Assembly (NCBI GenBank): GCA_043745785.1
Contig: JAYTSG010000004.1
Coordinates: 570-64,569, forward strand
Origin: a bacterium
Lineage (GTDB): Bacteria; Patescibacteriota; Minisyncoccia; Phycocordibacterales; UBA5272
Reading direction: 5' to 3'
Length of the DNA stretch: 64,000 nt
In this document: positions 1 to 64,000 of the stretch, piece after piece
Position numbering within the stretch: position 1 is the stretch's first letter
How the letters are laid out: each line of letters opens with the position of its first letter
Made by a program: the position numbers and the translations under genes
Notes under the pieces: generated by a model
Seen by the model: the letters and a program-made list of their open reading frames with translations, nothing else
Database searches by the model: none
Told to the model about the DNA's origin: nothing

Positions 1-522
1 TAAGTTTTGCCATCATTCTTGTTTCTTGTAAATTCTCAAGACTTGCTTTTACCGTCACTTCATCTTTTCTAGAAGAAAGAATAATATCCTTAAGTGCTTC
101 CTTTTTCTTAAGGCGAGCAATTATTTCATTTTTATCTACAGCGAGGACGACAGCAAGACTATCTGCCATTGCTTCCTGTAAATAATTTTTTTCTGTTTCA
201 TTTAACTCAGTAAATTCTCCTCGCCTTATTTTTTTATCTTTTTCATTTCGTTTACTTACAACAGGAGAATCCCCTGCGTGCATAGTAAGAACACTCACCA
301 GAGCTGCTGTGCCTGCGAAAGCTAAGAATGTTTTTTTCATTATTTCATTGAAATGGCATTAGTACACATCTCTTATGCAGTTACTTTACTAGTACGCTTA
401 CTATATCGTACATTGTTATTACAAAGAAGTGACTCAAATATTTCAAATATGAAAGAATCACTAATTCGAGATTAAGAAAAATTCGAGAAATAGATAGTAA
501 CTTTAGAGTTTTTCTTAAATAA

Positions 523-1302
523 CTATTTTATTTTCTTTTGTTTTTTCTCTTCTTCTTTATACTCCTCTTGTTTATCTTCAAAAAAATCTTTGTCAGGCTT
601 GGTAATCTCACGCACGGCACGAGCTACAATAAATGAACCTTCCTTATCTCCAAAAATAAGAATCTCATCTCCCTGTACTATATTTGTATTATCTATAAAT
701 TTTGTTGTCTTGTCAGTACGAACCAAAGAGGTAACTCCATTTGACCCCAAGATGCTAAAAGTGACCCCTGTGCTTGTAGAAATAAGTGTTCCAACATGTA
801 TATGGTGTGACTCAGGACGAGCGTAGCGAGGAACAAAATCAAACCCTACAGCTTTCTCACTATGTTTCATCTGACGCAGTAGTAATGGATGCATTTGTGA
901 CTTAGCTACGACGAGTCCCGTAATACCTACAAAACCAATAACAAAAAGAAATAAATACATTAGTGGTAATCGGTAGACAGAGAAAGTATTTTTTGCGAGT
1001 AGCAACAGTGTAAACAATGAGACCAGTGACAGTAAAACTATTTTCCAGGGCAAATCATTTAAAATAGTCATGATACCAAAAAAACCAAAAGGAGACATGA
1101 GAAAGATACCACTCTTTGAAAGAGCGAATAGTATAAAAGAAATAATATAAAGTAATGCTAAAAAAAGAATAGCAATACCAGAGACAGCAACCGCTGCGCG
1201 CAAGAAGAAATAGAGTTTACTATGGGGGGTAATCTTATCGGTATCTATCTCTTGCATTATTCTCTCTTTCAAAGAGTTGTATTTTTTTTCTAGTTCTTTC
1301 AT
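523..1302 (-). CDS. Membrane protein, putative anti-sigma factor partner of the ECF sigma (N-terminal TM helices, C-terminal ~90-aa soluble domain)
   Basis: 259-aa ORF with an ATG start. It lies 9 bp downstream of the ECF sigma gene in the same orientation, the usual sigma/anti-sigma arrangement. Several hydrophobic helices are present in the N-terminal half. No recognisable catalytic motif. Confidence 0.4.
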   Translation of the reverse strand: MKELEKKYNSLKERIMQEIDTDKITPHSKLYFFLRAAVAVSGIAILFLALLYIISFILFALSKSGIFLMSPFGFFGIMTILNDLPWKIVLLSLVSLFTLLLLAKNTFSVYRLPLMYLFLFVIGFVGITGLVVAKSQMHPLLLRQMKHSEKAVGFDFVPRYARPESHHIHVGTLISTSTGVTFSILGSNGVTSLVRTDKTTKFIDNTNIVQGDEILIFGDKEGSFIVARAVREITKPDKDFFEDKQEEYKEEEKKQKKIK

Positions 1303-1311
1303 AGTTTTTGG

Positions 1312-1857
1312 TTATTTGAGTAGCTCTGCCAACTGTTTCTTTGCTCTCATGATTCTCACTCCGACGGTCGCTTTCGGTATTTCTAAAATATCACTTATTT
1401 CTTCATAACTTTTATCTTCATACAGAAAAAGTAGTAATGGCTCTTTATACTTATTATCTAAGGTCTCCATGGCTTTCTCTACTCTTACCTTTTCTTCTTT
1501 TTCTATTGCTTCATCATAAGGACTCTTACCGGCAACCAAATGAGGAAAGAAAGTATCAAATTCAAATAATGAAAAGAAACTGACTGCCTTTTTTTTCTTG
1601 AGTACATTCACATATTCATTGTGTGCTATACGGTATATCCACGATGAGAAAGATCTCTTGGTGTCAAAACTATTGATATGTGTATATGCTTTCATGAAGA
1701 CTTCTTGTACAACATCTTCTATATCATCATTGTCATACAAAAAACGCCTTCCGTACCTGGTCAGTTTCTTTTCATATCGCTCAATGAGCATACCGTAGCT
1801 ATCTTGATCTCCTCCTTGTACTAATGAGGCTATTTCTTCGTCTTTGAGGTCTATCAT
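1312..1857 (-). CDS. ECF-type RNA polymerase sigma factor (sigma-70 family, sigma-24 subfamily)
   Basis: 181 aa. The region-2 motif is ...DIEDVVQEVFMKAYTHINSFD...SWIYRIAHNEYVN... and the region-4 HTH is ...SYEEISDILEIPKATVGVRIMRAKKQL..., both typical of ECF sigma factors. Confidence 0.85.
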   Translation of the reverse strand: MIDLKDEEIASLVQGGDQDSYGMLIERYEKKLTRYGRRFLYDNDDIEDVVQEVFMKAYTHINSFDTKRSFSSWIYRIAHNEYVNVLKKKKAVSFFSLFEFDTFFPHLVAGKSPYDEAIEKEEKVRVEKAMETLDNKYKEPLLLFLYEDKSYEEISDILEIPKATVGVRIMRAKKQLAELLK

Positions 1858-1960
1858 GTTATCTTCTCCTTAGTATTACATAGTTTCATCTATTTTCTTT
1901 CAAAATAAATACCTTTTCTCGAATACTCTATAAACTTAACAGTCCTTAAAAAACAAAAAA

Positions 1961-1984
1961 GAGCCATAGTATGGCTCTTTTTTG
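1961..1984. terminator. Rho-independent terminator hairpin (GAGCCATAGTATGGCTC) with T-tracts on both strands
   Basis: Perfect 7-bp stem with a 3-nt loop. On the + strand it is followed by TTTTTTG. On the - strand it is preceded by A-runs, which read as T-runs on that strand. It sits 18 bp downstream of the minus-strand membrane protein gene that ends at 2002. Confidence 0.55.
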
Positions 1985-2001
1985 AAAATAACTGTGTTCT
2001 A

Positions 2002-2670
2002 TTAGTCTCTTTTTGAAAGTTTTTCGAGCAGTCTTGCAGCAGTGTCTCGTCCGCCGAGACCAAAAGATAGTCCAACAGCGAGAGCCAATGCAAAAACGAT
2101 ACCCGCAAACAGTGTCTGCACGAGCGGGCCTGCGATATTAAGCTGAATTAAAGCTGGAAGTACCCCCGCGATAATAACGATAGACCATCTTGCGATAACA
2201 GCAACAAAGCCAGCCTGATGTATACCAGTCGCCTTCACAGAATGTTCTACGAGTCGTCCAATAAAATCTCCAAAGAGTGACGCAATGACAAGGATAATTA
2301 CTGCAACAATAACCTTTGGAATATAAGTAAGAACATCTGAAAGGAGTGTCGTTACTTGATCGAGACCAAGAACGTTGGTAGCTGCAACAGTAAAGCCGAG
2401 TATGATAAACCATTTGATAAGTCCATCAAAGAAGCCGGCGATAGTAATATGAAATCCAGCTTTTTCACTGATAACATCGAGACCTGCCTGATGAAGAGCT
2501 CTGTCTATCTTAAGACTAAGAATGATTTGTCTAACCACCTTGCCGGCAATAGAGCCAAGGACAAAGCCTAGACCAAAGAGCACCAGCGCGATGATTGCTG
2601 CAGGCAAAAACATCATGACTGTCATCCATGTCGCTTTAAGGGACATAGTGAGTATTTCGAGTGGGTTCAT
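2002..2670 (-). CDS. Integral membrane protein with repeated conserved TM-helix segments (mechanosensitive-channel-associated TM_helix-like)
   Basis: The track ORF 2002..2754 begins with TTG. The first in-frame ATGs are at 2682 and 2670 (MNPLEIL...). The protein is almost entirely hydrophobic helices with short GxxxG-rich loops. The true start is uncertain. Confidence 0.5.
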   Translation of the reverse strand: MNPLEILTMSLKATWMTVMMFLPAAIIALVLFGLGFVLGSIAGKVVRQIILSLKIDRALHQAGLDVISEKAGFHITIAGFFDGLIKWFIILGFTVAATNVLGLDQVTTLLSDVLTYIPKVIVAVIILVIASLFGDFIGRLVEHSVKATGIHQAGFVAVIARWSIVIIAGVLPALIQLNIAGPLVQTLFAGIVFALALAVGLSFGLGGRDTAARLLEKLSKRD

Positions 2671-2907
2671 GTAAGTATGCATAAATAATTTGTGTGTATA
2701 TACACCCTTATACCGACATATAAAGGTAAGTACAGTATACAGAAGTATCTGCAATTATGGAGGGGATATCCTCAGAAAATACTCAGCAAAACTGATATCT
2801 GTATCATTTTCGACGAGGACTTAGTCTGCTTACCAGCAAAATAAAAAGTACTGTAGTTAGACAAATAGAAATGAAGTAAATAAACTCGAAAACTTTACAA
2901 GAGAGCT

Positions 2908-3525
2908 CTAGAGATTTCCTTTCAGTTTATCGATAATAATTTCATGATCGAGCACAAACACGTCCCCAACGAACTTATCGTACATTTTTCTTCTATATTC
3001 AAATTCTTCTGTATCCATGAGAGAGCTAGTGAGAGTTCTACCGAGTTCTGCTGAAAGTCCATCGAGCACTTTATCCGCCATCGTTTTTTTGAGTGATTCA
3101 CCGACAATAAAGACGTCAACACGCAGCTTATCAGATTCTACAAAAACTCCTGCTAAAACAAAGAGTTTAATACGTCCAACCTGTTTAAAACGATTGGCAA
3201 TCTCTTTTTTATCAATATTTTTGAAATCAAAAAGCAATTCTTTGAGAGCTTCATTATGAGGGAAGGCAGAGTTCAGTTTAAATAGTACTGCTTCTTTTAT
3301 TTTTGTCTCCCCTTTTTTACCAACAATAACAGGAGCCTTACCCTTTCTTTTTTCCAAAAAGCCCAGTGAAGCAAGTGACATCAGTTCTTTACGAACATTT
3401 GGAAGTCTACCCTTCACTTTCTGAGAAAGAGAGCTGGCGTCTATTTGTGTTTCAGTTTGATGCAAGAAAAAACGCATGATTTTTACCCTTTCGTATCCGC
3501 CAAGTAGTTTTGCAAGAAGTTCCAT
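2908..3525 (-). CDS. Hypothetical protein with probable N-terminal winged-helix DNA-binding fold
   Basis: 205-aa ORF with an ATG start. The N-terminus (VKIMRFFLHQ...LMSLASLGFLEKRKG) resembles a wHTH. No confident family assignment. Confidence 0.35.
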   Translation of the reverse strand: MELLAKLLGGYERVKIMRFFLHQTETQIDASSLSQKVKGRLPNVRKELMSLASLGFLEKRKGKAPVIVGKKGETKIKEAVLFKLNSAFPHNEALKELLFDFKNIDKKEIANRFKQVGRIKLFVLAGVFVESDKLRVDVFIVGESLKKTMADKVLDGLSAELGRTLTSSLMDTEEFEYRRKMYDKFVGDVFVLDHEIIIDKLKGNL

Positions 3526-3600
3526 AGGTGCTCATTGTAGCAAGAAAAAAAGCCTTGCGGAACTTGTTTTTTTTGAAAAAAATGGCGGTTGAGGAGTGAG

Positions 3601-3634
3601 TTCTAGGTTCTAGGTTCTAGGTTCTAGGTTCTAG
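3601..3634. repeat. Tandem heptamer microsatellite (TTCTAGG)x~5
   Basis: The sequence ttctaggttctaggttctaggttctaggttctag is read directly. It lies ~75 bp upstream of the ATG of the 2908..3525 gene, in its putative promoter region. Confidence 0.9.
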
Positions 3635-3860
3635 AAAGATTATGTCACTTTCAAAAATTTCAAACTTCCAAGTATTTTCATTCTTGAACTAGTAAGTTCA
3701 CATCTTGGATGCTGCGAAGGCAAGAATCCAGTATATGAAATCCATCATCATACGTTAATGTATACCTCAACCACTTTTATAAGATCTCAAGTATTTTGGT
3801 TCACCCCTCGATACTCATGCGAAATCCAGGTTGCAAGTTGCATAATTTTTACAAACAAAA

Positions 3861-3885
3861 AAGCTCCCTAGAGAAGCGGAGCTTC
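3861..3885. terminator. Hairpin terminator (AAGCTCC...GGAGCTT) flanked by A/T runs
   Basis: The + strand reads aaaaaagctccctagagaagcggagcttctttt, giving a 7-bp stem. The minus-strand reading ends in TTTTTTG. It marks the left boundary of the GC-rich island. Confidence 0.5.
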
Positions 3886-4184
3886 TTTTGGGAGCCTTGG
3901 GGCTCGTCCTATCTAAGTAGGAAGCTGATTGATGAGCCAGATAAGTACTGGGAACAGGAAGATGGTTCCACAGATGGAGAACCGAAAGGCTATAGCTTTG
4001 CGCCTCGCCACTTCGGCGTCGCTCATGTTGGACGGGTTCATGTACGTGCCTTCTTAACCGAAGTCAAGATGAGCAAGGGCTTTGCGCTCTCGTACTGTGG
4101 TACCGGAGAATTCACACATTTCCGGCGGAAGTCCAACGCCATGGGGCTCATCAAACCTTCTGATGAGCCGACAACACCGGTGAT

Positions 4185-4403
4185 CTACCAGCGAAAGTCT
4201 GGCGCGCTCATCAGCTGCGGACAGGTCACCTGCACCCACAATATGGACATGTCGGACATGATGCGGGACTTTTCAAGCAGTTCAGACGGTTTGAAAGACT
4301 TGTGCACCGCGCTCGGTTGCGCGTAGGTCGCCGCTGAGAAGCAGCAACCGAGGACAACGGCGGCAAGGAGAACAAGGACGGACTGGCGAGAAATGTGGAA
4401 CAT
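4185..4403 (-). CDS. Small (72-aa) putative secreted or lipoprotein-like peptide encoded inside the GC-rich island
   Basis: An ATG at 4403 gives MFHISRQSVLVLLAAVVLGCCFSAATYAQP..., a classic signal peptide with an LGC lipobox-like motif. Codon usage is GC3-rich, unlike the rest of the window. No homolog recognised. Confidence 0.3.
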   Translation of the reverse strand: MFHISRQSVLVLLAAVVLGCCFSAATYAQPSAVHKSFKPSELLEKSRIMSDMSILWVQVTCPQLMSAPDFRW

Positions 4404-4771
4404 GATGGATCTTTCTGTGGTCGTTAGGGGGGGTTGAAAAGGGCGGGAAACTTTAGTCTTTACTATATCATAATTAAGTATAAAAGTCAATAGTAAAGTG
4501 CTAGTTTTAGGCTCTCTTTCCTTTAAAAAGCTTTACAAATCAACAATATAGTCAATAATTTTGTGAAATAGTTTTGTTACAAATATACCCTCTTTTATCT
4601 TTTCTTTTACCTCTAAAATAACTCTTATTCAACGAGTAAATCTATTCAGTGGGATGACTAACCTTCACTTCATATGGCTTTAGACTTTTTTCAAAACTCT
4701 GACAGCCCAAGCTATCTCCTTTAGCTCTTTAAGGATAAACTTCACTCATTAACAATAATTTTTCAAAAAAT

Positions 4772-5575
4772 ATGGAAAAAGAATCAAGCATGCTCTTCAA
4801 ATTAAAAGAAACTATCTTCTCACCACTCGTGCTATTTGGATTTCTCATTCTCGCTGGATTCATTTTTTCGGGACTCATGTTTAAGTCTGGTCTCTCTGAT
4901 ATATCGGTACTCACCAATGCAAACGGTATCACCGTCTCTGGTACGGCAGAAAGATTTGTAAAAAGTGATAGAGGGTCACTAAGTCTGTCACTAAAAACAA
5001 GCTCACTCTCTCTTTCGGATGCTGAAGCGCAAAAACAGCTATCAGTTGCTCGCGAAGCTCTTGTAAAATACCTCGTCACTAAAGGTATCGATGAAAAAGA
5101 GATTGATGTTTTACCCTACACTTCCTCCCTTGAATGTTCAATGCGGCAGTCAAATAACTGGGAAAATTGTCTAGGCAAAAAATATGCTGAATACAGCCAA
5201 ATACTTAATCTTGCCTCAAATGACGTTTTAAAAATAAAAGATTTTTCGCTTAACATAAACTCAAACGTAAATGATACGTTGAAAAAAGAATTTGCTACTA
5301 CCGAACTTACTATACAAAATACGCAGTACTTCTATACAAATATCTCAAAGATAAAATCCGAGATGCTTAATGAAGCTACAAAGAATGCCTTTGAGAGGGC
5401 AGAAGCGATTGCAAAGAGTACAGGAAATAATGCAGGTGCTGTAATCACTGCCTCAAATAAGGAGTTTTCCAGATTACCACCAAGGATAGCACTGATAGTC
5501 AAGATTATGGATCGTATGACACTTCAGCCATTGAGAAGAAAATCACTGCAGTTGTTCGTGTTAGCTTTAAGGTGA
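4772..5575 (+). CDS. SIMPL-domain (DUF541 / BP26 / YggE-like) periplasmic protein with N-terminal membrane anchor; apparent frameshift near 5455-5465
   Basis: The N-terminal TM is followed by ITVSGTAERFVKSDRGSLSLSL...AEAQKQLSVAREALVKYLVTKGIDEKEIDV, typical of the SIMPL family. The canonical C-terminal strand (...SAIEKKITAVVRVSFKVK*) is in the +2 frame, ending at 5580. This indicates an indel around 5458-5462. Confidence 0.7.
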   Translation: MEKESSMLFKLKETIFSPLVLFGFLILAGFIFSGLMFKSGLSDISVLTNANGITVSGTAERFVKSDRGSLSLSLKTSSLSLSDAEAQKQLSVAREALVKYLVTKGIDEKEIDVLPYTSSLECSMRQSNNWENCLGKKYAEYSQILNLASNDVLKIKDFSLNINSNVNDTLKKEFATTELTIQNTQYFYTNISKIKSEMLNEATKNAFERAEAIAKSTGNNAGAVITASNKEFSRLPPRIALIVKIMDRMTLQPLRRKSLQLFVLALR

Positions 5576-5682
5576 AGTAAGGTATCTTGGAAAATATCGT
5601 GTTTGTATAAAGTGTTCTACGAAAAAAAAAAAGAAAAGAGAGGGGTATTTAAACATATAAAGACATCTCTCTTAACCTTAGA

Positions 5683-5718
5683 AATACAAAAGCGCGCCGT
5701 AGGCGCGCTTTTGTATTT
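5683..5718. terminator. Bidirectional rho-independent terminator (AAATACAAAAGCGCGCC gta GGCGCGCTTTTGTATTT)
   Basis: Long perfect GC-rich palindrome with A/T flanks. It lies 26 bp downstream of the rplL stop on the minus strand and downstream of the SIMPL gene on the plus strand. Confidence 0.8.
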
Positions 5719-5743
5719 CTTTGAGAAAGAGGAAACCAAGAGC

Positions 5744-6103
5744 TTACTTTAGTTCAACCTTTGCTCCTGCTTCTTCAAGCTTCTTCTTGAAATCTTCAGC
5801 TTCTGCTTTCTTCACGTCTTTCTTGAGATCTACTGGAGCTCCGTCAACAAGATCCTTAGCCTCCTTAAGTCCAAGCGCGAGGACTTCCTTGACTACCTTC
5901 ATCACCGCAATCTTCTGCTCTCCTGGAGCAACAAGATGTACTGTGTAAGAGTCCTTTCCTTCTTCTGCAACAGCTGCTACAGGTGCTGATGCAACTGCTT
6001 GCGCTGAAACACCGAACTTTTCCTCAATCGCTTTAACGAGATCGTTAAGCTCAAGCACTGACATGTTCTCAATTTTTGTGAGAATATCGTTAAACTTTTC
6101 CAT
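5744..6103 (-). CDS. rplL: 50S ribosomal protein L7/L12
   Basis: 119 aa. [32 protein letters not shown]... is followed by an Ala/Glu-rich hinge and [24 protein letters not shown]...[13 protein letters not shown]. Confidence 0.95.
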
Positions 6104-6151
6104 ACTGTATAAATTAAATTGTTTGTTGTAATGAAGAGAAACTAATTGATG

Positions 6152-6643
6152 CTACGCTACCTTTGTCTTTGCTACTTCAGAGACCGCGATTGCAATACGC
6201 TGCATAGGAGACTTAAGGAGGTACGCAAGCTGAGAGAGAAGCACCTCACGAGAGGGAATGGTCGCAATAGCGGTCATTTCTCCTTGTGACTTGAACTCTC
6301 CATCGAAGATACCACCCATCAGCATGAGAAGTCCCTTGTGAGTTTTTGCAAACTCATAAGAGATTCTCGCTGGTGAGAGAAGGTCTTCACCACAAACAAC
6401 AGCCATCTCACTTGCAACAAGCGGGAAATCTCCTTTGATGCCAACCTCTTTGACTGCACGGTCCCAGAGGGTTTTTTTGACAACAAAGTAAGTACTGTTT
6501 TCGGCGCGGAGAGAGCGACGTAGTTCTTCGGTTGCCTTAACTGGCAAGCCTTTGAAACTAACGTATGCCACTGACTTTGCTCCTTTGAGGGCTTTTGTAT
6601 AACTTTCAATCAGTTCAATCTTCTTTGCTTTTGGTAGTGCCAT
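6152..6643 (-). CDS. rplJ: 50S ribosomal protein L10
   Basis: 163 aa. It lies immediately upstream of rplL. ...VAYVSFKGLPVKATEELRRSLRAENSTYFVVKKTLWDRA... is a typical L10 sequence. Confidence 0.9.
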   Translation of the reverse strand: MALPKAKKIELIESYTKALKGAKSVAYVSFKGLPVKATEELRRSLRAENSTYFVVKKTLWDRAVKEVGIKGDFPLVASEMAVVCGEDLLSPARISYEFAKTHKGLLMLMGGIFDGEFKSQGEMTAIATIPSREVLLSQLAYLLKSPMQRIAIAVSEVAKTKVA

Positions 6644-6844
6644 AGCAAGAGAAAATTAATTTGTAAGTCAAAAGTTCTTGTGAAAAAACTTTTGATAAAC
6701 CGTAAAAACGAGATGATACAAGGGTTTTCCTTGTATTCCTCCGCAGGAATTATGTGCCAGAAAGAATCTTTCGAAACGTTTTGGGACACCTACTTCTTAG
6801 GTTTACAAGAGGTAGTGTACCATAAAACGAAGGAAGATTCAATA

Positions 6845-6930
6845 GACTTCTTTCAAAACTCTCCCATGTCATTCCTGAATTAGCAGATTCACGATTGGCG
6901 CTGAGCAGTTTTGTCATCAAAAGTGAGTCC
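6845..6930. repeat. MITE-like dispersed repeat copy (left end GACTTCTTTCAAAACTCTCCCATGTCATTCCTGAATTAGCA; right end degenerate)
   Basis: It shares GAC(C/T)TCTTTCAAAAG and the CTCCCA..ATTCCTGAAT core with copies at 11153, 28733 and 30006. It lies in the rplJ upstream leader region. Confidence 0.55.
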
Positions 6931-6970
6931 AGAATCTAGGTTTGTATTGTAGAAATGCAATACTAACCTA

Positions 6971-7010
6971 GATCCCCGGTTCATTTGGGTACAAATGCCC
7001 GAGGATGACA
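6971..7010. repeat. 40-bp exact dispersed repeat, copy A (GATCCCCGGTTCATTTGGGTACAAATGCCCGAGGATGACA)
   Basis: Identical 40-mer at 11094..11133. Both copies are preceded by CAATACTAAC. Confidence 0.9.
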
Positions 7011-7055
7011 AATGAAGGGAAATCGTACAGATATACTTCGAAGTCCAAAAACGAC

Positions 7056-7081
7056 AAAAGCGCATCTTACGATGCGCTTTT
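7056..7081. terminator. Bidirectional hairpin terminator (AAAAGCGCATC ttac GATGCGCTTTT)
   Basis: 11-bp perfect stem with A/T runs on both sides. It lies ~85 bp downstream of the stop of the 7167..10283 minus-strand gene. Confidence 0.75.
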
Positions 7082-7166
7082 GTCTAGCTATGCTCTACCC
7101 CCTTAAACTATTTGTTCAGAATATTACTTTCAAAGATATATTCTTTGAAAGTAATTCGTGACGCAA

Positions 7167-10100
7167 TTAGTTCTTGATTGAGTAGCTTGCTGTAGGGAAG
7201 TTGTAAATCTTAACTCCGTCGTATGTTGTGTTACCACCAACAACGTCAGTCCACTGGAAATCATTAGCAGTATTGGTAACCTGTGTTGAAACAGATACCG
7301 TAGCTCCTGATACAACTGTTCCTGTAGGAACAGCGTAAAGACTGAAAGTCTTAGAAGATCCAGCTGAAAGTGAATATGCTGTTGAGAATGAACACGTAGT
7401 AACGGTTGAAGCGATTGTACACGTTACATTAGGAATCGTTGCTGAACCATCTGCGAGTCTTGCTGAAGCGAGAGTAAGAGCTCCTGAGAGTCCTGACGCA
7501 CCGCTTGAGAACTTGAGCTGGTTAACATTGATTGAACCATTAGCGTCTGGAACGACAGTAACTTCGCCAATCTTATTCTCAGCACCAAGGATGAGACCTG
7601 ATTTTTGAACTGTGTCAACAGTAACTGATGGCTTTGATGCAACGAGTGTCATTGCATTTGCTGAAATGGCAGTAGTTGTTGAAACTGTAGTACCATTTCC
7701 TGATGTAGCCTCAATGTAAGTAAGTGTCGTTGTTGAGATGACACCTGCTGTCAGTGATCCACCAGTTGAAGAATTCTTAAAGCCTGAGTACTTAACGGTC
7801 ACTGGTACATCGGTACCGTTGAGACCAATTGCAATACTAAGACCTGTTACCTTTGCAATACCACCTACGACTGAAGCCTGTACGCCATTAACAGTAACTG
7901 ACTCTACTGAATCATTTCCTGTAATAGAGAAACGAAGCTCACGCACGGTTGCGGCACTGTCTTGTGCAGTCTTGATCTTGTAGGTTGCTACATTACTACT
8001 GACGCCACCGACCACAAATTGTGAAACTGGTGATGATGAGACAATAGCAGGGAGACCAAGAGTTGCCGCTGTTGTTGTAATAGCGACACCAAGTCCTGTT
8101 CCAGAGACGGTAGTATTAGTACCTGAAACTGGTCCACGAGTTGAAAGATCAAGAGTTGCTGTAACTGTACCTGAAGTAACACTTCCTATATCTGCATACA
8201 CATCGAATGTCTTTGTTCCGTTCATAGGGACAACAACATCAGAGAATGAAATAACAGTTGAAGAAGCGCTCACATTTCCTACTGGAGTACCAAGAGTCAT
8301 TGAACCAGTCTTAAGTGAAAGGTTAGTGATATTGGTAAGAGGATAACCAGTAGTACTAAGCGTGACTGTCGCGCTGTTTACTACTGCATCTTCCGCTGAA
8401 TCAGCCTGAAGGGTAAATGAACCAATACGTACGTTTGCAGTATTTGGAGCAACGGTAGCTGCAGCAAAACCTGATGTGCGTCCGTAGCTTCCTACACCAG
8501 ATGAAACAGTAAGGTTGTTACCATTAACACCTGAGCTAGCAACACTCACGATCTCGCTTGAGCTTTGACCTTGAGCATTGTTACCTGCACTACTAAGCTG
8601 AGCTAGTACAGAACCTGCTGTATAGCTTACTGATGTAGTTGACTTGATGTCAGCCTTTACCGATACAGTGACTGTCTGTCCTGCAGGGATAATGAGTGAT
8701 GAACCAAGATTATAGGTAAGAGCACCAGATGACCAGTTCTGTGAAGAACTGATTTGTCCACCATTGAGGTAAAGTCCTACGTTTGTAAGACCCGCCGCTG
8801 CTGGAGTCATTGAACCTAGTACTGGAGTGACATTAAGGGTATTAACCTTAACATCTTCTCCGTATGCCTTCATGGTAAATGAACCAATAGTCATGTTCGT
8901 AGCACCGCCAGTTACTTTACTAGCAACGAAAGCTGGGTCGACGTTCACAACCACGGTTCCTTTGTTGACGGTAATCTGTGGATATGCTGAGTTACTACTG
9001 TTAAGAGGTAGCGTTGCGACTGTTGCAGCAACGTTCACTCCAGTAAGATCACGATCTTCGAACATAAGGTCTGCCACGTTCTCAACTGAGAAAGTCATAG
9101 TACGGTTTGAACCTTTTACTATGTCTCCTCTCACATTGATAGTGTGTGAACCAGTGCGAAGGAAGTAAGGCATAGTCCCAAGATCAAAGACAACTTTATT
9201 GTTGTTCATTGCATTGATCATAGCTGGACCTGCAACCTTAGTGCCATCTACATAGAGTGAAAGATTTGCAACAGAGTCAACTGGTGCAGAACCGACAAAC
9301 TTAAAGGTAGCTGCCTTAAAGTAGACATCGCGAACACCTACACTTGCTGTTGCATCCCAAACGTTGTAGTTGGTTGTTCCAGCATCCACGGTGCGAGCAC
9401 CAGTGACAAGAGGGTTGAAGTTGACGCTTGCGGTAGTAATACCAGAAGCGACAGTAAGGGTGTTACCCATTACATTTGTGAAAGTAGAAGCTGCTGAACC
9501 CATAGCAGTGACGCTGTTGAGTTTAACACCAACTGCATTACCTCCAGATGTTGATGAAAGGTCAGCTCTAACAGTAATAGTACGAGTACCACTAACTGAG
9601 AAGAGTCCTGTTCCTGCATTAAAACGGATGTAACCACCTGTTACAACAGAAGCTGCGTCTGTAAGACGAGTGTTTCCATCGTAAAGGTATACGTTGTTAA
9701 GTGTAGAATCTGTAGAAACACCGATTCTTTGTAGTTCGATGTTTGTTACGGTTCCATTACCTTTGAAAGTAAAATCAGCGAGACGAGCTCCTGACTGTCC
9801 TTGTACAAGCTGTCCTGTAGGCTGTGATCCTGAAAGCATTACAGATACTGGACCTGTGTTACCGGTAGGTGGTACTGGATTTCCCGGTGTTGGCACAGGG
9901 TTACCAGTAACTGAACATAGCTGATTGAGGAGACCACGAGTTCCTGCGAACACGTTTCCTGTAGGAGAGTTGATTCCGAGTTCAGCAAGCTGAAGCATCT
10001 GGAATTTATTAACAGCGGCACGAGTAGCTGGACCAAACTTACTGGTTTCCATTCCTGGAGATCCAGCACCTGATTCAGCGACACGTGTCTGAGGGTACAT

Positions 10101-10283
10101 GTTAAGAACTTTTTGAAGATTCATGACTTGTACTCCTTTTGAACCCATCTTCATGTTCGTATTGAACACGTAAGAACAGTTCATGGTTGGAAGGGCGAGA
10201 GCTGCAGATGCTGTTGAAGCACCAACGATAGCTCCTCCTAGGGCTACTGCAATTGCAGCGGCCTTGATTGAGAGTTTACTCAT
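7167..10283 (-). CDS. Large secreted cell-surface protein: Sec signal peptide, N-terminal peptidoglycan-binding (PGBD-like) domain, Pro-rich linker, then ~900 aa of repetitive Thr/Ser/Val/Gly/Asn-rich beta-sandwich (Ig-like) repeats
   Basis: 1038 aa. The signal peptide is MSKLSIKAAAIAVALGGAIVGASTASA. The PG_binding_1-like segment is GSKGVQVMNLQKVLN...SKFGPATRAAVNKFQ. The linker is NPVPTPGNPVPPTGNTG. The remainder is low-complexity repeats, so the many antisense ORFs in the track are artefacts. Confidence 0.8.
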   Translation of the reverse strand: MSKLSIKAAAIAVALGGAIVGASTASAALALPTMNCSYVFNTNMKMGSKGVQVMNLQKVLNMYPQTRVAESGAGSPGMETSKFGPATRAAVNKFQMLQLAELGINSPTGNVFAGTRGLLNQLCSVTGNPVPTPGNPVPPTGNTGPVSVMLSGSQPTGQLVQGQSGARLADFTFKGNGTVTNIELQRIGVSTDSTLNNVYLYDGNTRLTDAASVVTGGYIRFNAGTGLFSVSGTRTITVRADLSSTSGGNAVGVKLNSVTAMGSAASTFTNVMGNTLTVASGITTASVNFNPLVTGARTVDAGTTNYNVWDATASVGVRDVYFKAATFKFVGSAPVDSVANLSLYVDGTKVAGPAMINAMNNNKVVFDLGTMPYFLRTGSHTINVRGDIVKGSNRTMTFSVENVADLMFEDRDLTGVNVAATVATLPLNSSNSAYPQITVNKGTVVVNVDPAFVASKVTGGATNMTIGSFTMKAYGEDVKVNTLNVTPVLGSMTPAAAGLTNVGLYLNGGQISSSQNWSSGALTYNLGSSLIIPAGQTVTVSVKADIKSTTSVSYTAGSVLAQLSSAGNNAQGQSSSEIVSVASSGVNGNNLTVSSGVGSYGRTSGFAAATVAPNTANVRIGSFTLQADSAEDAVVNSATVTLSTTGYPLTNITNLSLKTGSMTLGTPVGNVSASSTVISFSDVVVPMNGTKTFDVYADIGSVTSGTVTATLDLSTRGPVSGTNTTVSGTGLGVAITTTAATLGLPAIVSSSPVSQFVVGGVSSNVATYKIKTAQDSAATVRELRFSITGNDSVESVTVNGVQASVVGGIAKVTGLSIAIGLNGTDVPVTVKYSGFKNSSTGGSLTAGVISTTTLTYIEATSGNGTTVSTTTAISANAMTLVASKPSVTVDTVQKSGLILGAENKIGEVTVVPDANGSINVNQLKFSSGASGLSGALTLASARLADGSATIPNVTCTIASTVTTCSFSTAYSLSAGSSKTFSLYAVPTGTVVSGATVSVSTQVTNTANDFQWTDVVGGNTTYDGVKIYNFPTASYSIKN

Positions 10284-10928
10284 AATTTTTTTGAAGTGAT
10301 AAGATTTTTCTAACTCGTTTCTCTTTATAGAGTCAGCATTGTTTTTACTTGTGTAGTTTCGACATAACTAGTAAAAACAAACTAAATGACAAAACGAAGG
10401 GGTCGCTTATGCCAAAATACGAAGCGTTTTTATTTGCGTCACTATTCTGTTTTCAACGATCACTTTTATTCTGCCTTTTAAGATACTCTATAAATAACGT
10501 ATCTCAAATACCAGAGGACGCTCTCAAACAGAGACGTCTACAAGAGAGTATAGAGCTTCTTAAGAAAACTGCAAGGTTATTCCAAAATAATTTGAATATC
10601 ACAACTCTTCATCTTCTCAAAAAACTAATTTACAACTCTTGAAGTACATACAGTACCTAGAGGTAAGTATACCACAGAGTGGTCAAAAAGTCTACAAATA
10701 TAAAAGCTTTTTCCTCTTTTTGTATAAAAAGTAAGCTCAGTAGATTGAGGACTTTTCTTGACTCTGTGCGTATGTACGTCCCTCACAGATAAGGATACGA
10801 GAGAAATGAAGGATTTGGTTCACGAGAGACGTAAAGACATGAGGCCAAGATACCAGCGTCATACGTGAATGTGGTCATTCAGCGTCATTCGTATCTGGTG
10901 ATACAAATGATGGGCAGCACGCAACCCT

Positions 10929-11075
10929 AGTGTCATTCTGGAAGGGCTTTGTACACAAAGAACTATCCGGAATCCAGGTTGGTATTCCAGACATGAAATG
11001 CAGTTGAGTACTTTACAACCTCATTCAGATCTGGATTCCGGATATTTTTGAATACAAAAATTCCAGAATGACATA
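10929..11075. repeat. Palindromic (hairpin-forming) inverted-repeat element with nested IRs GTCATTCTGGA...TCCAGAATGAC and ATCCGGAATCCAGGT...ATCTGGATTCCGGAT
   Basis: The nested inverted repeats are read directly. They are related by motif (AACTATCCGG[A/T]ATCCAGGT) to the element at 12555-12800. Confidence 0.7.
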
Positions 11076-11093
11076 AAACTCAATACTAACATG

Positions 11094-11133
11094 GATCCCC
11101 GGTTCATTTGGGTACAAATGCCCGAGGATGACA
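11094..11133. repeat. 40-bp exact dispersed repeat, copy B
   Basis: Identical to 6971..7010. Confidence 0.9.
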
Positions 11134-11152
11134 CGCGAGGAGTAATACATGA

Positions 11153-11231
11153 GACTTCTTTCAAAAGTCTCCCACGTTATTCCTGAATCAGCCCCTAGGA
11201 CAACTTTGGTAATGAGGGTTTTGAAAGAGGT
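11153..11231. repeat. MITE-like palindromic element (TIRs GACTTCTTTCAAAAG / CTTTTGAAAGAGGT)
   Basis: ~79 bp. Terminal inverted repeats and an internal CTCCCACGTTATTCCTGAAT core are shared with copies at 6845, 28733 and 30006. Confidence 0.7.
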
Positions 11232-11453
11232 TTAGTGTATCTCACCTCTATTTCTCTCTAAAATAGAACCTGTAGCCCTTTATCGAAACTTACTACTATA
11301 TACCTAATGAGTCTCCCCTCAGTAAACTGTTCCTTCACTCACTCCATTCGTTATCTACAGGGAATGTTAGGGAACCAATGGTTTTCTAAACCCTTCCTTG
11401 TGGAACACCTTCTCAGCAGAGCTGTAGGGAATAGAACAAGTAAAGAGAGAGCT

Positions 11454-12290
11454 CTAACGAAGCACATATCTACTCCATCTTTTTTCACCAATTCTTTCAA
11501 GGACATGGTCAAAGACAAGTGTATTGAGTTCTCTCTGTATTGTTTTTTCACTACAACCTTTTATCTTGCTTGATATGTCTTTTATACTCACATCTACACC
11601 TACAGAGAAGAGTCCCAATATTTGTTCCCTTCTACTCTGCTTTCTAGCTTTAAATATTCCCGCTGGAATTTTTCTTTCGATTACCATTCTTTGATACTGA
11701 TAGGGAGAGCTAACATTTTCTTTGTTTGTTTTATCATCTAATTTCATCGTATAAGCTTCTCCTGTTGTCAGAGCTTCACTCTTTTGTGTAGGTTTAGTTA
11801 TCAAATTTTGATCAGCTTTTTCTTCTACGAAAACTGCTCCAATACCTTCTTCCTTAGGGACAAATGTTGGAGGTAACCCTACAGAATGATTCTTTGCCTC
11901 GGTGAGCACTATGTCATCTTCTTTTAAAAGAAGGGCACTCGAAAAAGTCGGGCGTCTTTTTTGGAGAGCGTTACTAAGGACATTGAACCCTTCGACGAGA
12001 AGTCTTCCGTTCATCTCAGAGACAGTCCCTGAGAAGGTTGCAACATGCAGAAGTGAGACAACTTCTCTTACTTCATTTAAAGACAAAGAGTATTCACGAG
12101 CAATGTCACTTGTTTCAGAAGAGGCAACTTTAGTGACATGTCCAAGTATACTCAAAGCTGAAGATCGAAGTCTATTTTTTATAGGATCTTGAGCACTAAT
12201 TAAGTCAGTAACAAGATAAAGGCCCGTCACTAAACGCTCTGTTTTCTGTGCTATCAAGACTTCCTGTTGTGTGTTTTTTGTCTCTGACAT
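11454..12290 (-). CDS. Putative transcriptional regulator: novel N-terminal domain plus C-terminal winged-helix HTH (DeoR/ArsR-like)
   Basis: 278 aa with an ATG start. The C-terminus ...RREQILGLFS...VSIKDISSKIKGCSEKTIQRELNTLVFDHVLERIGEKRWSRYVL is an HTH followed by a wing. The gene is flanked by 1.2 kb and 0.75 kb of repeat-rich non-coding DNA. Confidence 0.5.
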   Translation of the reverse strand: MSETKNTQQEVLIAQKTERLVTGLYLVTDLISAQDPIKNRLRSSALSILGHVTKVASSETSDIAREYSLSLNEVREVVSLLHVATFSGTVSEMNGRLLVEGFNVLSNALQKRRPTFSSALLLKEDDIVLTEAKNHSVGLPPTFVPKEEGIGAVFVEEKADQNLITKPTQKSEALTTGEAYTMKLDDKTNKENVSSPYQYQRMVIERKIPAGIFKARKQSRREQILGLFSVGVDVSIKDISSKIKGCSEKTIQRELNTLVFDHVLERIGEKRWSRYVLR

Positions 12291-12295
12291 ACTGT

Positions 12296-12482
12296 CTTTT
12301 GTGTTGTAATACTGTAGAGAAGATGATCTGTATTATGTCTTTTTAAATGCTAATAATGTCTTTTAAATACTTGTCTTTTTATTTGTCCTTTTAAGGGACA
12401 AGAGGCTCGTCTGTCCCCTATTCTATTCTTTTTTTATTTTCTGTCAAAATAGACAAACTTAAATTTTATTGTCTTTTATAAA
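12296..12482. promoter_or_regulatory. Array of 5-6 direct iteron-like repeats TGTCTTTT(T)AAAT plus a small hairpin (GGGACA..TGTCCC) in the promoter region of the 11454..12290 regulator gene
   Basis: Copies are read at ~12293, 12349, 12367, 12375, 12388 and 12471. They lie immediately upstream of the minus-strand start at 12290. Confidence 0.45.
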
Positions 12483-12524
12483 TGAGCTCTACCTATTTTC
12501 TATTTCAGAAATTAATCTGTGTAA

Positions 12525-12800
12525 ATTCTGTATCTGTATCTGTGTCTGTGTCATACCGGAAGGATTTTGTACTCAAAAACTATCCGGTATCCAGGTCTAT
12601 AATTGTAGAGAGTATCCCCCTAGAAAAAATGCCAGTACGTTAAACATTCACACTGGGTGCGTGATTACTCTGGTTTGACCTATCGTTAAAGTCAAAACCT
12701 GGATCCTGGATATGATGAGTACATCATATCCAGGATGGTGCACTCGTTATTCTGGAATGGCATGCAAGATACTCAGTGCGACTGGAGACTGGAGACTGGA
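12525..12800. repeat. Composite repeat region: (TCTGTA/TCTGTG) tandem run, inverted ATCCGGTATCCAGGT / ACCTGGATCCTGGATAT / CATATCCAGGATGG motifs, and a (GACTGGA)x3 tandem run
   Basis: Read directly. It shares the ATCCGG(A/T)ATCCAGGT and TTCTGGAA(G/T)GGC motifs with the element at 10929-11075. Confidence 0.65.
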
Positions 12801-13058
12801 ATACTTGATTCTGACATACTAGACCTCTTTCAGATGTCTTATGTATACATGTGTAAACATCTAGAATACATAGAGCTGTAATAGTGCTTAGCTATATGTA
12901 TTTGCAAACCAAATGGGTGACTCAACTCCGCGAGGAATTATGTGACCACATAACTGAAATAACTGACGAAATGAGCTTTATTGTCACCACAAAAATGTCT
13001 CATATTTTGCTATACTAGAAGCAACTCATTATTAAAATAAAAACGTTTGACTACACAT

Positions 13059-15359
13059 ATGGCAGAATCAAAAGACGAGAGAAAAAGAAAAAATAAACGG
13101 GACCCTTTGCACACAGAGACTGTTCTTGCCATGCTCTCAGTAATGACTCTCATCTTTGCATTATTACTCGCACTTGGCGCGACACATTTAGGAGGTAAAG
13201 GCGGAGAAATTATTTTTAAAGGATTTTATTCTCTCTTCGGTGTCTTTGCTTTTGGTATACCTTTTGTTTTTCTTTCTCTGACCTACTACCTTTGGAAAGA
13301 AGAGCTTCCTGACCTCCCTCTTTTAAAAAGTATCGGCACTGGACTACTTCTTTTTGGAATCGCCATTGTAATGGAAGTGAGTGGTAGCTCTATCTCTCAT
13401 CCAGCCGGAATGCTTGGTGAAATGCTTTCAATGCCACTCTTAAACTACTTCTCTCCTTTCTTTGCCCTTGCTATTGGTAGCGCTATTATCTTTAGCGGAC
13501 TACTTTTGTCACTGAACAGAAAGCCAACATTTAGTTTCTTTAGCACTATGTTTCTCTTTATTTATGACTTCCTGCCCTCTTTTTCACTCTTTAAAAAGAA
13601 AGTGTCGATACAAGAAGCAGCAACTATCCCTGTTATAGAAGAAGAATTTGAAGAGATACTCCCTCTTGGTGCAGATTTTTTTGAAGAAGAGGAACAAGTT
13701 CGTCGAAAAGATGTGCGAGAAGAACTCTTTAAGACTTTACATGTCGATGACGACGAAGAGATAAAGCCAAAAAAAGCGAAAGAAGAAAAACCAAAGCAAA
13801 TTATTCTGACACCAGAATTTGTTGCGCCACCTCTCTCACTACTTAATGCTGATTCTGGTAAAAGCGGAGCGGGAGACAGTCGTGCAAAAATGGCGACCAT
13901 ACAACGTACTCTCGAACATTTTAAAATACGTGTAGAAATGGGAGAGGTTACCGTCGGGCCGACAGTAACCCAATTTACCTTAAAACCAGCACAAGGAGTA
14001 AACCTTTCCAAAATTGCGGCGTTACATGACAATCTGTCTATGGAACTCGGTGCTGAATTTCTCCGTATCGAAGCACCAATACCAGGAAAAACACTCGTCG
14101 GTATTGAAATCCCTAACGAAAGAAAGTCAACTCTTGGACTGCGGTCAATGCTTGAACTTGATCAATTTATTGAGTCAAGCGCACTGACACTTGCTATTGG
14201 TAAGAGTATTGTTGGTAAACCTATTTACGGAGACCTCTCAAAGATGCCACATCTCCTCGTCGCTGGAGCCACTCGTACTGGTAAATCAGTCACCCTGCAG
14301 AATCTCCTCATTTCTCTCCTTTATAAAAATTCCCCGTATGACCTTAAGCTTATTATCCTCGATCCAAAACGTGTAGAATTTACTGCATACAATCATTTAC
14401 CCCACCTTTATACACCTATTATTAAAGAGCCAAAAGGAGCTATCAAAGCTCTCTCTTGGTCTATACAAGAAATGGAAAGGCGTTATGAAGTCTTGTCTGA
14501 ATATGGTCAAGTAAATGTTGACGACTATAATAAAAAAATACTTTCTCCTGCACTTGAAAAAGCAAGAAAGAAACTCAAGGAAACAGGAGAAGAGCCAAAA
14601 AATCTTCCACCAAAACTACCGTATATCATTATTATTTTTGATGAATACAATGACTTCATGCTTTCTTATCCAAAAGAAATTAGTCCACTCATTACCTCAC
14701 TTACTCAAAAAGGACGTGCGGCTGGAATACATCTCATACTCGCAACACAACGTCCTGATGTGAAAGTTATTACGGGTACCATTAAAGCGAATATTCCAGC
14801 TCGTATCGCATTGAAAACTACGTCACAAATAGACTCACGCACTATTTTGGACACTTCTGGCGCAGAAGACCTTCTTGGTAACGGCGACCTGCTTTATATG
14901 GCGAGTGACAATCCTCGCCTTGTACGTATACAGGCACCTTTTGTTTCAACCGAAGAGATACGTGCCGTTGTATCCCATATCAAAGAATCATTCCTTGATT
15001 TTATTCCTGATCATATTGATTTCTCAAAAGTAAAAGCAACACAGTCTCACGACAACGACAATAATAATGAAGAGTCTGGTGCTGAACCAGAAAATGACGA
15101 GGATTATATGAGCGCCAAGGATTATGTGCTTTCTACAGGCAAAGCTTCAACTTCTTCATTACAAACTGCCTTTAGATGGGGGTATAACAAAGCTGCACGT
15201 ATCATGAATGATCTGGAAAGATATAGTATTATCGGCCCTGCTCGCCCAGGAGAAAGATATAGAGAATTACTTACAAGTAGCACAGAAAGCTCAAAAACAT
15301 CTTCAGAAAGAGAAATAGAAAGCGACCCGCTCGATACCATGTTTGAAAATACAAAATAA
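13059..15359 (+). CDS. ftsK: DNA translocase FtsK/SpoIIIE (N-terminal TM domain, acidic linker, RecA-like motor, C-terminal gamma wHTH)
   Basis: The Walker A motif is VAGATRTGKSV. The beta-domain ...HLILATQRPDVKVITGTIKANIPARIALKTTSQIDSRTIL... and the gamma domain ...ASTSSLQTAFRWGYNKAARIMNDLERYSIIGP are present. The track ORF starts at TTG 13047, and the first ATG is at 13059. Confidence 0.9.
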   Translation: MAESKDERKRKNKRDPLHTETVLAMLSVMTLIFALLLALGATHLGGKGGEIIFKGFYSLFGVFAFGIPFVFLSLTYYLWKEELPDLPLLKSIGTGLLLFGIAIVMEVSGSSISHPAGMLGEMLSMPLLNYFSPFFALAIGSAIIFSGLLLSLNRKPTFSFFSTMFLFIYDFLPSFSLFKKKVSIQEAATIPVIEEEFEEILPLGADFFEEEEQVRRKDVREELFKTLHVDDDEEIKPKKAKEEKPKQIILTPEFVAPPLSLLNADSGKSGAGDSRAKMATIQRTLEHFKIRVEMGEVTVGPTVTQFTLKPAQGVNLSKIAALHDNLSMELGAEFLRIEAPIPGKTLVGIEIPNERKSTLGLRSMLELDQFIESSALTLAIGKSIVGKPIYGDLSKMPHLLVAGATRTGKSVTLQNLLISLLYKNSPYDLKLIILDPKRVEFTAYNHLPHLYTPIIKEPKGAIKALSWSIQEMERRYEVLSEYGQVNVDDYNKKILSPALEKARKKLKETGEEPKNLPPKLPYIIIIFDEYNDFMLSYPKEISPLITSLTQKGRAAGIHLILATQRPDVKVITGTIKANIPARIALKTTSQIDSRTILDTSGAEDLLGNGDLLYMASDNPRLVRIQAPFVSTEEIRAVVSHIKESFLDFIPDHIDFSKVKATQSHDNDNNNEESGAEPENDEDYMSAKDYVLSTGKASTSSLQTAFRWGYNKAARIMNDLERYSIIGPARPGERYRELLTSSTESSKTSSEREIESDPLDTMFENTK

Positions 15360-15361
15360 CT

Positions 15362-15697
15362 ATGTTTAGAGAAAAAGGAGTACTAGCTGTATGCACGCTC
15401 ATTGGACTACTTTTTGTTATATATGGGGGTATCAAAGCTTTTCCTTATCTCAAAGGACCTGTAGTTATTATTAGTCAACCAAAAGAAGGTAGTCATGTTG
15501 GCACCAGCACCTTCTTACTTACTGGCAAAGCCATACGAAGCAAAGAACTCTACCTTTCTGGTAAAAGCGTCAGCATCGATACTGAGGGTAACTTTAGTCA
15601 GGTTTTTGTTTCTTATGCGCCATATACTATACTAACCGTTGAGGCAGTTGATCGCCATAACAAAAGATCATTACAAACATTAACCGTTGTCCCCTAA
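15362..15697 (+). CDS. Hypothetical small membrane-anchored protein (single N-terminal TM, beta-rich ectodomain)
   Basis: 111 aa. The ATG is 3 bp after the ftsK stop, so the gene is probably co-transcribed. Confidence 0.45.
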   Translation: MFREKGVLAVCTLIGLLFVIYGGIKAFPYLKGPVVIISQPKEGSHVGTSTFLLTGKAIRSKELYLSGKSVSIDTEGNFSQVFVSYAPYTILTVEAVDRHNKRSLQTLTVVP

Positions 15698-15718
15698 AGC
15701 ACTTTTATACTTACCCTT

Positions 15719-16705
15719 ATGGAAAAATTACTTACTAAACATATACTTCTCTTTCTGAGTTCTGCTTTATCGCTTCTTGCATATGTTTACCATAGCGCTA
15801 ACGCTTTTTTAATACTCGTTGGCAGGTTCTTCCCTACAATAAAAGATACAGAGTACGGATTAGACGATCTCAGTGGTTCATTTTACGGCCCGCTCTTTAT
15901 CTCTCTGTTCTTTGGTATTTCGTTTGTTATTTTGTATTTTTTCTTTCTTAAAGAATCATCTGAAGAGAATGAACTACTTTCTGGGTTGAGACGTCTTTTA
16001 AAGCTGTTCTATGTTCTAACTCTTATTACCTTTGTACCATTCACTCTTTCTTCCCTTTTTATTCTAGGAACATACAAGCAGGCTATCTATACACTTCTCT
16101 TTTTGATAACTCTCTTTTTATTAACTGGACATCTATTCTTCTTACCTAAACTAATAAAGAAAAATATTATCATAAACGCGTTTTTACCAGCTCTGATCCT
16201 TCTCCCAATTGGAATGCTCAGCCTTGGCATAATCACCTATGGTACACCTCACGAGAGGTCACTCGCATTATTAGATCTACAAAAAATACACCGTATTGAT
16301 ATTGTTGCAAGCTCTGTACCCTCTTTTGTTTCAGAGAAAAATAGACTACCGGAGACACTAGAAGAACTTTCTAACTCGATGGATGATATGGATAATACTA
16401 ACTCTTCTTCTTATGAGAAGAAGAGTTTTTTCGACCCTGAAACAGGAACTTACTTCATTATAAAAGATTATGGGGATAAACTTTTGTCACCAAACACTCA
16501 GAATAACTACCCTGTAGCAGATGGTTTGCATACAAAAAGATATGGCATTTGCACCGTCCTGCATCTCGACTTCGAGAGAATTACCTTCCTCCTTGGTAAG
16601 GACTACTTAGTATCGAAAAGTAGAGCAAAGGCTGGTACTTACTGCAAGATGTCTGATTACACAATATTTGACCAAGCTAACACAATTAATCCCCCTTACG
16701 AGTAA
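15719..16705 (+). CDS. Hypothetical polytopic membrane protein
   Basis: 328 aa. ~6 predicted TM helices are followed by a soluble C-terminal domain. No recognised family. Confidence 0.45.
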   Translation: MEKLLTKHILLFLSSALSLLAYVYHSANAFLILVGRFFPTIKDTEYGLDDLSGSFYGPLFISLFFGISFVILYFFFLKESSEENELLSGLRRLLKLFYVLTLITFVPFTLSSLFILGTYKQAIYTLLFLITLFLLTGHLFFLPKLIKKNIIINAFLPALILLPIGMLSLGIITYGTPHERSLALLDLQKIHRIDIVASSVPSFVSEKNRLPETLEELSNSMDDMDNTNSSSYEKKSFFDPETGTYFIIKDYGDKLLSPNTQNNYPVADGLHTKRYGICTVLHLDFERITFLLGKDYLVSKSRAKAGTYCKMSDYTIFDQANTINPPYE

Positions 16706-16845
16706 TGGCTTTTCTAAAGAATCACCGATAAGCTCCTTACTTGTTTCTTTACTGTCATATATTATACTGATAAATGAGGCACTCTACCCGAGTAAAAAAA
16801 TACACTATAACCACCTAATTGTTAACCACTAAGCACCCCCAAGAT

Positions 16846-17931
16846 ATGATGAAGAAAAAAGTAGTGAAAGAACCAAAAAAAGTAGGGGCTAAATCAAATG
16901 AAGGAGTCGACTCTGATGCTCTTCTCCGTGAAATACAAAGTAAATTTGGTGAAGGGGCGATTATGAAACTTGGGGACGCACCAAAGGTAGACGTAGGCAT
17001 CGTGCCGACTGGGTCACTTGGTCTTGATGCTGCGCTCGGCGTCGGAGGCCTCCCACGTGGACGTATCGTTGAAATATATGGCCCTGAGTCTTCTGGTAAA
17101 ACGACGCTCACCCTCCATGTCATCGCCGAGGCTCAAAAACTCGGGGGTATCTGTGCTTTTATCGACGCAGAGCATGCTATGGACCCTGAGTATGCAAGAA
17201 AGCTCGGTGTAAATATCAATGAACTCCTTATCTCACAACCAGATAACGGAGAGCAGGCTCTGGAAATAACGGAGTCTCTTGTCCGCTCTGGTAAAATAGA
17301 CGTACTGGTTATCGACTCTGTGGCAGCACTTACTCCAAAAGATGAAATCGAAGGAGACATGGGAGCTCAACATATGGGGAAGCAAGCAAGACTAATGAGT
17401 CAAGCTCTCCGCAAGCTGACCGCTATTGCTCATAAATCAAAGACAGTTATCATTTTTATCAACCAGATACGTATGCAAATCGGTGTCATGTTTGGTAACC
17501 CTGAAACAACTCCAGGAGGAAAAGCTCTCAAATTTTACTCCTCTGTTCGTATTGATATTCGTAAAATAGCACAAATTAAAAAAGGAGAAGACGTAGTCGG
17601 AGCACGCACGAAAGTAAAAGTAGTAAAAAATAAAGTGGCTGCTCCCTTTAAAACAACAGAGTTTGACATTATGTACAACGAAGGAATCAGCCGTGAAGGT
17701 GAGCTTCTTGCCCTCGGTGAGAAGTTCAAAATAGTCACTAAAAGTGGCACAAGCTATGTTTACGGCGAAGAAAAGCTCGGGCGTGGCTATGATGCAGCTC
17801 GTACTTTCCTTCGTGAGAACAGTGAAGTAAAAGAAAGGTTAACTCTTGCCATACAAAAAGAACTAACTTCTGGTGGACTTTCCTATGCAGGCACTCCTGA
17901 TGTTGGGGAAGAAGAAGCGCCAGCGGAATAA
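16846..17931 (+). CDS. recA: Recombinase RecA
   Basis: ...[70 protein letters not shown]... is essentially canonical RecA. The track ORF starts at TTG 16819, and the first ATG is at 16846. Confidence 0.95.
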
Positions 17932-17952
17932 TATAAGTTACACAAACTACAT

Positions 17953-18318
17953 ATGGATTTACTCTCAAAAGCTCTCAAAATTTTTTCTCAAGGAGAGAGC
18001 TCTCCTGAACTAGAAAAAGACATCTCTGGATCATTAAGTGAAGGAGATCGGCAAGAAATAGACCTTGGAGACATTGACTCTGATCTAAAAGAAGAAGAGA
18101 AGCTTAATCTTGTTGACCAAAGTGGTATGACTATCGACACGAGCAATGACCACTTAGATACCCTCGACATGGAAGGGCTACTCCAAAAGCGAAATGCTCT
18201 CGTGTGGATAGAAACCTCAGGTAGTATCGACAAGGGAAACATACCCTTTTTCCAAATTGAACTTGACAAGATAAATGCAGAATTAGTAAAAAGAGGAGTA
18301 GACATAACTACTCTTTAA
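17953..18318 (+). CDS. Hypothetical acidic protein (121 aa) downstream of recA
   Basis: ATG start. Highly acidic (D/E-rich). It does not resemble RecX, which is basic and helical. Confidence 0.35.
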   Translation: MDLLSKALKIFSQGESSPELEKDISGSLSEGDRQEIDLGDIDSDLKEEEKLNLVDQSGMTIDTSNDHLDTLDMEGLLQKRNALVWIETSGSIDKGNIPFFQIELDKINAELVKRGVDITTL

Positions 18319-18489
18319 AAGAAAAACTATGCCAGAGGAAAACAAAGAGCTTACTGATAAAGAAATAATGATACTTTATCAGCAAAAGGTACAGGAAACA
18401 CTCTTTGCTTTTGAAGACAACATGATTGAGATAGAAAATACTTTAGAAGAAAAAAGCGTAGAACCCTTACAAGATAAGGCTTGTAATAC

Positions 18490-19110
18490 ATGAAGCAAGA
18501 GAATACCCCGAGCAGATCAAACGAAGAAGAAGCGCCAGAAAGAAGTAATCTTACTGAGAGTACAGCCGAGGTACGAGAGCGTAACAAAAGTGTAGATAAA
18601 AAAATAGAGAATAGAGCCAAAGGGGTCATAGAACGAGCCGAAAAACTTGGTAATTCCCCCAGAGCACAGGAGGTGCGAGGACTTTTAGAAACATCTCGAA
18701 GGAAACTTGCCCTTGTGGCAGCTTCCGCAACATTTCTTTTGGCAATAAATAGCCATGCAATGGCGAGCGAAAGTAAGGAAAAAATACATGATTTACCGAG
18801 AGCGGAAAGTGCCGGTGAAGAACAGGTAGATATAGGAAAAGAACTACTCACCCCCGCAAGACTAGACGAAGCTTTACAAGATGGTAAAGACATCTCATTT
18901 GCGGTAGGAACCTTGGTTAAAAATCATATAGAAGAAAAGAAAGGTCAGATAAATAATACTATTAAAATACTCACTAATGAAGATAGCTCAGAGGAGAGCC
19001 AAGGAGAAGACCTTTCACAAAAAATTCAAAAGAAAGTAGACGCAGGACTAGAGCTCGCCACAAATACTCCCATCATTAGTAAGGTTATTACCAAAAAATA
19101 CCAATTTTAA
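18490..19110 (+). CDS. Hypothetical protein with central TM segment
   Basis: 206 aa. An acidic N-terminus is followed by a hydrophobic segment LALVAASATFLLAINSHAMA. A 54-aa upstream ORF at 18329-18493 overlaps its ATG with ATGA. Confidence 0.35.
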   Translation: MKQENTPSRSNEEEAPERSNLTESTAEVRERNKSVDKKIENRAKGVIERAEKLGNSPRAQEVRGLLETSRRKLALVAASATFLLAINSHAMASESKEKIHDLPRAESAGEEQVDIGKELLTPARLDEALQDGKDISFAVGTLVKNHIEEKKGQINNTIKILTNEDSSEESQGEDLSQKIQKKVDAGLELATNTPIISKVITKKYQF

Positions 19111-19516
19111 ACACCATCTCTGCTTTAAACGACTTACAAACAGAGCTAAGAAAACCTAATGCAACAGCGATGAGCATCTTGATAAAAATTAGTAGACTCG
19201 TGATTGATGCAAAAACTTTTGGTCTCGGAACAATAGCGCTAGACACTCTCTATAGTCTCTCTAAATCACCGGAACCTCCTAAAAATGACTCTTCTTCCCC
19301 TAGCGTAGCGTCCATACATCCTGAAACTAACCAGTCAAGTATATCTCACTAAGAGTGAGATATCTGTCTGCACTTGTTACGCGCTCAAACAATGTGGACA
19401 GAGACTCTAGCGCAAACTTTTGGCAAAAATAGATTTTTTTGGTAGAATTCTTGTACCTGCACATCGATGCTGTATTTCGTAAGAAATTAACTAATTATAA
19501 ATAACTATTTACCCCT

Positions 19517-20107
19517 ATGGCAACACTTGATTATGATGAAATAAAACCAAAGAAGTGCATACTCATCAATGATGAGCCTTACGAAGTGCTCGAATATCAC
19601 GTTGCCAGAACACAAAAGCGTAAGCCTCAAAACCAAGTAAAGATGAGAAATCTTCTCAACGGTAAAGTACTTCCTCACACCTTTCATGCCTCAGATACTG
19701 CTGAGGAAGCGGAGGTGAGGCGTAGCGAAGCAAAATTTCTCTACGAAAGAGGTGGTGAATTTTGGTTCTGTGATCCACGTGATCCAAGTAAGCGTTTTCT
19801 CATCAGCGATAGAGTTATCGGAGATGATTCTCGCTATCTGAAAGAAAATACAGTGATAGAAACAAAAGTATTTGAATTTGATGATGAAGAGAGAATCATT
19901 GGCATCAGTCTTCCTATCAAGATGAACTTTATGGTAAAAGATGCCCCTCCTGCAATCAAAGGCAACACCGCATCTGGCGGAGGAAAGCTCGTCACACTAG
20001 AAACGGGCGCGCAAATTACTACACCCCTTTTTATTGAAGCTGGCGAAATAGTAGTGGTGAATACTAGTACTGGAGAGTATGTAGAGAGATTTAAGGTAGA
20101 GAAATAA
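19517..20107 (+). CDS. efp: Translation elongation factor P
   Basis: 196 aa. ...KPQNQVKMRNLLNGKVLPHTFHASDT... and the C-terminal ...GAQITTPLFIEAGEIVVVNTSTGEYVERFK are typical of EF-P, with the conserved Lys in the KPQ loop. Confidence 0.9.
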   Translation: MATLDYDEIKPKKCILINDEPYEVLEYHVARTQKRKPQNQVKMRNLLNGKVLPHTFHASDTAEEAEVRRSEAKFLYERGGEFWFCDPRDPSKRFLISDRVIGDDSRYLKENTVIETKVFEFDDEERIIGISLPIKMNFMVKDAPPAIKGNTASGGGKLVTLETGAQITTPLFIEAGEIVVVNTSTGEYVERFKVEK

Positions 20108-20142
20108 ACTGATATATTTCTCTAGGTATTTTTTAAAATATG

Positions 20143-20184
20143 AAATACAAAGTGCGACGCCTTCGGCGTCGCACTTTGTATTTG
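20143..20184. terminator. Bidirectional rho-independent terminator (AAATACAAAGTGCGACGCC ttcg GCGTCGCACTTTGTATTT)
   Basis: Long perfect palindrome with a ttcg loop. It lies 36 bp after the efp stop and serves the convergent minus-strand gene ending at 20385. Confidence 0.85.
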
Positions 20185-20384
20185 GATTCTCTTTAGGCAA
20201 AATGAATCAGCTGACAGTAATTTGAGAGACTCTTCATCCTCTTGTTATTTTATTTTTTATAGGACCTACACACTTGGTGACCCTCTTTGTCAAAACCATC
20301 TCTTTTTCAATCAACGTACTATAGATATGTCTCTTTTACAATAAAGGGCTTTCCTCGAATCTTATTCAAGTGTGTAGACCTTAT

Positions 20385-20735
20385 TTAATAAAACGGAATT
20401 AACTCTGTACCTGGATCAAAACCAATAGAAGCATAGCTACAGGATTCACCTCTTTCTTTTGCAGCATCATACTTTCCACCGAGCTCATAGCACATCTCTG
20501 CGTCAGAAACCAGAAACATTATTTGTCCATTTTCATCCACGCACTTAGTTGTATTAAATGTTTCACCTTTATTTCTACAAGCCGTAATGAGAAGAACTTC
20601 TTCCATTTCAAGAAAGTTAGAAACATCACCGAAAGGGCTCTTACAAATACCTGAGGTAAACGACTCCCTAAGCACAGTATCGCAACTGACAGCGAACACA
20701 ATATCATCATCAGTACTTTTTGATACATCCAGCAT
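20385..20735 (-). CDS. Hypothetical small cysteine-containing protein (116 aa, 8 Cys, no signal peptide)
   Basis: ATG start. It is adjacent to the Cys-rich VirB2-like protein gene. No recognised domain. Confidence 0.35.
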   Translation of the reverse strand: MLDVSKSTDDDIVFAVSCDTVLRESFTSGICKSPFGDVSNFLEMEEVLLITACRNKGETFNTTKCVDENGQIMFLVSDAEMCYELGGKYDAAKERGESCSYASIGFDPGTELIPFY

Positions 20736-20892
20736 GTTTACCTGCTTAAAACCAGGAACAGTGCATGTGTAATTTATTTATAGTCCCTCGCATCTGTGAG
20801 CAGGCATTACTGAGAGATTCGCAGTCTAAACTGACGTCACCACAGTAAGCAACTTCTTTTCTATATTCTGTTTTCAGAATACTTTCACTGCT

Positions 20893-21990
20893 TTAAAGTT
20901 TGCTTACATCTTGTTGACAAGAATACAATTGATTTCCTCCTGTTAATCCAGCTTGACTGCAAGTGAGGCCTGGTCCACAAAATTTATTATTATGAGCTTC
21001 TGGATTACAATATGATCTCTCTTTTAATTCCTCTGCTCCAATAGCGCAATATAATTGCGCTCCTCCTTGGGCATAACATTTACCAGCGTCTCCATTAAAA
21101 GAACAATTTGCCCATAGACTTTTACCATAGCACGTTTCTCCGTTTGATATGCCTGTACTTGGGACTTTACAATAAAATCCGCCGTAAAGATTACTATCAC
21201 ATGTGCCTTTTGTCCCTCCATTATCAGTACATGACTCATTTTGAGTAGAACAATTGGCGTCATCTTGTACAGAAACAGGAGCAGTGCCACCAGCACAGAA
21301 AAGAGCCGTGCGATTGGCATTGTAAGCACAACCCCCACTGATAGTTCTTCTATCATCGTCTCTAAAGGTACAAGGACTTCTTTCCCCTTTCCCGCTACAT
21401 GCATCAAGGGACGCTTGATTGACATTCACAGAACTCACTGCCTTAACAGTACAGAGCACTGGACCGAATGCATTGGAACAAACCCCTACTGAACCATTGG
21501 GTAATGTACAACTTGCTCCGACCTGTTTCCCTGGAGACTTTGCACAATCATCAGAGACTTCGGACTGCGGATCTATCGACTGATTGGTTGGAGTAAGTCC
21601 AGTCGAAGTTTTAGTGCAATCCGTCACAAAATTGAGGCATGGCTTTGCTATTGTGGTAACATCTTTAATCCCCAGCGTCTGCTGCATAAAGTAGATAATG
21701 CCATAGAGAGAGAAGATGATAAAGATAGCAAGGAGAGACCAGAGCATAAATTTTTTTCCTTCATCTGCTTTTTTTGCTTCCCCTTCTTTGATAGACCAGA
21801 TGAATCTGACGAGGCCAGCAAAGAAAGCGACGATAGCAAGAGACATAAGGAGCACTCCGACGACAGCAACTACATTGCCGTTGACGTTTTCTATGAACTT
21901 GCCGAGTTCGTTAACTTGTACGGAAGAGAAGCCGGAGGCAGATGTGTAAGAGAGGGAGAGTGAGGCAAGAAAAATGGTGAGTAGTCTCAT
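20893..21990 (-). CDS. TrbC/VirB2-like pilin-fold N-terminal domain (signal peptide + two TM helices) fused to a ~250-aa extracellular domain with ~38 cysteines
   Basis: The signal peptide is MRLLTIFLASLSLSYTSASG. TM1 is VVAVVGVLLMSLAIVAFFAGLV, followed by a short charged loop. TM2 is FMLWSLLAIFIIFSLYGIIYF. The C-terminal ectodomain is rich in C, G, S, T and N, with many CxxxC / GxC spacings. Confidence 0.6.
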   Translation of the reverse strand: MRLLTIFLASLSLSYTSASGFSSVQVNELGKFIENVNGNVVAVVGVLLMSLAIVAFFAGLVRFIWSIKEGEAKKADEGKKFMLWSLLAIFIIFSLYGIIYFMQQTLGIKDVTTIAKPCLNFVTDCTKTSTGLTPTNQSIDPQSEVSDDCAKSPGKQVGASCTLPNGSVGVCSNAFGPVLCTVKAVSSVNVNQASLDACSGKGERSPCTFRDDDRRTISGGCAYNANRTALFCAGGTAPVSVQDDANCSTQNESCTDNGGTKGTCDSNLYGGFYCKVPSTGISNGETCYGKSLWANCSFNGDAGKCYAQGGAQLYCAIGAEELKERSYCNPEAHNNKFCGPGLTCSQAGLTGGNQLYSCQQDVSKL

Positions 21991-22289
21991 AAAAGGCTTA
22001 TTTTATATAATAGTTTTAGTATAGCAAGGGATTTATTACTTTTCTCTGTTTATACACAGATGGTCTATGTAGATTTCTTTTGACTAGTAGGCATTTTTTA
22101 TAATGTTCATTGACCTCTGACACACTATTGAGTGCATTATTTTTAAGAGCTAAGAAATAACCTACCTCTGGAAACAAGTCTACTCACCTACAAGGTTGTC
22201 GTAGAGATTGATTTAACAATGACTCACTTATGAATACTTATTAGAGAGATACTCAACCAAGTTTCAAAAAATATCATCTTTTCGTTGGG

Positions 22290-23012
22290 TTAGTTAAAAA
22301 AACCTGATAGTGCGTCAGTAAAAAACATAAGTAGTCCCTGCACAAAAATAACGAAGACAGAGAAAATAAGCACGGCAAGGATGTATCCATGAGCCTCTTT
22401 TATTTTCTCTGGTTTTCCTTGTGCTAAGACATACTTAGCCCCCGACATAAACCAGCCAACAACCATAGCAGGGAGTACTACCCAGTTCCATACCATGTTA
22501 CCAAAAATCTTTACCCACACCACTGGTCCACCGGGAAAAAGTGGTGGCGCTTCACTGGCATAGGCATGGTCAATAGGGAGTAATGACGAGAATATCTTGA
22601 AGTATTCAAATGGTTTACGGTAAGCTGGGTCAAGACCAAGTCCGGCTAATATGGATAAAGCTTTTAAACACACAAATATTCCAAAAAATCCTCCAGCAAT
22701 CTGTAGTAATCGTTTTTTCATATTGGTATGTATCTGAGCTTGCTCACCAAACGCTCCAGCAGCAACATCTTTAGCATAATAAAAACCAAACATTATTAGT
22801 GAAAAAACAGCTCCAAGAAGTAGAAGTAGCTGTACATTATTATCAAAATAAGAAGGAATATCTGATACTTTGCATTGTTGCGTATTCATATCTGGTCCTG
22901 GCAGACAAACGAGCTTAGACAAACCAGATCCCTGCGCATGAACACTAACTAAACCGACAAACATAATCACTGTACTCAGTAGTCCCCTCAGGAATATTTT
23001 TTTACTTTGCAT
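22290..23012 (-). CDS. Membrane protein with signal peptide and TrbC/VirB2-like two-helix core plus additional TM helices
   Basis: An ATG at 23012 gives MQSKKIFLRGLLSTVIMFVGLVSVHAQ, a signal peptide, followed by 4-5 TM helices. The track ORF extends to 23072 and overlaps the upstream gene. Confidence 0.5.
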   Translation of the reverse strand: MQSKKIFLRGLLSTVIMFVGLVSVHAQGSGLSKLVCLPGPDMNTQQCKVSDIPSYFDNNVQLLLLLGAVFSLIMFGFYYAKDVAAGAFGEQAQIHTNMKKRLLQIAGGFFGIFVCLKALSILAGLGLDPAYRKPFEYFKIFSSLLPIDHAYASEAPPLFPGGPVVWVKIFGNMVWNWVVLPAMVVGWFMSGAKYVLAQGKPEKIKEAHGYILAVLIFSVFVIFVQGLLMFFTDALSGFFN

Positions 23013-24306
23013 ACATATCATTGAGCGCTGACACAAAAGTAGCAGATGCTTCAGAGTCTCCTTTTTTGCCACTTACTATGTCATTTACTGCAGTAGTGAG
23101 TAAATTAGTCGATGCCGATTCCCTCAAATCATACCAGCCACGTGTTACCAGGATGCTCGCTTTCATGCCCGAGTCGAGATTTTGATCAGCGGAAAGCACA
23201 GAGCGTATAGGGCTTAATTTATAGGTGGCAACATCGAGTAAACTGGCATACTTACTAGTGGCAAGCGTCGACTGCGCGACATACGCGGTATTTAATAATG
23301 CAGGCGGTGTACGCTTCATCACCGCTATGCCATACATCTTCATGCTGTTAGCTCGCGATTCATACCCTCTTGCTTGCGGAAATGGACTCAAATAAAAATT
23401 GAGACGCTCATTCTTCGCTATAATATCTTTATATTCTCCTGAGTATCCAAAATAAAGGGCAAGTTTACCCGCAGAAAATGCATCAATATCGGTCATTCCT
23501 GTATAATTATTCCACGAATAGGACTCTTTGCTCGGATCAGAAAATTGTGTAAAAAGCTTCAGAGATTCGCGTAGCGGTAGTACGACACTTTGTTCCGAAA
23601 GCGGTACATTACCACTAAAATGAAGAGCTCCATTATTATCCACTGACACTGGATCTTGGCCAAGAGACTCAACAAGACTCATAATAATTTCTTTGGCATG
23701 AATGACGTTAGTCATCGAACCGAGACCCACACCATAGGTAATAAATGAACCATTTTGGTCTCTCTTGGTAATCTTTGGCGTCACAGAGAGCAGATCGTCC
23801 CAATATGCAGGGACTGTCGCTAAGCCATTTTTAGAAATGATGTCACGATTTACAAACATCATCATTGGCTCAACTGTCATAGGGAATGCCAAGATACCTT
23901 CCCCTGTCAAAAAGATAGAGGCGCCATCAATATAAGCATTTTTAAAATCATTCACCGGAAAAGAAGCAAGTGGATAAGGATTTACTCTCTGCTTTTGAGA
24001 CAAAATAGTCTTATAATTAGCAAGTATCATGTCTGGCCCCTCGCCATTAGCGAGTGCGTTAACTAAAATATCCTCAAATCTATCTTCTGGCATTTCTTCA
24101 TAAGAAACAGAATAGGTCTTTGCGTCAACATTAAATTTATTGAGTACGTCATTGACCTGATCTGCAGGAAGTGTCCCCCACATGACTAGTTTACCGATAG
24201 TTTTACCACTCTTTTCTGAACAGCCAATAGGAAGCTTACAAGAAAAGAGGAGAAAGGCAAAGACAGCTGACATGATAGCTATAGCAGTAATGATTTTTTT
24301 ATACAT
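23002..24306 (-). CDS. Lipoprotein, extracellular solute-binding protein (ABC-transporter substrate-binding protein family 1-like)
   Basis: 434 aa. The signal/lipobox is ...AFLLFSCKL. The overall composition and length fit a periplasmic-binding-protein fold (sugar/oligosaccharide-type SBP). No adjacent permease or ATPase genes are present. Confidence 0.55.
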   Translation of the reverse strand: MYKKIITAIAIMSAVFAFLLFSCKLPIGCSEKSGKTIGKLVMWGTLPADQVNDVLNKFNVDAKTYSVSYEEMPEDRFEDILVNALANGEGPDMILANYKTILSQKQRVNPYPLASFPVNDFKNAYIDGASIFLTGEGILAFPMTVEPMMMFVNRDIISKNGLATVPAYWDDLLSVTPKITKRDQNGSFITYGVGLGSMTNVIHAKEIIMSLVESLGQDPVSVDNNGALHFSGNVPLSEQSVVLPLRESLKLFTQFSDPSKESYSWNNYTGMTDIDAFSAGKLALYFGYSGEYKDIIAKNERLNFYLSPFPQARGYESRANSMKMYGIAVMKRTPPALLNTAYVAQSTLATSKYASLLDVATYKLSPIRSVLSADQNLDSGMKASILVTRGWYDLRESASTNLLTTAVNDIVSGKKGDSEASATFVSALNDMYAK

Positions 24307-24309
24307 ACA

Positions 24310-24834
24310 CTAAAGGCTTTTTGCAATAAATGCATAGTGATAATCTCCCGCTGGTAAACGAGCCATGATACGAAATCCGCCAGAGACAAAAAGGTCTTCC
24401 GCCTGACTTTCAGTGAAAACATGGTCTTTGTGTGGTCCGATACCTGCATGACTTTTTGACCAATCGACGACGAGGGCAAGACCTTCTGGAATAAGAACTC
24501 TTTTGATTTCTTTGAGTGCCTTCTTTTTATCTTCTATCATAAAGAGAGTGTTGGAAACAACAACAGCATCTAGTGAATACGAGTCGAGATACAGCCCTTC
24601 CTCTATATCGGCCCAAATAATATCGACATTAACATAACCAAGTGCATCGAGAGTCTTTTTTGCAGAGTCTAATACTTCTTTATGTATATCAACAGCATAT
24701 ACTTTTCCTTCTTCTCCAACTTTTTTAGCAAGTGAAATGAGATACGCCCCACTCCCCGAACCAATATCAGCTACGACCCCCCCATCTCGTATAAAAAGAT
24801 GATCTATCAAATGTTCTGGTGTGAGAAATGCCAT
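24310..24834 (-). CDS. Class I SAM-dependent methyltransferase
   Basis: Motif I is VVADIGSGSGAYLISLA, followed by an acidic residue after beta-2 (VYAVDI). 174 aa. Confidence 0.75.
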   Translation of the reverse strand: MAFLTPEHLIDHLFIRDGGVVADIGSGSGAYLISLAKKVGEEGKVYAVDIHKEVLDSAKKTLDALGYVNVDIIWADIEEGLYLDSYSLDAVVVSNTLFMIEDKKKALKEIKRVLIPEGLALVVDWSKSHAGIGPHKDHVFTESQAEDLFVSGGFRIMARLPAGDYHYAFIAKSL

Positions 24835-24910
24835 GAGAACAGTATATAGCCTTTATGGTGCAAGAGCTAGGGGAGAATACGGGTCATATTAAAACATCTA
24901 ACAGATACTT

Positions 24911-25765
24911 TCACCCTATTTTTATTAAAATAATGCCCACGACACAAACCATCATGAAAAGAACTTTTTGAGCAGTCATTTTTTCTTTATACAAAAAAAC
25001 ACCTAGAATTGCAGTGATAAAAATATAACCAGAAGCGATCGGATATACACCCGAAAGCGGACCAGTAGCGAGAGCCTTCAGAAAGGCATACCCAGCAATT
25101 GTCATAAATAGTCCGGCTGCAAGTGATATCTTCCAAGTATCTTTAATGATATGGAGATGTATAATACTTTTTCTTTCAAATGTATATACAAGAAGAAGCG
25201 AACAGACCACTGCCCCAAGATACTGATATGGTGCATAATGAAACATTAATTCATGAGTTGCTCCAAACTTTTGTATCACCTTTCCAAGAGTAGACGAAAT
25301 GATAATACCTAAGCCAAGCGTGATTGAGTGAGTGTCTAAAATGAGTTCTTCTTTTTTACGAGAATATATAAATACCAAGCAGAGAATAATACATATACCG
25401 AAATACTGAACTAACGATACCCGTTCTGAAAAAAGAAGAATACCCAAAAATACAGTAACCACGTTAGAAAGAGCAGAAGTTACTGGGAGTAAGGTAGTAG
25501 TTTCCATTCTATGAAGAAGAATTTTTTGAAGCGCAGTAGTAACCGCAAAGCAAATACCCCAAAGAATACCGGTCCATGAAATCGGAGCGAGATTATCTAT
25601 TCCAAGATAAAAGATAGCGATGACAAAGCTAAGTAGCAGTGAGAATACATTCATCCAAAAAGTTGAATGAAGAGAACTGTATCTTTTAAACGATGGCATC
25701 TTAAAAAATGCCGTCGACACACCTACTCCTACCATCGCAATCAGCGCGTAGAATACCCAATCCAT
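24911..25765 (-). CDS. DMT-superfamily (EamA-like) transporter, 10 TM
   Basis: 284 aa. Two repeated 5-TM halves are typical of EamA/RhaT permeases. Confidence 0.7.
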   Translation of the reverse strand: MDWVFYALIAMVGVGVSTAFFKMPSFKRYSSLHSTFWMNVFSLLLSFVIAIFYLGIDNLAPISWTGILWGICFAVTTALQKILLHRMETTTLLPVTSALSNVVTVFLGILLFSERVSLVQYFGICIILCLVFIYSRKKEELILDTHSITLGLGIIISSTLGKVIQKFGATHELMFHYAPYQYLGAVVCSLLLVYTFERKSIIHLHIIKDTWKISLAAGLFMTIAGYAFLKALATGPLSGVYPIASGYIFITAILGVFLYKEKMTAQKVLFMMVCVVGIILIKIG

Positions 25766-25768
25766 TTT

Positions 25769-28237
25769 TTAAAGCAGATTGAAACTCGCAACGCTGTCTC
25801 CTTCGCGTAATTTCATAATTCTCACTCCTTGAGTATCACGTCCAAGTGTCGGCACTGAGGAGAGCAGAGTTCGAATGACTTGAGAAGCCTTGGATACTGC
25901 AAGAAGTTCTACTATTTCTTCTGTTACAACACGTGCAATCATGAGCTTGCCAGTCTTTTCTGTCACTTTCACTGTCTTGATACCACTTCCACCACGCTTT
26001 TGGATTTTATACTCGGTCATTTTAGTCTTCTTTCCATAGCCATTTGCCGTCATGATGAGTAGCTCTGTACCCTTTTGTCCTTTTGCTATTTTGTCAGTTG
26101 CAACGATAATGTCACCTTTATCTAACTTCATACCAATAACCCCTGCTGCAGTACGTCCCATTTCGCGCACATCAGAATGGAGAAAACGTATTGACTGACC
26201 ATTCTGTGTTGTCATAACCACAGAATCTTCATCTCCCACAAAAAGAGCACAGAGTAACTCGTCTTTATCTTCAAGTTTAATAGAAATAAGGCCATTTCTT
26301 CGCACATCTTTAAAGCTTTCTGCAGCACTCTTTTTCACGGTACCAAGTTTGGTAACCATCATGAGAGATACTCCAGTGAGCTCCTTCATATCTTTTGGCA
26401 TAGCGAGAATAGATGTCACTTTTTCACCATCTGAAAGCTGAAGGAAATTCATAATACTCTTGCCTCTCGTGGCACGTTTTCCTTCTGGTATGTCATACAT
26501 TTTAATCTGATACGCTTTACCTTTGTCAGTAAAGAAAAGAAGATCAGAGTGAGATGAAGTCTGTAATGACATGGTTACAAAATCTTCTTCTTTGGTGTTC
26601 ATATCAACCACACCAACTCCCCCGCGCTTTTGTACACGGAATTCGTCTGGGTCAGTACGCTTTACATACCCTCCTGATGTAAAGACTATCATTTCTTCAC
26701 GCTCTGGAATAAGATCTTCTGGATTAAATTCTTTAACACGATGCTTGACTATCTTTGTTCTTCTTTCATCTCCATATTTAGCTTTGATCTCCTCAAGCTC
26801 AGCACGAATGATAGCAATCATTTTCTTTTCACTAGCGAGTATTGCGCGTAAGTCTCCTATGAGTGTTTGCACTGCTTTGAGCTCATCTTCAATTTTTTTC
26901 TTTTCAAGAGAGGCAAGGCGTTGTAGCTTCATTTCTAAAATAGCTGTCGCCTGTATCGAAGAAAAATCAAATTTCTTACAAAGATTTGCATGTGCATCTG
27001 GCGTGTCTTTTGACTTCTTGATGAGCTGTATGATTTCGTCTATATGATCGAGTGCTTTCTTGAGACCAAGCAGTATATGTTCTTTTTCAAGAGCTCGCGC
27101 GAGATCGTATTCTGTACGACGACGCACCACTTCTTTGCGATGACCAACGAATGCCTCAAGAGCTCCTTTAAGTGAAAGTGTCTGGGGAATACCATCAACA
27201 AGCGCCACCACATTGAAATGGAAAGCACTTTCAAGTTCTGTATGTTTATAGAGATAGTTAAGTATCTTTTGTGGTTGAGCCCCACTCTTTAAGTCTATCA
27301 CCACACGTATGTCTTTGGTCGACTCATCACGAAGCCCTTTAATGCCTTCAATCTTTTTCTCACGCACATGGTCGGCGATATTTTCTATCAAATTACTTTT
27401 GACTACACGAAATGGAAGTGAGGTAATGATGATTTGGAATTGTCCATTTTTGGTTTCAAAGACTTCTGCTTCGCCACGTACGACTACTCCCCCGCGACCT
27501 GTAGCGTATGCCTGACGAATATCAGCTTGTCCAAAAGCTACGCCACCAAGAGGAAAATCAGGTCCTTTGACAAACTCACAGAGATCTTCTGTAGTTGCAT
27601 CTTTATTTTCTACGAGATGTATAGTCGCATCCATAATTTCTGTAAGATTATGCGGCGGGATATTGGTCGCCATACCGACAGCAATACCGAGAGTACCATT
27701 AAGAAGAAGGCTTGGAACAGCGGTCGGAAGTACTACAGGCTCTTTTTTAGTCCCGTCATAGTTTGACACCATATTCACGGTATTTTTTTCAATATCACGC
27801 ATCATCTCCATAGATATCTTTGACATTTTTGCTTCGGTATAACGATACGCAGCGGCTCCATCTCCATCAACAGAACCAAAGTTACCTTGCCCTTGTACGA
27901 GAGGGTATCTGTAGGAGAAATCTTGAGCAGACTTGACCATCGCGTCATATACAGACGCATCACCATGAGGGTGATAGTTACCTAGCACCTCTCCGACAAT
28001 AGTTGCCGATTTACGAAACTTTGCCCCTGGGGTGAGCCCCATATTGTTCATAGCAAAAAGAATGCGGCGATGTACTGGTTTGAGACCGTCACGAGCATCA
28101 GGGAGAGCTCTCGCAGTAATAACACTCATCGCATAGTCGAGATATGCGGTACGCATTTCTTTGGTAAGAGAAACTGGAAGTAAATTATCCCCCTTTGGAG
28201 GAATTATTTCTTCACTTTTTTCAGATTTTTTCGCCAT
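25769..28237 (-). CDS. gyrA: DNA gyrase subunit A
   Basis: 822 aa. ...[33 protein letters not shown]...[13 protein letters not shown]... includes the active-site Tyr region (AAAYRYTEA). The C-terminal beta-pinwheel repeats are present. Confidence 0.95.
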
Positions 28238-28325
28238 GAGGACAGTATAGCAAAAAAAAGGAAAGAAGGCGAGCTAAAGGCGGTAAAAATATCTTATAAA
28301 AGCCTTACAAGCAAAGGTCTAAATT

Positions 28326-28604
28326 TTATTCACTCTTATTGATTACTTCAAGAGTCCTCCCTGTTTTAACAGCTCCGAGCACCTCTCTTATTTGAGAAGT
28401 AAACAGATCAAAGGGTGATGGGTAGGATGTAGAAGCAACTGGCACTCCTTCTGCGTTATTTGTGTTAGATACACTACCAATAGAGACATAAAGAAAAACA
28501 AACATGAGCATGCCGACAGTAGCGAACAAGAGAGCGTGTACTTCACGTATTGAAGACGACTGTCTTTTGACATGATGAAGATATTTTGAAAGTAAGCGAC
28601 GCAT
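28326..28604 (-). CDS. Hypothetical small membrane protein (92 aa)
   Basis: ATG start with one central TM segment. Low confidence. Confidence 0.3.
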   Translation of the reverse strand: MRRLLSKYLHHVKRQSSSIREVHALLFATVGMLMFVFLYVSIGSVSNTNNAEGVPVASTSYPSPFDLFTSQIREVLGAVKTGRTLEVINKSE

Positions 28605-28732
28605 GCAAATAGTATACCACTTTGGTTTATCATTAATAATTCTAGATCTTCCGTCATTTATTGTTAATGAGCAGAGAAAGTATTTTTATATTTTGAACTA
28701 AATCATATTTTTTTCTTTCTTTTTATACAATA

Positions 28733-28890
28733 GACCTCTTTCAAAAGTCTCAAAACTTTCCTGCATTAGGATTCCTGCGAAGACAGGCCCAAGACATGAA
28801 TTTGATAATTCAGAATACAGTATGTATTATAATACTATTTGATTTCAATTTTTACTTAGAGTGATAGCAGAGAGGCTTTTGAAAGAGCTC
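28733..28890. repeat. MITE-like palindromic element, longest copy (TIRs GACCTCTTTCAAAAGTCTC / AGGCTTTTGAAAGAGCTC)
   Basis: ~158 bp. The ends match the family at 6845, 11153 and 30006. The internal ATTCCTG...AATTCAGAAT motif is shared. Confidence 0.7.
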
Positions 28891-29159
28891 TACTACTTTC
28901 CAGAATCATCAAGAAATCTAGCTTCGAAGAGTTAGAAATAACCACAATTTCTAATAAGACAAATCTGAATTTACCTTTATTCCTTCCTACGCTATATGCA
29001 ACCCGCAAGAGTTATCTTAGGGGTTGACCGTCTCATCTGCCTTGTTCTAAGAGTTGTGGGAGCTTTTTGAACTACTGAGAAAGGTCTAGGTCTTACAAAA
29101 CTAATTCTATTTCTTTTTAGTTGCATGCCGAACAACTTTGAAAATATCTCAACTAAACA

Positions 29160-29795
29160 CTACATCTCATGGAAAAGCACCACTTCACCAAGTTTTCCTT
29201 CTATATCTTTTCTCTTGATAGTCAATTTTTCTACTGGCTGCAAACCTTCTGCTCCCGATTCTTTTAGAAAGAGAGGCAATGATATTTCATCATAATCCAT
29301 AGGGATGATGAGCTTTGGTTCGAGAGACACTGCCAGCTTGTGTGCATCATAAGCATTTAAGAGAAAATCGTCACGTCCAACAGGAATAAAAAGCACATCT
29401 GTCTCATCGATAACTTCTTTATGATGAGGGTCGAGCATATGAGAAAGCGCACCCAGGAAAGTGATACGTATACCGTCAAAGGTAAAAACATAGCTCGCAT
29501 TCTGATACATTTTATCTGTTGCGCCATCCTTTAGTTTTGTCTCTGTGCAAAAACTTTTAATAAAGACCCCGGCGACTTCATATTCCCCTGGACCTCTTAT
29601 AACATAGGGAGTTTTATCACTTTTCTCTACCTGTTCCGCACCATTATAGTCGACATGGTTGACGGTTATCAGACAGACATCTGCCCCATATTTTGTAATC
29701 TTTCCTTTACTGTCTTTCGATATAGGATTAAGCGCAAATACCGTATCCCCTACCTGAAATTTAAAATGCTGCTTTCCAAAATTCGTGATGATCAT
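29160..29795 (-). CDS. MBL-fold (beta-lactamase superfamily) metal-dependent hydrolase
   Basis: 211 aa. ...DVCLITVNHVDYNG...ITFLGALSHMLDPHH...LFIPVGRDD... shows His/Asp metal-ligand spacing typical of the UPF0173/MBL fold. Confidence 0.65.
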   Translation of the reverse strand: MIITNFGKQHFKFQVGDTVFALNPISKDSKGKITKYGADVCLITVNHVDYNGAEQVEKSDKTPYVIRGPGEYEVAGVFIKSFCTETKLKDGATDKMYQNASYVFTFDGIRITFLGALSHMLDPHHKEVIDETDVLFIPVGRDDFLLNAYDAHKLAVSLEPKLIIPMDYDEISLPLFLKESGAEGLQPVEKLTIKRKDIEGKLGEVVLFHEM

Positions 29796-30005
29796 GGGGA
29801 TATTTTACCACAAAAATGAGAAACAAAAAATGTTGTTTCAATGAGCTGTGAGTTACTAATAAGTCTTCGTCTTAAAGTTTCTTTTTCAGAATGAAAACCC
29901 CTTAGCACAACTAAAATCTAGTCGCGCGCGTAGTTTAAAAGAAACACACATTTAGTGCTACTACTCAGAGGAAAAGCACTCTACCTTTTTACAACACTTA
30001 TAATA

Positions 30006-30092
30006 GACTTCTTTCAAAACCACCCCCCTATCATTCTTGAATTGGGTAATTCAGGGATGATAACTTTGTTTGTTAGGGTTTTGAAAGAGGTC
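30006..30092. repeat. MITE-like palindromic element, near-perfect copy (16-bp TIR GAC(T/C)TCTTTCAAAACC)
   Basis: GACTTCTTTCAAAACC...GGTTTTGAAAGAGGTC with an inner IR CATTCTTGAATT / AATTCAGGGATG. 87 bp. Confidence 0.8.
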
Positions 30093-30350
30093 TATTAAAC
30101 TGTCTTCCTCTAGTGTCCTTCGCTTGCGTTAGTAAACTATCTAAAAACTCTCCGCAAGAAACAGTAACTCTCACTGTGAGGGAGCAGGTCTATCGATGAT
30201 CATCGTAAAACAAATTTGATGTACACTAAACATCCCAGGACTTACGCCACGGGGTATTATGCGCGAATAAATCGCTCCACGATATGTTATGAGCTTGTTT
30301 TATGTCTATAAAATACTGTGTTTTAATGAAGAGAAACTTTTTGAAAAACA

Positions 30351-32393
30351 TTATGAGGCCATTTTTTTTAAAACATCTTCCGAGACCACAACAACGCCGA
30401 GCTTGTTTGCATCTTCTAATTTACTTCCTGCTTTTTCACCAGCAACGAGAAAATGTGTATTTTTAGAGACACTACTAGCAACTTTTCCTCCAGCGTCTTC
30501 AATCAGTTTTTTTGCCTCATCACGAGAAAGTGTGGGAAAGCTCCCTGTAAGTACAAATATTTTTCCTGCGAGTGCTCCCGCTTTGTCTTTACCGTACAAA
30601 CTATTTCTGATAGTTAAATGAGGAAGTAATCTCTGAAGTCTTTGCAGAGATTCTTCATCACTACAATAAAAAGTGAGTGATAGAGCTACTTTTTCACCGA
30701 TACCCGAAATAGTCATGAGGTCCTGATATCCTACATGAAGAAGGTCGTCTATAGTTTTTATTTTTTTGGCGAGCTCTTTTGCTGTCTCTTCACCAACATG
30801 ACGTATACCAAGAGCTCCGAGTAATTTATACAACTCAACATTTCTCGATCTCTCTCTTTCTTTAAGGAAATTATCGGCACTTTTTTCACCAAAACCTTCT
30901 AGATCTTTTAAATCCTCTTTCTTTATTTCAAAGAGAGAGGCATAATCAGTGACGAGACCAAGATCATGAAGCAACTCCACAATTTTTTCCCCGAGCCCTT
31001 CAATATTCATGCCTTTTTTAGAAACAAAGTAGCTGAGATTCTCGAGATGCTTCGCGGGGCAATTTTTATTCTTACAATAAAGTGCCGAAGAAAGTTCTTT
31101 ACCAAGATTCTCACGCTGTAATGATGAATGACATTCTGGACAATGACTTGGAAATATAAAAGGTTCAGCATTGACTACTCGTAGTGATGTAAAAACAGAG
31201 AATATCTCTGGTATGACATCACCCGCTTTTCGAAGGCCGACAGTATCTCCTGCGTACAGGTCAAGTCGTTTCATTTCATCGATATTATGTAGTGTTGCAC
31301 GTCTTACGAGAGAGCCCGCAATACGAGTCGGAGTAAGTTCTGCTACTGGGGTTATAGCTCCAGTTCGACCAACCTGATAGGTCACACCAAGTATTTTTGC
31401 AGTCGCCTCTTCTGCGGGAAACTTATAGGCAATGCCGGCCCGTGGACTCTTTGCAGTATAACCAAGAGTGCTCCATATTTTTCTATCATTTATTTTAATC
31501 ACTAAGCCATCGATACCGTATTCTTCATTATCTTTTCTTTCTTTCCATGAATCATAAAAAGCTTGCACCTCTTCAAGATTTTGACAGAGTTTACGTTCTT
31601 TGTTGACTAAAAAACCAAGTTCCTCAAGCAGAAAGAGCTCATCTTGTTGCGTGGCAAGTGTCAAGCCTTCAGTCTCTTCTTGTTTACTCTCTATATCATA
31701 AGCAAAAATTTTAATATTTCTCTTTGCTACTACTTGTGGATCAAGGAGACGTAAAGTGCCAGCTGAAAGATTGCGAGTATTTGCGTACACTTGTTCACCC
31801 TCCTTTATCCTCTCTTCATTAATGGTATATAAATCACTTTTTTTTATCCAAGCCTCCCCAATGACAGTGAGTGAAATATCTCTGGGTAGAATAAGAGGAA
31901 TACTTTTAACTGTCTTAATATTTTCAGTAATATCTTCACCTATTTTTCCATCACCTCTGGTGCTCGCCCGTATGAGCTCACCCTTTTCATACGTCATAAT
32001 AACTTTAAGCCCATCTATTTTCATTTCTACAAGATAAGAAGGGAGCTCAAACCTGTCACTTCTATTCTCATTTTTCATTAATAATTTTAGATTACGTTCC
32101 TGCCAAGAAGAAAGTTCCTCAAAAGAAAAAACATTATCAAAACTCCACTGAGGGTATTCATGCGTAACTTTAACAAAAGTTTCAATAGATTCGCCTCCTA
32201 TTCTTTGCGTCGGGGAAAGAGGGTGAGCAAGCTCTTCATGTTCTTTTTCAAGACCATCAAGCTCAGAAAGCAAAGAATCATAGGCTTCGTCGCTGATGGT
32301 TGGAGCATCATGCACATGATACAAAATCCTATGCTTTTCAAGCTCGTTACGGAGCTTCAGAACTCTTTCTTTTGCTTCTTCGTATGAAGTCAT
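30351..32393 (-). CDS. ligA: NAD-dependent DNA ligase
   Basis: 680 aa. The adenylation motif KIDGLKV (KxDG), the OB fold, the Zn finger CPECHSSL...CKNKNCPAK, HhH repeats and a C-terminal BRCT domain are present. Confidence 0.95.
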   Translation of the reverse strand: MTSYEEAKERVLKLRNELEKHRILYHVHDAPTISDEAYDSLLSELDGLEKEHEELAHPLSPTQRIGGESIETFVKVTHEYPQWSFDNVFSFEELSSWQERNLKLLMKNENRSDRFELPSYLVEMKIDGLKVIMTYEKGELIRASTRGDGKIGEDITENIKTVKSIPLILPRDISLTVIGEAWIKKSDLYTINEERIKEGEQVYANTRNLSAGTLRLLDPQVVAKRNIKIFAYDIESKQEETEGLTLATQQDELFLLEELGFLVNKERKLCQNLEEVQAFYDSWKERKDNEEYGIDGLVIKINDRKIWSTLGYTAKSPRAGIAYKFPAEEATAKILGVTYQVGRTGAITPVAELTPTRIAGSLVRRATLHNIDEMKRLDLYAGDTVGLRKAGDVIPEIFSVFTSLRVVNAEPFIFPSHCPECHSSLQRENLGKELSSALYCKNKNCPAKHLENLSYFVSKKGMNIEGLGEKIVELLHDLGLVTDYASLFEIKKEDLKDLEGFGEKSADNFLKERERSRNVELYKLLGALGIRHVGEETAKELAKKIKTIDDLLHVGYQDLMTISGIGEKVALSLTFYCSDEESLQRLQRLLPHLTIRNSLYGKDKAGALAGKIFVLTGSFPTLSRDEAKKLIEDAGGKVASSVSKNTHFLVAGEKAGSKLEDANKLGVVVVSEDVLKKMAS

Positions 32394-32415
32394 AGGACGA
32401 AGTATACCATGTTGA

Positions 32416-33069
32416 CTATGAACCTTCTGCGGACGATACGATGACTCTTTCTAATCTGTGCAGCGAATTAACTTCGCATGTTGAATAACCACTAACAATA
32501 ATTTGATTAAAACTAGGTGTTTTATTAAAAACTACTTTTGCACAACGACTGTCGCCATTAGTGAGAGGTAGCGAAAGTGTTAATGTTGATTTCTTACCAT
32601 CTTCGACAGAACCGTCAGACTTTGTGTATGTGTATGCGCTATAGGCAATACTCGTTACACTAGTATCAAAAATACGAACTCCTCCACATTTTACGTCAGT
32701 AAGGGCGATAGAAGGAAGACCTCTCACACTTCTATCAAAATTAGTCTGAACGATAGTGTCATCTATCTCACTTTGACTTTGAGCTACACTAAAAGGGGTA
32801 ATACTCGTAGGGAAAATACCATAACCAGTACTTCTATTGGTATAACTATTGTCTATAAATGCTACACAAGTCACTGCCATATCGGCGGCATTATAAGCAA
32901 TAAAACTATCACGAACGATACGCGTAAATTTTGCCTCTCTCACAATAATTGACGTAATACCAAATGATACAAGAAGTATAAGAGTTGAGAGAAGCATAGC
33001 AAGAGGGAGTATAAATCCATCAAGAGATACTTTCTTTTTTTTCATAAAATGGATGAAGATTCTTTTCAT
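32416..33069 (-). CDS. Putative minor pilin / pilus assembly protein (PilX-like, hydrophobic N-terminus without canonical GFTLIE)
   Basis: 217 aa. The N-terminal helix is LDGFILPLAMLLSTLILLVSFGITSIIV. It is the last gene of the pilus locus. Confidence 0.4.
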   Translation of the reverse strand: MKRIFIHFMKKKKVSLDGFILPLAMLLSTLILLVSFGITSIIVREAKFTRIVRDSFIAYNAADMAVTCVAFIDNSYTNRSTGYGIFPTSITPFSVAQSQSEIDDTIVQTNFDRSVRGLPSIALTDVKCGGVRIFDTSVTSIAYSAYTYTKSDGSVEDGKKSTLTLSLPLTNGDSRCAKVVFNKTPSFNQIIVSGYSTCEVNSLHRLERVIVSSAEGS

Positions 33070-33070
33070 A

Positions 33071-33826
33071 CTAGGATCTTGGTTTAATAAAATCTGTTAC
33101 AACTATACTTTTCTGTGTCCCTCGATAATTATAAAAAATGGTGACGTCAACCCTTACATCATCACGATATGAACATTCATACGAGGGACAAACTGAACCC
33201 ATCGATGTTAATTTAACAACCCTTCTTATTTGGGTGTTTATAGCTTTCGTTGTCGTGTGATCATTACAAAGATACATAAAATCTGTTGAAGATGTTGACG
33301 TAATGTTGTTTATTTGAACACTTCTGTCTTGATTAAGACTACTACAGTTACTAGTTGAGGCGTCATAAAGGTCTACAGGTATAGCGTTGGCGTTTGGATT
33401 TTTGAGTATGCCATACATATCAAAAACACAACCATTTACAGAGAAACAATAAGTATTACTCGTACCTCCAAACTGATTTTTAAAAACTTTCCAAGCAGTT
33501 TCATTCGGTGTTTCTTGCACTCCAGTAGACAAAATCGTAGACGAAGCAGCCAAGCACATAGCAGAACTAGGATCAGAACATTCCATAAAGACACTGTCGC
33601 GTCTAAAACGAACTAGTTCAATAGCCTCCTGACCTAAGAAAGTTGCTGTAAAAAGTTCTCGGCTGTAACGTATTTCTTGCGCTGCACGCCCGGCTATTAC
33701 CATTGGTCCACCAATAGAAACTGAAATAATAAAAATACCAATCATGGCTTCAATGAGAGTAAAGCCACACAACGGTTGATGAGAGAGACTCTTTTTTATA
33801 CGTCTGACAATGTGTAGTATATTCAT
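33071..33826 (-). CDS. Prepilin-type N-terminal cleavage/methylation domain protein (minor pilin)
   Basis: N-terminus ...LCGFTLIEAMIGIFIISVSIGG, a class III signal peptide. 251 aa. Confidence 0.7.
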   Translation of the reverse strand: MNILHIVRRIKKSLSHQPLCGFTLIEAMIGIFIISVSIGGPMVIAGRAAQEIRYSRELFTATFLGQEAIELVRFRRDSVFMECSDPSSAMCLAASSTILSTGVQETPNETAWKVFKNQFGGTSNTYCFSVNGCVFDMYGILKNPNANAIPVDLYDASTSNCSSLNQDRSVQINNITSTSSTDFMYLCNDHTTTKAINTQIRRVVKLTSMGSVCPSYECSYRDDVRVDVTIFYNYRGTQKSIVVTDFIKPRS

Positions 33827-33829
33827 ATG

Positions 33830-34519
33830 TTATATATCGATATGCCTTGCCGTAATAGTTGTCTGTAGCTGAAAATGAGAATCACCTGACTTAGTGTTCG
33901 AAATGATGGCTCTTCCTGCGATAATCATGGTTATCACTGGTTGAAAATTATCTGCTGTTGATCCAGGAGCATTTGCGGTGCTGTCATTAGTCATCACCGT
34001 CTGTGTCGTGTTTGCTCCTTGCACGAAAAAACGAAGTGTATCTATATAAACATCATCTCCGGTAATAGGGAGAGTGGAAGTAGCTCCAAGAGTATCGAGT
34101 ACATATTCATACACTTTTCCTCCAGAAAGATAATATCCTTTACGTACGTTAGCTGCCACTGCCCCCGAGGGCTTAAACATGAGAGCAGTTCCCCCTTCTA
34201 GACTGACGCCAGGATAACTACTCCACAGAAAAGGACAGCCTTGTCGATAGGCTCTATACGTATCTTCTATATTGTTACTACAAAAGAAGACACTACCGTA
34301 ACGAACATCTCGAGAGATAAGGTCAAAACTATTATTAAGATTATCCATCACCAGACGCAAACCATCGACCCTAGCATATGAATGTTGTACCGCGAAGAGC
34401 GCTTCTATTGCTATAGTCATAGCCGTCACGAATATAGAAGAAGCGATAAGGAGTTCAATCAAAGTAAAGCCACTACGTGAGTTACCTTTTATTATTTTTA
34501 TGAGAGACCTCTTATGCAT
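33830..34519 (-). CDS. Prepilin-type N-terminal cleavage/methylation domain protein (minor pilin)
   Basis: N-terminus ...SRSGFTLIELLIASSIFVTAMTIAIEAL. 229 aa. Confidence 0.7.
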   Translation of the reverse strand: MHKRSLIKIIKGNSRSGFTLIELLIASSIFVTAMTIAIEALFAVQHSYARVDGLRLVMDNLNNSFDLISRDVRYGSVFFCSNNIEDTYRAYRQGCPFLWSSYPGVSLEGGTALMFKPSGAVAANVRKGYYLSGGKVYEYVLDTLGATSTLPITGDDVYIDTLRFFVQGANTTQTVMTNDSTANAPGSTADNFQPVITMIIAGRAIISNTKSGDSHFQLQTTITARHIDI

Positions 34520-34525
34520 GAGTAT

Positions 34526-36232
34526 TTAGTGTACTAAAATTTTAGTAACATTATTTGAACCATTGTTTGCAGTGTAAACATTGCCAAAGTTGTCTACCGT
34601 AATAGATTCTGGCGAGTTTCCAGTAGTTCCATAATTGACGGTAACAATGCCAGCGGTAGATATTTTTGTCACAGTACTTGAGTTTTGATTTGCAGTAAAG
34701 ACATTTCCTGAAGAATCAGTAGCGATAGCTGCTGGACTTGCTCCTGTCGATCCTCCAAAATTTAGTGTAACGATACCAGAACTGTTAATTTTAGTAACAC
34801 TATCCTTACTAGTATTTGCAGTAAAAACATTATTAAAAACATCAGTCGCAATTGCATAGGGAGTAACTCCTGTACTAGCAAAATTAATGGTAACGAGTCC
34901 ACTTGCATCTATTTTAGAAACAGTATTATTGCCAAAATTTGCAGTATAGACATTATCAGCTGTATCAATTGCAATATCATTAGGATTTGTTCCGACGGAA
35001 AACTGAGCTACTAAAACCCCTGCTGGACTTACTTTTAGAACTTTACTTTGACTAAATAGAGCGACATAAATATTTCCAAATGAGTCAACATCTATAGCAA
35101 CTGGACGCCCCCCAGTGAGATAAAAAGGAGTGACAGCAACCCCCGTACTCATATCAACTTTTGAAATACTGCCAGGCGCTCCATAGTCTGCTGTGTAGAG
35201 GCTTGACCTCGCTTCATCAAGTACGATTCCTTTTGGTAAGGGTCCGACATTACTAAAAAATACACCAAGTCCAGCGGGACTTATTTTAGCCACGTCTGAA
35301 GGACCGAAATTTGATGTGTACATATTTCCTAGCGAGTCTACAGCTATATCCGATGGATTGACACCTGAAAATCCGCTAATAGGAAAAGTCTGACTATTTG
35401 ATTTATTTTCAGTACAGCTACTAGTTCCACCACCATTTTGCCCACTACATTGCCAAGTCCATGTGTTTACTCCACTTAGGGGGCTACTGCTATTGCCAGT
35501 CACACAAGAATAATGCAGGGTACTACAAACTCCAGAAGTAGGGAGTAGTGTCAACGGTCCCACTTGCGTACACCTGCCCAATAAAGTTGAAATAAGTCCA
35601 GTCTTAGTTACTAGTACACTTCTTGAATAGCCATTTTTATGACTTGCTTCGTCAATTTTATTTGAAACAAGTTCGACGCAACTAGCCGCATACAGTGTAC
35701 TTGTGCTATTGTTAACAAAAATCCATGGCTCTGGGTTCGGCCTTTCATACTCAATACTTAAATCTGTAAAATCACCATTCTTACTACAAAAGGAAAATGG
35801 TCTGCTGATAGTAGTGCTACTGACACAGGTGTTATCTATATGAAATCCTTCAGGAAGGGTTACCGTCTTAAAATTTTCAGTCACCCCATCGTAAAGACGA
35901 TTACCAAGAAATATGCCATTTCTCTGGTTGGTAGTTATTTTATCTGCGTACTCTTTATACATTTGACTGCTGTTGCTTGCAAATTGCATACCAAATCCTG
36001 CATATGCTTGTCCGTAAGTGCTGACAGAACTCGCTTTAAGTTGAGCTTCACGAATATCACTTCCTAAATCACCTGTCATATTTGATAATCTCGTTTTCTC
36101 TGCTGAGTCTGGGTATCTTGAAAGCACCACAGTAGAGAGAGTTCCAATAATAGCGAGCACCACCATCATTTCAATAAGAGTAAAGCCTTTTCTATGAAAT
36201 ATTTTGCTGGGCAGCTGATAACGAGACTTCAT
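34526..36232 (-). CDS. Pseudopilin (GspH/PilV-like N-domain) fused to a C-terminal multi-blade beta-propeller (NHL / YVTN-like repeats)
   Basis: The N-terminus is HRKGFTLIEMMVVLAIIGTLSTVVL. The C-terminal half carries ~7 repeats of the form P.AIA.D..GNVYTAN.G.NTV(S/T)KI. Confidence 0.75.
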   Translation of the reverse strand: MKSRYQLPSKIFHRKGFTLIEMMVVLAIIGTLSTVVLSRYPDSAEKTRLSNMTGDLGSDIREAQLKASSVSTYGQAYAGFGMQFASNSSQMYKEYADKITTNQRNGIFLGNRLYDGVTENFKTVTLPEGFHIDNTCVSSTTISRPFSFCSKNGDFTDLSIEYERPNPEPWIFVNNSTSTLYAASCVELVSNKIDEASHKNGYSRSVLVTKTGLISTLLGRCTQVGPLTLLPTSGVCSTLHYSCVTGNSSSPLSGVNTWTWQCSGQNGGGTSSCTENKSNSQTFPISGFSGVNPSDIAVDSLGNMYTSNFGPSDVAKISPAGLGVFFSNVGPLPKGIVLDEARSSLYTADYGAPGSISKVDMSTGVAVTPFYLTGGRPVAIDVDSFGNIYVALFSQSKVLKVSPAGVLVAQFSVGTNPNDIAIDTADNVYTANFGNNTVSKIDASGLVTINFASTGVTPYAIATDVFNNVFTANTSKDSVTKINSSGIVTLNFGGSTGASPAAIATDSSGNVFTANQNSSTVTKISTAGIVTVNYGTTGNSPESITVDNFGNVYTANNGSNNVTKILVH

Positions 36233-36481
36233 AGAGATATGATACCACGAGAATCTACCTACGTCATTGGAACAAGAAAGCTTTCAAAGTTTTTTAAACG
36301 CTACTTTAGGTGATACTGCATCACACCTTTATCTGCTGGAGACAGCTCTAACTTAAACTAGCAACTACACAGACGCAAGCTCGGGTGAATTAAATCCGTG
36401 CAAAAGTTTTCACGAAAGTAGTTTAAGGACTTGCTCATATGATATACCTAGTACTCTCTTACTAGACTAGTACTTGTATAT

Positions 36482-38065
36482 CTAAGGTACTAAGTAACAA
36501 AGATCAGATCTCCACGTACAGTCTGGTTGTCTAGGAGTAAGAGTAGTGTCACCTCCTGGACAGTACAGAGGAGTTCCTGTACACGTCCCTGGTGTTACTG
36601 CTATTGGTGGCACAGTTACTATATATCGAGATTTTCTAGCAGTGTTTCCAGCCACATCTGCCACTGAGTAGACTTCTGTAGTGACTGCGTCTGGTATAGA
36701 GGTATTAAGAGTGGTTGTAGCGAGGGTGATGCGGGTAGAGGTGGCTTGCGTGACGGTGATTTTGCTGACATTATTTGAGTAATAGTTTGCGGTATAGATA
36801 TTGCCGGATGAGTCGATGGTGATTCCTTGAGGACTTGTACCCGTACTACCTAAGATACTTGATACTCCAGCGGGGGTGATTTTGCTGACATTATTTGAGG
36901 TATAGTTTGCGGTATAGATATTGCCGGATGAGTCGATGGTGATGGCATAAGGAGATGTACCCGTACTACCTACTAAGATACTTGATACTCCAGCGGGGGT
37001 GATTTTACTGACATTATTTGAACCAACGTTTGCGGTATAGATATTGCCGGATGAGTCGATGGTGATTCCTTGAGGATTTGAGCCATTAAGAAACTGAGCG
37101 AGAATAGAAGAAGTCGCAGACTCTGGCGTAGCCACTGTATATGCGACAGTAGTATACGCTCTCGTAATCTTTGAAGTAATGTTGCCATCGACATTGTCCA
37201 TCGCAGTTGCGCCTGGGTCGATATAGCCACTAGACTGTGTGAGCCAGTATATTTGAGAGTTATTGAGTGTGATAACTGGTGCAGTCTTGTCGGTACCAAA
37301 AATAGTTGAGGTATTACCCGAAGTTATCAAACCACCTACACCAGAGTTGGGAGTGGTGTTGAATGTAACATCAGTCGGTGCTTCATCGCAGGCTCCGAGT
37401 GCGGTTGTAGAAAAGCCAGACTGAGAGATAATCATGTTACGCACTTTACCGACTGCTATAGAATTTTTAGAAGCAAACTCAATACACGTAGCAGCATAGC
37501 GGGTACTGGTTGCATTGTTGATATAAATAATTGGCTGAGTCGTTGAACGAGCATAACTAACCGTGACGGTACCTAAAGCACTATTAGTGCGAGAACAAGA
37601 AGAAGTAGCAAAAGGACGTGCTGTGCCGTCTCCAACGCAAATATTACGCAAATAGAAACCTTCAGGGATTTTGACTATTTTTGAGATTTCTGTTGCAGCA
37701 TTAAAAATGCTATCACCGATAAGACTACCAGAGAGGTCAGTACTCGATCCTATTTGCATATCTTTAAACTGCACAAACTTCGTTGTTGAGGCAGCGTCAA
37801 AATAAAGACCATACCCTGCTGCTGTATCGCCTGATGTTTCAATACCTCCAGCTTTCAATTGTGAATCTCTAGCGACACCTTGCATGTCTGAGACAGCATT
37901 AGCAAGTTCTACTTTAGTCGCAGAATCTGGATAATTTGCAAGAAGTATTGATGAAATCAGTGCAAAAAGAGCCATGGTAACCATGACATCAATAAGAGTA
38001 AAGCCAGACTCTTTTTCATTACTTTCTTTTAATAATTTTCCAAGCTTTGTAAGTATTTTTTTCAT
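36482..38065 (-). CDS. Pseudopilin fused to an Ig-like (DUF5011-like) domain and NHL-type beta-propeller repeats
   Basis: The N-terminus is KESGFTLIDVMVTMALFALISSILL. A DUF5011-like segment is DKTAPVITLNNSQIYWLTQSSGYIDPGATAMDNVDGNITSKI. Three 41-aa repeats SPQGITIDSSGNIYTAN..SNNVSKITPAGVSSIL follow, and the tail is Cys-rich. Confidence 0.75.
   Translation of the reverse strand: MKKILTKLGKLLKESNEKESGFTLIDVMVTMALFALISSILLANYPDSATKVELANAVSDMQGVARDSQLKAGGIETSGDTAAGYGLYFDAASTTKFVQFKDMQIGSSTDLSGSLIGDSIFNAATEISKIVKIPEGFYLRNICVGDGTARPFATSSCSRTNSALGTVTVSYARSTTQPIIYINNATSTRYAATCIEFASKNSIAVGKVRNMIISQSGFSTTALGACDEAPTDVTFNTTPNSGVGGLITSGNTSTIFGTDKTAPVITLNNSQIYWLTQSSGYIDPGATAMDNVDGNITSKITRAYTTVAYTVATPESATSSILAQFLNGSNPQGITIDSSGNIYTANVGSNNVSKITPAGVSSILVGSTGTSPYAITIDSSGNIYTANYTSNNVSKITPAGVSSILGSTGTSPQGITIDSSGNIYTANYYSNNVSKITVTQATSTRITLATTTLNTSIPDAVTTEVYSVADVAGNTARKSRYIVTVPPIAVTPGTCTGTPLYCPGGDTTLTPRQPDCTWRSDLCYLVP
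36761..37097. repeat. Intragenic tandem DNA repeat, ~123-bp period x ~2.7 copies (encodes NHL-like 41-aa blades)
   Basis: Near-identical units begin GTGATTTTGCTGACATTATTTGAG... at 36770, 36888 and 37011. Confidence 0.85.
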
Positions 38066-38068
38066 TAT

Positions 38069-38857
38069 TTATAGCATAGCACGATAGATAAGCGTCACGA
38101 GCTCTGATACTTGCCAACCTGTGAACAATACAAGCAGAAAAGAGATAATAATAAATGGTGCGAAGGGAATAGCTCTATCTTTTTTTATCTTTTTAAGAAG
38201 TAAAAGTGGGATAACGGTGAGTGTCCCTATCCAAAGGGATAACAAAAAGACCATAATACCTTCATCCAGAGTTACAAATGCACCAACACCCGCAAAAAGA
38301 AGCACGTCACCAAAACCTACCCCTCTACCGAGGGTAATAAGAAAAAGCAAGAGGTACGGAAGAGCTACGATGAAAGGACTCGCCAGTTCGAGATATGAAT
38401 GGCTGACTCCAAATCTACTAATAAGTGGAAAGAGTGACAACGTTAGAAAAAGATAGAGAAAAACTCTTGGAATAATCTTATGATTGAGATCATACAGAAA
38501 AATGACTCCGAGAGTAACGATTGTGACGAGAAGAAAGGCAAGATACATCAGTTCATGAGAAGAAAGGATATGGAGCGGAAGTATGTATTTTGCTGTAACG
38601 ACAGCAAAAAGGAAACCAAACACTGCTTCAAAAATGGCATGAGTATACCCAAATCGAACTTTACAATAGCGACATTTCCCTCTCAATAAAAGACACGATA
38701 CCATAGGTATCATGTCTTTCGTTGAAAGCATATGTGAGCAGGAGAGACACTTACTGCGACTATTTATTATTGGAGCGACATGAAGTCTGCCAGCAATAAC
38801 GCCAACAAAACTACCAAACGCAGTACCGACAATAAATGAGAGAGCGAGAATCACCAC
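38069..38857 (-). CDS. pilD: Prepilin peptidase (A24 family, PilD/GspO) with N-terminal Zn-binding CxxC...CxxC
   Basis: The Zn-binding cysteines are CLSCSH...CRYCKV. The catalytic Asp motifs are ...IFLYDLNHKIIP and ...GRGVGFGDVLLFAG. The start is GTG. Confidence 0.85.
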   Translation of the reverse strand: MVILALSFIVGTAFGSFVGVIAGRLHVAPIINSRSKCLSCSHMLSTKDMIPMVSCLLLRGKCRYCKVRFGYTHAIFEAVFGFLFAVVTAKYILPLHILSSHELMYLAFLLVTIVTLGVIFLYDLNHKIIPRVFLYLFLTLSLFPLISRFGVSHSYLELASPFIVALPYLLLFLITLGRGVGFGDVLLFAGVGAFVTLDEGIMVFLLSLWIGTLTVIPLLLLKKIKKDRAIPFAPFIIISFLLVLFTGWQVSELVTLIYRAML

Positions 38858-38872
38858 AAACTTTTTGTATAC

Positions 38873-39679
38873 TTAGTAAGCGTCAGAGAGATCAAAAACA
38901 CACATATCTACTGTCGCGCAAGTTGATGAGGCATTTTCATTTGTTCCTTTTCCGTAGAAGTCAGAATCTTGGTTTGGAATCATGGTATGCGCTAGGAAAT
39001 TATAGTGCTGGAAACCCCACGGTGAAGGCCCTACAACTGCAAGTGGAGTACCAACGGGTGTAACACCAGTAAGTAAGGCTGACGTTCCTACCACTGGACT
39101 AGTAGATGAAGTAAGAGGGTGGAAGAAAGCTGAGGATACAGATGACGTAGACTGAACAATGAAGTTCACGCACGGTCCACCAATCTTTTGTCCTGTCATA
39201 CCTGAGGTTGATGTACTAATAACCCCCCAACAGTCATTGTCGTCCGCAAGTACTGTGTTAAAGACTTCGAGTGAAACTCCGAGGTGATATCCAAATGTTG
39301 TTGTTCCGTAAGTTGCGCTTGCAAGTGAGGAAGGAGAGAGACCTCTGTATGAGACAAACATAGTCTTATCCTTAGCTGATCCTGACTTGAGACTCGATGG
39401 TAGGTTTGGCATATACTGAGGTGAAAGACTAGAGAGGTCAATACCTAGTGCTGTTGTAGAACCCGCCGGGTACTGCCCATTGTCATTAGCGAAGTTTGCA
39501 AGAGCAGTTTGCATCTGCTTGATTTCAGCAATTTTCTTAACGTCTTTAGCTTTCTTACGAGCTGTCTGCACTGGTGCTGCAACGATGGTCGAAAGAAGAC
39601 CAATGATGGCGATTACCACGAGTAGTTCGATAAGGGTAAAGCCTTTAAATGATTTTTTTGTTAATGTAGTAAGTTGCAT
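38873..39679 (-). CDS. pilA: Type IV major pilin (PilA-like)
   Basis: An ATG at 39679 gives MQLTTLTKKSFKGFTLIELLVVIAIIGLLSTIVAAPVQ. The C-terminal region is Cys-containing. The track ORF extends further upstream. Confidence 0.8.
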   Translation of the reverse strand: MQLTTLTKKSFKGFTLIELLVVIAIIGLLSTIVAAPVQTARKKAKDVKKIAEIKQMQTALANFANDNGQYPAGSTTALGIDLSSLSPQYMPNLPSSLKSGSAKDKTMFVSYRGLSPSSLASATYGTTTFGYHLGVSLEVFNTVLADDNDCWGVISTSTSGMTGQKIGGPCVNFIVQSTSSVSSAFFHPLTSSTSPVVGTSALLTGVTPVGTPLAVVGPSPWGFQHYNFLAHTMIPNQDSDFYGKGTNENASSTCATVDMCVFDLSDAY

Positions 39680-39785
39680 AATATTATGTACTAATAATTG
39701 TACTCTTTTAGTGTAGCAAGTATCTTTTGTATTACAAGCAGTTATGCACAGTTTTTTCGTGAAATATATCTGCAAATGATTCGCA

Positions 39786-41015
39786 TTAGAAGGTATTAGC
39801 AAGATTAAAGATAGGGAGCATGATAGCCATAACAAGGAGTGACACCATCAAACCCATACCAACGATCATGATTGGCTCAATAAGACCAATAGTAGAATCA
39901 ATAGCACCGTCTACTTCTCTCTTATAAAACGACGCAAGATTTTTTAAAATATAACCGAGCTCACCTGTCTCTTCACCAATTTTCGCCATCTGCGTCAGTA
40001 TACGAGGTACATCATCTTCTTCAGAAAGTGCTTGAGAAAAGGTCATACCATTTTGCACTTTATCGGAAACTCTAAAAAGAAGGTCATGGTAAATAACATT
40101 CTCGACTACGTCTGCCGTAATCTCAATAGAGCGAACAATAGGCACCCCACTCGTCAGCATCGTATTCATGTTATCAGACAATCGTGCGAGGAATATCTTT
40201 TGTGTTAAATCTTTTATAGCGGGCATTTTTGTAGAAAGTTTATCAAAGAAATAATGACCACTTTTTGTTCTCGAAAATAAAACTACTCCCCAGCCGCCGC
40301 CTATAACTATAGGAAAAATAATATAGGCATTGTGTTGTACAAACTCACTCATGGCAAGAATAATACGGGTAATGGCAGGAAGGTCTGCTTTATTATCAAA
40401 CATTGACGCCATCTTTGGAATAACGAAGGTAAACATACCCAGGAGTATAAAAATAAAGACAACAACGACAAAAATTGGATACATAAGTGCCTTTTTTGTT
40501 TTCTGTTTGAGCTCATAATCACGGTCGAGAGAATCTGCAAGATAGAGAAAAGATTCATTGAGCTTTCCACTTTCTTCCCCTGCTTTTACCATACTCACGT
40601 AAAAGGTTGAAAAAAGATCTGGCTCTTTGAGCATGGCATCCGACATAGACATACCTGTTTGTATATCATCAGCCACCGAATTGAGTCTCTTAACGAGTGT
40701 TTTATTTGGGTTTTCTGCAGCCAGCATCGTAAAAGCTTTCAGCGCTGACACACCAGCTTCAAAGAGTGTTGATATTTGTCTCGAGAAAATAACAATATCT
40801 TTTGGTTTGATACTTGGTTCAAAAATAGCGAGAGATATTTTAAAAGGAGGATTTTCAGGCTCTGCTTGTGCTAACTCTACTTTCTTTTCTTCTATATCAG
40901 TTACGACAATACCATTTGTCTGAAGTTCAGCGACAGCTTCATCGTGGCTAACACTTTCTATGTCTCCTGTTTGCTCAATTCCATCTGCTTTCACTCCTTT
41001 GAATGTAAAAAACAT
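39786..41015 (-). CDS. pilC: Type IV pilus assembly platform protein PilC (GspF family)
   Basis: 409 aa with two GspF repeats, each with 3 TM helices. The N-terminal cytoplasmic domain is MFFTFKGVKADGIEQTGDIES... Confidence 0.85.
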   Translation of the reverse strand: MFFTFKGVKADGIEQTGDIESVSHDEAVAELQTNGIVVTDIEEKKVELAQAEPENPPFKISLAIFEPSIKPKDIVIFSRQISTLFEAGVSALKAFTMLAAENPNKTLVKRLNSVADDIQTGMSMSDAMLKEPDLFSTFYVSMVKAGEESGKLNESFLYLADSLDRDYELKQKTKKALMYPIFVVVVFIFILLGMFTFVIPKMASMFDNKADLPAITRIILAMSEFVQHNAYIIFPIVIGGGWGVVLFSRTKSGHYFFDKLSTKMPAIKDLTQKIFLARLSDNMNTMLTSGVPIVRSIEITADVVENVIYHDLLFRVSDKVQNGMTFSQALSEEDDVPRILTQMAKIGEETGELGYILKNLASFYKREVDGAIDSTIGLIEPIMIVGMGLMVSLLVMAIMLPIFNLANTF

Positions 41016-41021
41016 ACAGTA

Positions 41022-42080
41022 TTAAAAAAGTCTCTTAAGTAACGATGGGTTACGACTACGTTCGAGAGCAACGTCCGGAAGGACTTCCCCCCTACGCACA
41101 AGATCAGCGAGACAACGATTAAGATCTATCATGCCATCCCCCGAACCCGTTTCTATAACTACGTCTATTTCGTGTGTTCTTTTTTCACGAATAAGATTCG
41201 AGACTGCATTATTATTAATAAGAAGCTCGTACGCAGGCACCAGCCCTCCAGACGCACGGGGAAGTAGTCTTTGGGAAAAAATACCGAGTAGTGATGCGGC
41301 GAGCTGTATGCGAATTTGATCTTGCCCATCTGACGGGAAAGAGTCAATAATTCTGTCGACTGCTTGGGCAGCACTGTTGGTGTGTAGCGTCGAGAGGACT
41401 AAGTGTCCTGTCTCAGCTGCCGTCACCGCAGTCGAAATAGTATTTTTATCGCGCATTTCACCAATAAGTATCACATCTACATCTTGTCTAAAAGCGGAAA
41501 CAAGAGCTGTACTAAAGTCTGCTGTATCAATACCTACTTCACGCTGATCAATCATTGACTTATCATGCTCAAAAACGAATTCTATCGGGTCTTCGATGGT
41601 TACAATGTGTTTTTTTGTTTCTTTATTGATTTGGTCGACCATCGAAGCGAGCGTTGTTGATTTTCCTTGTCCTACTGAACCAACGACAAGAAAAAATCCT
41701 TGCCTTGCCCTTGCCATTTGACTAATTTGAGAAGGAAGACTCAAATCATTTAATTGCCTTGCACGTGGTATGAGACGAAGAGCAACAGCTACAGAACCTT
41801 TTTGGAAAAATGCATTCCCTCGAAAACGATACTCCCCTTTATGGTTATAAGAAAAATCAAGTTCTTGTCTCACAACAAAGTTAGTAAAGACACGTTCACT
41901 GACCATCTGCCTTAATAAGCCTGCTGTATCTTCAGCAGTAAGTTGTTTTCGTTTCAGTAATGGAATCAAATCTCCATTCATACGAATAGTCGGAAATGTT
42001 CCAACAGTAATATGGAGGTCGGAGCCTCCTTCTTTAATAACTGTCATAATGAGTTCATCTAACTCTTGTGTGTAATTCAT
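41022..42080 (-). CDS. pilT: Twitching-motility / retraction ATPase PilT
   Basis: 352 aa. The Walker A motif is GSVGQGKSTTLASM. The Asp box, His box (LVLSTLHTNSAAQAVDRI) and the PilT-specific C-terminus are present. Confidence 0.85.
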   Translation of the reverse strand: MNYTQELDELIMTVIKEGGSDLHITVGTFPTIRMNGDLIPLLKRKQLTAEDTAGLLRQMVSERVFTNFVVRQELDFSYNHKGEYRFRGNAFFQKGSVAVALRLIPRARQLNDLSLPSQISQMARARQGFFLVVGSVGQGKSTTLASMVDQINKETKKHIVTIEDPIEFVFEHDKSMIDQREVGIDTADFSTALVSAFRQDVDVILIGEMRDKNTISTAVTAAETGHLVLSTLHTNSAAQAVDRIIDSFPSDGQDQIRIQLAASLLGIFSQRLLPRASGGLVPAYELLINNNAVSNLIREKRTHEIDVVIETGSGDGMIDLNRCLADLVRRGEVLPDVALERSRNPSLLKRLF

Positions 42081-42106
42081 AGTGACAGTATAGCAAGAGT
42101 TATGAA

Positions 42107-43843
42107 TTAAAGACTGTTAATTTCTTCAAAGGGAACTTTTTGCTGTATGCACTTTATCATCGCATCTTCACGGAGTGTCATCATTCCATTCTTTCTGGCA
42201 ATCATTTTTAATTCATCTTCTCTTTTTTGCTGTATAATAGCCTGTTCAAGTTCAGTATCAATGGTAAGAATTTCAAAAACAGGAATACGACCTTTCATTC
42301 CCGTTGGATATTCATCATTTCCTTCTGCTTCAGTAAAAGGTTTATCAAGAGGCAGTATACTTCTAAAAGATTCTGGTAAATCTTTAAACTCATCTTGTGC
42401 CATCGTTATCAATGCTGGAGTCATCTCCATCGTTTTAGCACAGCCTGGCGCCACACCACGGACCAGACGCTGACCGATGGCAGCGTTTAATACTGGAGCA
42501 ATAAGGTAAGGTTCGATTCCCATATCAAGTAGTCGCGTTACAACACCGATAGCACTATTGGTGTGAATTGTCGAAAACACCAAGTGACCAGTAAGTGCAG
42601 CCTGTATCGCAAGACCTGCAGTCTCAGCATCTCGAATTTCTCCTACCAGAATCACATCAGGATCTTGACGAAGTATAGAGCGGAGTCCTGATGCAAAGGT
42701 ATAACCAATTTCAGGAAACACCTGAGATTGGTTAATCCCCGCAATGTTGTATTCGATAGGATCTTCCAGAGACACTACATTACGATGTTCCTTATCTACC
42801 TGTCCAAGCATCGAGTAAAGTGTTGTCGTTTTACCAGAACCAGTCGGACCAGAAACGAGAATAATACCATATGGTTTTCCTATGGCTACTTGTATTTGAG
42901 ACCAGTGTTGCTTCGAGAGACCTACAGTGTCCAGTGGTCTAATACCTTTATGACTATCCAAAATACGAAGCACAACCTTTTCACCATAATAACCTGGAAA
43001 AGTTGAAACACGATAATCCACTTTGTACTCATTTAATTTTGTACTAAAACGTCCGTCTTGTGGTTTTCTTTTTTCATCAAGCTTAATAGAGCAAAGAATT
43101 TTAATCCTGGCAATAAGTACTGCATGAAAAGTTGGAGGCATAACAAGTACCTGCTCAAGAGATCCATCGATACGACATCTCACACGTACATTTGGTCCGA
43201 CATGCTCTATATGAATATCAGAAGCATTATGGGTTAATGCAAATTTAAGCACTTGATTAAAAATTTCTGGTATTGGTTGTTCGAGGAGATGTTCATCTTT
43301 CAGGTCACCACTATACTCCGTGAGATCTGCAACGCCGTCAGCATCTTTTTTTGGTTCCCCTTCTTTCTTTTTTATTTCTGTATTTGGCTTTGCTATCGCA
43401 GCAGGAGTTTCTTTCGTTTCAAGTGATTTCAATAAGCGAGTATACTCAAGATATTTTGCCTCTGAAATAATAAAAAGTTTATAGACAGTCAACTTTTGAC
43501 TAAAAATAAACTGTAGAGCTGAGAGGGCGTTAGAGAACTCAGGGTCAACAAGGCCAACAGACAGCACCTGATCATCGAGCATAAGTGGTACCGCTTTATA
43601 TTGTTTTGTCTGCTCCAGACTAATGGTAGCTAGCAAAGCGTCGCTCTTTTTTACTTCTCCCACATACACAGGAAGACCGTACAAAAGTGACCGAGCTTCG
43701 GCCACATCTTCTTCTTTAATTCCTTTTTCAATCAAAATCGTATCAATTGATTTACCTGTCCCTTGCGAAAAGACACGGTCAATCTCTTTTGAAACGACTT
43801 CAGTTATTTTATTTTGACTAACGAGAAGATCGAGAAGGAGCAT
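42107..43843 (-). CDS. pilB: Type IV pilus assembly ATPase PilB (GspE family, with N-terminal GSPII domain)
   Basis: The Walker A motif is GPTGSGKTTTLYSM. HLVFSTIHTNSAIG and the C-terminal Cys motif CAKTMEMTP.. are present. The track ORF starts at TTG 43852, and the first ATG is at 43843. Confidence 0.85.
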   Translation of the reverse strand: MLLLDLLVSQNKITEVVSKEIDRVFSQGTGKSIDTILIEKGIKEEDVAEARSLLYGLPVYVGEVKKSDALLATISLEQTKQYKAVPLMLDDQVLSVGLVDPEFSNALSALQFIFSQKLTVYKLFIISEAKYLEYTRLLKSLETKETPAAIAKPNTEIKKKEGEPKKDADGVADLTEYSGDLKDEHLLEQPIPEIFNQVLKFALTHNASDIHIEHVGPNVRVRCRIDGSLEQVLVMPPTFHAVLIARIKILCSIKLDEKRKPQDGRFSTKLNEYKVDYRVSTFPGYYGEKVVLRILDSHKGIRPLDTVGLSKQHWSQIQVAIGKPYGIILVSGPTGSGKTTTLYSMLGQVDKEHRNVVSLEDPIEYNIAGINQSQVFPEIGYTFASGLRSILRQDPDVILVGEIRDAETAGLAIQAALTGHLVFSTIHTNSAIGVVTRLLDMGIEPYLIAPVLNAAIGQRLVRGVAPGCAKTMEMTPALITMAQDEFKDLPESFRSILPLDKPFTEAEGNDEYPTGMKGRIPVFEILTIDTELEQAIIQQKREDELKMIARKNGMMTLREDAMIKCIQQKVPFEEINSL

Positions 43844-44198
43844 AGGTTTCAAAAGGATTAGTACGTCCTTTTGGACCTTCTATTATTTGTGTTATGTGCT
43901 CTGTATTATCTTTTAATCCTTCAATATTTTTTTTCAGTATCTCAGAACCATCGAAAGTCACTCCAGTCTGAGCTTTTAGAGCCTCTATTTCTGGACTTAA
44001 AGGTACTGATTGTGCTTTTGCTGGTTCTTGTAAACTTAAGAGATTAACAGAAAAAAAGTAACCATAGACAGCGAAGAAGATTACAACAATAAAGGTATAA
44101 ATAACACCTTGAAATGCCTCAAATCTCTTGGTGACATTACTCACTATTGGTTTGTTTTTTAGGTCGATTATTTGCATATTATCGTAATTTATAGACAT
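43818..44198 (-). CDS. Hypothetical single-TM protein in pilus operon (PilP-like position)
   Basis: 126 aa with an ATG start. It overlaps the pilB start by ~26 nt. One TM is followed by a soluble domain. Confidence 0.4.
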   Translation of the reverse strand: MSINYDNMQIIDLKNKPIVSNVTKRFEAFQGVIYTFIVVIFFAVYGYFFSVNLLSLQEPAKAQSVPLSPEIEALKAQTGVTFDGSEILKKNIEGLKDNTEHITQIIEGPKGRTNPFETYAPSRSSR

Positions 44199-44751
44199 CC
44201 ACTAAGACATCCATGTCATAGATTGGATTAAGACTATCTGAAGGTGAAACTAACTTAACACTCTTTACCGACATAAACCGTAAGTTCTCCTCGAAGGAAA
44301 CAATAAGGTTTTTCAGGGACTCATAAGATCCTTTTACTTTAAAAGAAAGAGTTAAAGTCTTAACTCCATTAAGATCTGCCGATTGAGAAACTATTATTTT
44401 CCCTGGATCAAGTCCATTTTTTTCAACTAAAGTAGTGACTTCACTCACTAACGGCAGTTCTTCAACTGTGTCAGGTATAGACTTTTGTACTGTTGTGATA
44501 ATACTTTTATCTACGCTTTTATAAGCAGTTTGGAGTTTTTCATATTTTGCAATAAGGTCTTTTGACTGAACTATTGTCGTATCATACATTCCAATTTGTC
44601 CACGGTAAGCATTGATAGAAGTAGCCTCCGTTGCTGGGTTGTAAAAATCAAAACCTTTACCCGAAAAGAGTGGGTTCCAGAAAAGTACGAACAAGCCAGC
44701 AGGTATTGCTGCAAGGATGAGGCTGAATAAAACTGTGTCTTTAGTGGTCAT
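44179..44751 (-). CDS. pilO: Pilus assembly protein PilO-like (bitopic inner-membrane protein)
   Basis: 190 aa. An N-terminal TM is followed by a coiled segment and a ferredoxin-like C-terminal domain. It sits in the conserved position after pilN. Confidence 0.55.
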   Translation of the reverse strand: MTTKDTVLFSLILAAIPAGLFVLFWNPLFSGKGFDFYNPATEATSINAYRGQIGMYDTTIVQSKDLIAKYEKLQTAYKSVDKSIITTVQKSIPDTVEELPLVSEVTTLVEKNGLDPGKIIVSQSADLNGVKTLTLSFKVKGSYESLKNLIVSFEENLRFMSVKSVKLVSPSDSLNPIYDMDVLVDVYKLR

Positions 44752-44752
44752 A

Positions 44753-45535
44753 TTAAATAGTATTGTTAGTCACTGGCGCCGAAGATGAAGAGTGCTCCGT
44801 TTTCACTTTTGTGCTTGTGGAAGTTACTGTTTTAAAGGTTGTCGCTTCATTTACTACTGGAGTTATAACTACAGGCATTTTATCTATGTCTTGATCATTG
44901 GTGCTTTGTCTAACAGGTTTACTCAGATCAATGAGAACATTCGTTTTTGAGAATCTACCTACTGAAATTTGCATTTTCATGGTAAATTTAACCCCACCAT
45001 TTATAGTATTTAAATCGTAAGAACTGACAACAACATCTGAGACATAATTAGAATATTCTTTTGAACGAAAAATATCACGCTGTGCGATAAGATCCTGAAA
45101 AGACTTTGCACTTCCGGTAAGTGTCACTGTGTAAGACTTTGTACCCTCAATTCTCACCGCAACCATATCGGTAAGAGTGATTCCTCGAATAATAGCCTGC
45201 TCAAGTATCGTAAATAAACTATACGAAGAAGGAGCATTATTAAAAATAGCAGAGAAGGCTTTGATTCTTCCAGAAAAATCTTGCATTGTCTGTAGAGTGA
45301 CATCACTAGTAAAGACAACTTTACTCAAATTTTCTTTCTTACTATTATTCTGTGTTTCATAACTACTTTTCATATAAAAAGCGTACCCAACAAGACTTCC
45401 GGCAACAATATTCAAAAATATAAGACCAAAAACAAGTATAAGTGGCGACTTATCTGTCTTTGGTACACCCAAAGCAGAGCCTGCACTAAATGGTGAGCCT
45501 GCTGGTACTGATTGATTTTGATTGATGGTAAACAT
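44753..45535 (-). CDS. pilN: Pilus assembly protein PilN-like
   Basis: 260 aa. A short cytoplasmic N-terminus is followed by the TM helix ILVFGLIFLNIVAGSLVGYAFY and a periplasmic domain. It lies adjacent to pilM. Confidence 0.55.
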   Translation of the reverse strand: MFTINQNQSVPAGSPFSAGSALGVPKTDKSPLILVFGLIFLNIVAGSLVGYAFYMKSSYETQNNSKKENLSKVVFTSDVTLQTMQDFSGRIKAFSAIFNNAPSSYSLFTILEQAIIRGITLTDMVAVRIEGTKSYTVTLTGSAKSFQDLIAQRDIFRSKEYSNYVSDVVVSSYDLNTINGGVKFTMKMQISVGRFSKTNVLIDLSKPVRQSTNDQDIDKMPVVITPVVNEATTFKTVTSTSTKVKTEHSSSSAPVTNNTI

Positions 45536-45537
45536 AA

Positions 45538-46605
45538 TTATTCTGCTTCAAAAGCTTTAAGTGCCAAGCCGACACTCACAGCATACGTAGGACCAACTCG
45601 TCGCAACATTTCCTTAAGGAAAGCTGGTGTTTCTATTTTCGTAAAGGGATCAGCGATGACTAACTTACCTTTGAGTACCTCTCCTGCTACTTCTAGTATT
45701 CCTGGTACTCTTGCTCCAGCACCAGTAAAAACAATTTTATCTACTATTTGATTATACTTTCTTTCATACATAAGTAAAAGGCGTCCTATATCACCAAACA
45801 GTGGATAAGTCGAAAGTTTCATGACTTCTGCTATATATTTATTCGAAGGATCTCCAGTATAACCGACTTCACGTTTATATCTCTCACTTTCATCTTCAGA
45901 CATAGAGAGCGCTTTAGAGAGTTGCATAGTGCTTTCCTGAGACCCTCGAGGTATGAGATGTACATCGAGGATCACACTTTTATGAACAAGAATAACAGTT
46001 GAATATTGGGCCCCAATATCAAGTATAATACTAAAGGGATCGTTATCAAGCAGGCTACGATTTAAACTAAATGCCTCAATCTCAAAGAGAGGTTCTGTTG
46101 TTCCAAGTCTCTGAGCTATTCTACTGTAGAGGGTGAGAGTCTCATGCTTGATAGCTGCAAGTACTACTTGTAGTATTTGTGGATTAGCTTCAAACATACC
46201 AGCAGGAATAAGCCAGTGATCAATATCAACAGTAGAAAGAGGTACTGGTAAAAACTTTCGAGCTTCAAAAGCAAGAGCTGTAGGTATGTCTTCTGCTGCT
46301 GATTTCGGTAGTGGTATAGTGGTCACAAATGTTGACGCAGGGTCAACAGAATAAATAGCTCTCTTGGCCGTTATTTTTGCTTCTTTAAAAAGAGTGACGA
46401 CAGCACCCACAATAAGATCTTCCCCCGCACTAATAGCTCTTCCATCTGTTTGTCCATGTAATGAACCAAGAAAAATCTCACCGTATGTAACGAGTTTTAT
46501 TTTTCCATCTTCTTTCTTGAGCTGTACTGCTTTAATCGATGATTTTCCTATATCAATGCCTACAACATGTCCCGTGTCATTTTTTGAAAAAAAAGATAGA
46601 CTCAT
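45538..46605 (-). CDS. pilM: Type IV pilus assembly protein PilM (actin-like ATPase fold)
   Basis: An ATG at 46605 gives MSLSFFSKNDTGHVVGIDIGKSSIKAVQL..., a typical PilM/FtsA-like N-terminus. Confidence 0.8.
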   Translation of the reverse strand: MSLSFFSKNDTGHVVGIDIGKSSIKAVQLKKEDGKIKLVTYGEIFLGSLHGQTDGRAISAGEDLIVGAVVTLFKEAKITAKRAIYSVDPASTFVTTIPLPKSAAEDIPTALAFEARKFLPVPLSTVDIDHWLIPAGMFEANPQILQVVLAAIKHETLTLYSRIAQRLGTTEPLFEIEAFSLNRSLLDNDPFSIILDIGAQYSTVILVHKSVILDVHLIPRGSQESTMQLSKALSMSEDESERYKREVGYTGDPSNKYIAEVMKLSTYPLFGDIGRLLLMYERKYNQIVDKIVFTGAGARVPGILEVAGEVLKGKLVIADPFTKIETPAFLKEMLRRVGPTYAVSVGLALKAFEAE

Positions 46606-46650
46606 AGTTAAAGTATACCACTCTCTTCCTATAAAAAATGTAGACAAACT

Positions 46651-47271
46651 ATGAACAAAATAATTGACTCTTTCTTCCCTCTCTCCTGCACATTTTGTCA
46701 TCTTAAAAACTTGAGTATTTGTACTACTTGTCTTTACTCACTTAAGCGCTCTACCCTTGATCCTTTAATTGACACCTTTGCGCTCTTTTCTTACCAGGAT
46801 AAACAAGTGAAATTAGTATTACAGCGTGCGAAATACTCACATCAATTCTCACTCTATCAACCACTTTCTAAGTATCTTGCAGAGAAGCTGCCTCAAACGT
46901 ATCTTACAGAAAATGAAAAACTAGTAGTTATCCCTATGCCTATGCATTTCCTTCGCCGTTTATTCCGAGGTCAAAATCATGCCGAACATATAGCACGACA
47001 TTTTGCGGAGTCACTTCACCTACCTTATACTCATAAGCTACTTTTTAAAGTAAAATACACTAGGAGGCAGGCACTACTTAGTCGCAGTCAAAGAGCTACT
47101 CAACAAAAAAATTCTTTTTCAGTGAAAGCGTCCTCGATGATTGATCTACAAGACTTTACCATTATTCTTATTGATGACATCGTGACAACAGGAAGTACCA
47201 TTCTTGAAGCAAAAAAGACACTTGAACTGGCAGGTGCTAAAAAAGTTATCACTGTTGTCCTCGCACATTAG
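46651..47271 (+). CDS. comFC: Competence protein ComFC (phosphoribosyltransferase-fold, N-terminal Cys4 zinc finger)
   Basis: 206 aa. The Zn finger is CTFCHLKN...CTTC. The C-terminal PRTase motif is IILIDDIVTTGSTILEA. It is divergent from pilM with a 45-bp AT-rich spacer containing TATAAAAAAT. Confidence 0.8.
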   Translation: MNKIIDSFFPLSCTFCHLKNLSICTTCLYSLKRSTLDPLIDTFALFSYQDKQVKLVLQRAKYSHQFSLYQPLSKYLAEKLPQTYLTENEKLVVIPMPMHFLRRLFRGQNHAEHIARHFAESLHLPYTHKLLFKVKYTRRQALLSRSQRATQQKNSFSVKASSMIDLQDFTIILIDDIVTTGSTILEAKKTLELAGAKKVITVVLAH

Positions 47272-47562
47272 AGATACCTTTTTATAGATTATTTTTCTAG
47301 ATACACCACATTATGGAAATAGTTCGTTAGGTAACTATTCAATATAACCATTACATTTTACTCTCTTACTTTCTTCTTTTTTACAGAATACTTTCCGTAA
47401 ATATTTGAAAGCTGATCCAAGACATACCTTTACTAAGTTAGCTTAGAAGAGTTAGAAATTGACCACAACTTCAAACAAAAAATACTAACACAGTATGAAT
47501 ACAGACCTACTTGTTTTGAAGATATCAAGAATACTTAGTTCCGAGGTTTGTACATAAAGATA

Positions 47563-48528
47563 TTATTCGCTATCATAGGAAAAATCTCCTTCATAATTCT
47601 GTAGCGCATCAAAGATGGGGTCAAGATAGCCGATCATTATTTTTGGTAGCCCATGCCATGATTCTTTGATACGGTGATCAGTAATTCTATCTTGTGGGAA
47701 ATTATACGTACGCACTTTTTCACTTCTATCCCCTGTTCCTACTTGAGCCCGTTTTGCGTCGCGCACATCATCACCTTCTTTAGCTCGAGAAAGTTCATCG
47801 AGCTTTGCTTGTAACATCGCGAGAGCTCGTTCTTTATTTTTAAGCTGACTACGCTCAATAGTACAACGTATGGCAATACCTGTTGGTTTATGTATAACTC
47901 TTACTGCAGTCTCTACCTTGTTCACATTTTGACCACCAGCACCCCCAGAACGAGATGTTTCAAATTCAAGATCTGCTGGACTAATAGTCACTTTCTTTGC
48001 TTCTTGGAGTGGTAACACTGAGACAGTAATAGTCGAAGTATGTATTCGTCCATTTTTCTCTGTGTCAGGAATTCTCTGTACACGGTGCACCCCACCTTCG
48101 TATTCAAAATATTTCCACGCATCTTTACCTCGTATTTCGAAGGTGACCGATTTATACCCTCCGACATCACTTTGATTTTCATCTACTTTTTCAAAAGCGA
48201 TTTTATGCATTTCACAAAAAGCAGAATAAGCACCCGTCAGTTCAGCTGCAAAAAGAGTTGCCTCATCTCCTCCTGTACCTGCTTGTACTTCCATAATGAG
48301 CGCCTTAGGTATACTTGTCTCCTCTTTTTCTTTTTCAAAAGTATCTTCCATTTGTTTCCAAAGATTTTCTTTTTGAATACTGAGTTCTCCCAGTTCTCCT
48401 TCCGCCATTTCTTTCATGCTGTCATCGGATAAAAGATCTTCTGCTTCAGCAATAGAAACTAGTATCCTTTCATACTCACTGGCAATATACATAGTTCTAG
48501 GGCTGTTTTTAAAATCGTCGAGTGTCAT
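47563..48528 (-). CDS. prfA: Peptide chain release factor 1
   Basis: 321 aa. The GGQ motif is [16 protein letters not shown]. The codon-recognition tripeptide is P-D-T (a PxT-type motif, as in RF1) within [21 protein letters not shown]. The C-terminus is [22 protein letters not shown]. Confidence 0.8.
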
Positions 48529-48554
48529 ACTGTTTATACTATGTTAGAAAAACA

Positions 48555-48584
48555 AAAACATCAAAGAAATCTTTGATGTTTTTG
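48555..48584. terminator. Hairpin (CATCAAAG aaat CTTTGATG) with flanking A/T runs between rpmE and prfA
   Basis: 8-bp perfect stem. T-runs follow on both strands. Confidence 0.5.
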
Positions 48585-48588
48585 TGAG

Positions 48589-48798
48589 TTAAGCTTTCTT
48601 TGCAAGCACTCTTTTCTTGAACTTATCAACACGTCCTGTAATATCAAGTACTTTTTCGAGTCCTGTATAAAAAGGATGGCACGTAGCACAGATCTCCACA
48701 GAGATAGTTTCCTGTGTTGAACCAACGGTATATGTTGCTCCACAGGCACATGTCGCAATAGCTTCCGGATAGTACTTTGGGTGAATATCAGTTTTCAT
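48589..48798 (-). CDS. rpmE: 50S ribosomal protein L31 (type A, Zn-ribbon)
   Basis: An ATG at 48798 gives [29 protein letters not shown]...[10 protein letters not shown]. Confidence 0.85.
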
Positions 48799-48821
48799 AG
48801 TGTAGAGATTATAACACAATC

Positions 48822-50162
48822 TTAGGATTTCTGCAAAGTGTCGATATCTGTCTGTATGGAGTAGACCCGCCTCATAACCTGATTACCATACTGAGCTCCA
48901 TCATTACTTTTTGAACACGATGAGCCCGAATAATATTTACAAGCTGCAGTTCTTTCTGTTGTCTCATTACCAGAAACAGCTCCAAGATCAGAGAGATATA
49001 TTGCTGTTGCTGTTATAGCATGATACGGTAGCCATGGATCTGCAGCAGCTCCTACATCCTGCGATATACGATTTGCAAGAATTTTCCATGTTGATGGAAT
49101 AAACTGTGAAGGCCCCATCGCCCCTCCCCATCCGTAGGGATTCCCTTTGTTATACAGTGGTATCCAACAAGAAACAGGCGTCTTTAATGGATCTCGACCG
49201 AGCTTTTGAGTAATCTCAATAAATACAGGAACGTCACGCGTTGGACTCATGGTGCGTATTTTACTAGCTCCACTTTTAATACCTATTCCATTTCCTGTTA
49301 GGTAGTCAGAGATGTAGCAAGCTCCAATGTCTTTACCGAGCTGTGACTCTTGTGTCAAAATTGCAAGTATAAGAGCCGGCCTAACTCCTGTAGCTTTAGA
49401 AGCAAGTAAAGCATAATCATATGCTTGTCCAAAAGATATATTACTGCTGTCACGCAGCGCAAATATCTTCGCACGTATTTTAGAAGCTTCAACTTGCCTA
49501 GTGGCAAGCACTTTTTTGTACTGAGTTTCTTGACCTTTAGTTTGACTAAGCAAATCATTCTTTTCTTTTTGATTCATCTCTACTCTCTTTTTTTCCACCT
49601 CTTGTATAATCTTTCTCGCCACTTCTTCATCTTTAGCATCTTGTAGTTCTGTCTTAACATCTTCAATCTTATCTTTTGACACTTTGATGTCATTAAAAGA
49701 ATGATTGATAGATTTCTCTAATGTCTGATACGAATCTCTGTCTGAGAAAAAACCAGAAAGAGTTTTTTCTTGAAGTGAATAGTCAAGTAGATTATAGGCA
49801 GTTAAATAGTTTTTCTTTCGGAAAATTTGTGCTAAAGATTCTTTTTCTCGAGCAATCTTTGCATCGAGTTCTTCAAGAGCTTTATCTTTTTCAGTAATAT
49901 TACTGTTTAATTTAAGTATCGTCGACTGGGTTGATTTTATTTTTAACTTACTCTCTGAAATTTTTTTTTCGAGAAGTTTAATATCACTTTGGAGACCCGT
50001 ACCTTTGCCACGAGCGACGCTAATATTGTCTTGTAATCCTCGTATTTCATCTTCAAGGCTCTTTAACTGATCACGAAGATCAGATTCAGTATCCGCATGA
50101 ACTGTAATGAAGGACAATACCAAGAAGAGAGGTAGTACAAAGTGGAACAGTTTATTTTTCAT
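48822..50162 (-). CDS. Secreted coiled-coil protein with C-terminal lytic transglycosylase domain (MltB/Slt-like)
   Basis: The signal peptide from the ATG at 50162 is [23 protein letters not shown]. ~230 aa of coiled coil follow. The catalytic region is ...[14 protein letters not shown]...[16 protein letters not shown].... Confidence 0.7.
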
Positions 50163-50268
50163 TGTTACTTTAGTATACCAAAAAAGTAGGTACTTTGGTG
50201 CGATTGTACCCATAACAAAAAGCGAGAACTATCTCGCTTTTTGTTATGGGTACACTGAAATAGTGATA

Positions 50269-50811
50269 TTACGCCTTCTTAAAAGGGATGCCGATAATTT
50301 CAAAGAAACGAGTAGCTTCTTCTTTTGTTGTTGCTGTCGTACCGACAGTAATAGCCATACCGAATACATCTTTTAAATCTTCTTCACCTACTTCTGGAAA
50401 AATAGTTTGTTCTTTGATACCAAAAGTGATATTACCCATAGAGTCAACAGAAGTACGACTGATGCCACGGAAGTCTTTTGTACGAGGAAGAGAAATATTG
50501 AGAAGTCTATCTAAAAATCCGTACATACGTTGACCACGAAGAGTCACTGCGACACCAATCTCATCACCTTCACGAATCTTAAATGAGGCATTTGACTGCT
50601 TCGCTTTTCTGACGGTAGGCTTCTGACCAGTTATCTTTGCAATTCTGTCTACGACTAGGTCATTTCTCTTACGATCTTTTTTCATCATGGTTCCTGTTGC
50701 GACAGAAACATTTATCTTGGTGAGCTTTGGAGCTGCATGGATATTTTTGTAACCAAATTCTTTCTGAAGAGTCTCGTAAGAAGCTTTTTGTTTATCTTGT
50801 ACTTTGTTCAT
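50269..50811 (-). CDS. rplE: 50S ribosomal protein L5
   Basis: An ATG at 50811 gives MNKVQDKQKASYETLQKEFGYKNIHAAPKLTKINVSVATG.... It is separated from rplX by an inserted ATPase gene and a ~1 kb spacer. Confidence 0.9.
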   Translation of the reverse strand: MNKVQDKQKASYETLQKEFGYKNIHAAPKLTKINVSVATGTMMKKDRKRNDLVVDRIAKITGQKPTVRKAKQSNASFKIREGDEIGVAVTLRGQRMYGFLDRLLNISLPRTKDFRGISRTSVDSMGNITFGIKEQTIFPEVGEEDLKDVFGMAITVGTTATTKEEATRFFEIIGIPFKKA

Positions 50812-51892
50812 ATGACTTTGAAGCATGATTAGCAAGGATACCCTTGCGTTATACATCGCTTTCTTAATTAATAGTGTCCGTGTACTCTACCATAAAATAG
50901 AGGAAAAGACAACAAAGAGACAAAAAGAAAGACATACTTTCTCACACTCTTGAAACTAAACAAACGTCATCACAAAACCAACCCCAACCCTTGATTCACA
51001 AGATCTTCCAGTGCATCTCTCATTCTCGAAAGAAGTACTTTCAGAACTTTTTCAAAACCATTTACCAATGTTTTAACATCCACAAAGAATGAAAAGTGGC
51101 TCGTAAGATTTTCTCAATCGAAATAAAGTCTACATTTCTCCACCACACTCCAGTCAATCACTCGAATTTTGGTTTTAGGATATCATTCCACTACAGACAG
51201 GATCTGCTCTGCTCTTGTAGGCAACTCAGTCCTCTGCTTCGTATCGTCACCACACCCCCAAGTGAGGGGTAAAAACCATGAAGAACACTTCCACGATGGG
51301 GGCGATGGGTACACGGATCATGAGAAACAAAAACTGGTAGCTTACCTGTGTCTAACACTAGCAAAAAAGGTCTTTCCTCACTCATTTCAGTAAACACTTG
51401 AAGGACCCTCATTAACTAATGAAGCGTGTAGTTTCGTCTACGCTAAATACCGACAACCTTGCTCATATTGTGACAATAAAGTTCCAGGTCAGATACCTTC
51501 CCTCACTCCATTCGTATCGGCGAGGTATCTACAGGAAATGCGGCAGAGACCGCAGGGAATCAAATTTAAAACCTTTCTCTCCACTCAGAGGAACTGTAAA
51601 ACTGTTAAGAACTCTCCAGAAAAACTAGGCTTTTATGAGATTTTTTGCAAATTTTTTTTGAAGGATTCTGGCTTAGCCGTATATGAGATTGACATATCCA
51701 TCTAGTATCTAAAAACTCTTTACTGTTTAAAAATGAGATGCTTAGCCTTGCTACAAGAGGTAGGCAGAGGACTGGTACCATTCCCCAGCATTGGATAATG
51801 TATATACATATATGGTGTTTACTATCAATCACAGATATACATACAAATAATCATCAAAAACAATCACAGTGTTCCTACTTTTGCTTTTATTT

Positions 51893-53086
51893 TTACAAAA
51901 CTGTCGCGATATTCTCAAGAGTAGTAATGCCCGCATACACTTTTTCTAAGGCATCAGTCTTGAGTAATTTGGTACCGCTCGTTACTACATACAGCTCTAG
52001 ATCTGCCATAGACCGGCCTTCCACAATCATAGAGCGGAGTTTTGTATCAAATTCAAGCACTTCAAATATCCCTGTTCTCCCAAAGAAGCCTTTTTTATCA
52101 CATTTTTCACAACCAGCACCATGTACGAAGTGATGTTCTGAAGGGTCGATTTTAAAATGAAGAAGAAATTCTTGCGCTGGTACATACTCTACTTTACAAA
52201 ATTCACAATTCTTTTTAACGAGCCTCGTCGCTATGACACCATTAACGGCATAGGCAACCATGCTCTTCTCTATATTCATATCTATAAGTCTCGCGATAGT
52301 TCCAGCACTAGAATTGGAGTGAAGAGTAGAAAAGACAGTACGTCCGACCAATGCTGCACGCACAGCGTATTCAGCGGTCTCTGCATCGCGAATTTCGCCA
52401 ATCATAATAGTGTCTGGGTCTTGGCGCAAGATAGATTTCATACCTGAAGCAAAAGTAAGTCCTCTATCTGGATTCATTTGTATTTGACGGATTTTATCAA
52501 AACGGAACTCAACAGGATCTTCGAGGGTAATGACATTTTTATCTTCTGCCATGGTTTCATTAAGCACTGCATAGAGAGTAGAGGTTTTACCTGATCCAAC
52601 AGGACCAGTAACAAGCATCATGCCGTTATTTCTTCTTGCTATTCCTCTTACTTTTTCAAGAGTGATTGGATCCATGCCAAGCTGGTCGAGATGTAAGACA
52701 TGCGAAACAGAGTTAGCTATACGAAAAACAGCAGCATCTCCATAAATGGTAGGGAAGACAGAGATACGTATGTCAATAACCATCGGTTTGTTTTTAGCTG
52801 GATCATTATCCTCATACATAAAGTTAAGGGAAAAGTGACCATCTTGAGGAGTAAACACTGACGTTGTATTGAGTTCGGCGAGGACTTTCAAATGAGTGAG
52901 CAGCTGATCATGGTAACTCATTGGAAAACTAATATAAGGCGTCAGTGTTCCATCTACTCTAAACCGTATTCTAACCTCATTGATACTTGGGTCAATATGT
53001 ATATCAGACGCACGACGATTCACACCATCCAAAAACATAGTTCGCACAAAATTAGGAACGTCATTTGAATGAGTGTTTGTTTCCAT
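51893..53086 (-). CDS. Third GspE-family secretion/pilus ATPase (short form, ComGA/PilB-like N2+CTD with C-terminal tetra-Cys Zn site) inserted in the ribosomal protein cluster
   Basis: An ATG at 53086 gives METNTHS.... The Walker A motif is GPVGSGKTSTLYAV. The Asp box is ITLEDPVEF. The His box is VFSTLHSNSSAGTIARL. The Cys motif is CEFC...CEKCDKKG. ~397 aa. Confidence 0.8.
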   Translation of the reverse strand: METNTHSNDVPNFVRTMFLDGVNRRASDIHIDPSINEVRIRFRVDGTLTPYISFPMSYHDQLLTHLKVLAELNTTSVFTPQDGHFSLNFMYEDNDPAKNKPMVIDIRISVFPTIYGDAAVFRIANSVSHVLHLDQLGMDPITLEKVRGIARRNNGMMLVTGPVGSGKTSTLYAVLNETMAEDKNVITLEDPVEFRFDKIRQIQMNPDRGLTFASGMKSILRQDPDTIMIGEIRDAETAEYAVRAALVGRTVFSTLHSNSSAGTIARLIDMNIEKSMVAYAVNGVIATRLVKKNCEFCKVEYVPAQEFLLHFKIDPSEHHFVHGAGCEKCDKKGFFGRTGIFEVLEFDTKLRSMIVEGRSMADLELYVVTSGTKLLKTDALEKVYAGITTLENIATVL

Positions 53087-53191
53087 AAAAGGTACTAGTT
53101 CTAGTATAATGAGTTTACAAGAAAAAGCGAGGAAGTTGTGAGAAAAAAAGAAATCCGCAAAGCGGATTTCTTTTTTTCTCACGTTTTTTTC

Positions 53192-53449
53192 TTACTCAGA
53201 CTTCAACTTTGCAACCTTCTTTTCTGGTTTTGCTTTTTCTTCAATAAGCTTCACATTTGAAATGTGTATTGGTGCCGGCAAGGACACAAGTCCACCTTTC
53301 TCACCTGTTTTTGTTGGCTTTACGTGACGCTTCATGAGATTAAGCCCTTCGATAACAACTTTATCTTGATCACGAAGTACGCGAGCAATAACACCCTTCT
53401 TTCCTTTTTCTTTTCCTGCAATGACTAGTACGGTATCTCCTTTTTTCAT
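53192..53449 (-). CDS. rplX: 50S ribosomal protein L24
   Basis: MKKGDTVLVIAGKEKGKKGVIARV.... Confidence 0.9.
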   Translation of the reverse strand: MKKGDTVLVIAGKEKGKKGVIARVLRDQDKVVIEGLNLMKRHVKPTKTGEKGGLVSLPAPIHISNVKLIEEKAKPEKKVAKLKSE

Positions 53450-53454
53450 ATATA

Positions 53455-53835
53455 TTAAATTACTTCAGGTGCAAGTGATGCGATCTTTTTAAATCCGTCG
53501 ACACCCTTCTCTGAAATCTCGCGAGGAATAGGTCCAAAGACGCGCCCTGCTTTTGGCTCTAGTTTATTCTTATCAACAATGACGACTGCATTATCATCGA
53601 AAGAAATATAAGAACCATCTTTACGGCGAAACTGCTTCACCGTGCGTACAACAACAGCGTACACAACATCTTTCTTCTTGACAGTCTTTCTTGGTTCTGC
53701 AACCTTAACGGAAAGTACTACTAAATCACCAAGAGACGCATATCTTCTTTTTGAACCTCCAAGCACCTTAAAGACTCGGCCAAACTTTGCGCCTGAGTTG
53801 TCGGTTATTTTTACATTTGTTCCTGCTTGTATCAT
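53455..53835 (-). CDS. rplN: 50S ribosomal protein L14
   Basis: [37 protein letters not shown]...SLAPEVI. Confidence 0.9.
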
Positions 53836-53838
53836 ACG

Positions 53839-54105
53839 CTAGTTATTTTCCACCTTACTGATTACTACAAAAGACTTATCTTTTGAAATGGGTTTTGATT
53901 CTGCAATGATGACTTTATCCCCTACTTTATAGGTGTTATTCTCATCATGAGCTTTGTACTTCTTATCTATCTTAAAGTACTTTCCGTATTTCTTGTGCGC
54001 GATAAAGCGAGTCACATTCACGACGACTGTCTTATCCATTTTATCTGATACGACAGATCCCTGTAATGTTTTCTGTATTCCTTTGTTGTGTGTCGTTGTT
54101 GTCAT
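53839..54105 (-). CDS. rpsQ: 30S ribosomal protein S17
   Basis: ...KTLQGSVVSDKMDKTVVVNVTRFIAHKKYGKYFKIDKKYKAHDE.... Confidence 0.9.
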   Translation of the reverse strand: MTTTTHNKGIQKTLQGSVVSDKMDKTVVVNVTRFIAHKKYGKYFKIDKKYKAHDENNTYKVGDKVIIAESKPISKDKSFVVISKVENN

Positions 54106-54109
54106 ACCT

Positions 54110-54538
54110 TTAGTTTAAATCTCTTCCAATTACGCGTGTCCTTACGGGAAGCTTTGTTCCTGCTTTTCGAAGTGCTTCGCGGGCAACTTCTTCAGTTACA
54201 CCATCTACTTCAAAAAGTACTCTTCCTGGTTTTACTTGAAAACAGTACCCCTGAAGATCTCCCTTACCTTTACCCATCGGAACTTCAGCCGCTTTCTGTG
54301 TTACTGGTCTGTCTGGGAAGATGCGAATCCAAATCTTTGCTGTCTTGCCTGCATGACGGGTCATAGCTCTTCTTGCTGCTTCGATTTGCTTTGAATCAAT
54401 GCGAGATGGCGTCTCTGCTTTGAGACCAAATGAGCCAAAGGCAACAGTGATACCTCTTGTCTCAGGACGCGCTAGCTTTGCTTCTGAAAGCCTTGCTGTC
54501 TGCCACTTTCGATGTTTAACTTTTTTTGGGAATAACAT
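54110..54538 (-). CDS. rplP: 50S ribosomal protein L16
   Basis: [41 protein letters not shown].... Confidence 0.9.
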
Positions 54539-54563
54539 ACTCGCTTCTTAAATTACTGATTAA

Positions 54564-55232
54564 TTATTTTGTCTCCTTCTTACCATCATACTTCATACCT
54601 CTGTATATCCACACTTTCACACCAATAACACCGTAGGTCATATTAGCTCTTTCTTTAGCAAAAGAAATATCAGCGCGAAGTGTCTGAAGCGGAATACCTC
54701 CTCGCTTTATTTCTTCACGGCGAGCCATTTCAGCTCCTCCTAGGCGTCCTGATACTGCAATACGAGCTCCCTTCACATCACGATTAGCCATTACCTTTTC
54801 GATAGTAGTCTTAAGGACACGACGGAAAGGAAGACGTTTCTCGATAGCTTCAGTAACCATCCATGCCACGATAGCCGCATCAGCTTCTGGACTGTTTACT
54901 TCTACGATATCTATCTTAACATCAGGAAGAACCAGCTTATGACGGGCAATTTCTTTTTTAAGAGAAAGCTTAAGGTCTTCAATACCCTTTCCTTCGCGAC
55001 CAATAATCATTCCTGGGCGTGAAGTATGTATAGCGATGCGATATTGCTTTGCACTTCTCTCGATATCAACGGTTGCAACATAACTACCACGAAGTTTCTT
55101 GTCAAGAAAACGGCGTAGCAGAATATCTGCTTTAAGATGTGAAGCATACTGATCTTTATCGGCGAACCAGCGGCTCTTCCAGTCACGAATGATACCGAGG
55201 CGGTGGGCGTATGGATGTACTACGTGTGTCAT
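54564..55232 (-). CDS. rpsC: 30S ribosomal protein S3
   Basis: MTHVVHPYAHRLGIIRDWKSRWFADKDQYASHL..., with KH and S3-C domains. Confidence 0.9.
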   Translation of the reverse strand: MTHVVHPYAHRLGIIRDWKSRWFADKDQYASHLKADILLRRFLDKKLRGSYVATVDIERSAKQYRIAIHTSRPGMIIGREGKGIEDLKLSLKKEIARHKLVLPDVKIDIVEVNSPEADAAIVAWMVTEAIEKRLPFRRVLKTTIEKVMANRDVKGARIAVSGRLGGAEMARREEIKRGGIPLQTLRADISFAKERANMTYGVIGVKVWIYRGMKYDGKKETK

Positions 55233-55246
55233 GTTATTATATAAAA

Positions 55247-55582
55247 TTATTTTGTTTTCTTGTCAGCAACCTTTTCACCAAGTTCAATAACAACTTTTGA
55301 AGTATGCTTATGAATAGGGAAGGCTCGACCCATAGCTCTTGGCATAAATCTTTTAAGAACAACTCCCTTATCAACGCGAGCTGATTTTATAAAAAGAGCA
55401 CTCGCCTCTTTTCCAGAGTTAGCAACAGCTGAAGCAAGTAGCTTTCTGATAGGAAGAGCTCCACGCTTAATAAGTCTGTTTAAGATAGCGTCTGCTTCGA
55501 CGGCTCCTTTACCGCTAACAAGAGACGTGACGAGACGGACCTTGCGTGGTGATTGACGATAGTTGTTAAGATATGCTTTCAT
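55247..55582 (-). CDS. rplV: 50S ribosomal protein L22
   Basis: MKAYLNNYRQSPRKVRLVTSLVSGKGAVEADAIL.... Confidence 0.9.
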   Translation of the reverse strand: MKAYLNNYRQSPRKVRLVTSLVSGKGAVEADAILNRLIKRGALPIRKLLASAVANSGKEASALFIKSARVDKGVVLKRFMPRAMGRAFPIHKHTSKVVIELGEKVADKKTK

Positions 55583-55609
55583 GTTTTTTGTATAAGTGAT
55601 TCGTTAAGA

Positions 55610-55960
55610 CTATTTCTTCTTGGTCTTAGTATCAGTAGTTGCCTTTGCTTGCTTTGCTGCATCGATTTCAGATTGCTTCTTCTTCTGGTCAATTTCCTTT
55701 TGCATCTTACCTCCATGTCTTACGAATTTGCGGGTTGGTGAAAATTCACCCAACTTATGACCGACCATGTCTTCAGTGATAAAGACAGGAATATGCTCTT
55801 TGCCATTATAGACTCCAAAACTGAAGCCGACCATCTCTGGTGAGATGTCGCAAGCGCGTATCCATGTCTTAATAACGCCTGTGCTTTCTGGGCGTTTGCC
55901 GAGTACTTTTTTGAGTACTCGTTCATCGACATATGGGCCTTTTTTAAGTGATCGTGTCAT
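55610..55960 (-). CDS. rpsS: 30S ribosomal protein S19 (with Lys-rich C-terminal extension)
   Basis: [19 protein letters not shown]...[18 protein letters not shown], followed by a K/Q/T-rich tail. Confidence 0.9.
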
Positions 55961-56022
55961 AGCTGTGATTGGGTATTAATTCTAACAAATTTTAGTGTAA
56001 AGTCAATGGTTTTTGAGGATTC

Positions 56023-56859
56023 TTATTTCTTTCCTACTTTTCTTCTCGAAACAATGTGCACATTTGAGTACTTCTTCGGGCTTCTTGTCTTTCTTCCGCC
56101 AGTAACTTTACCTTGCTTTGTCTTCGGACGCTTGGTACCTCGTGGTGCTTTTCCTTCACCTCCTCCATAAGGGTGATCTACGGCGTTCTTGGCCATTGCT
56201 CTGGTCTTTGGTCTCCAACCAAGATGGCGGGCACGCCCTGCCTTACCGAGATTACGAAGTCTGTACTCTTCATTGGAAACTTCTCCAATACAAGCAGAGC
56301 AAAGATCGCGTATCTTTCTTACTTCTGTTGAAGGAAGTTTAACTGAAGTGAATCCTCCATCATGAGCCACCACTTGAGCAAAGACTCCAGCTGAACGAAC
56401 AAGCTTTGATCCTGAGCCAGGATGTAATTCAATATTATAAATGTAAGTACCTACGGGAATATTCTTGAGCGCAGTACGGTTTCCTGGTTCTAGTGGAGCT
56501 TCATCTCCTACTTGGAAAGTGCTACCTACTTTCACTGATTGTGGAAGGAGCACATAACGCTTCTCACCATCCATATAACAAACAAGTCCAATAAAGCCTG
56601 ATCTGTTTGGATCGTACTCTACGGTCTCAATCTTAGCTTTTATACCAATCTTGTTGTAGGAAAAGTCAATATCTCTAAAAGAGCGCTTATGTCCTCCTCC
56701 TCTTGCTTGACTGGTGATTCTTCCAAACGCATTGCGTCCTGATCCTCGGCGAAAACCTTTAGTGAGTGGCTTATACGGCTCATTGGTCGTCAGTACACCA
56801 CGATAGGTGACCGTTGCCATGTTTCTCCTTGATGGGGTAGTTGGTTTATATGTCTTCAT
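56023..56859 (-). CDS. rplB: 50S ribosomal protein L2
   Basis: 278 aa. ...HPGSGSKLVRSAGVFAQVVAHDGGFTSVKLPSTEVRKI...GGGEGKAPRG.... Confidence 0.95.
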   Translation of the reverse strand: MKTYKPTTPSRRNMATVTYRGVLTTNEPYKPLTKGFRRGSGRNAFGRITSQARGGGHKRSFRDIDFSYNKIGIKAKIETVEYDPNRSGFIGLVCYMDGEKRYVLLPQSVKVGSTFQVGDEAPLEPGNRTALKNIPVGTYIYNIELHPGSGSKLVRSAGVFAQVVAHDGGFTSVKLPSTEVRKIRDLCSACIGEVSNEEYRLRNLGKAGRARHLGWRPKTRAMAKNAVDHPYGGGEGKAPRGTKRPKTKQGKVTGGRKTRSPKKYSNVHIVSRRKVGKK

Positions 56860-56869
56860 ACGTGGTTAC

Positions 56870-57178
56870 TTATGCGAGTTTAATAGAGTCACCTTTCTTT
56901 AAAAAGACGATAGCTTTTTTTAGTTGTGATGACATACCCCACTTACCACGAACAAACACTCTTTGGGAAGGTATATTCGTAATGTTGATACGCTTTGGAG
57001 ATACTTTGTAGGTAACTTTTATCTCATCAGCGAGAGTGAGCTTGGTAGATTCAGTTCTTACATCAAAAGTGTAAGCGTTTTGATTTCCCTGTAGTGAAGC
57101 TTTCTCCGTGAGGCGTGGTGCCAGAATAAGCTTCTTTACTTCGTCTTCTTTCTTAGTTGTCAGTTCTTTTTTTGCCAT
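56870..57178 (-). CDS. rplW: 50S ribosomal protein L23
   Basis: ...LILAPRLTEKASLQGNQNAYTFDVRTESTKLTLADEIK.... Confidence 0.85.
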   Translation of the reverse strand: MAKKELTTKKEDEVKKLILAPRLTEKASLQGNQNAYTFDVRTESTKLTLADEIKVTYKVSPKRINITNIPSQRVFVRGKWGMSSQLKKAIVFLKKGDSIKLA

Positions 57179-57190
57179 AGATAGTAAAAA

Positions 57191-57853
57191 TTAAGCGATT
57201 TTCTTAGAAAGAAGCGCAATGGTCTCTTCTGGGTTAGTAATAACGAGGTAACGAGTATTCGCAAGATCAAGAGGGTTGAGATTCGAGATGTTGGTTAGAG
57301 TTACATACGGAAGATTACGGAAACCTTTCTTTTCAGCATCTCCTAACTTTGGAGAGGTCATCATAACATTTCCGATTTTCTTGTATGCAAGGTTCTTGAA
57401 AGTTGTTCCTTCTGCAAGGTTTTTCATGATAGTTTCAGCAGATTTTGTTTTACCATCAACTGCAGAAATACCATCAACAAAGAGAACTTTACCTTCCTTC
57501 ACTTTTGCAGAGAGCAGAGTAAAGAGTGCTGCACGATTCATAGAATCAGTGAGTACGCGTTTGTAATTCTTGTCATTACGTGGCCCATGGGTAACACCAC
57601 CGTGTCTCCAAAGTGGGGAACGTGATGAACCGTGACGAGCACGTCCTGTCCCTTTTTGTGCCCATGGTTTCTTTCCACCACCAGACACTTCACTTCTATC
57701 TTTAGTGTGAGCGGTGCCAGCACGGCGGTTTGAACCTTGAATATAAAGTACTTGGGAGACAAGGTCTCCATTCCACTTTACTCCAAAGAGTTCTTCCGGA
57801 AGCATAAGCTTCTTTGATTCTTTACCTTCTTGTGTATATACTGCTACTTCCAT
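57191..57853 (-). CDS. rplD: 50S ribosomal protein L4
   Basis: 220 aa. ...SGGGKKPWAQKGTGRARHGSSRSPLWRHGGVTHGP.... Confidence 0.9.
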   Translation of the reverse strand: MEVAVYTQEGKESKKLMLPEELFGVKWNGDLVSQVLYIQGSNRRAGTAHTKDRSEVSGGGKKPWAQKGTGRARHGSSRSPLWRHGGVTHGPRNDKNYKRVLTDSMNRAALFTLLSAKVKEGKVLFVDGISAVDGKTKSAETIMKNLAEGTTFKNLAYKKIGNVMMTSPKLGDAEKKGFRNLPYVTLTNISNLNPLDLANTRYLVITNPEETIALLSKKIA

Positions 57854-57855
57854 AT

Positions 57856-58461
57856 CTATCCTTTAATTTCAACTAATGTTCCCCTCTTACCTGCAACCGC
57901 TCCTTTGACAAGAATAAAGCCATTCTCGAGGTCAATATCGAGAATTTCTCTATTCTTTTCAGTAACACGGTCACTACCCATTCTTCCTGGCATTCTTTTT
58001 CCACGGTTAACTCTCTGCTGACCAGTCGAACCAATAGAACCAACTTCACGCATTGAGTGTTTCTGTCCGTGCTGATGCCAACCTCCATGCATACCATGGA
58101 GTTTCATAACTCCCTGAAAACCTTTACCCTTTGACACTGATGAGACAGAGACAATATCTCCTGCTGAAAAAATATCTGCTGCAATAGTAGCACCGACAGC
58201 TAAATCTCCTGGTGACGTACGAAACTCTTTGACTACTTTATAGCCTTGACCCTTGAAGTGGCCAAGTTCAGCTTTTGAGACACGTGATTCTTTTTGTTTG
58301 AAGACAGCAACCTGAATGGCATCGTAACCATCTTTTCCATCAGCGCGCTTGATGCTGGTCACAGACAATGGCTCACAAGTGAGCACTGTCGCGGCAAACA
58401 CTCTCCCGTCTTCGGAGAAAAACTGTGTCATGCTGGACTTTTTTGCTAGAGTAAATTTCAT
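57856..58461 (-). CDS. rplC: 50S ribosomal protein L3
   Basis: 201 aa. ...GKGFQGVMKLHGMHGGWHQHGQKHSMREVGSIGS.... Confidence 0.9.
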   Translation of the reverse strand: MKFTLAKKSSMTQFFSEDGRVFAATVLTCEPLSVTSIKRADGKDGYDAIQVAVFKQKESRVSKAELGHFKGQGYKVVKEFRTSPGDLAVGATIAADIFSAGDIVSVSSVSKGKGFQGVMKLHGMHGGWHQHGQKHSMREVGSIGSTGQQRVNRGKRMPGRMGSDRVTEKNREILDIDLENGFILVKGAVAGKRGTLVEIKG

Positions 58462-58482
58462 ACAGTACTAATAGGGATTTTG

Positions 58483-58845
58483 TTAAGCCATCTTGACGTC
58501 AACGTCGACGCCGGATGGAAGGGAAAGGTTAGTGAGAGCTTCGATAAGCTTCGGACTTGGATTGACAATGTCAATGAGTCTCTTGTGGGTTCTCATCTCG
58601 AATTGCTCACGAGCATCTTTGTAGATGAAGGAGGAACGGTTGACCGTATACTTCTTTATTTCTGTTGGAAGTGGTATTGGTCCGAGTATGACTGCTTCAA
58701 ATCGTCTTGCTGTATCGATGATTTGCTTGACTGAAGCATCGAGAATCTTACTTTCGTAAGCTCTCACGCGGATTCTGAGTTTTTGCACATCAGAAACAGC
58801 TGCTGCTTTTTGCTTTTTTGGAGTTGTAGTTGCTGGAGCGCTCAT
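58483..58845 (-). CDS. rpsJ: 30S ribosomal protein S10
   Basis: ...[51 protein letters not shown].... Confidence 0.9.
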
Positions 58846-58874
58846 GGGAGTAATAAATAAAGGGGAAACAAAAA

Positions 58875-60071
58875 CTATGCGATAATCTTAGTGACGACAC
58901 CTGCCCCGACAGTCTTGCCTCCTTCACGGATAGCAAAGCGCTGTTGTTCTTCAAGAGCGATAGGAGCGTGAAGCTTCACGGTAAACTTTACGGTATCTCC
59001 TGGCATGACCATTTCTGTTCCTGCAGGAAGAGTTACTTCACCAGTAACATCAGTAGTACGTACGTAGAACTGTGGCTTGTAACCATTGAGAAATGGTGTA
59101 TGACGACCACCTTCATCTTTCTTAAGAATATATACTTCACATTCGAAATCTGTATGAGGCTTGACGGTACCTGGCTTACAAAGTACCTGACCACGCATGA
59201 TATCTTCTTTCTTGATACCACGGATAAGTATACCCGCGTTATCACCTGCTTGACCTTCTGAGAGAGACTTGTTGAACATTTCAATACCCGTAACAGTAGT
59301 AGTCACTGTATCCTTGAGACCGACAATTTCTACTGTGTCGTTAATTTTAAGAAGCCCACGTTCAATTTTACCAGTAACAACAGTACCACGTCCTTCAATG
59401 GTGAAGATATCTTCAACAGGCATAAGGAAAGGCTTTGCAACGTCACGAATAGGAACTGGAATGTAGTTATCGAGAGCATCCATTAGTTCTACTACTTTCT
59501 TTGCCCATGGATCATCGAGAGATGTCGCAACAGAAGCTTTCAGTCCAGATCCTCTGATAATTGGAGTAGTAACACCATCAAAGCCTTGCTTTGTAAGGAG
59601 TTCTCGGATTTCTTCTTCAACGAGTTCGATCATTTCTTCATCATCAACCATGTCACACTTGTTGAGGAAGACGACGATTTTTGGCACACCCACCTGCTTG
59701 GCAAGGAGAATGTGTTCACGAGTCTGTGGCATAGGACCATCAGTTGCTGCAACAACGAGTATAGCACCGTCCATTTGTGCGGCACCGGTGATCATGTTCT
59801 TGATATAGTCAGCATGCCCTGGTGCATCGATATGAGCGTAGTGGCGAGCCTTAGTCCAGTATTCTGAGTGAGAAAGTGAAATAGTGATACCACGAGCTTT
59901 TTCTTCTGGAGCCTTGTCGATATCATCAACACCCTTCACTTTAATGGTTGGATCCATGAGGTGAAGTACGTTAAGGATAGCCGCGGTAAGAGTTGTCTTT
60001 CCGTGGTCTACGTGCCCGATGGTTCCTACGTTTACGTGTGGTTTGTCGCGATTGAATTCTATTGCTGCCAT
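58875..60071 (-). CDS. tuf: Translation elongation factor Tu
   Basis: An ATG at 60071 gives [32 protein letters not shown].... DCPGHADY and NKCD are present. Confidence 0.95.
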
Positions 60072-60260
60072 ATGTTTTTGTATAGTCATGCCTCCCAAGA
60101 AATAATTTCTTGGTGGTAGTAGACTTTTAAATTAAAATTGAATAAAAATACACTTAGCCAAGCGGACACATAGAGAAATGCTAAGTGGTAGAATTATAGC
60201 ACGCTCTTTACACATTTGCAAGACAAGACCTCATCTTACTCTTATGCTGACAGCCAAGAT

Positions 60261-60297
60261 AAATACAAGCGCGGTTCCTGCGGAACCGCGCTTGTAT
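60261..60297. terminator. Bidirectional terminator palindrome (AAATACAAGCGCGGTTCC tg CGGAACCGCGCTTGTATT)
   Basis: 18-bp perfect inverted repeat. It lies ~100 bp downstream of the stop of the minus-strand 60395..60682 gene and upstream of the tuf promoter region. Confidence 0.75.
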
Positions 60298-60394
60298 TCT
60301 ATCCCCTTTTACTCTCACTCATTCTCTTTTTTCTCCACTTTTTCGCAACTCTTTTATCCACTTACTCAAAAAGCTTGAGTAATACTCTAAAATC

Positions 60395-60682
60395 TTAGAC
60401 TTCTTGATACGTCGCTATCACTTCTTTACTGCTTTCTGCAACGAAAGCATCCAAATTGGGCACTTCTGCTTGAAAAAAGGCTTGGAGTGCTACGTTATCC
60501 GCACTTTGTAGTACCGTGTCAAAGCGTATGATTTGCTCATCTGAAAGAGACTCAGCGACTTTCAAAAAAATAGTTTGCAAAATAATACCTCCGAGAGCAG
60601 AAACAATTTTCTCTACCTCTTCTTGCGATTTTCCTTCTAAAGATAGTGCTTTGACTATTTGTTGTTGTATTTCTGGGGTCAT
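60395..60682 (-). CDS. Hypothetical small protein (95 aa)
   Basis: The ATG lies 10 bp after the stop of the upstream 1046-aa gene, so the gene is probably co-transcribed. Acidic and helical. Confidence 0.4.
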   Translation of the reverse strand: MTPEIQQQIVKALSLEGKSQEEVEKIVSALGGIILQTIFLKVAESLSDEQIIRFDTVLQSADNVALQAFFQAEVPNLDAFVAESSKEVIATYQEV

Positions 60683-60691
60683 GATATTGCT

Positions 60692-63600
60692 TTATTTATT
60701 AGTATTAATACTTATACTTAGCATCCTATCTAAGAAGGATCCTCCATCCCTTAATTGATTTACCCCAGGAATGCTGTACTGTACATGATATTTTTTTGCT
60801 AACCCAACCAACTTCTCTAAATTAATTTTATCTTCAGGAACTAAACGATTGATATCTCCGCTTGAAAAACCAATAGCTCTAAGTTCTTCCGCAGAAAGGA
60901 AAGAAAGGTTTCCTATAAGGTTTTTTATACCTTCACTATTTAACTCATTGAAATTATCGCCAAATTTGCTAACTAACATATCCCTTATTACATCTTTATG
61001 GGCAATGAGAAGCTTCGTCGCGGTATCTCCTGGTGCAACGCCTACCATGATAGCACTTACTGTATCTGTTGTGTCATGATCTGTTGATATCTCAGTAATT
61101 TTTTCCAAACTAGCTGAAGAAGCAGTACTAGCTGAAGGTTTCTCTATACCTCCAGCCATCTCACTTGCAGGCACGCCGAAAGAAATATGCTCTGAAACCC
61201 ATGTACCAAAATGATGAAAATCATGTATCGACCCAAGAGCAAAGACAGCGAGTCCTACACCCCAGCCAATTTTATTCGCGTCTTTTTTCCAATTCTCATT
61301 CAATCTACTTGCTTCAATGAATTTTTGAGCTCCTTTTGCAGCTGCTATAGCAGAGAATCCGCGAAGAACTACTTTTGCTACTCCTACCGTTGCTATCACA
61401 GGCGCCACGCTGAGAGCTGTACCTACGAAACCTAAACCAATCAAAGAAGCTGAGAGGACGAGCTTTGTTTTTGGTTCTAATTTTTCATACTTTTCTGGCA
61501 AACTTTTTATAAAAAGGTACACCCTTTTTTCAGCTTTTTCTGCTTCGGGTGTACGAATCGAAGTAAGCGCTTCAGCTTGAGGGGCCTGTATACTCACTGG
61601 CGAATCTAAAACAGGTTCAATTCTCGCTAGCTGTGGACCAGTTCCAACTGTTCTTTTCATGCCAAATCCTTCTCGCAGGTTACCGTACATTTCATCTTTT
61701 AATGCCTTGACAGAATTGAGCATTTTTTCCTTAACAGAATCAGTTTTTTCAAGAATCTTTTTTAGAGAATGTTCTTTTGCTTGTTTTATACCACCCACAA
61801 TCCTCGCTCTCGTCTTTGTAGCGAATCCTCGCAACACTGAACCAAGTTTACTCACACTACTCGCTTCAATTTGTATACGTGGGTAAAACTGATTAAGAAT
61901 ACCAAGAAAAGCTTCCAGTTTTGCTATTTTTTCATTGTCACCATCTTCCTTATGTTCTTTATTTTCCAAAGTATTCTTTTCCCTAAGAATACCTTTTTTA
62001 GTTGCTCGAATTTTCTTCTCTGCTTCATTGGTAACCTTTTCAGCCACAAGATTTGCACCAAAGATTGAAAGATTTTCTAGAATTAAAGCTGAGTTTTGGT
62101 ATAGTTCTTCGAAATTAAGGTTATGTAACAGTTCGAAAGAGTTTTCTGCATTTTCTTTTTCCAATGCACGCTGATCACTAAGACTAGGCACAGCCGAATC
62201 ATTACTTGCTTCAGCACCTATCACTTGAGGTTTCTCACCGTCACCTACAGGAGACATTTCTCTTAGCAGTTTTTTTAAACTAGTTATAACATTTTCAAAG
62301 ATGCCATTAACTTTACGTCCGTCTCCGGCTTCACTTTTTTCAGTCTTATCTTCATCTTCATTAAGACTCTCCAATAAATGAATCATGACTTCAATATTAT
62401 GTTGTGAATCACACTTTTTCTTTATTTCTTTAAGGATTTCGTTCTTTTTTTCAACGAAAAGGAGTTTTATCTGCTCAGCATTTTTAGTAATAGAAAACGC
62501 TTCACCCGTAAGTAGTATTTGCGCAGCTGCTTCCACTGTAAGATTATTCTTCTCTCTTTCTTCAGGTTTTTCTACAAAAAGAGAAGACTCACCCGTAGCT
62601 TGTGGCACTTCATTTTGACTTTGCTGAGCATTTACTACATCACCAGTGAGCTGATTTACTACATCTTGAACTTGCTCATCTGTGAAAGCTTTTTTAATAC
62701 CAGCAACGGCTGCTAGATCGTCTGGACTTACTGTCCCCCTATTCATCAGAATAAGCCTCTTTACGTACACAACAATTTTAGCAATAAACTCAGGGTTCTT
62801 ACCCAATGATTCAATTGCATTTCCATTATTTGGTTGCACTAAAGCAATGAGAATTGCACCAAAATCGGGAGCAGCTCCGCCACTTTGGAATAACGGTTCG
62901 AATACTGTTTCAACATTCTTTATCCGTTGTTCTTCGCTTACTTGGATTGTAGCATTAGACTCTGCTACAGCATCAAAAGACTCTACGGTCGCTACAAAGT
63001 CAGAAGGGTCAGTACTTACATTATATAGGTAATCTATAAGCTTTTCCTCAGCATCTACTCTATTTTTCATTGCAGTTGCGGTATCTTCATCTGTCTCAGA
63101 TTTCATACCCTCTTTTACAGAAGCGACCCTATCGACCAGACTTATAATAGAACCACTAAAACTTGATTGTTTTTGAAGATAATTTTTAACTTCATCTCCA
63201 TCTCTATCCATTACAATATCTTTACATAAAGCTTGAAGATCTGTTGTAGAAATATTATCGCCGTTTAGAAAGTTTTTTAGTTTATCGGCTAGTAATTTTT
63301 TATTTTGAGAGAGCCTGTCATACGCACCTACTAAACTTGCTTCTAAGCTTATTTGAGAGTTTGCATTTAATAAAGCTTCACGTGTATCTTGTGTAGAAGG
63401 TCCACCAAAAGGAGTCAGTGTGTCGTCTCTTGGTGTTACTGTTACCAAACCTCTAGTTGTGATTAACATAACTTTATTTATTAGAGCGATTGCCTGCTCA
63501 CACAAAGCTGTCGCTGAATGGTCATTCTTATCACGAGAATCCTGTAAACGAAGAAAGATCCTATCATGAGCTTCACTGAGAATTATATTAAACCTATCTT

Positions 63601-63832
63601 CATGACCATGTATTTTTTCTCGCAATAGACCAACCATAAGTTTGTCATCAAGAGACCTTTTAAGATCATCTAGGTTTTCAATAGTACCTCGAAGCAAACC
63701 ATTGAGACTTCCTAAAAATATTTTTTCTGGAGTTGCTTCAATAATATTCATATCTCTCAGAAGATCTGGACCATCTGGGTGTGGTATTGTATCTTGTGCT
63801 GTAACTAAATAATTTGGAGGTAACTCTGACAT
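60692..63832 (-). CDS. Large hypothetical protein (1046 aa): long soluble helical/coiled N-terminal region, C-terminal segment with 3-4 TM helices and an HDFHHF motif
   Basis: ATG start. No recognised catalytic domain. The hydrophobic stretch LVLSASLIGLGFVGTALSVAPVIATVGVAKVVL...IGWGVGLAVFALGSI lies near residue 800. Confidence 0.5.
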   Translation of the reverse strand: MSELPPNYLVTAQDTIPHPDGPDLLRDMNIIEATPEKIFLGSLNGLLRGTIENLDDLKRSLDDKLMVGLLREKIHGHEDRFNIILSEAHDRIFLRLQDSRDKNDHSATALCEQAIALINKVMLITTRGLVTVTPRDDTLTPFGGPSTQDTREALLNANSQISLEASLVGAYDRLSQNKKLLADKLKNFLNGDNISTTDLQALCKDIVMDRDGDEVKNYLQKQSSFSGSIISLVDRVASVKEGMKSETDEDTATAMKNRVDAEEKLIDYLYNVSTDPSDFVATVESFDAVAESNATIQVSEEQRIKNVETVFEPLFQSGGAAPDFGAILIALVQPNNGNAIESLGKNPEFIAKIVVYVKRLILMNRGTVSPDDLAAVAGIKKAFTDEQVQDVVNQLTGDVVNAQQSQNEVPQATGESSLFVEKPEEREKNNLTVEAAAQILLTGEAFSITKNAEQIKLLFVEKKNEILKEIKKKCDSQHNIEVMIHLLESLNEDEDKTEKSEAGDGRKVNGIFENVITSLKKLLREMSPVGDGEKPQVIGAEASNDSAVPSLSDQRALEKENAENSFELLHNLNFEELYQNSALILENLSIFGANLVAEKVTNEAEKKIRATKKGILREKNTLENKEHKEDGDNEKIAKLEAFLGILNQFYPRIQIEASSVSKLGSVLRGFATKTRARIVGGIKQAKEHSLKKILEKTDSVKEKMLNSVKALKDEMYGNLREGFGMKRTVGTGPQLARIEPVLDSPVSIQAPQAEALTSIRTPEAEKAEKRVYLFIKSLPEKYEKLEPKTKLVLSASLIGLGFVGTALSVAPVIATVGVAKVVLRGFSAIAAAKGAQKFIEASRLNENWKKDANKIGWGVGLAVFALGSIHDFHHFGTWVSEHISFGVPASEMAGGIEKPSASTASSASLEKITEISTDHDTTDTVSAIMVGVAPGDTATKLLIAHKDVIRDMLVSKFGDNFNELNSEGIKNLIGNLSFLSAEELRAIGFSSGDINRLVPEDKINLEKLVGLAKKYHVQYSIPGVNQLRDGGSFLDRMLSISINTNK

Positions 63833-64000
63833 AGAAAAAGTATAGCAGATACTTATACAACAGAGTGGGAATAACTCTTTTAGAATCTGATAGAGCTAAC
63901 GTTTTTTTGCAGGAGAGCTATACTAACATGAGGGATATAATGAACTACCCCGACTTGAAGGCAAGGGGAACTCTTTAGGTTAAAATACTCATCACTATGA

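Follow-up and report, generated by a model that had tools for sequence, protein, structure and literature searches.

The locus described here is a chromosomal operon of an ultra-small Patescibacterial (CPR) bacterium, in which a partner-less sugar-binding protein is encoded together with two genes of the conjugative-pilin type. It was found in a window of 64,000 nucleotides, to which all coordinates refer; all features are on the minus strand unless stated otherwise. The operon is conserved in the Paceibacteria/Parcubacteria part of the Patescibacteria, with the order (methyltransferase)-solute-binding protein (SBP)-pilin array. The best explanation, to which a probability of roughly 0.6 may be assigned, is a conserved SBP-pilin array operon whose pilins would be polymerised by a T4SS and would display their tails.

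The operon is set in a housekeeping backbone adjoining gyrA. An ORF check of the window recovered the four minus-strand ORFs at the coordinates of the first-pass annotation. At the upstream end, a class I SAM-dependent methyltransferase of 174 aa (24310..24834; Pfam Methyltransf_31/11/25, E 1e-17 to 1e-20) lies 3 nt from the SBP gene (23002..24306) and is kept as the upstream neighbour in 55 of 82 genome loci and 70 of 80 metagenome loci. There follow the gene of a 243-aa protein with two pilin units, here called the double pilin (22290..23021, from the ATG at 23021), a gap of 299 nt (21991..22289), and the gene of a 365-aa pilin with a Cys-rich tail, here called the tailed pilin (20893..21990). 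The double pilin has alternative starts at an ATG (23012) and a GTG (23072); its 5' end overlaps the 3' end of the SBP gene by 11-20 nt from either ATG and by up to 71 nt from the GTG. The gap from the SBP gene to the first pilin gene is mostly between -74 and +27 nt, and that between the pilin genes is much shorter in relatives than in the window, e.g., about 15 nt in locus L015. Immediately upstream of the tailed-pilin gene there is a weak sigma-70-like match (22027-22000), which is not above shuffled-sequence expectation. A bidirectional intrinsic terminator with a 19-bp stem and 9 G-C pairs (20143..20183, both strands) ends the operon and the convergent EF-P gene.

The locus is not a product of chance, because its gene set and order, with the SBP directly upstream of the pilin genes, recur in 69 of 82 genome loci and in 63 of 66 metagenome loci, the latter being an independent sample taken from the SBP side. 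With few exceptions, arrays of this kind begin with the SBP gene. Sequence change in the SBP, the pilins and their tails far outpaces that in the adjacent housekeeping genes. Genomes that share 84-85% identity in GyrA share about 40% in the SBP, and relative to the closest relative the identities are 97% for EF-P, 95% for RecA, 92.5% for the pilin core, and 85% for the tail.

Both the 365-aa and the 243-aa proteins are members of the PF18895 'T4SS_pilin' (VirB2-like) family. The N-terminal 130 aa of the former are a divergent PF18895 domain, with a score of 15.6 bits (E 0.017, aa 35-100) that is below the gathering threshold of 26.6 bits; the 243-aa window protein has no Pfam match. A profile of the tailed-pilin N-terminus matches 4306 protein clusters at E<=1e-3 and 521 at E<=1e-10, and PF18895 is matched by 83 of the 150 best relatives of this profile (best 1.5e-24) and by 18 of the 25 double-pilin orthologues (best 6e-10). 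The architecture of the family (signal peptide, two hydrophobic helices, short charged loop) is found in both proteins, with two units in the double pilin. The first-pass annotation had assigned them to the TrbC/VirB2 pilins and named PF04956 as the family to be checked. The VirB2-like part of this assignment stands through the PF18895 profiles, but the PF04956 part does not: there is no PF04956 match for the window proteins at E up to 10, for the 150 relatives at E up to 0.001, or for the 25 double-pilin orthologues at E up to 0.1. Likeness to genuine VirB2/TrbC is visible in profile-profile comparison only. With hhalign against six annotated VirB2/TrbC proteins, probabilities of 72% (E 3e-5) and 58% (E 1e-4) were obtained, with 1.7% and 0.2% for the reversed controls; the alignment keeps its register from the end of the signal peptide across the two helices, helical-hairpin matches being weakly specific. 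PF07963 (N_methyl; type IV pilin, class III signal peptide) has no match in either pilin-like protein or in the SBP. The window's true T4P genes are separate, at 33-46 kb.

The tailed pilin consists of a signal peptide (aa 1-19), a VirB2-like two-helix core, a conserved KPCLNFVTDC linker, and five 4-Cys modules. The layout of signal peptide, helix, Lys/Glu loop and helix that had been proposed for this product is supported alike by sequence, hydropathy and AlphaFold2. Hydropathy places the hydrophobic helices at about aa 35-68 and about aa 80-106, separated by the loop SIKEGEAKKADEGKKF. In the AlphaFold2 model, the core (aa 25-105; 21676..21918) is formed by helices 25-69 and 72-105 with pLDDT > 90, and pLDDT is 87-96 over aa 41-110. 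F56, G59, S94 and G97 of the core are invariant in the 150 relatives.

The tail (20908..21558) is composed of five tandem modules of 35-42 aa (aa 145-183, 194-235, 243-277, 283-318, and 324-361; roughly 37 aa each), with four Cys per module and the family consensus ASSSCSGKAAGASCTLPNGASGTCQASNEGAFYCQPG. An HMM seeded with the five repeats and taken through three family iterations, which dilute the self-match of the seeds, scores the repeats at E 5e-11 to 3e-4 and finds the module in 36 of the 150 relatives. The protein contains 22 Cys, of which C118 and C125 are in the conserved linker and 20 in the tail, rather than the approximately 38 counted in the first-pass annotation. Of the spacings given there, GxC is present before the third Cys in four of the five modules, while CxxxC is not, since no two consecutive Cys are four residues apart. 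The extracellular placement of the Cys-rich region is upheld: the region sits after the second helix and is therefore extracytoplasmic, according to the topology that the signal peptide and the positively charged loop imply. AlphaFold2 predicts small three-stranded sheets for the tail, with patchy confidence. Cys tails are common across this pilin family; their Cys number is nearly always even, most commonly 4 (38 relatives), 8 (27) or 12 (19), with a maximum of 24. From the topology and these even numbers we infer disulfide bonding in the tail. For the formation of disulfides outside the cytoplasm, CPR genomes encode VKOR and an MdbA-like oxidoreductase (bioRxiv 10.1101/335083).

The dense and regularly spaced Cys might instead be thought to bind metal, as a zinc-ribbon-like or iron-sulfur scaffold without disulfide-bonded modules. 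This is very improbable, considering that CxxC and CxxxC pairs are absent from the protein, the spacings inside the modules being 6-14 residues; that the region comes after the second membrane helix in a protein exported by Sec and so lies outside the cell; and that the Cys numbers of relatives are nearly always even. Searched by itself, the tail matches no Pfam family, zinc ribbons included, and no PDB sequence at E up to 10. Of the two outcomes that the first-pass annotation had named as evidence against its own reading, the match of the Cys domain to a known unrelated family was thus not found, while the missing TrbC similarity was, as regards PF04956. Occasional relatives match disulfide-rich families (Dickkopf_N, EB module, antifungal peptide family).

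In the 243-aa protein, two pilin units are fused. It had been described as having a single two-helix core, but hhalign, HMM and alignment all reveal two two-helix units, in the order signal peptide, Cys40-Cys51 hairpin, pilin unit 1, linker, and pilin unit 2. An iterated HMM detects two pilin domains, with E 5e-6 and 4e-14 (the latter for unit 2), and hhalign of the 25 orthologues against the pilin profile yields two matches with probabilities of 90% (E 1.5e-6) and 89% (E 2.1e-6), against 2.3% and 0.9% for reversed controls. Unit 1 (aa 62-126 in the numbering of window positions 22290-23024; 22647..22841) is a helical hairpin by hydropathy, by the first hhalign match, and by AlphaFold2, which predicts helices 62-89 and 96-126 with low confidence. 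Unit 2 (aa 166-243; 22296..22529) is predicted as helices 166-200 and 205-243, joined by the loop AQGKPEKIKEAHG, in which region Q202 and P205 are invariant among the 25 orthologues. Between the two units lies a conserved A-Y-A motif (aa 154-156; 22557..22565), after which the orthologues have LPNPL; their consensus is AYAxxxxxLPNPL, with A156 at least 90% conserved (n = 25). In hhalign the motif falls opposite the end of the signal peptide ('AQ') in single pilins, and it resembles a signal-peptidase I site that has been retained, at which the fusion may be cleaved.

Downstream of the tailed pilin, an ORF of 116 aa (20385..20735) corresponds in pairwise comparison to a tail module without signal peptide or pilin core. 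It had been described as an 8-Cys cytoplasmic protein; it has six Cys, and the one sequence that it matches is a 445-aa member of the pilin family at locus L011, over the C-terminal ~100 aa of the latter (29% identity, pairwise E 3e-10, several Cys aligned). Fourteen codons before the ATG of the ORF there is a stop codon, and the ORF is missing from the closest syntenic contigs. It is probably the remnant of a third array gene, which would have decayed.

The SBP (434 aa) is a MalE-like family-1 protein with an N-terminal hydrophobic anchor. It matches PF13416 with 52.1 bits (1.1e-13) and PF01547 with 48.9 bits (1.2e-12), the Pfam cut-offs being 27 and 26, respectively, and a profile of 39 orthologues matches sugar/maltose-binding proteins in PDB at 3e-17 to 1e-8 (4r9f at 3e-17). 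Of its earlier description as an orphan solute-binding lipoprotein, the SBP assignment and the lack of a nearby ABC partner are retained. No ABC permease or ATPase gene is near it among the window ORFs scanned, the conserved neighbours of SBP loci are housekeeping genes, and across 162 loci a single ABC-ATPase-like ORF (Walker A + LSGGQ) occurs within 6-10 kb. The lipoprotein part is doubtful, because most orthologues read LIFSGK, with Gly instead of the lipobox Cys, where the window SBP reads LLFSC, and a lipobox with an invariant Cys at +1 is not conserved across the orthologues. Judging from these sequences, the SBP is probably helix-anchored rather than a lipoprotein.

It may be argued that the SBP is unrelated to the pilins, i.e., an ordinary sugar binder for a distant ABC importer, placed beside them by an inherited gyrA-methyltransferase-SBP-pilin order. 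The gyrA-methyltransferase-SBP backbone is conserved as a whole (gyrA is syntenic in 53 of 80 metagenome loci, besides the methyltransferase in 70), so that the adjacency could partly be inherited, and the SBP profile is that of a typical MalE-type family-1 protein with many invariant aromatic residues. This reading is nevertheless quite unlikely, because the SBP stays joined to the pilin genes in loci whose downstream flanks differ (GlyRS, an unknown membrane protein, or EF-P as in the window), the SBP and pilin genes are on the same strand and overlap or lie a few nt apart, the SBP diverges at the pace of the pilins and not at that of GyrA, and ABC components are almost lacking around the 162 loci. 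SBPs encoded with a transfer or surface apparatus, and not with their own ABC permease, are known from PrgZ of pCF10 and the sugar-binding proteins of the Sulfolobus 'bindosome'. PrgZ binds peptides, is of the OppA type, and relies on the Opp permease of the host, and the bindosome SBPs carry type IV pilin signal peptides. The window SBP resembles them in being encoded with a surface or transfer apparatus and without an ABC permease of its own, but differs in being MalE-like, in having an ordinary N-terminal anchor, and in being paired with VirB2-type instead of type IV pilins.

No VirB4, VirB6 or VirD4 is present in the 64-kb window, in which the only P-loop ORFs of more than 300 aa are RecA, FtsK, PilB (two copies), PilT, and EF-Tu. 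No T4SS assembly gene was recognised among the recurring neighbour families of related loci, rare neighbours being left unannotated. The absence of local VirB4 and VirB6 genes claimed earlier is thus confirmed for both; the accompanying view of the locus as not a standard T4SS but perhaps a CPR-specific filament agrees with the missing local T4SS genes but understates the known VirB2-like arrays (PMC12102498, PMC10633639). Such arrays, of 2-11 genes, are widespread (1948 Patescibacterial assemblies), and 813 of the 1948 have their pilin genes away from virB4 (PMC12102498). The Patescibacterial T4SS is usually located elsewhere, near dnaA, according to published work. In Saccharibacteria the arrays are inside the T4SS cluster and essential (PMC10633639), and a VirB2-like pilin array is essential in Southlakia epibionticum (Wang et al. 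2023, PMC10633639).

In the favoured explanation, the pilins would be Sec-exported and would reside in the membrane as helical hairpins, with both termini outside and the charged loop inside, before being extracted and polymerised, in the manner of VirB2 and TraA, by a T4SS encoded elsewhere, usually near dnaA in Patescibacteria. The T4SS dependence is only assumed, given the lack of assembly genes in the window and of recognised ones in the recurring neighbour families. In the F pilus, the N- and C-termini of the pilin are on the outside (PMC5018250). Since both termini point outward in conjugative pili, the disulfide-bonded modules would be displayed on the filament or cell surface, where they may serve as variable knobs for contact with, or adhesion to, the host cell. 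Rather than forming the bulk of the filament, the tailed pilin is more likely a minor or decorating subunit. The membrane-tethered SBP would probably bind a host-derived glycan, either for capture or for host-surface recognition alongside the filament.

A filament is argued against by the 237-aa tail, because a VirB2-type helix would have difficulty accommodating one on each of its subunits, and we know of no pilus of PF18895 proteins seen in any organism. The two- and four-helix proteins could instead be membrane anchors that stay in the cytoplasmic membrane, tether variable disulfide-rich ectodomains and form, together with the SBP, a T4SS-independent surface receptor or uptake complex. Besides the bulk of the tail, this is favoured by the array having no short tail-less pilin, by the translational coupling of the SBP to the first membrane protein, by the lack of T4SS genes in the window and of recognised ones in the recurring neighbour families, and by the weak specificity of the helical-hairpin matches. 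It is considered unlikely, however, since membership in PF18895 is clear, the in-register similarity to VirB2/TrbC profiles exceeds that of the reversed controls, related arrays contain 2-6 short pilins (85-150 aa) without any ectodomain to tether, and the essential Saccharibacterial arrays sit in a T4SS cluster (PMC10633639).

Compared with VirB2/TrbC/TraA of Gram-negative T4SS (PF04956; PMC5018250), the window pilins share the signal peptide, the two long hydrophobic helices with a short charged loop, a tentative in-register profile similarity, and termini predicted outside. They differ in lacking a PF04956 match and adjacent virB genes, in their monoderm host, in the long C-terminal extension that replaces a trimmed or cyclised C-terminus, and in the fused two-unit form. 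The archaeal Ced/Ted pilins (PDB 8dft, Pyrobaculum calidifontis) show 3% sequence identity and, unlike the window pilins, belong to a DNA-import context, without Cys tail or SBP.

The closest resemblance is to the Patescibacterial VirB2-like arrays (Quinonero-Coronel et al. 2025, PMC12102498; PMC10633639), which match PF18895/PF04956 and have PF18895 in common with the present array. Both are tandem, highly divergent paralogues in a CPR chromosome, without relaxase or coupling-protein context and often away from virB4. The published arrays are reported to be most abundant in Microgenomatia and Saccharimonadia; in contrast, the present type is found in MAGs deposited as Paceibacterota/Parcubacteria, Nomurabacteria, Kaiserbacteria, and Zambryskibacteria. 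Many MAGs with the present type are labelled 'uncultured Saccharibacteria'. The present array also differs from the published ones in having a MalE-like SBP at its head, the fused double pilin first, and the five 4-Cys modules second, and a text search of PMC12102498 and PMC10633639 found no mention of these three features. The locus may be seen, therefore, as a known kind of CPR pilin array that carries three conserved features not found described: an SBP head, a double pilin, and 4-Cys modules.

Four open reading frames (ORFs) on the minus strand lie between a convergent EF-P gene (19517-20107) and a methyltransferase/EamA/gyrA block. They encode a MalE-like solute-binding protein (SBP; 23002-24306, 434 aa), a protein with two pilin units, the double pilin (longest ORF 22290-23072, with the likely start at ATG 23021 for 243 aa or at 23012 for 240 aa), a pilin with a cysteine-rich extension, the tailed pilin (20893-21990, 365 aa), and a small Cys-containing product of 116 aa (20385-20735). 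A SAM-dependent methyltransferase gene (24310-24834) lies 3 nt upstream of the SBP gene; it keeps this position in 55 of 82 loci from genomes and in 70 of 80 from metagenomes. The pilin operon is separated from EF-P by a strong bidirectional terminator with a perfect 19-bp stem (20143-20183), and the 116-aa ORF belongs to the transcription unit because it is upstream of this terminator. The gap between the double and tailed pilin genes (21991-22289) is unusually long, 299 nt against about 15 nt in the related locus L015 and far shorter distances in relatives, and it may be the trace of a lost gene or hold an internal promoter.

The window is ordinary Patescibacteria-like chromosome with recA, ftsK, ligA, gyrA, ribosomal protein genes, EF-Tu and a full type IV pilus cluster. 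The GC content is approximately 40% throughout, and no compositional island was found at the operon locus. A mobile element, phage or plasmid origin was rejected, the flanks (gyrA, EF-P, recA and ftsK) being backbone shared with relatives. ARAGORN found no tRNA or tmRNA gene at 1-64000. The type IV pilus cluster (33071-46701 and 51893-53182) is complete, with PilM, PilO, PilB, PilT, PilC, a prepilin peptidase and several N_methyl pilins; two pseudopilins are fusions with NHL/SBBP beta-propeller domains (34526-36232 and 36482-38065), and a second PilB-like ATPase is encoded apart from the cluster. Directly 3' of ftsK, a 111-aa ORF (15362-15697) has a weak Glucodextran_B-like match (E 2.6e-4), and ORFs of 102-111 aa occupy the equivalent position in relatives. 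Two orphan proteins of about 1040 aa (7167-10283 and 60692-63832) are mutually dissimilar and match no Pfam or NCBIfam family. The former has a signal peptide and a 1041-1050-aa equivalent at the same position in relatives, and the latter has hydrophobic segments near aa 791-830. They were considered as hidden VirB4 homologues and rejected, having no P-loop and no family match.

The 365-aa protein has the layout described in the first-pass annotation, namely a signal peptide and two hydrophobic helices with a Lys/Glu loop. When the four proteins were scanned directly against Pfam and NCBIfam, the pilin-like ones had no above-threshold family match; for the 365-aa protein, PF18895 (T4SS_pilin) scored E 0.017 and 15.6 bits, below its cut-off of 26.6 bits, and the mycoplasma ICE pilin-like family NF045849 was likewise sub-threshold at E 0.083. 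A word-indexed search with this protein returned only five relatives, highly conserved in the N-terminal 135 aa and divergent in their tails. The near-uniqueness of the pilin genes suggested by such searches (five and two relatives) was overturned by an exhaustive search with an HMM of the 141 N-terminal positions, which returned 4306 clusters (E ≤ 1e-3), 521 of them at E ≤ 1e-10. PF18895 is matched by 83 of the 150 best relatives (best E 1.5e-24), which places the N-terminal domain in that family as a divergent member. The likeness to TrbC/VirB2 noted earlier does not extend to PF04956, which no protein of the family matches; membership is in PF18895, and similarity to annotated VirB2/TrbC proteins shows in profile-profile comparison only. 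Against a reference of six annotated plasmid VirB2/TrbC proteins, the profile of the pilin array aligned in register from the signal-peptide end through helix, loop and helix, with a probability of 72% (E 3e-5), and a narrower pilin profile reached 58%; the reversed-sequence controls gave 1.7% and 0.2%. AlphaFold2 with 150 relatives predicts a long hairpin (H25-69 and H72-105) at a pLDDT above 90. No match was obtained in a PDB sequence search with the pilin profile, and Foldseek with the model found none that was significant among PDB or viral structures.

The extension had been credited with about 38 Cys in GxC and CxxxC spacings. The count for the whole protein is 22; consecutive Cys are 6-24 residues apart, so that CxxxC is absent, while GxC does occur, preceding the third Cys in four of the five tail modules. 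The earlier observation is in part confirmed, failing here in Cys counts and CxxxC spacing, and its interpretation is supported in part. A conserved linker, KPCLNFVTDC, carries C118 and C125, and the other 20 Cys lie in the tail, in five modules of 35-42 aa with four Cys each. An HMM of the repeats, after iteration in the family, detects the module (consensus ASSSCSGKAAGASCTLPNGASGTCQASNEGAFYCQPG) in 36 of 150 relatives. A typical tail in the family opens with a Gly/Ser/Thr/Pro-rich linker, after which come Cys in a number that is nearly always even: 4 in 38 proteins, 8 in 27, 12 in 19, and 24 at most. Because such tails are common, the fusion is a family trait, with the window protein at its high end. 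The tail has no match in Pfam or PDB at E up to 10; a few relatives match disulfide-rich families (Dickkopf_N, the EB module and an antifungal peptide family). There are no direct DNA repeats in the locus, which indicates that the five modules are old duplications.

The tail should be outside the cell, because it comes after helix 2 of a hairpin that is exported by Sec and carries its positive charge mainly in the loop. Considering this topology and the even Cys numbers, the tail Cys are probably disulfide-bonded, as is supported by the reported enrichment of MdbA-like oxidoreductase and VKOR in CPR bacteria (bioRxiv 10.1101/335083). In another related locus, L002, two tandem tailed-pilin paralogues (1868-2962 and 2990-4204) are 100% identical over their 5' ends, for at least 300 nt at the DNA level and about 235 aa, beyond which their Cys-rich tails differ strongly; either a recent duplication followed by replacement of the tail or an artefact of assembly would account for the pair.

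The next gene had been taken to repeat the signal peptide and two-helix core, and its product proves to carry two pilin units. The 243-aa protein has no Pfam match, and a first-pass hmmsearch against a narrow pilin profile was not significant (E 4.1). Profile-profile comparison gives two separate pilin matches, one in each half, which with 25 orthologues reach probabilities of 90% and 89% (E 1.5e-6 and 2.1e-6; reversed controls 2.3% and 0.9%), and an iterated HMM likewise detects two pilin domains (E 5e-6 and 4e-14). PF18895 is matched by 18 of the 25 orthologues. In their alignment, a signal peptide ending in V-x-A-Q is followed by a conserved Cys pair (C40/C51), hairpin 1, a linker and hairpin 2, the loop of which is AQGNPEK. 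The linker ends with a nearly invariant (H)AYA(Q), and LPNPL follows. AlphaFold2, run with 13 sequences, gave a low-confidence model (pLDDT 45) that was used for helix positions only. Since hhalign places the AYA of the linker against the point where the signal peptide of single pilins ends, the motif looks like a retained signal-peptidase site, and cleavage of the double pilin there may be hypothesized from the alignment.

The 116-aa ORF, previously described as a cytoplasmic protein with 8 Cys, contains 6 and is better read otherwise. Its product shows neither signal peptide nor pilin core, and the reading frame is closed by a stop 14 codons before the ATG. The one relative found is the end of a tail, about the final 100 residues of a pilin-family protein of 445 aa in the related locus L011; the two are 29% identical (pairwise E 3e-10), match at several Cys and have similar C-termini. 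No counterpart was found in the closest syntenic contigs. The ORF is probably the remnant of a third array gene.

A pilin-profile scan of species-representative genomes yielded 78 loci, all in Patescibacteria and deposited as Paceibacterota/Parcubacteria, Nomura-, Kaiser- and Zambryskibacteria, together with many metagenome-assembled genomes labelled 'uncultured Saccharibacteria'. Within the stretches examined, clustering of neighbouring ORFs gives three to six pilin genes in 63 of 82 loci. Two styles of array occur: 43 loci, the window among them, have a double pilin, a tailed pilin and then short pilins in that order, and 66% of these tailed pilins have at least 4 tail Cys; 25 loci have short single pilins only. 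The backbone order is an MBL-fold gene, gyrA, (EamA), methyltransferase, SBP and pilins. The 3' flank is variable (GlyRS, an unknown membrane protein or, in the window, EF-P), and the further recurring neighbours are housekeeping genes (such as S1, IF-2, GAPDH, RbfA and transketolase).

An SBP orthologue is present in 69 of the 82 loci, on the same strand and directly upstream of the pilins, mostly with a gap of -74 to +27 nt. Metagenome sampling from the SBP side provides an independent test: at least 569 stretches encode SBP relatives, a pilin ORF begins within 150 nt of the SBP stop in 63 of the 66 loci with at least 500 nt downstream, and loci with room hold 4-8 pilin genes. Adjacency alone, however, overstates the functional coupling of SBP and pilins, because the whole gyrA-side backbone is syntenic. 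The SBP alone has no match in a PDB sequence search, and its orthologue profile matches MalE-type sugar binders (for example, 4r9f at 3e-17). The absence of an ABC partner is confirmed locally, Walker A and ABC signature motifs occurring together in only one ORF across 162 loci. The designation 'lipoprotein' is doubtful, since most orthologues have Gly in place of the Cys on which the lipobox of the window protein depended. The N-terminus (24220-24306) is a conserved hydrophobic anchor with the motif LIFSGKLPIG, and the conservation of this motif in orthologues only about 40% identical overall suggests a functional or processing signal beyond membrane anchoring. This 40% identity is found across genomes whose GyrA is 84-85% identical; in a comparison with the closest relative, identity is 97% for EF-P, 95% for RecA, 92.5% for the pilin core and 85% for the tail.

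The locus belongs to a known kind, the VirB2-like pilin arrays of Patescibacteria. Quinonero-Coronel et al. (2025; PMC12102498) searched 3035 genomes with PF04956, PF18895 and CONJScan profiles and found VirB2-like pilins in 1948 assemblies, near virB4 in only 1135 of those, and 441 arrays of 2-11 highly divergent pilin genes each; the T4SS is often near dnaA, and relaxases are mostly absent. Wang et al. (2023; PMC10633639) showed a T4SS and pilin series to be essential for epibiotic growth of Southlakia, and a 2025 review considers the Patescibacterial pilus yet to be demonstrated (PMC12857230). In the text of PMC12102498, nothing relevant was found on solute- or substrate-binding proteins or cysteine features. 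In the literature searched, coverage of which is incomplete so that an earlier description is possible, no account was found of arrays with an SBP partner, of a double pilin or of tails made of Cys modules. The interest of the locus is moderate and lies mainly in the near-obligatory pairing of such arrays with a sugar-binding protein that lacks an ABC partner, which appears previously unremarked, and in the fusion and the tail seen among its pilins.

As the first-pass annotation stated, T4SS genes are absent locally. This absence and that of ABC genes, the membership in the pilin family, the domain architecture, the conservation of the operon and its rapid divergence are shown, whereas the steps that follow are inferred. 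The pilins would be exported by Sec and inserted with both termini outside, then extracted and polymerized by a T4SS whose genes lie elsewhere. The F pilus has both pilin termini on its outer face and the loop between the helices toward the lumen (PMC5018250). A tail so placed would be displayed outward, its modules serving as variable host-contact knobs, and the SBP would bind glycan in concert with the array. The fullest form of this reading is a nutrient- or host-capture device new to bacteria, in which a VirB2-like filament with interchangeable disulfide-knotted modules and a dedicated ABC-less sugar-binding protein would let an ultra-small episymbiont recognize or harvest host glycans via a pilus/T4SS route, the double pilin being a polyprotein cut at AYA into two subunits. 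It is unlikely, at a probability of about 0.12.

Several points count against a filament. To our knowledge, no pilus of PF18895 proteins has been observed; 237 aa make a bulky tail for a lattice of the VirB2 type; and the window array has no short pilin. The main rival explanation is that the pilin-like proteins are membrane anchors for ectodomains and act with the SBP without forming a filament, against which stand the many short, tailless pilins of sister arrays.

Patescibacteria make up a large share of bacterial diversity and depend on host cells. Their T4SS with its array of pilins is essential in the sole species tested. The operon type does not define a new kind of system. The operonic joining of a partner-less SBP to a pilin array provides a ligand to seek, the conserved cleavage-like motif within the double pilin a testable processing step, and the modular disulfide tails of one pilin, which evolve fast, candidate surfaces of host contact. 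This is a common pattern, with hundreds of metagenome matches for the SBP and the 4306 clusters of the pilin domain, and it could serve as a marker in comparative and experimental studies of Paceibacteria.

Follow-up and report, generated by a model that had tools for sequence, protein, structure and literature searches.

A block of 16 ribosomal proteins is used in CPR phylogenomics and binning and is usually taken as contiguous. Within the canonical S10-spc-alpha cluster, rplX leads into rplE, and rplE is followed by rpsN, rpsH and rplF. In E. coli, the spc operon is controlled by S8 through an mRNA structure at the rplE start (Fu et al. 2013, PMC3616713), and the S8-binding structure is reported to be restricted to Gammaproteobacteria (PMC3616713). 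Other ribosomal protein leaders have been collected in Rfam and by Eckert & Weinberg 2020 (PMC7247131), a paper that makes no mention of rplE/uL5 or Patescibacteria. A further point of reference is the PilB/PilF/GspE family of hexameric ATPases, which includes Thermus PilF (5oiu/5it5), PilB (5tsg) and Vibrio GspE (1p9r/4ksr).

The locus considered here lies in a 64,000-nt stretch of DNA (the window) from a small uncultured Paceibacterota bacterium, in which the ribosomal protein cluster is interrupted after rplX. The genes around the interruption are as follows.

53192 to 53449, minus strand: rplX (uL24), the last gene of the contiguous S10-type run (Pfam KOW and ribosomal_L24)
51893 to 53086, minus strand: ATPase of 397 aa with N2 and C-terminal domains only (Pfam T2SSE, E 3.7e-99)
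50269 to 50811, minus strand: rplE (uL5), 180 aa (Pfam Ribosomal_L5 and L5_C), its start set by conservation
48822 to 50162, minus strand: lytic transglycosylase with an SLT domain (Pfam), the 446-aa start following the L001 gene call

All genes are read from the minus strand, in the order rplX, ATPase, a gene-free 1081 bp, a solitary rplE, the lytic transglycosylase, rpmE and prfA. This agrees with the gene order and coordinates of the initial annotation, and the ORF sizes fit tuf (58875-60098) through rplX (53192-53449). In the near-identical relatives L004 and L005, Pfam identifies the corresponding run as EF-Tu, S10, L3, L4, L23, L2, S19, L22, S3, L16, S17, L14 and L24. Compared with the canonical cluster, the genes from rpsJ to rplX are contiguous, in canonical order and straight after tuf, but rpmC is absent between rplP and rpsQ. 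The ATPase and the 1081 bp split rplX from rplE, and rplE precedes the SLT gene, rpmE and prfA rather than rpsN-rpsH-rplF, so that both canonical junctions (rplX-rplE and rplE-rpsN/rpsH) are broken, as first read. The transglycosylase had also been placed correctly: Pfam finds SLT domains directly after rplE. L31 (rpmE) and RF1 (prfA) come next, and farther downstream lie comF and pilMNO-pilB-pilT-pilC. In one relative, L038, rpsH remains downstream of rplE, five genes off. The rplE start is the ATG at 50811, which is conserved among relatives; the ATG at 50856 chosen by ORF callers is not conserved, since L023 has ACG there and in L024 it falls outside the frame, and was rejected.

The account that we favour, with a confidence somewhat above even, is that of a lineage-wide breakpoint that may have left three transcription units, with a putative operator leader on rplE and a variable slot that holds, in this species, probably inert orphan DNA. 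The breakpoint is best seen by comparison with relatives, whose gene context came mostly from exact-protein look-ups; locus searches of GTDB genomes and JGI metagenomes gave few close relatives. In all 12 lineages whose ATPase is at least 61% identical (the window, L004/5, L023, L024, L007/8/13, L014, L015, L034/35, L036/37, L016/25, L009/10 and L038), no more than 4 kb separates the gene from rplX and/or rplE. At the next level of divergence, L032 (56% identity) still has rplX 3.8 kb away, and loci with 55% identity or less show no proximity to rplX or rplE. This neighbourhood in 12 lineages speaks against the earlier description of the ATPase as inserted in this particular genome. Judged by the refuting condition that the initial annotation set for itself, the gene order around the ATPase is ordinary in the lineage, and its recurrence indicates an arrangement ancestral to a Paceibacterota clade. 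The break in the S10-spc cluster is thus best explained, from comparative gene order, as a lineage-wide breakpoint in a clade of Candidatus Paceibacterota and not as a recent insertion. A clade in which the block is split past uL24, with variable cargo ahead of an isolated uL5, is relevant both to marker-block extraction and to judgements of contig chimerism.

The gene in the first break is a GspE-family ATPase, as the initial annotation proposed. T2SSE (PF00437) scores 332 bits against a gathering cut-off of 24.9 and covers residues 8-393. The translation contains the Walker A motif GPVGSGKTS, the Asp box VITLEDPVE, the Walker B motif DPDTIMIGEIRD and the His box VFSTLHSNS. It also carries a tetracysteine (zinc) motif (C294-x2-C297, C326-x2-C329), the residues of which are absent at the aligned positions of the window's long PilB. 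Its alignment covers positions 111-484 of GspE and 176-561 of PilB, and no N1 domain (GSPII_E_N/MshEN) was found within the NCBIfam alignment range. It scores under every NCBIfam equivalog cut-off (GspE 397 of 630, PilB 389 of 676, ComGA 228 of 300), and matches the PilF/PilB/GspE cores in the PDB at E ~1e-85. Relative to the hexameric ATPases named above, the full motor core is present but the N-terminal N1/MshEN-type domain is missing, and the gene adjoins rplE, outside the pil cluster. Sequence identity to the window's own PilB is 36%. It is indeed the third GspE-superfamily ATPase of the window, after PilB (42107-43852) and PilT (41022-42080), and a PilC/GspF gene is found at 39786-41015. 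A probable role for the ATPase is in the type IV pilus/competence machinery, whose genes (comF, pilMNO, pilB, pilT, pilC and pilins) lie about 5 kb on.

The initial annotation also considered the ATPase as embedded in the S10-spc operon and probably co-transcribed with what it called the most highly expressed operon of the cell, and hence expressed at the level of ribosomal proteins. Position lends this idea some support, as rplX is followed on the same strand, after 105 bp, by the ATPase, the orientation is shared with the ribosomal protein genes in 8 of the 12 lineages, and terminators can leak. Two elements in the intergenic region speak against it.

53138 to 53182, minus strand: intrinsic terminator after rplX, with the core GAAATCCGC-TTTG-GCGGATTTC followed by T7, extendable to 20 bp
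53103 to 53108, minus strand: candidate -10 box TATACT of a putative ATPase promoter, 16 nt upstream of the ATG

The terminator is recovered by a terminator scan and has a local folding z-score of -5.4. A hairpin with a T-tract is also present 3' of rplX in all relatives compared (L004, L005, L023 and L007), where the stem sequences are unrelated, so that the structure has been kept through compensatory change. TATACT is identical in the window, L004, L005 and L023, and in the window, L004 and L005 the sequence around it, past the rplX terminator, is conserved as a block; a good -35 was not found upstream of it. A hairpin retained with unrelated stems and a conserved -10 box beyond it make co-transcription with the S10 operon unlikely. 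Gene order argues in the same direction. The ATPase lies on the strand opposite to the ribosomal protein genes in four lineages (L009, L016/L025, L024 and L038). In L007, L009 and L038, other genes come between rplX and the ATPase and take up as much as 3.6 kb. On this evidence we consider expression of the ATPase at ribosomal protein levels through read-through from rplX to be quite improbable. Instead, the locus would comprise a tuf/S10-type operon ending at the intrinsic terminator right after rplX, a short PilB/GspE-type ATPase (a motor core without N1) transcribed from its own promoter, and a monocistronic rplE that has an extended -10 promoter and a terminator to itself, together with the two-helix 5' leader of 41 nt. 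The use of these promoters is predicted from their sequences.

The spacer between the ATPase and rplE spans 50812-51892, exactly 1081 bp, and no frame is open across it, in agreement with the initial annotation. No gene is called there in three independent assemblies of identical sequence, a result that argues against an assembly artefact. The claim that its GC content exceeds the background proved to be only partly correct: the GC content is 0.388 in the whole spacer, 0.396 in the window, 0.402 in coding DNA and 0.364 in the remaining non-coding DNA, but a central portion of the spacer does stand higher. Two parts of the spacer need to be distinguished.

50950 to 51892, no strand assigned: orphan non-coding stretch, ~943 bp, species-specific, with no match in any search
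51100 to 51560, no strand assigned: central GC bump within the orphan, 461 bp, 44.7% GC (0.447)

The flanks around the bump have a GC content of 0.33-0.36. As the bump reaches only about the 91st percentile of 300-nt windows, it is unexceptional, and it equals the neighbouring ribosomal protein genes. A gap of ~1 kb is not unique either, since other ORF-free stretches of the window occupy 10284-11453 (1170 bp) and 12291-13046 (756 bp). GC skew across the window is at its most extreme at 50851-51150.

Among relatives, the length and content of this interval vary widely. The gap between the ATPase and rplE is 179-273 bp in six lineages, and sister species at 90% ATPase identity have a spacer of ~225-270 bp. 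In L016 the gap is 942 bp with a 194-aa ORF, in L023 and L036 it is 1589 and 1705 bp with Bax1-I and a hypothetical gene, and in L035 it is filled by a 1433-aa Ig-like protein. The interval from the ATPase to the rplE promoter may therefore be regarded as a variable slot, near-empty in some relatives and occupied by unrelated cargo genes in others. In this species the slot holds ~943 bp of non-coding orphan DNA, most likely an inert residue of acquired or eroded cargo.

The change of slot content between lineages could also be taken as the mark of a mobile element (an IS, MITE or integrative element) that targets the site upstream of rplE and has left a scar. In L004, a DDE transposase is inserted nearby, between prfA and comF, and a family of short repeats occurs in other intergenic gaps of the window. 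That family is missing from the spacer, however, and the spacer itself offers nothing of the kind: no terminal inverted repeats or target duplications were found, its terminal and tandem repeats are short and at chance level, no transposase or integrase remnant is present in any frame, and no second copy exists in the window or the related loci. Neither nhmmer nor blastn matched the orphan to any of 35 related loci or to other parts of the window, blastn against phages and plasmids gave none, and exact 22-23-mers of the orphan have no match in JGI metagenomes or IMG/VR. Its alignment to the L004/L005 spacers scores no better than shuffled sequence. A mobile-element scar is thus given hardly any credence here.

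Whether the orphan was once a gene is a more delicate matter. On the plus strand, the frame of 50857 (+0) contains 8 stop codons, compared with 18-23 in the other five frames, and includes a 192-codon span with a single stop (P ~0.007 against dinucleotide shuffles). This deficit hints at a former ORF, and inert DNA alone does not account for it. The orphan might then be an eroded cargo gene of ~190-330 codons, antisense to the ribosomal genes and killed by nonsense mutations. The intact cargo genes in the slot of relatives fit such an origin, and the idea overlaps in part with our preferred explanation, which itself admits eroded cargo as a source. Composition weighs against it. The orphan has no period-3 signal (chi-square 6.6, p 0.35, compared with 31-61 for genes), its codon-usage log-odds is -0.11 compared with 0.36 +/- 0.10 for real genes, and is not host-like, and the translation is rich in Cys, His and Phe, unlike the window's proteins. 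Homology searches point the same way. Pfam on six frames of the orphan is empty, and tblastn with the relatives' ORFs (Bax1-I, the hypotheticals, the 194-aa ORF and others) reveals no cargo remnant. A word-index search of the three minus-strand frames against 5.8e9 proteins found no match, and for the +0 frame the sole phmmer match among 1.84e9 protein representatives (E 6e-4) was rejected as a tandem-repeat artefact; frames +1 and +2 were compared with Pfam and the relatives' ORFs only. An eroded plus-strand gene is accordingly doubtful, while keeping some weight. Two further candidates were discarded. An alternative genetic code is not indicated, as TAA, TAG and TGA all occur among the stops and each of them also terminates host genes, and a replication origin is not supported by any cluster of DnaA boxes.

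The remaining proposal for the orphan is an RNA read from the minus strand, either a large species-specific structured ncRNA or a long and functional 3' UTR belonging to the ATPase mRNA. The central 461 bp at 44.7% GC stand within an AT-rich spacer, the minus strand is G+U-rich and folds better than the plus strand (-273 compared with -218 kcal/mol), and a terminator scan finds no strong terminator from the ATPase stop to 50942. In the account that we favour, too, the ATPase mRNA would carry the orphan as a long 3' tail if there is no efficient terminator before the weak hairpin at 50922-50942. Against a functional RNA, Rfam 15 at the gathering score has no match in the whole window, with RNase P, tmRNA, SRP, 6S, group I/II introns, OLE, GOLLD, ROOL and ribosomal protein leaders included. 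At E up to 10 over 50600-52100 it returns sub-threshold chance matches only (mir-280, snoRNAs and viral elements), and ARAGORN detects no tRNA or tmRNA. The covariance-model scan suggested in the initial annotation hence gives nothing credible in the spacer. Folding in 200-nt windows is likewise ordinary, with z-scores from -1.9 to +0.7 on the minus strand of the orphan; across the spacer region, on both strands, only the two flanking terminators stand out. A homologue is absent in relatives, leaving no covariation to use, and the sister species manage without the orphan. We rate an orphan RNA as very unlikely.

The spacer was first suggested to hold a structured RNA, the remnant of a gene or the scar of an integration. 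None of the three is demonstrable for the 943-bp orphan, which shows no Rfam family or surplus folding stability, no homology in the frames searched, and no terminal repeats or further copies. Inert, leftover DNA is the most likely reading of the orphan, which has no coding signal and ordinary folding energies. Like the stop deficit, the GC bump and the extreme GC skew count against this reading, which does not account for them. The case nonetheless provides a caution: a gene-free stretch of ~1 kb with a local GC bump in a small genome need not conceal an RNA gene.

The conserved part of the spacer is its last ~140 bp, where a weak terminator and the predicted rplE promoter precede a leader of 41 nt that has two helices and shows compensatory changes. 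These elements, and the terminator on the other side of rplE, are listed below.

50922 to 50942, minus strand: weak hairpin AGAAAG-TATGT-CTTTCT followed by T5, read from the sequence
50884 to 50912, minus strand: predicted rplE promoter, read from the sequence, with -35 TTGTCT, a 17-nt spacer and extended -10 TGgTAGAGT
50821 to 50861, minus strand: structured rplE 5' leader, 41 nt (MFE fold), ending 9 nt before the AUG at 50811
50209 to 50250, minus strand: strong terminator after rplE, an inner hairpin GCGAG-ATAGTT-CTCGC followed by T5, with an outer extension and folding z-scores of -6 to -9

The weak hairpin is probably the terminator of the ATPase unit; at its position in the alignment, L004 and L005 have a stronger GAAA-loop hairpin with a different stem. 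The predicted rplE promoter reads TTGCTT-17-TGgTAGAAT in L004/L005, and one of TAGAGT, TAGAAT or TAGTAT is found upstream of rplE in 10 of 10 distinct relatives. Flanked by its own predicted promoter and terminator, rplE is apparently monocistronic.

The leader lies in the 5' UTR, between the -10 box (50884-50889) and the AUG. Its helix P1 is formed by AAGC(G)AUG and CAUGCUU, followed by an internal loop (UAUAAC/UAAU) and the P2 hairpin GCAAGG-GUAU-CCUUGC. The MFE architecture is identical in 10/10 distinct relatives. In an alignment of ten distinct sequences from related lineages, pairing is kept in 87.5% of cells, compared with 22-44% in controls with slid partners. Double-sided changes were counted at 4 of 9 leader pairs, and five P2 pairs carry double changes. 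Because these are ten related sequences only, the covariation is suggestive and falls short of statistical rigour. RNAalifold on the model-fitted alignment mis-registered P1, owing to three sequences without the bulged G, and P1 was therefore tabulated by hand and checked with single-sequence folds. A covariance model of the leader gives one match per locus, each just upstream of rplE (9 loci, 292 kb), and the leader has no match in Rfam 15. The initial suggestion of a structured RNA in the spacer thus holds for the last ~70 nt, the rplE 5' leader, but this structure is unrelated to the GC bump that prompted the suggestion.

The leader is a candidate ribosomal protein operator absent from Rfam, and its position and conservation make a translational operator its most likely role. 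In such a scheme, the conserved internal loop would be the binding site of a ribosomal protein, either uL5 itself or uS8, the regulator in E. coli; binding would stabilise P1 and hinder initiation at the AUG 9 nt downstream. The more specific proposal, an autogenous translational operator of monocistronic rplE bound by uL5 (as a mimic of its 5S rRNA site) or by uS8, is offered tentatively, with the balance still somewhat against it. To our knowledge, no ribosomal protein leader of this kind has been catalogued in the phylum. If the proposal is true, this would be the first ribosomal protein leader described for Patescibacteria and, with uL5 as the ligand, the first uL5-responsive leader; it would have arisen or persisted because the clade cut rplE out of the spc operon. 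The regulation of ribosomal proteins may in this way be rewired after an operon break, with rplE gaining a private promoter, terminator and structured leader, and the leader provides a concrete, testable candidate operator for the phylum.

Like the leaders of Rfam and of Eckert & Weinberg 2020 (PMC7247131), this one is a short conserved structure, supported by covariation, in the 5' UTR of a ribosomal protein gene. With the E. coli spc operator it shares the succession of a helix, a conserved internal loop and a variable distal helix at the rplE translation start, placed where translation of L5 could be blocked. The E. coli operator, however, overlaps the rplE coding sequence and governs a 10-gene polycistron by translational coupling, whereas the leader here does not extend beyond the 5' UTR and belongs to a monocistronic rplE with its own predicted promoter. 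An equivalent of G597-C643 is not evident in the leader, and its loop (UAUAAC/UAAU) bears a partial resemblance to the S8 site in h21 of E. coli 16S rRNA, where an AUACU/AAGU loop lies beside C-G and A-U pairs.

Gene order at the split ribosomal cluster was established from an ORF map, Pfam and NCBIfam scans and the gene calls of near-identical public contigs, and the coordinates of the initial annotation proved exact. All of the genes discussed lie on the minus strand, where the run tuf, rpsJ, rplC, rplD, rplW, rplB, rpsS, rplV, rpsC, rplP, rpsQ, rplN, rplX leads into the following features:

53192-53449, minus strand: rplX, the last gene of the tuf-S10 run
51893-53086, minus strand: the ATPase, 397 aa with a T2SSE domain, next after rplX
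50812-51892: gene-free spacer of 1081 bp between the ATPase and rplE
50269-50811, minus strand: rplE, following the spacer

Farther 3', rplE is followed by a lytic transglycosylase with an SLT domain, by rpmE and prfA, by a divergent comF, and finally by pilM/N/O, pilB, pilT, pilC and pilins. The spacer is identical in three independent assemblies and is therefore no assembly artefact. The start of rplE is the ATG at 50811; an in-frame upstream ATG at 50856, taken as the start by ORF callers, is unconserved, being ACG in one relative's locus (L023) and out of frame in another (L024). In the window and its relatives alike, rpmC (uL29), usually found between rplP and rpsQ, is missing from the cluster, and rplP (54110-54538) and rpsQ (53839-54105) lie 4 nt apart (54105-54110; 9726-9731 in L004, which with L005 represents a sister species). 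Upstream of tuf, the usual place of rpsL-rpsG-fusA is held by proteins of 95 aa (60395-60682) and 1046 aa (60692-63832) with no NCBIfam match in the window; the pair also occurs in L004, with no recorded Pfam hit for either. L004 carries a DDE transposase (DDE_Tnp_1, 15852-16643) between prfA and comF, where the window has only a 291-bp gap of 29% GC (47272-47562).

The ATPase had been regarded as an insertion into the cluster; comparison with relatives does not bear out an insertion peculiar to this genome. Exact-protein look-ups and locus searches yielded 12 distinct lineages with ATPase identities of 61-100%, and all 12 have it no more than 4 kb from rplX and/or rplE. At 55% identity or less, homologues are found in unrelated contexts, and at 56% (L032) rplX is still 3.8 kb away. 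The ATPase is an old resident that has stayed beside rplE across a Paceibacterota clade. Other genes fill the rplX-ATPase interval in L007, L009 and L038 (ice-binding-like protein, sortase, NrdR, AAA_28, methyltransferase, acetyltransferase), in L009/10, L016/25, L024 and L038 the ATPase points the opposite way to the ribosomal genes, and in L038 rpsH is still found 3' of rplE, five genes away. The clade thus has two loosened, cargo-gathering junctions, one between rplX and rplE and one between rplE and rpsH.

The protein itself aligns with GspE positions 111-484 and PilB positions 176-561, scores under every NCBIfam equivalog cut-off, matches solved PilF/PilB/GspE cores at E ~1e-85 and has the Walker A, Asp box, Walker B, His box and complete CxxC...CxxC motifs; it is thus an N1-less PilB/GspE-type motor core, an ordinary member of its family. 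With the window's 581-aa PilB (42107-43852) it shares 36% identity; that PilB, of the pil cluster, lacks cysteines at the aligned tetracysteine positions, and the short ATPase retains all four. It is clearly neither an archaeal-type (FlaI score 43 bits) nor a PilT-type ATPase. Judging by family and neighbourhood, it may serve the type IV pilus/competence machinery encoded nearby.

Signals around the ATPase and rplE bear on how the interval may be transcribed:

53138-53182, minus strand: hairpin and T-tract directly 3' of rplX (terminator scan; folding z -5.4)
53108-53103, minus strand: conserved block ending TATACT, 3' of the rplX hairpin and 16 nt before the ATPase ATG
50912-50884, minus strand: predicted rplE promoter TTGTCT-17-TGgTAGAGT
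50209-50250, minus strand: very stable terminator hairpin after rplE (folding z -6 to -9)

A hairpin and T-tract occupy the equivalent place after rplX in L004, L005, L023 and L007 with unrelated stems (CAATTCA/TGAATTG, GCGACAC/GTGTCGC, AACGCC/GGCGTT), and a hairpin kept in place while its stem sequence changes is what marks an intrinsic terminator as conserved. Given this terminator and the conserved TATACT block, co-transcription of the ATPase with the S10 operon, as proposed initially, is not favoured; the ATPase is probably transcribed on its own, with read-through possible. The rplE promoter reads TTGCTT-17-TGgTAGAAT in L004/5, a TAGAGT-like -10 is found upstream of rplE in 10 of 10 distinct relatives, and rplE is likewise bracketed by a predicted promoter and terminator of its own.

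The ten distinct relatives all share AAGCG(A/C)(U)GUAUAAC ... (G)CUAAUC(A/G)U(G/A)CUU(C) in the stretch from this -10 box to the AUG, and in the window a 41-nt two-helix leader RNA (50821-50861) is made up as follows:

50861-50854 paired with 50827-50821, minus strand: helix P1, with one bulged G
between P1 and P2: internal loop, UAUAAC/UAAU
50847-50832, minus strand: hairpin P2, GCAAGG-GUAU-CCUUGC

The single-sequence minimum free energy structure of the window's leader is exactly this arrangement, and the architecture is the same in every relative folded, with unrelated hairpins in place of P2 (a three-way junction in L036/L013). Compensatory changes are seen in P1, from U-A to C-G in L023, L025, L038 and L009 and from G-C to A-U and C-G to U-A in L009, and in P2, where G-C becomes A-U already between the window and L005. 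In the trimmed alignment 87.5% of cells pair, versus 22-44% with partners slid, and double-sided changes occur at four of nine pairs; RNAalifold independently recovers P2 with five doubly changed pairs. A covariance model built from the leader matches each locus once, directly ahead of rplE in every case, and matches nothing else in 292 kb. The leader has no match in Rfam 15, and a survey of 20 new ribosomal leaders makes no mention of rplE/uL5 or Patescibacteria. Its fold and compensatory changes, its location and its absence from Rfam 15 are, across ten related sequences, suggestive of a new candidate ribosomal-protein leader with uL5 or uS8 as putative ligand. With 9 nt between the end of P1's 3' strand and the AUG, stabilisation of P1 would obstruct rplE initiation. 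A known counterpart exists in the E. coli spc operator, in which uS8 binds an mRNA structure at the rplE start (PMC3616713); unlike the leader, that operator extends into coding sequence and controls a polycistron, and the leader's loop strands resemble the 16S h21 S8 site only in part. Promoter and leader appear to be the interval's only conserved non-coding function. The finding as originally posed is modest; what is worth keeping is the leader and the clade-wide split of a ribosomal marker block.

The last ~110-140 bp of the spacer align with the 225-270-bp spacers of L004/L005, against which the first ~943 bp (50950-51892) give local alignment scores equal to those of shuffles. This orphan part has no Rfam, tRNA or tmRNA match, an empty six-frame Pfam scan and no match to any ORF of the related loci (the Bax1-I and hypothetical genes of L023/L036 among them), to phage and plasmid collections or, by nhmmer, to 35 related loci and the remaining window sequence, and no exact 22-23-mer in JGI metagenomes or IMG/VR. 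Its +0 frame has no true homologue among 1.84e9 protein representatives, the single match being a repeat artefact, and its three minus frames have none among 5.8e9 proteins. Terminal and tandem repeats are at chance level, no DnaA-box cluster is found, neither strand folds with more than ordinary energy, every frame gives negative codon-usage log-odds (-0.11 vs 0.36 +/- 0.10 in real genes) and there is no period-3 signal (chi-square 6.6 vs 31-61 for genes). Most of the 1-kb spacer is orphan DNA in which no gene, RNA family or mobile-element signature could be detected. The plus-strand frame from 50857 has 8 stops versus 18-23 in other frames (P ~0.007, dinucleotide shuffles), a deficit that would fit an old ORF of foreign origin on that strand, opposite to the genes, and that is the sole sign of one. 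At 51784-51862 (minus strand), ~30-110 nt past the ATPase stop, lies a long imperfect AT-rich hairpin with no T-tract after it; its mir-280 hit is due to chance (25.7 bits vs a gathering score of 70).

Across lineages the slot between the ATPase and rplE varies widely. Six lineages have 179-273 bp there; in L016/25 its 942 bp contain a 194-aa ORF, in L023 and L036 its 1589 and 1705 bp contain Bax1-I and non-homologous hypothetical genes, in L015 it exceeds 1.7 kb and contains three ORFs, and in L035 it holds a 1433-aa Ig-like protein. Given such variable content, the most economical reading of the orphan 943 bp is a residue of cargo turnover without sequence-specific function. A weak hairpin (50922-50942, minus strand; AGAAAG-TATGT-CTTTCT + T5), replaced in L004/5 by a GC-rich GAAA-loop hairpin, is a possible ATPase terminator, in which case the orphan DNA would be transcribed into a long 3' tail on the ATPase mRNA. 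GC-raised segments lie just 5' of rplE in L023 (4073-4910, 48.6% vs 41.1%) and L036 (5086-6050, 48.8% vs 44.5%); their hypothetical ORFs, of 141 and 205 aa, are homologous neither to each other nor to the window's spacer.

While the ATPase and gene-free spacer in the S10-spc cluster are real, the GC shift ascribed to the spacer was overstated: the whole has 38.8% GC, where the window has 39.6%, coding DNA 40.2% and the other non-coding DNA 36.4%. A shift holds for the centre only (51100-51560, 44.7%, ~91st percentile of 300-nt windows), which is not above the adjacent r-protein genes. The window's most extreme GC skew (-0.377 on the plus strand; G/T-rich on the minus strand) falls at 50851-51150, just upstream of the rplE promoter. 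Nor is a long ORF-free stretch unique to this spacer, comparable ones lying at 10284-11453 (1170 bp) and 12291-13046 (756 bp). Two further long stretches, 28605-29159 and 29796-30350, show no convincing ORF and no coding signal; Rfam hits are absent from all four. By a crude gene map, coding density in the window is ~84%, low for a small genome. An intergenic repeat family, not found in the rplE spacer, has a ~50-nt consensus, ATACAATAGACTTCTTTCAAAACTCTCCCATGTCATTCCTGAATTAGC, common to several of the window's gaps:

6830-7011, 11060-11200, 28715-28775, 29990-30110; also 12530-12610 and 47430-47490: intergenic repeat family

A second repeat block, AATACTAAC..GATCCCCGGTTCATTTGGGTACAAATGCCCGAGGATGACA, occurs in two gaps at 85-93% identity.
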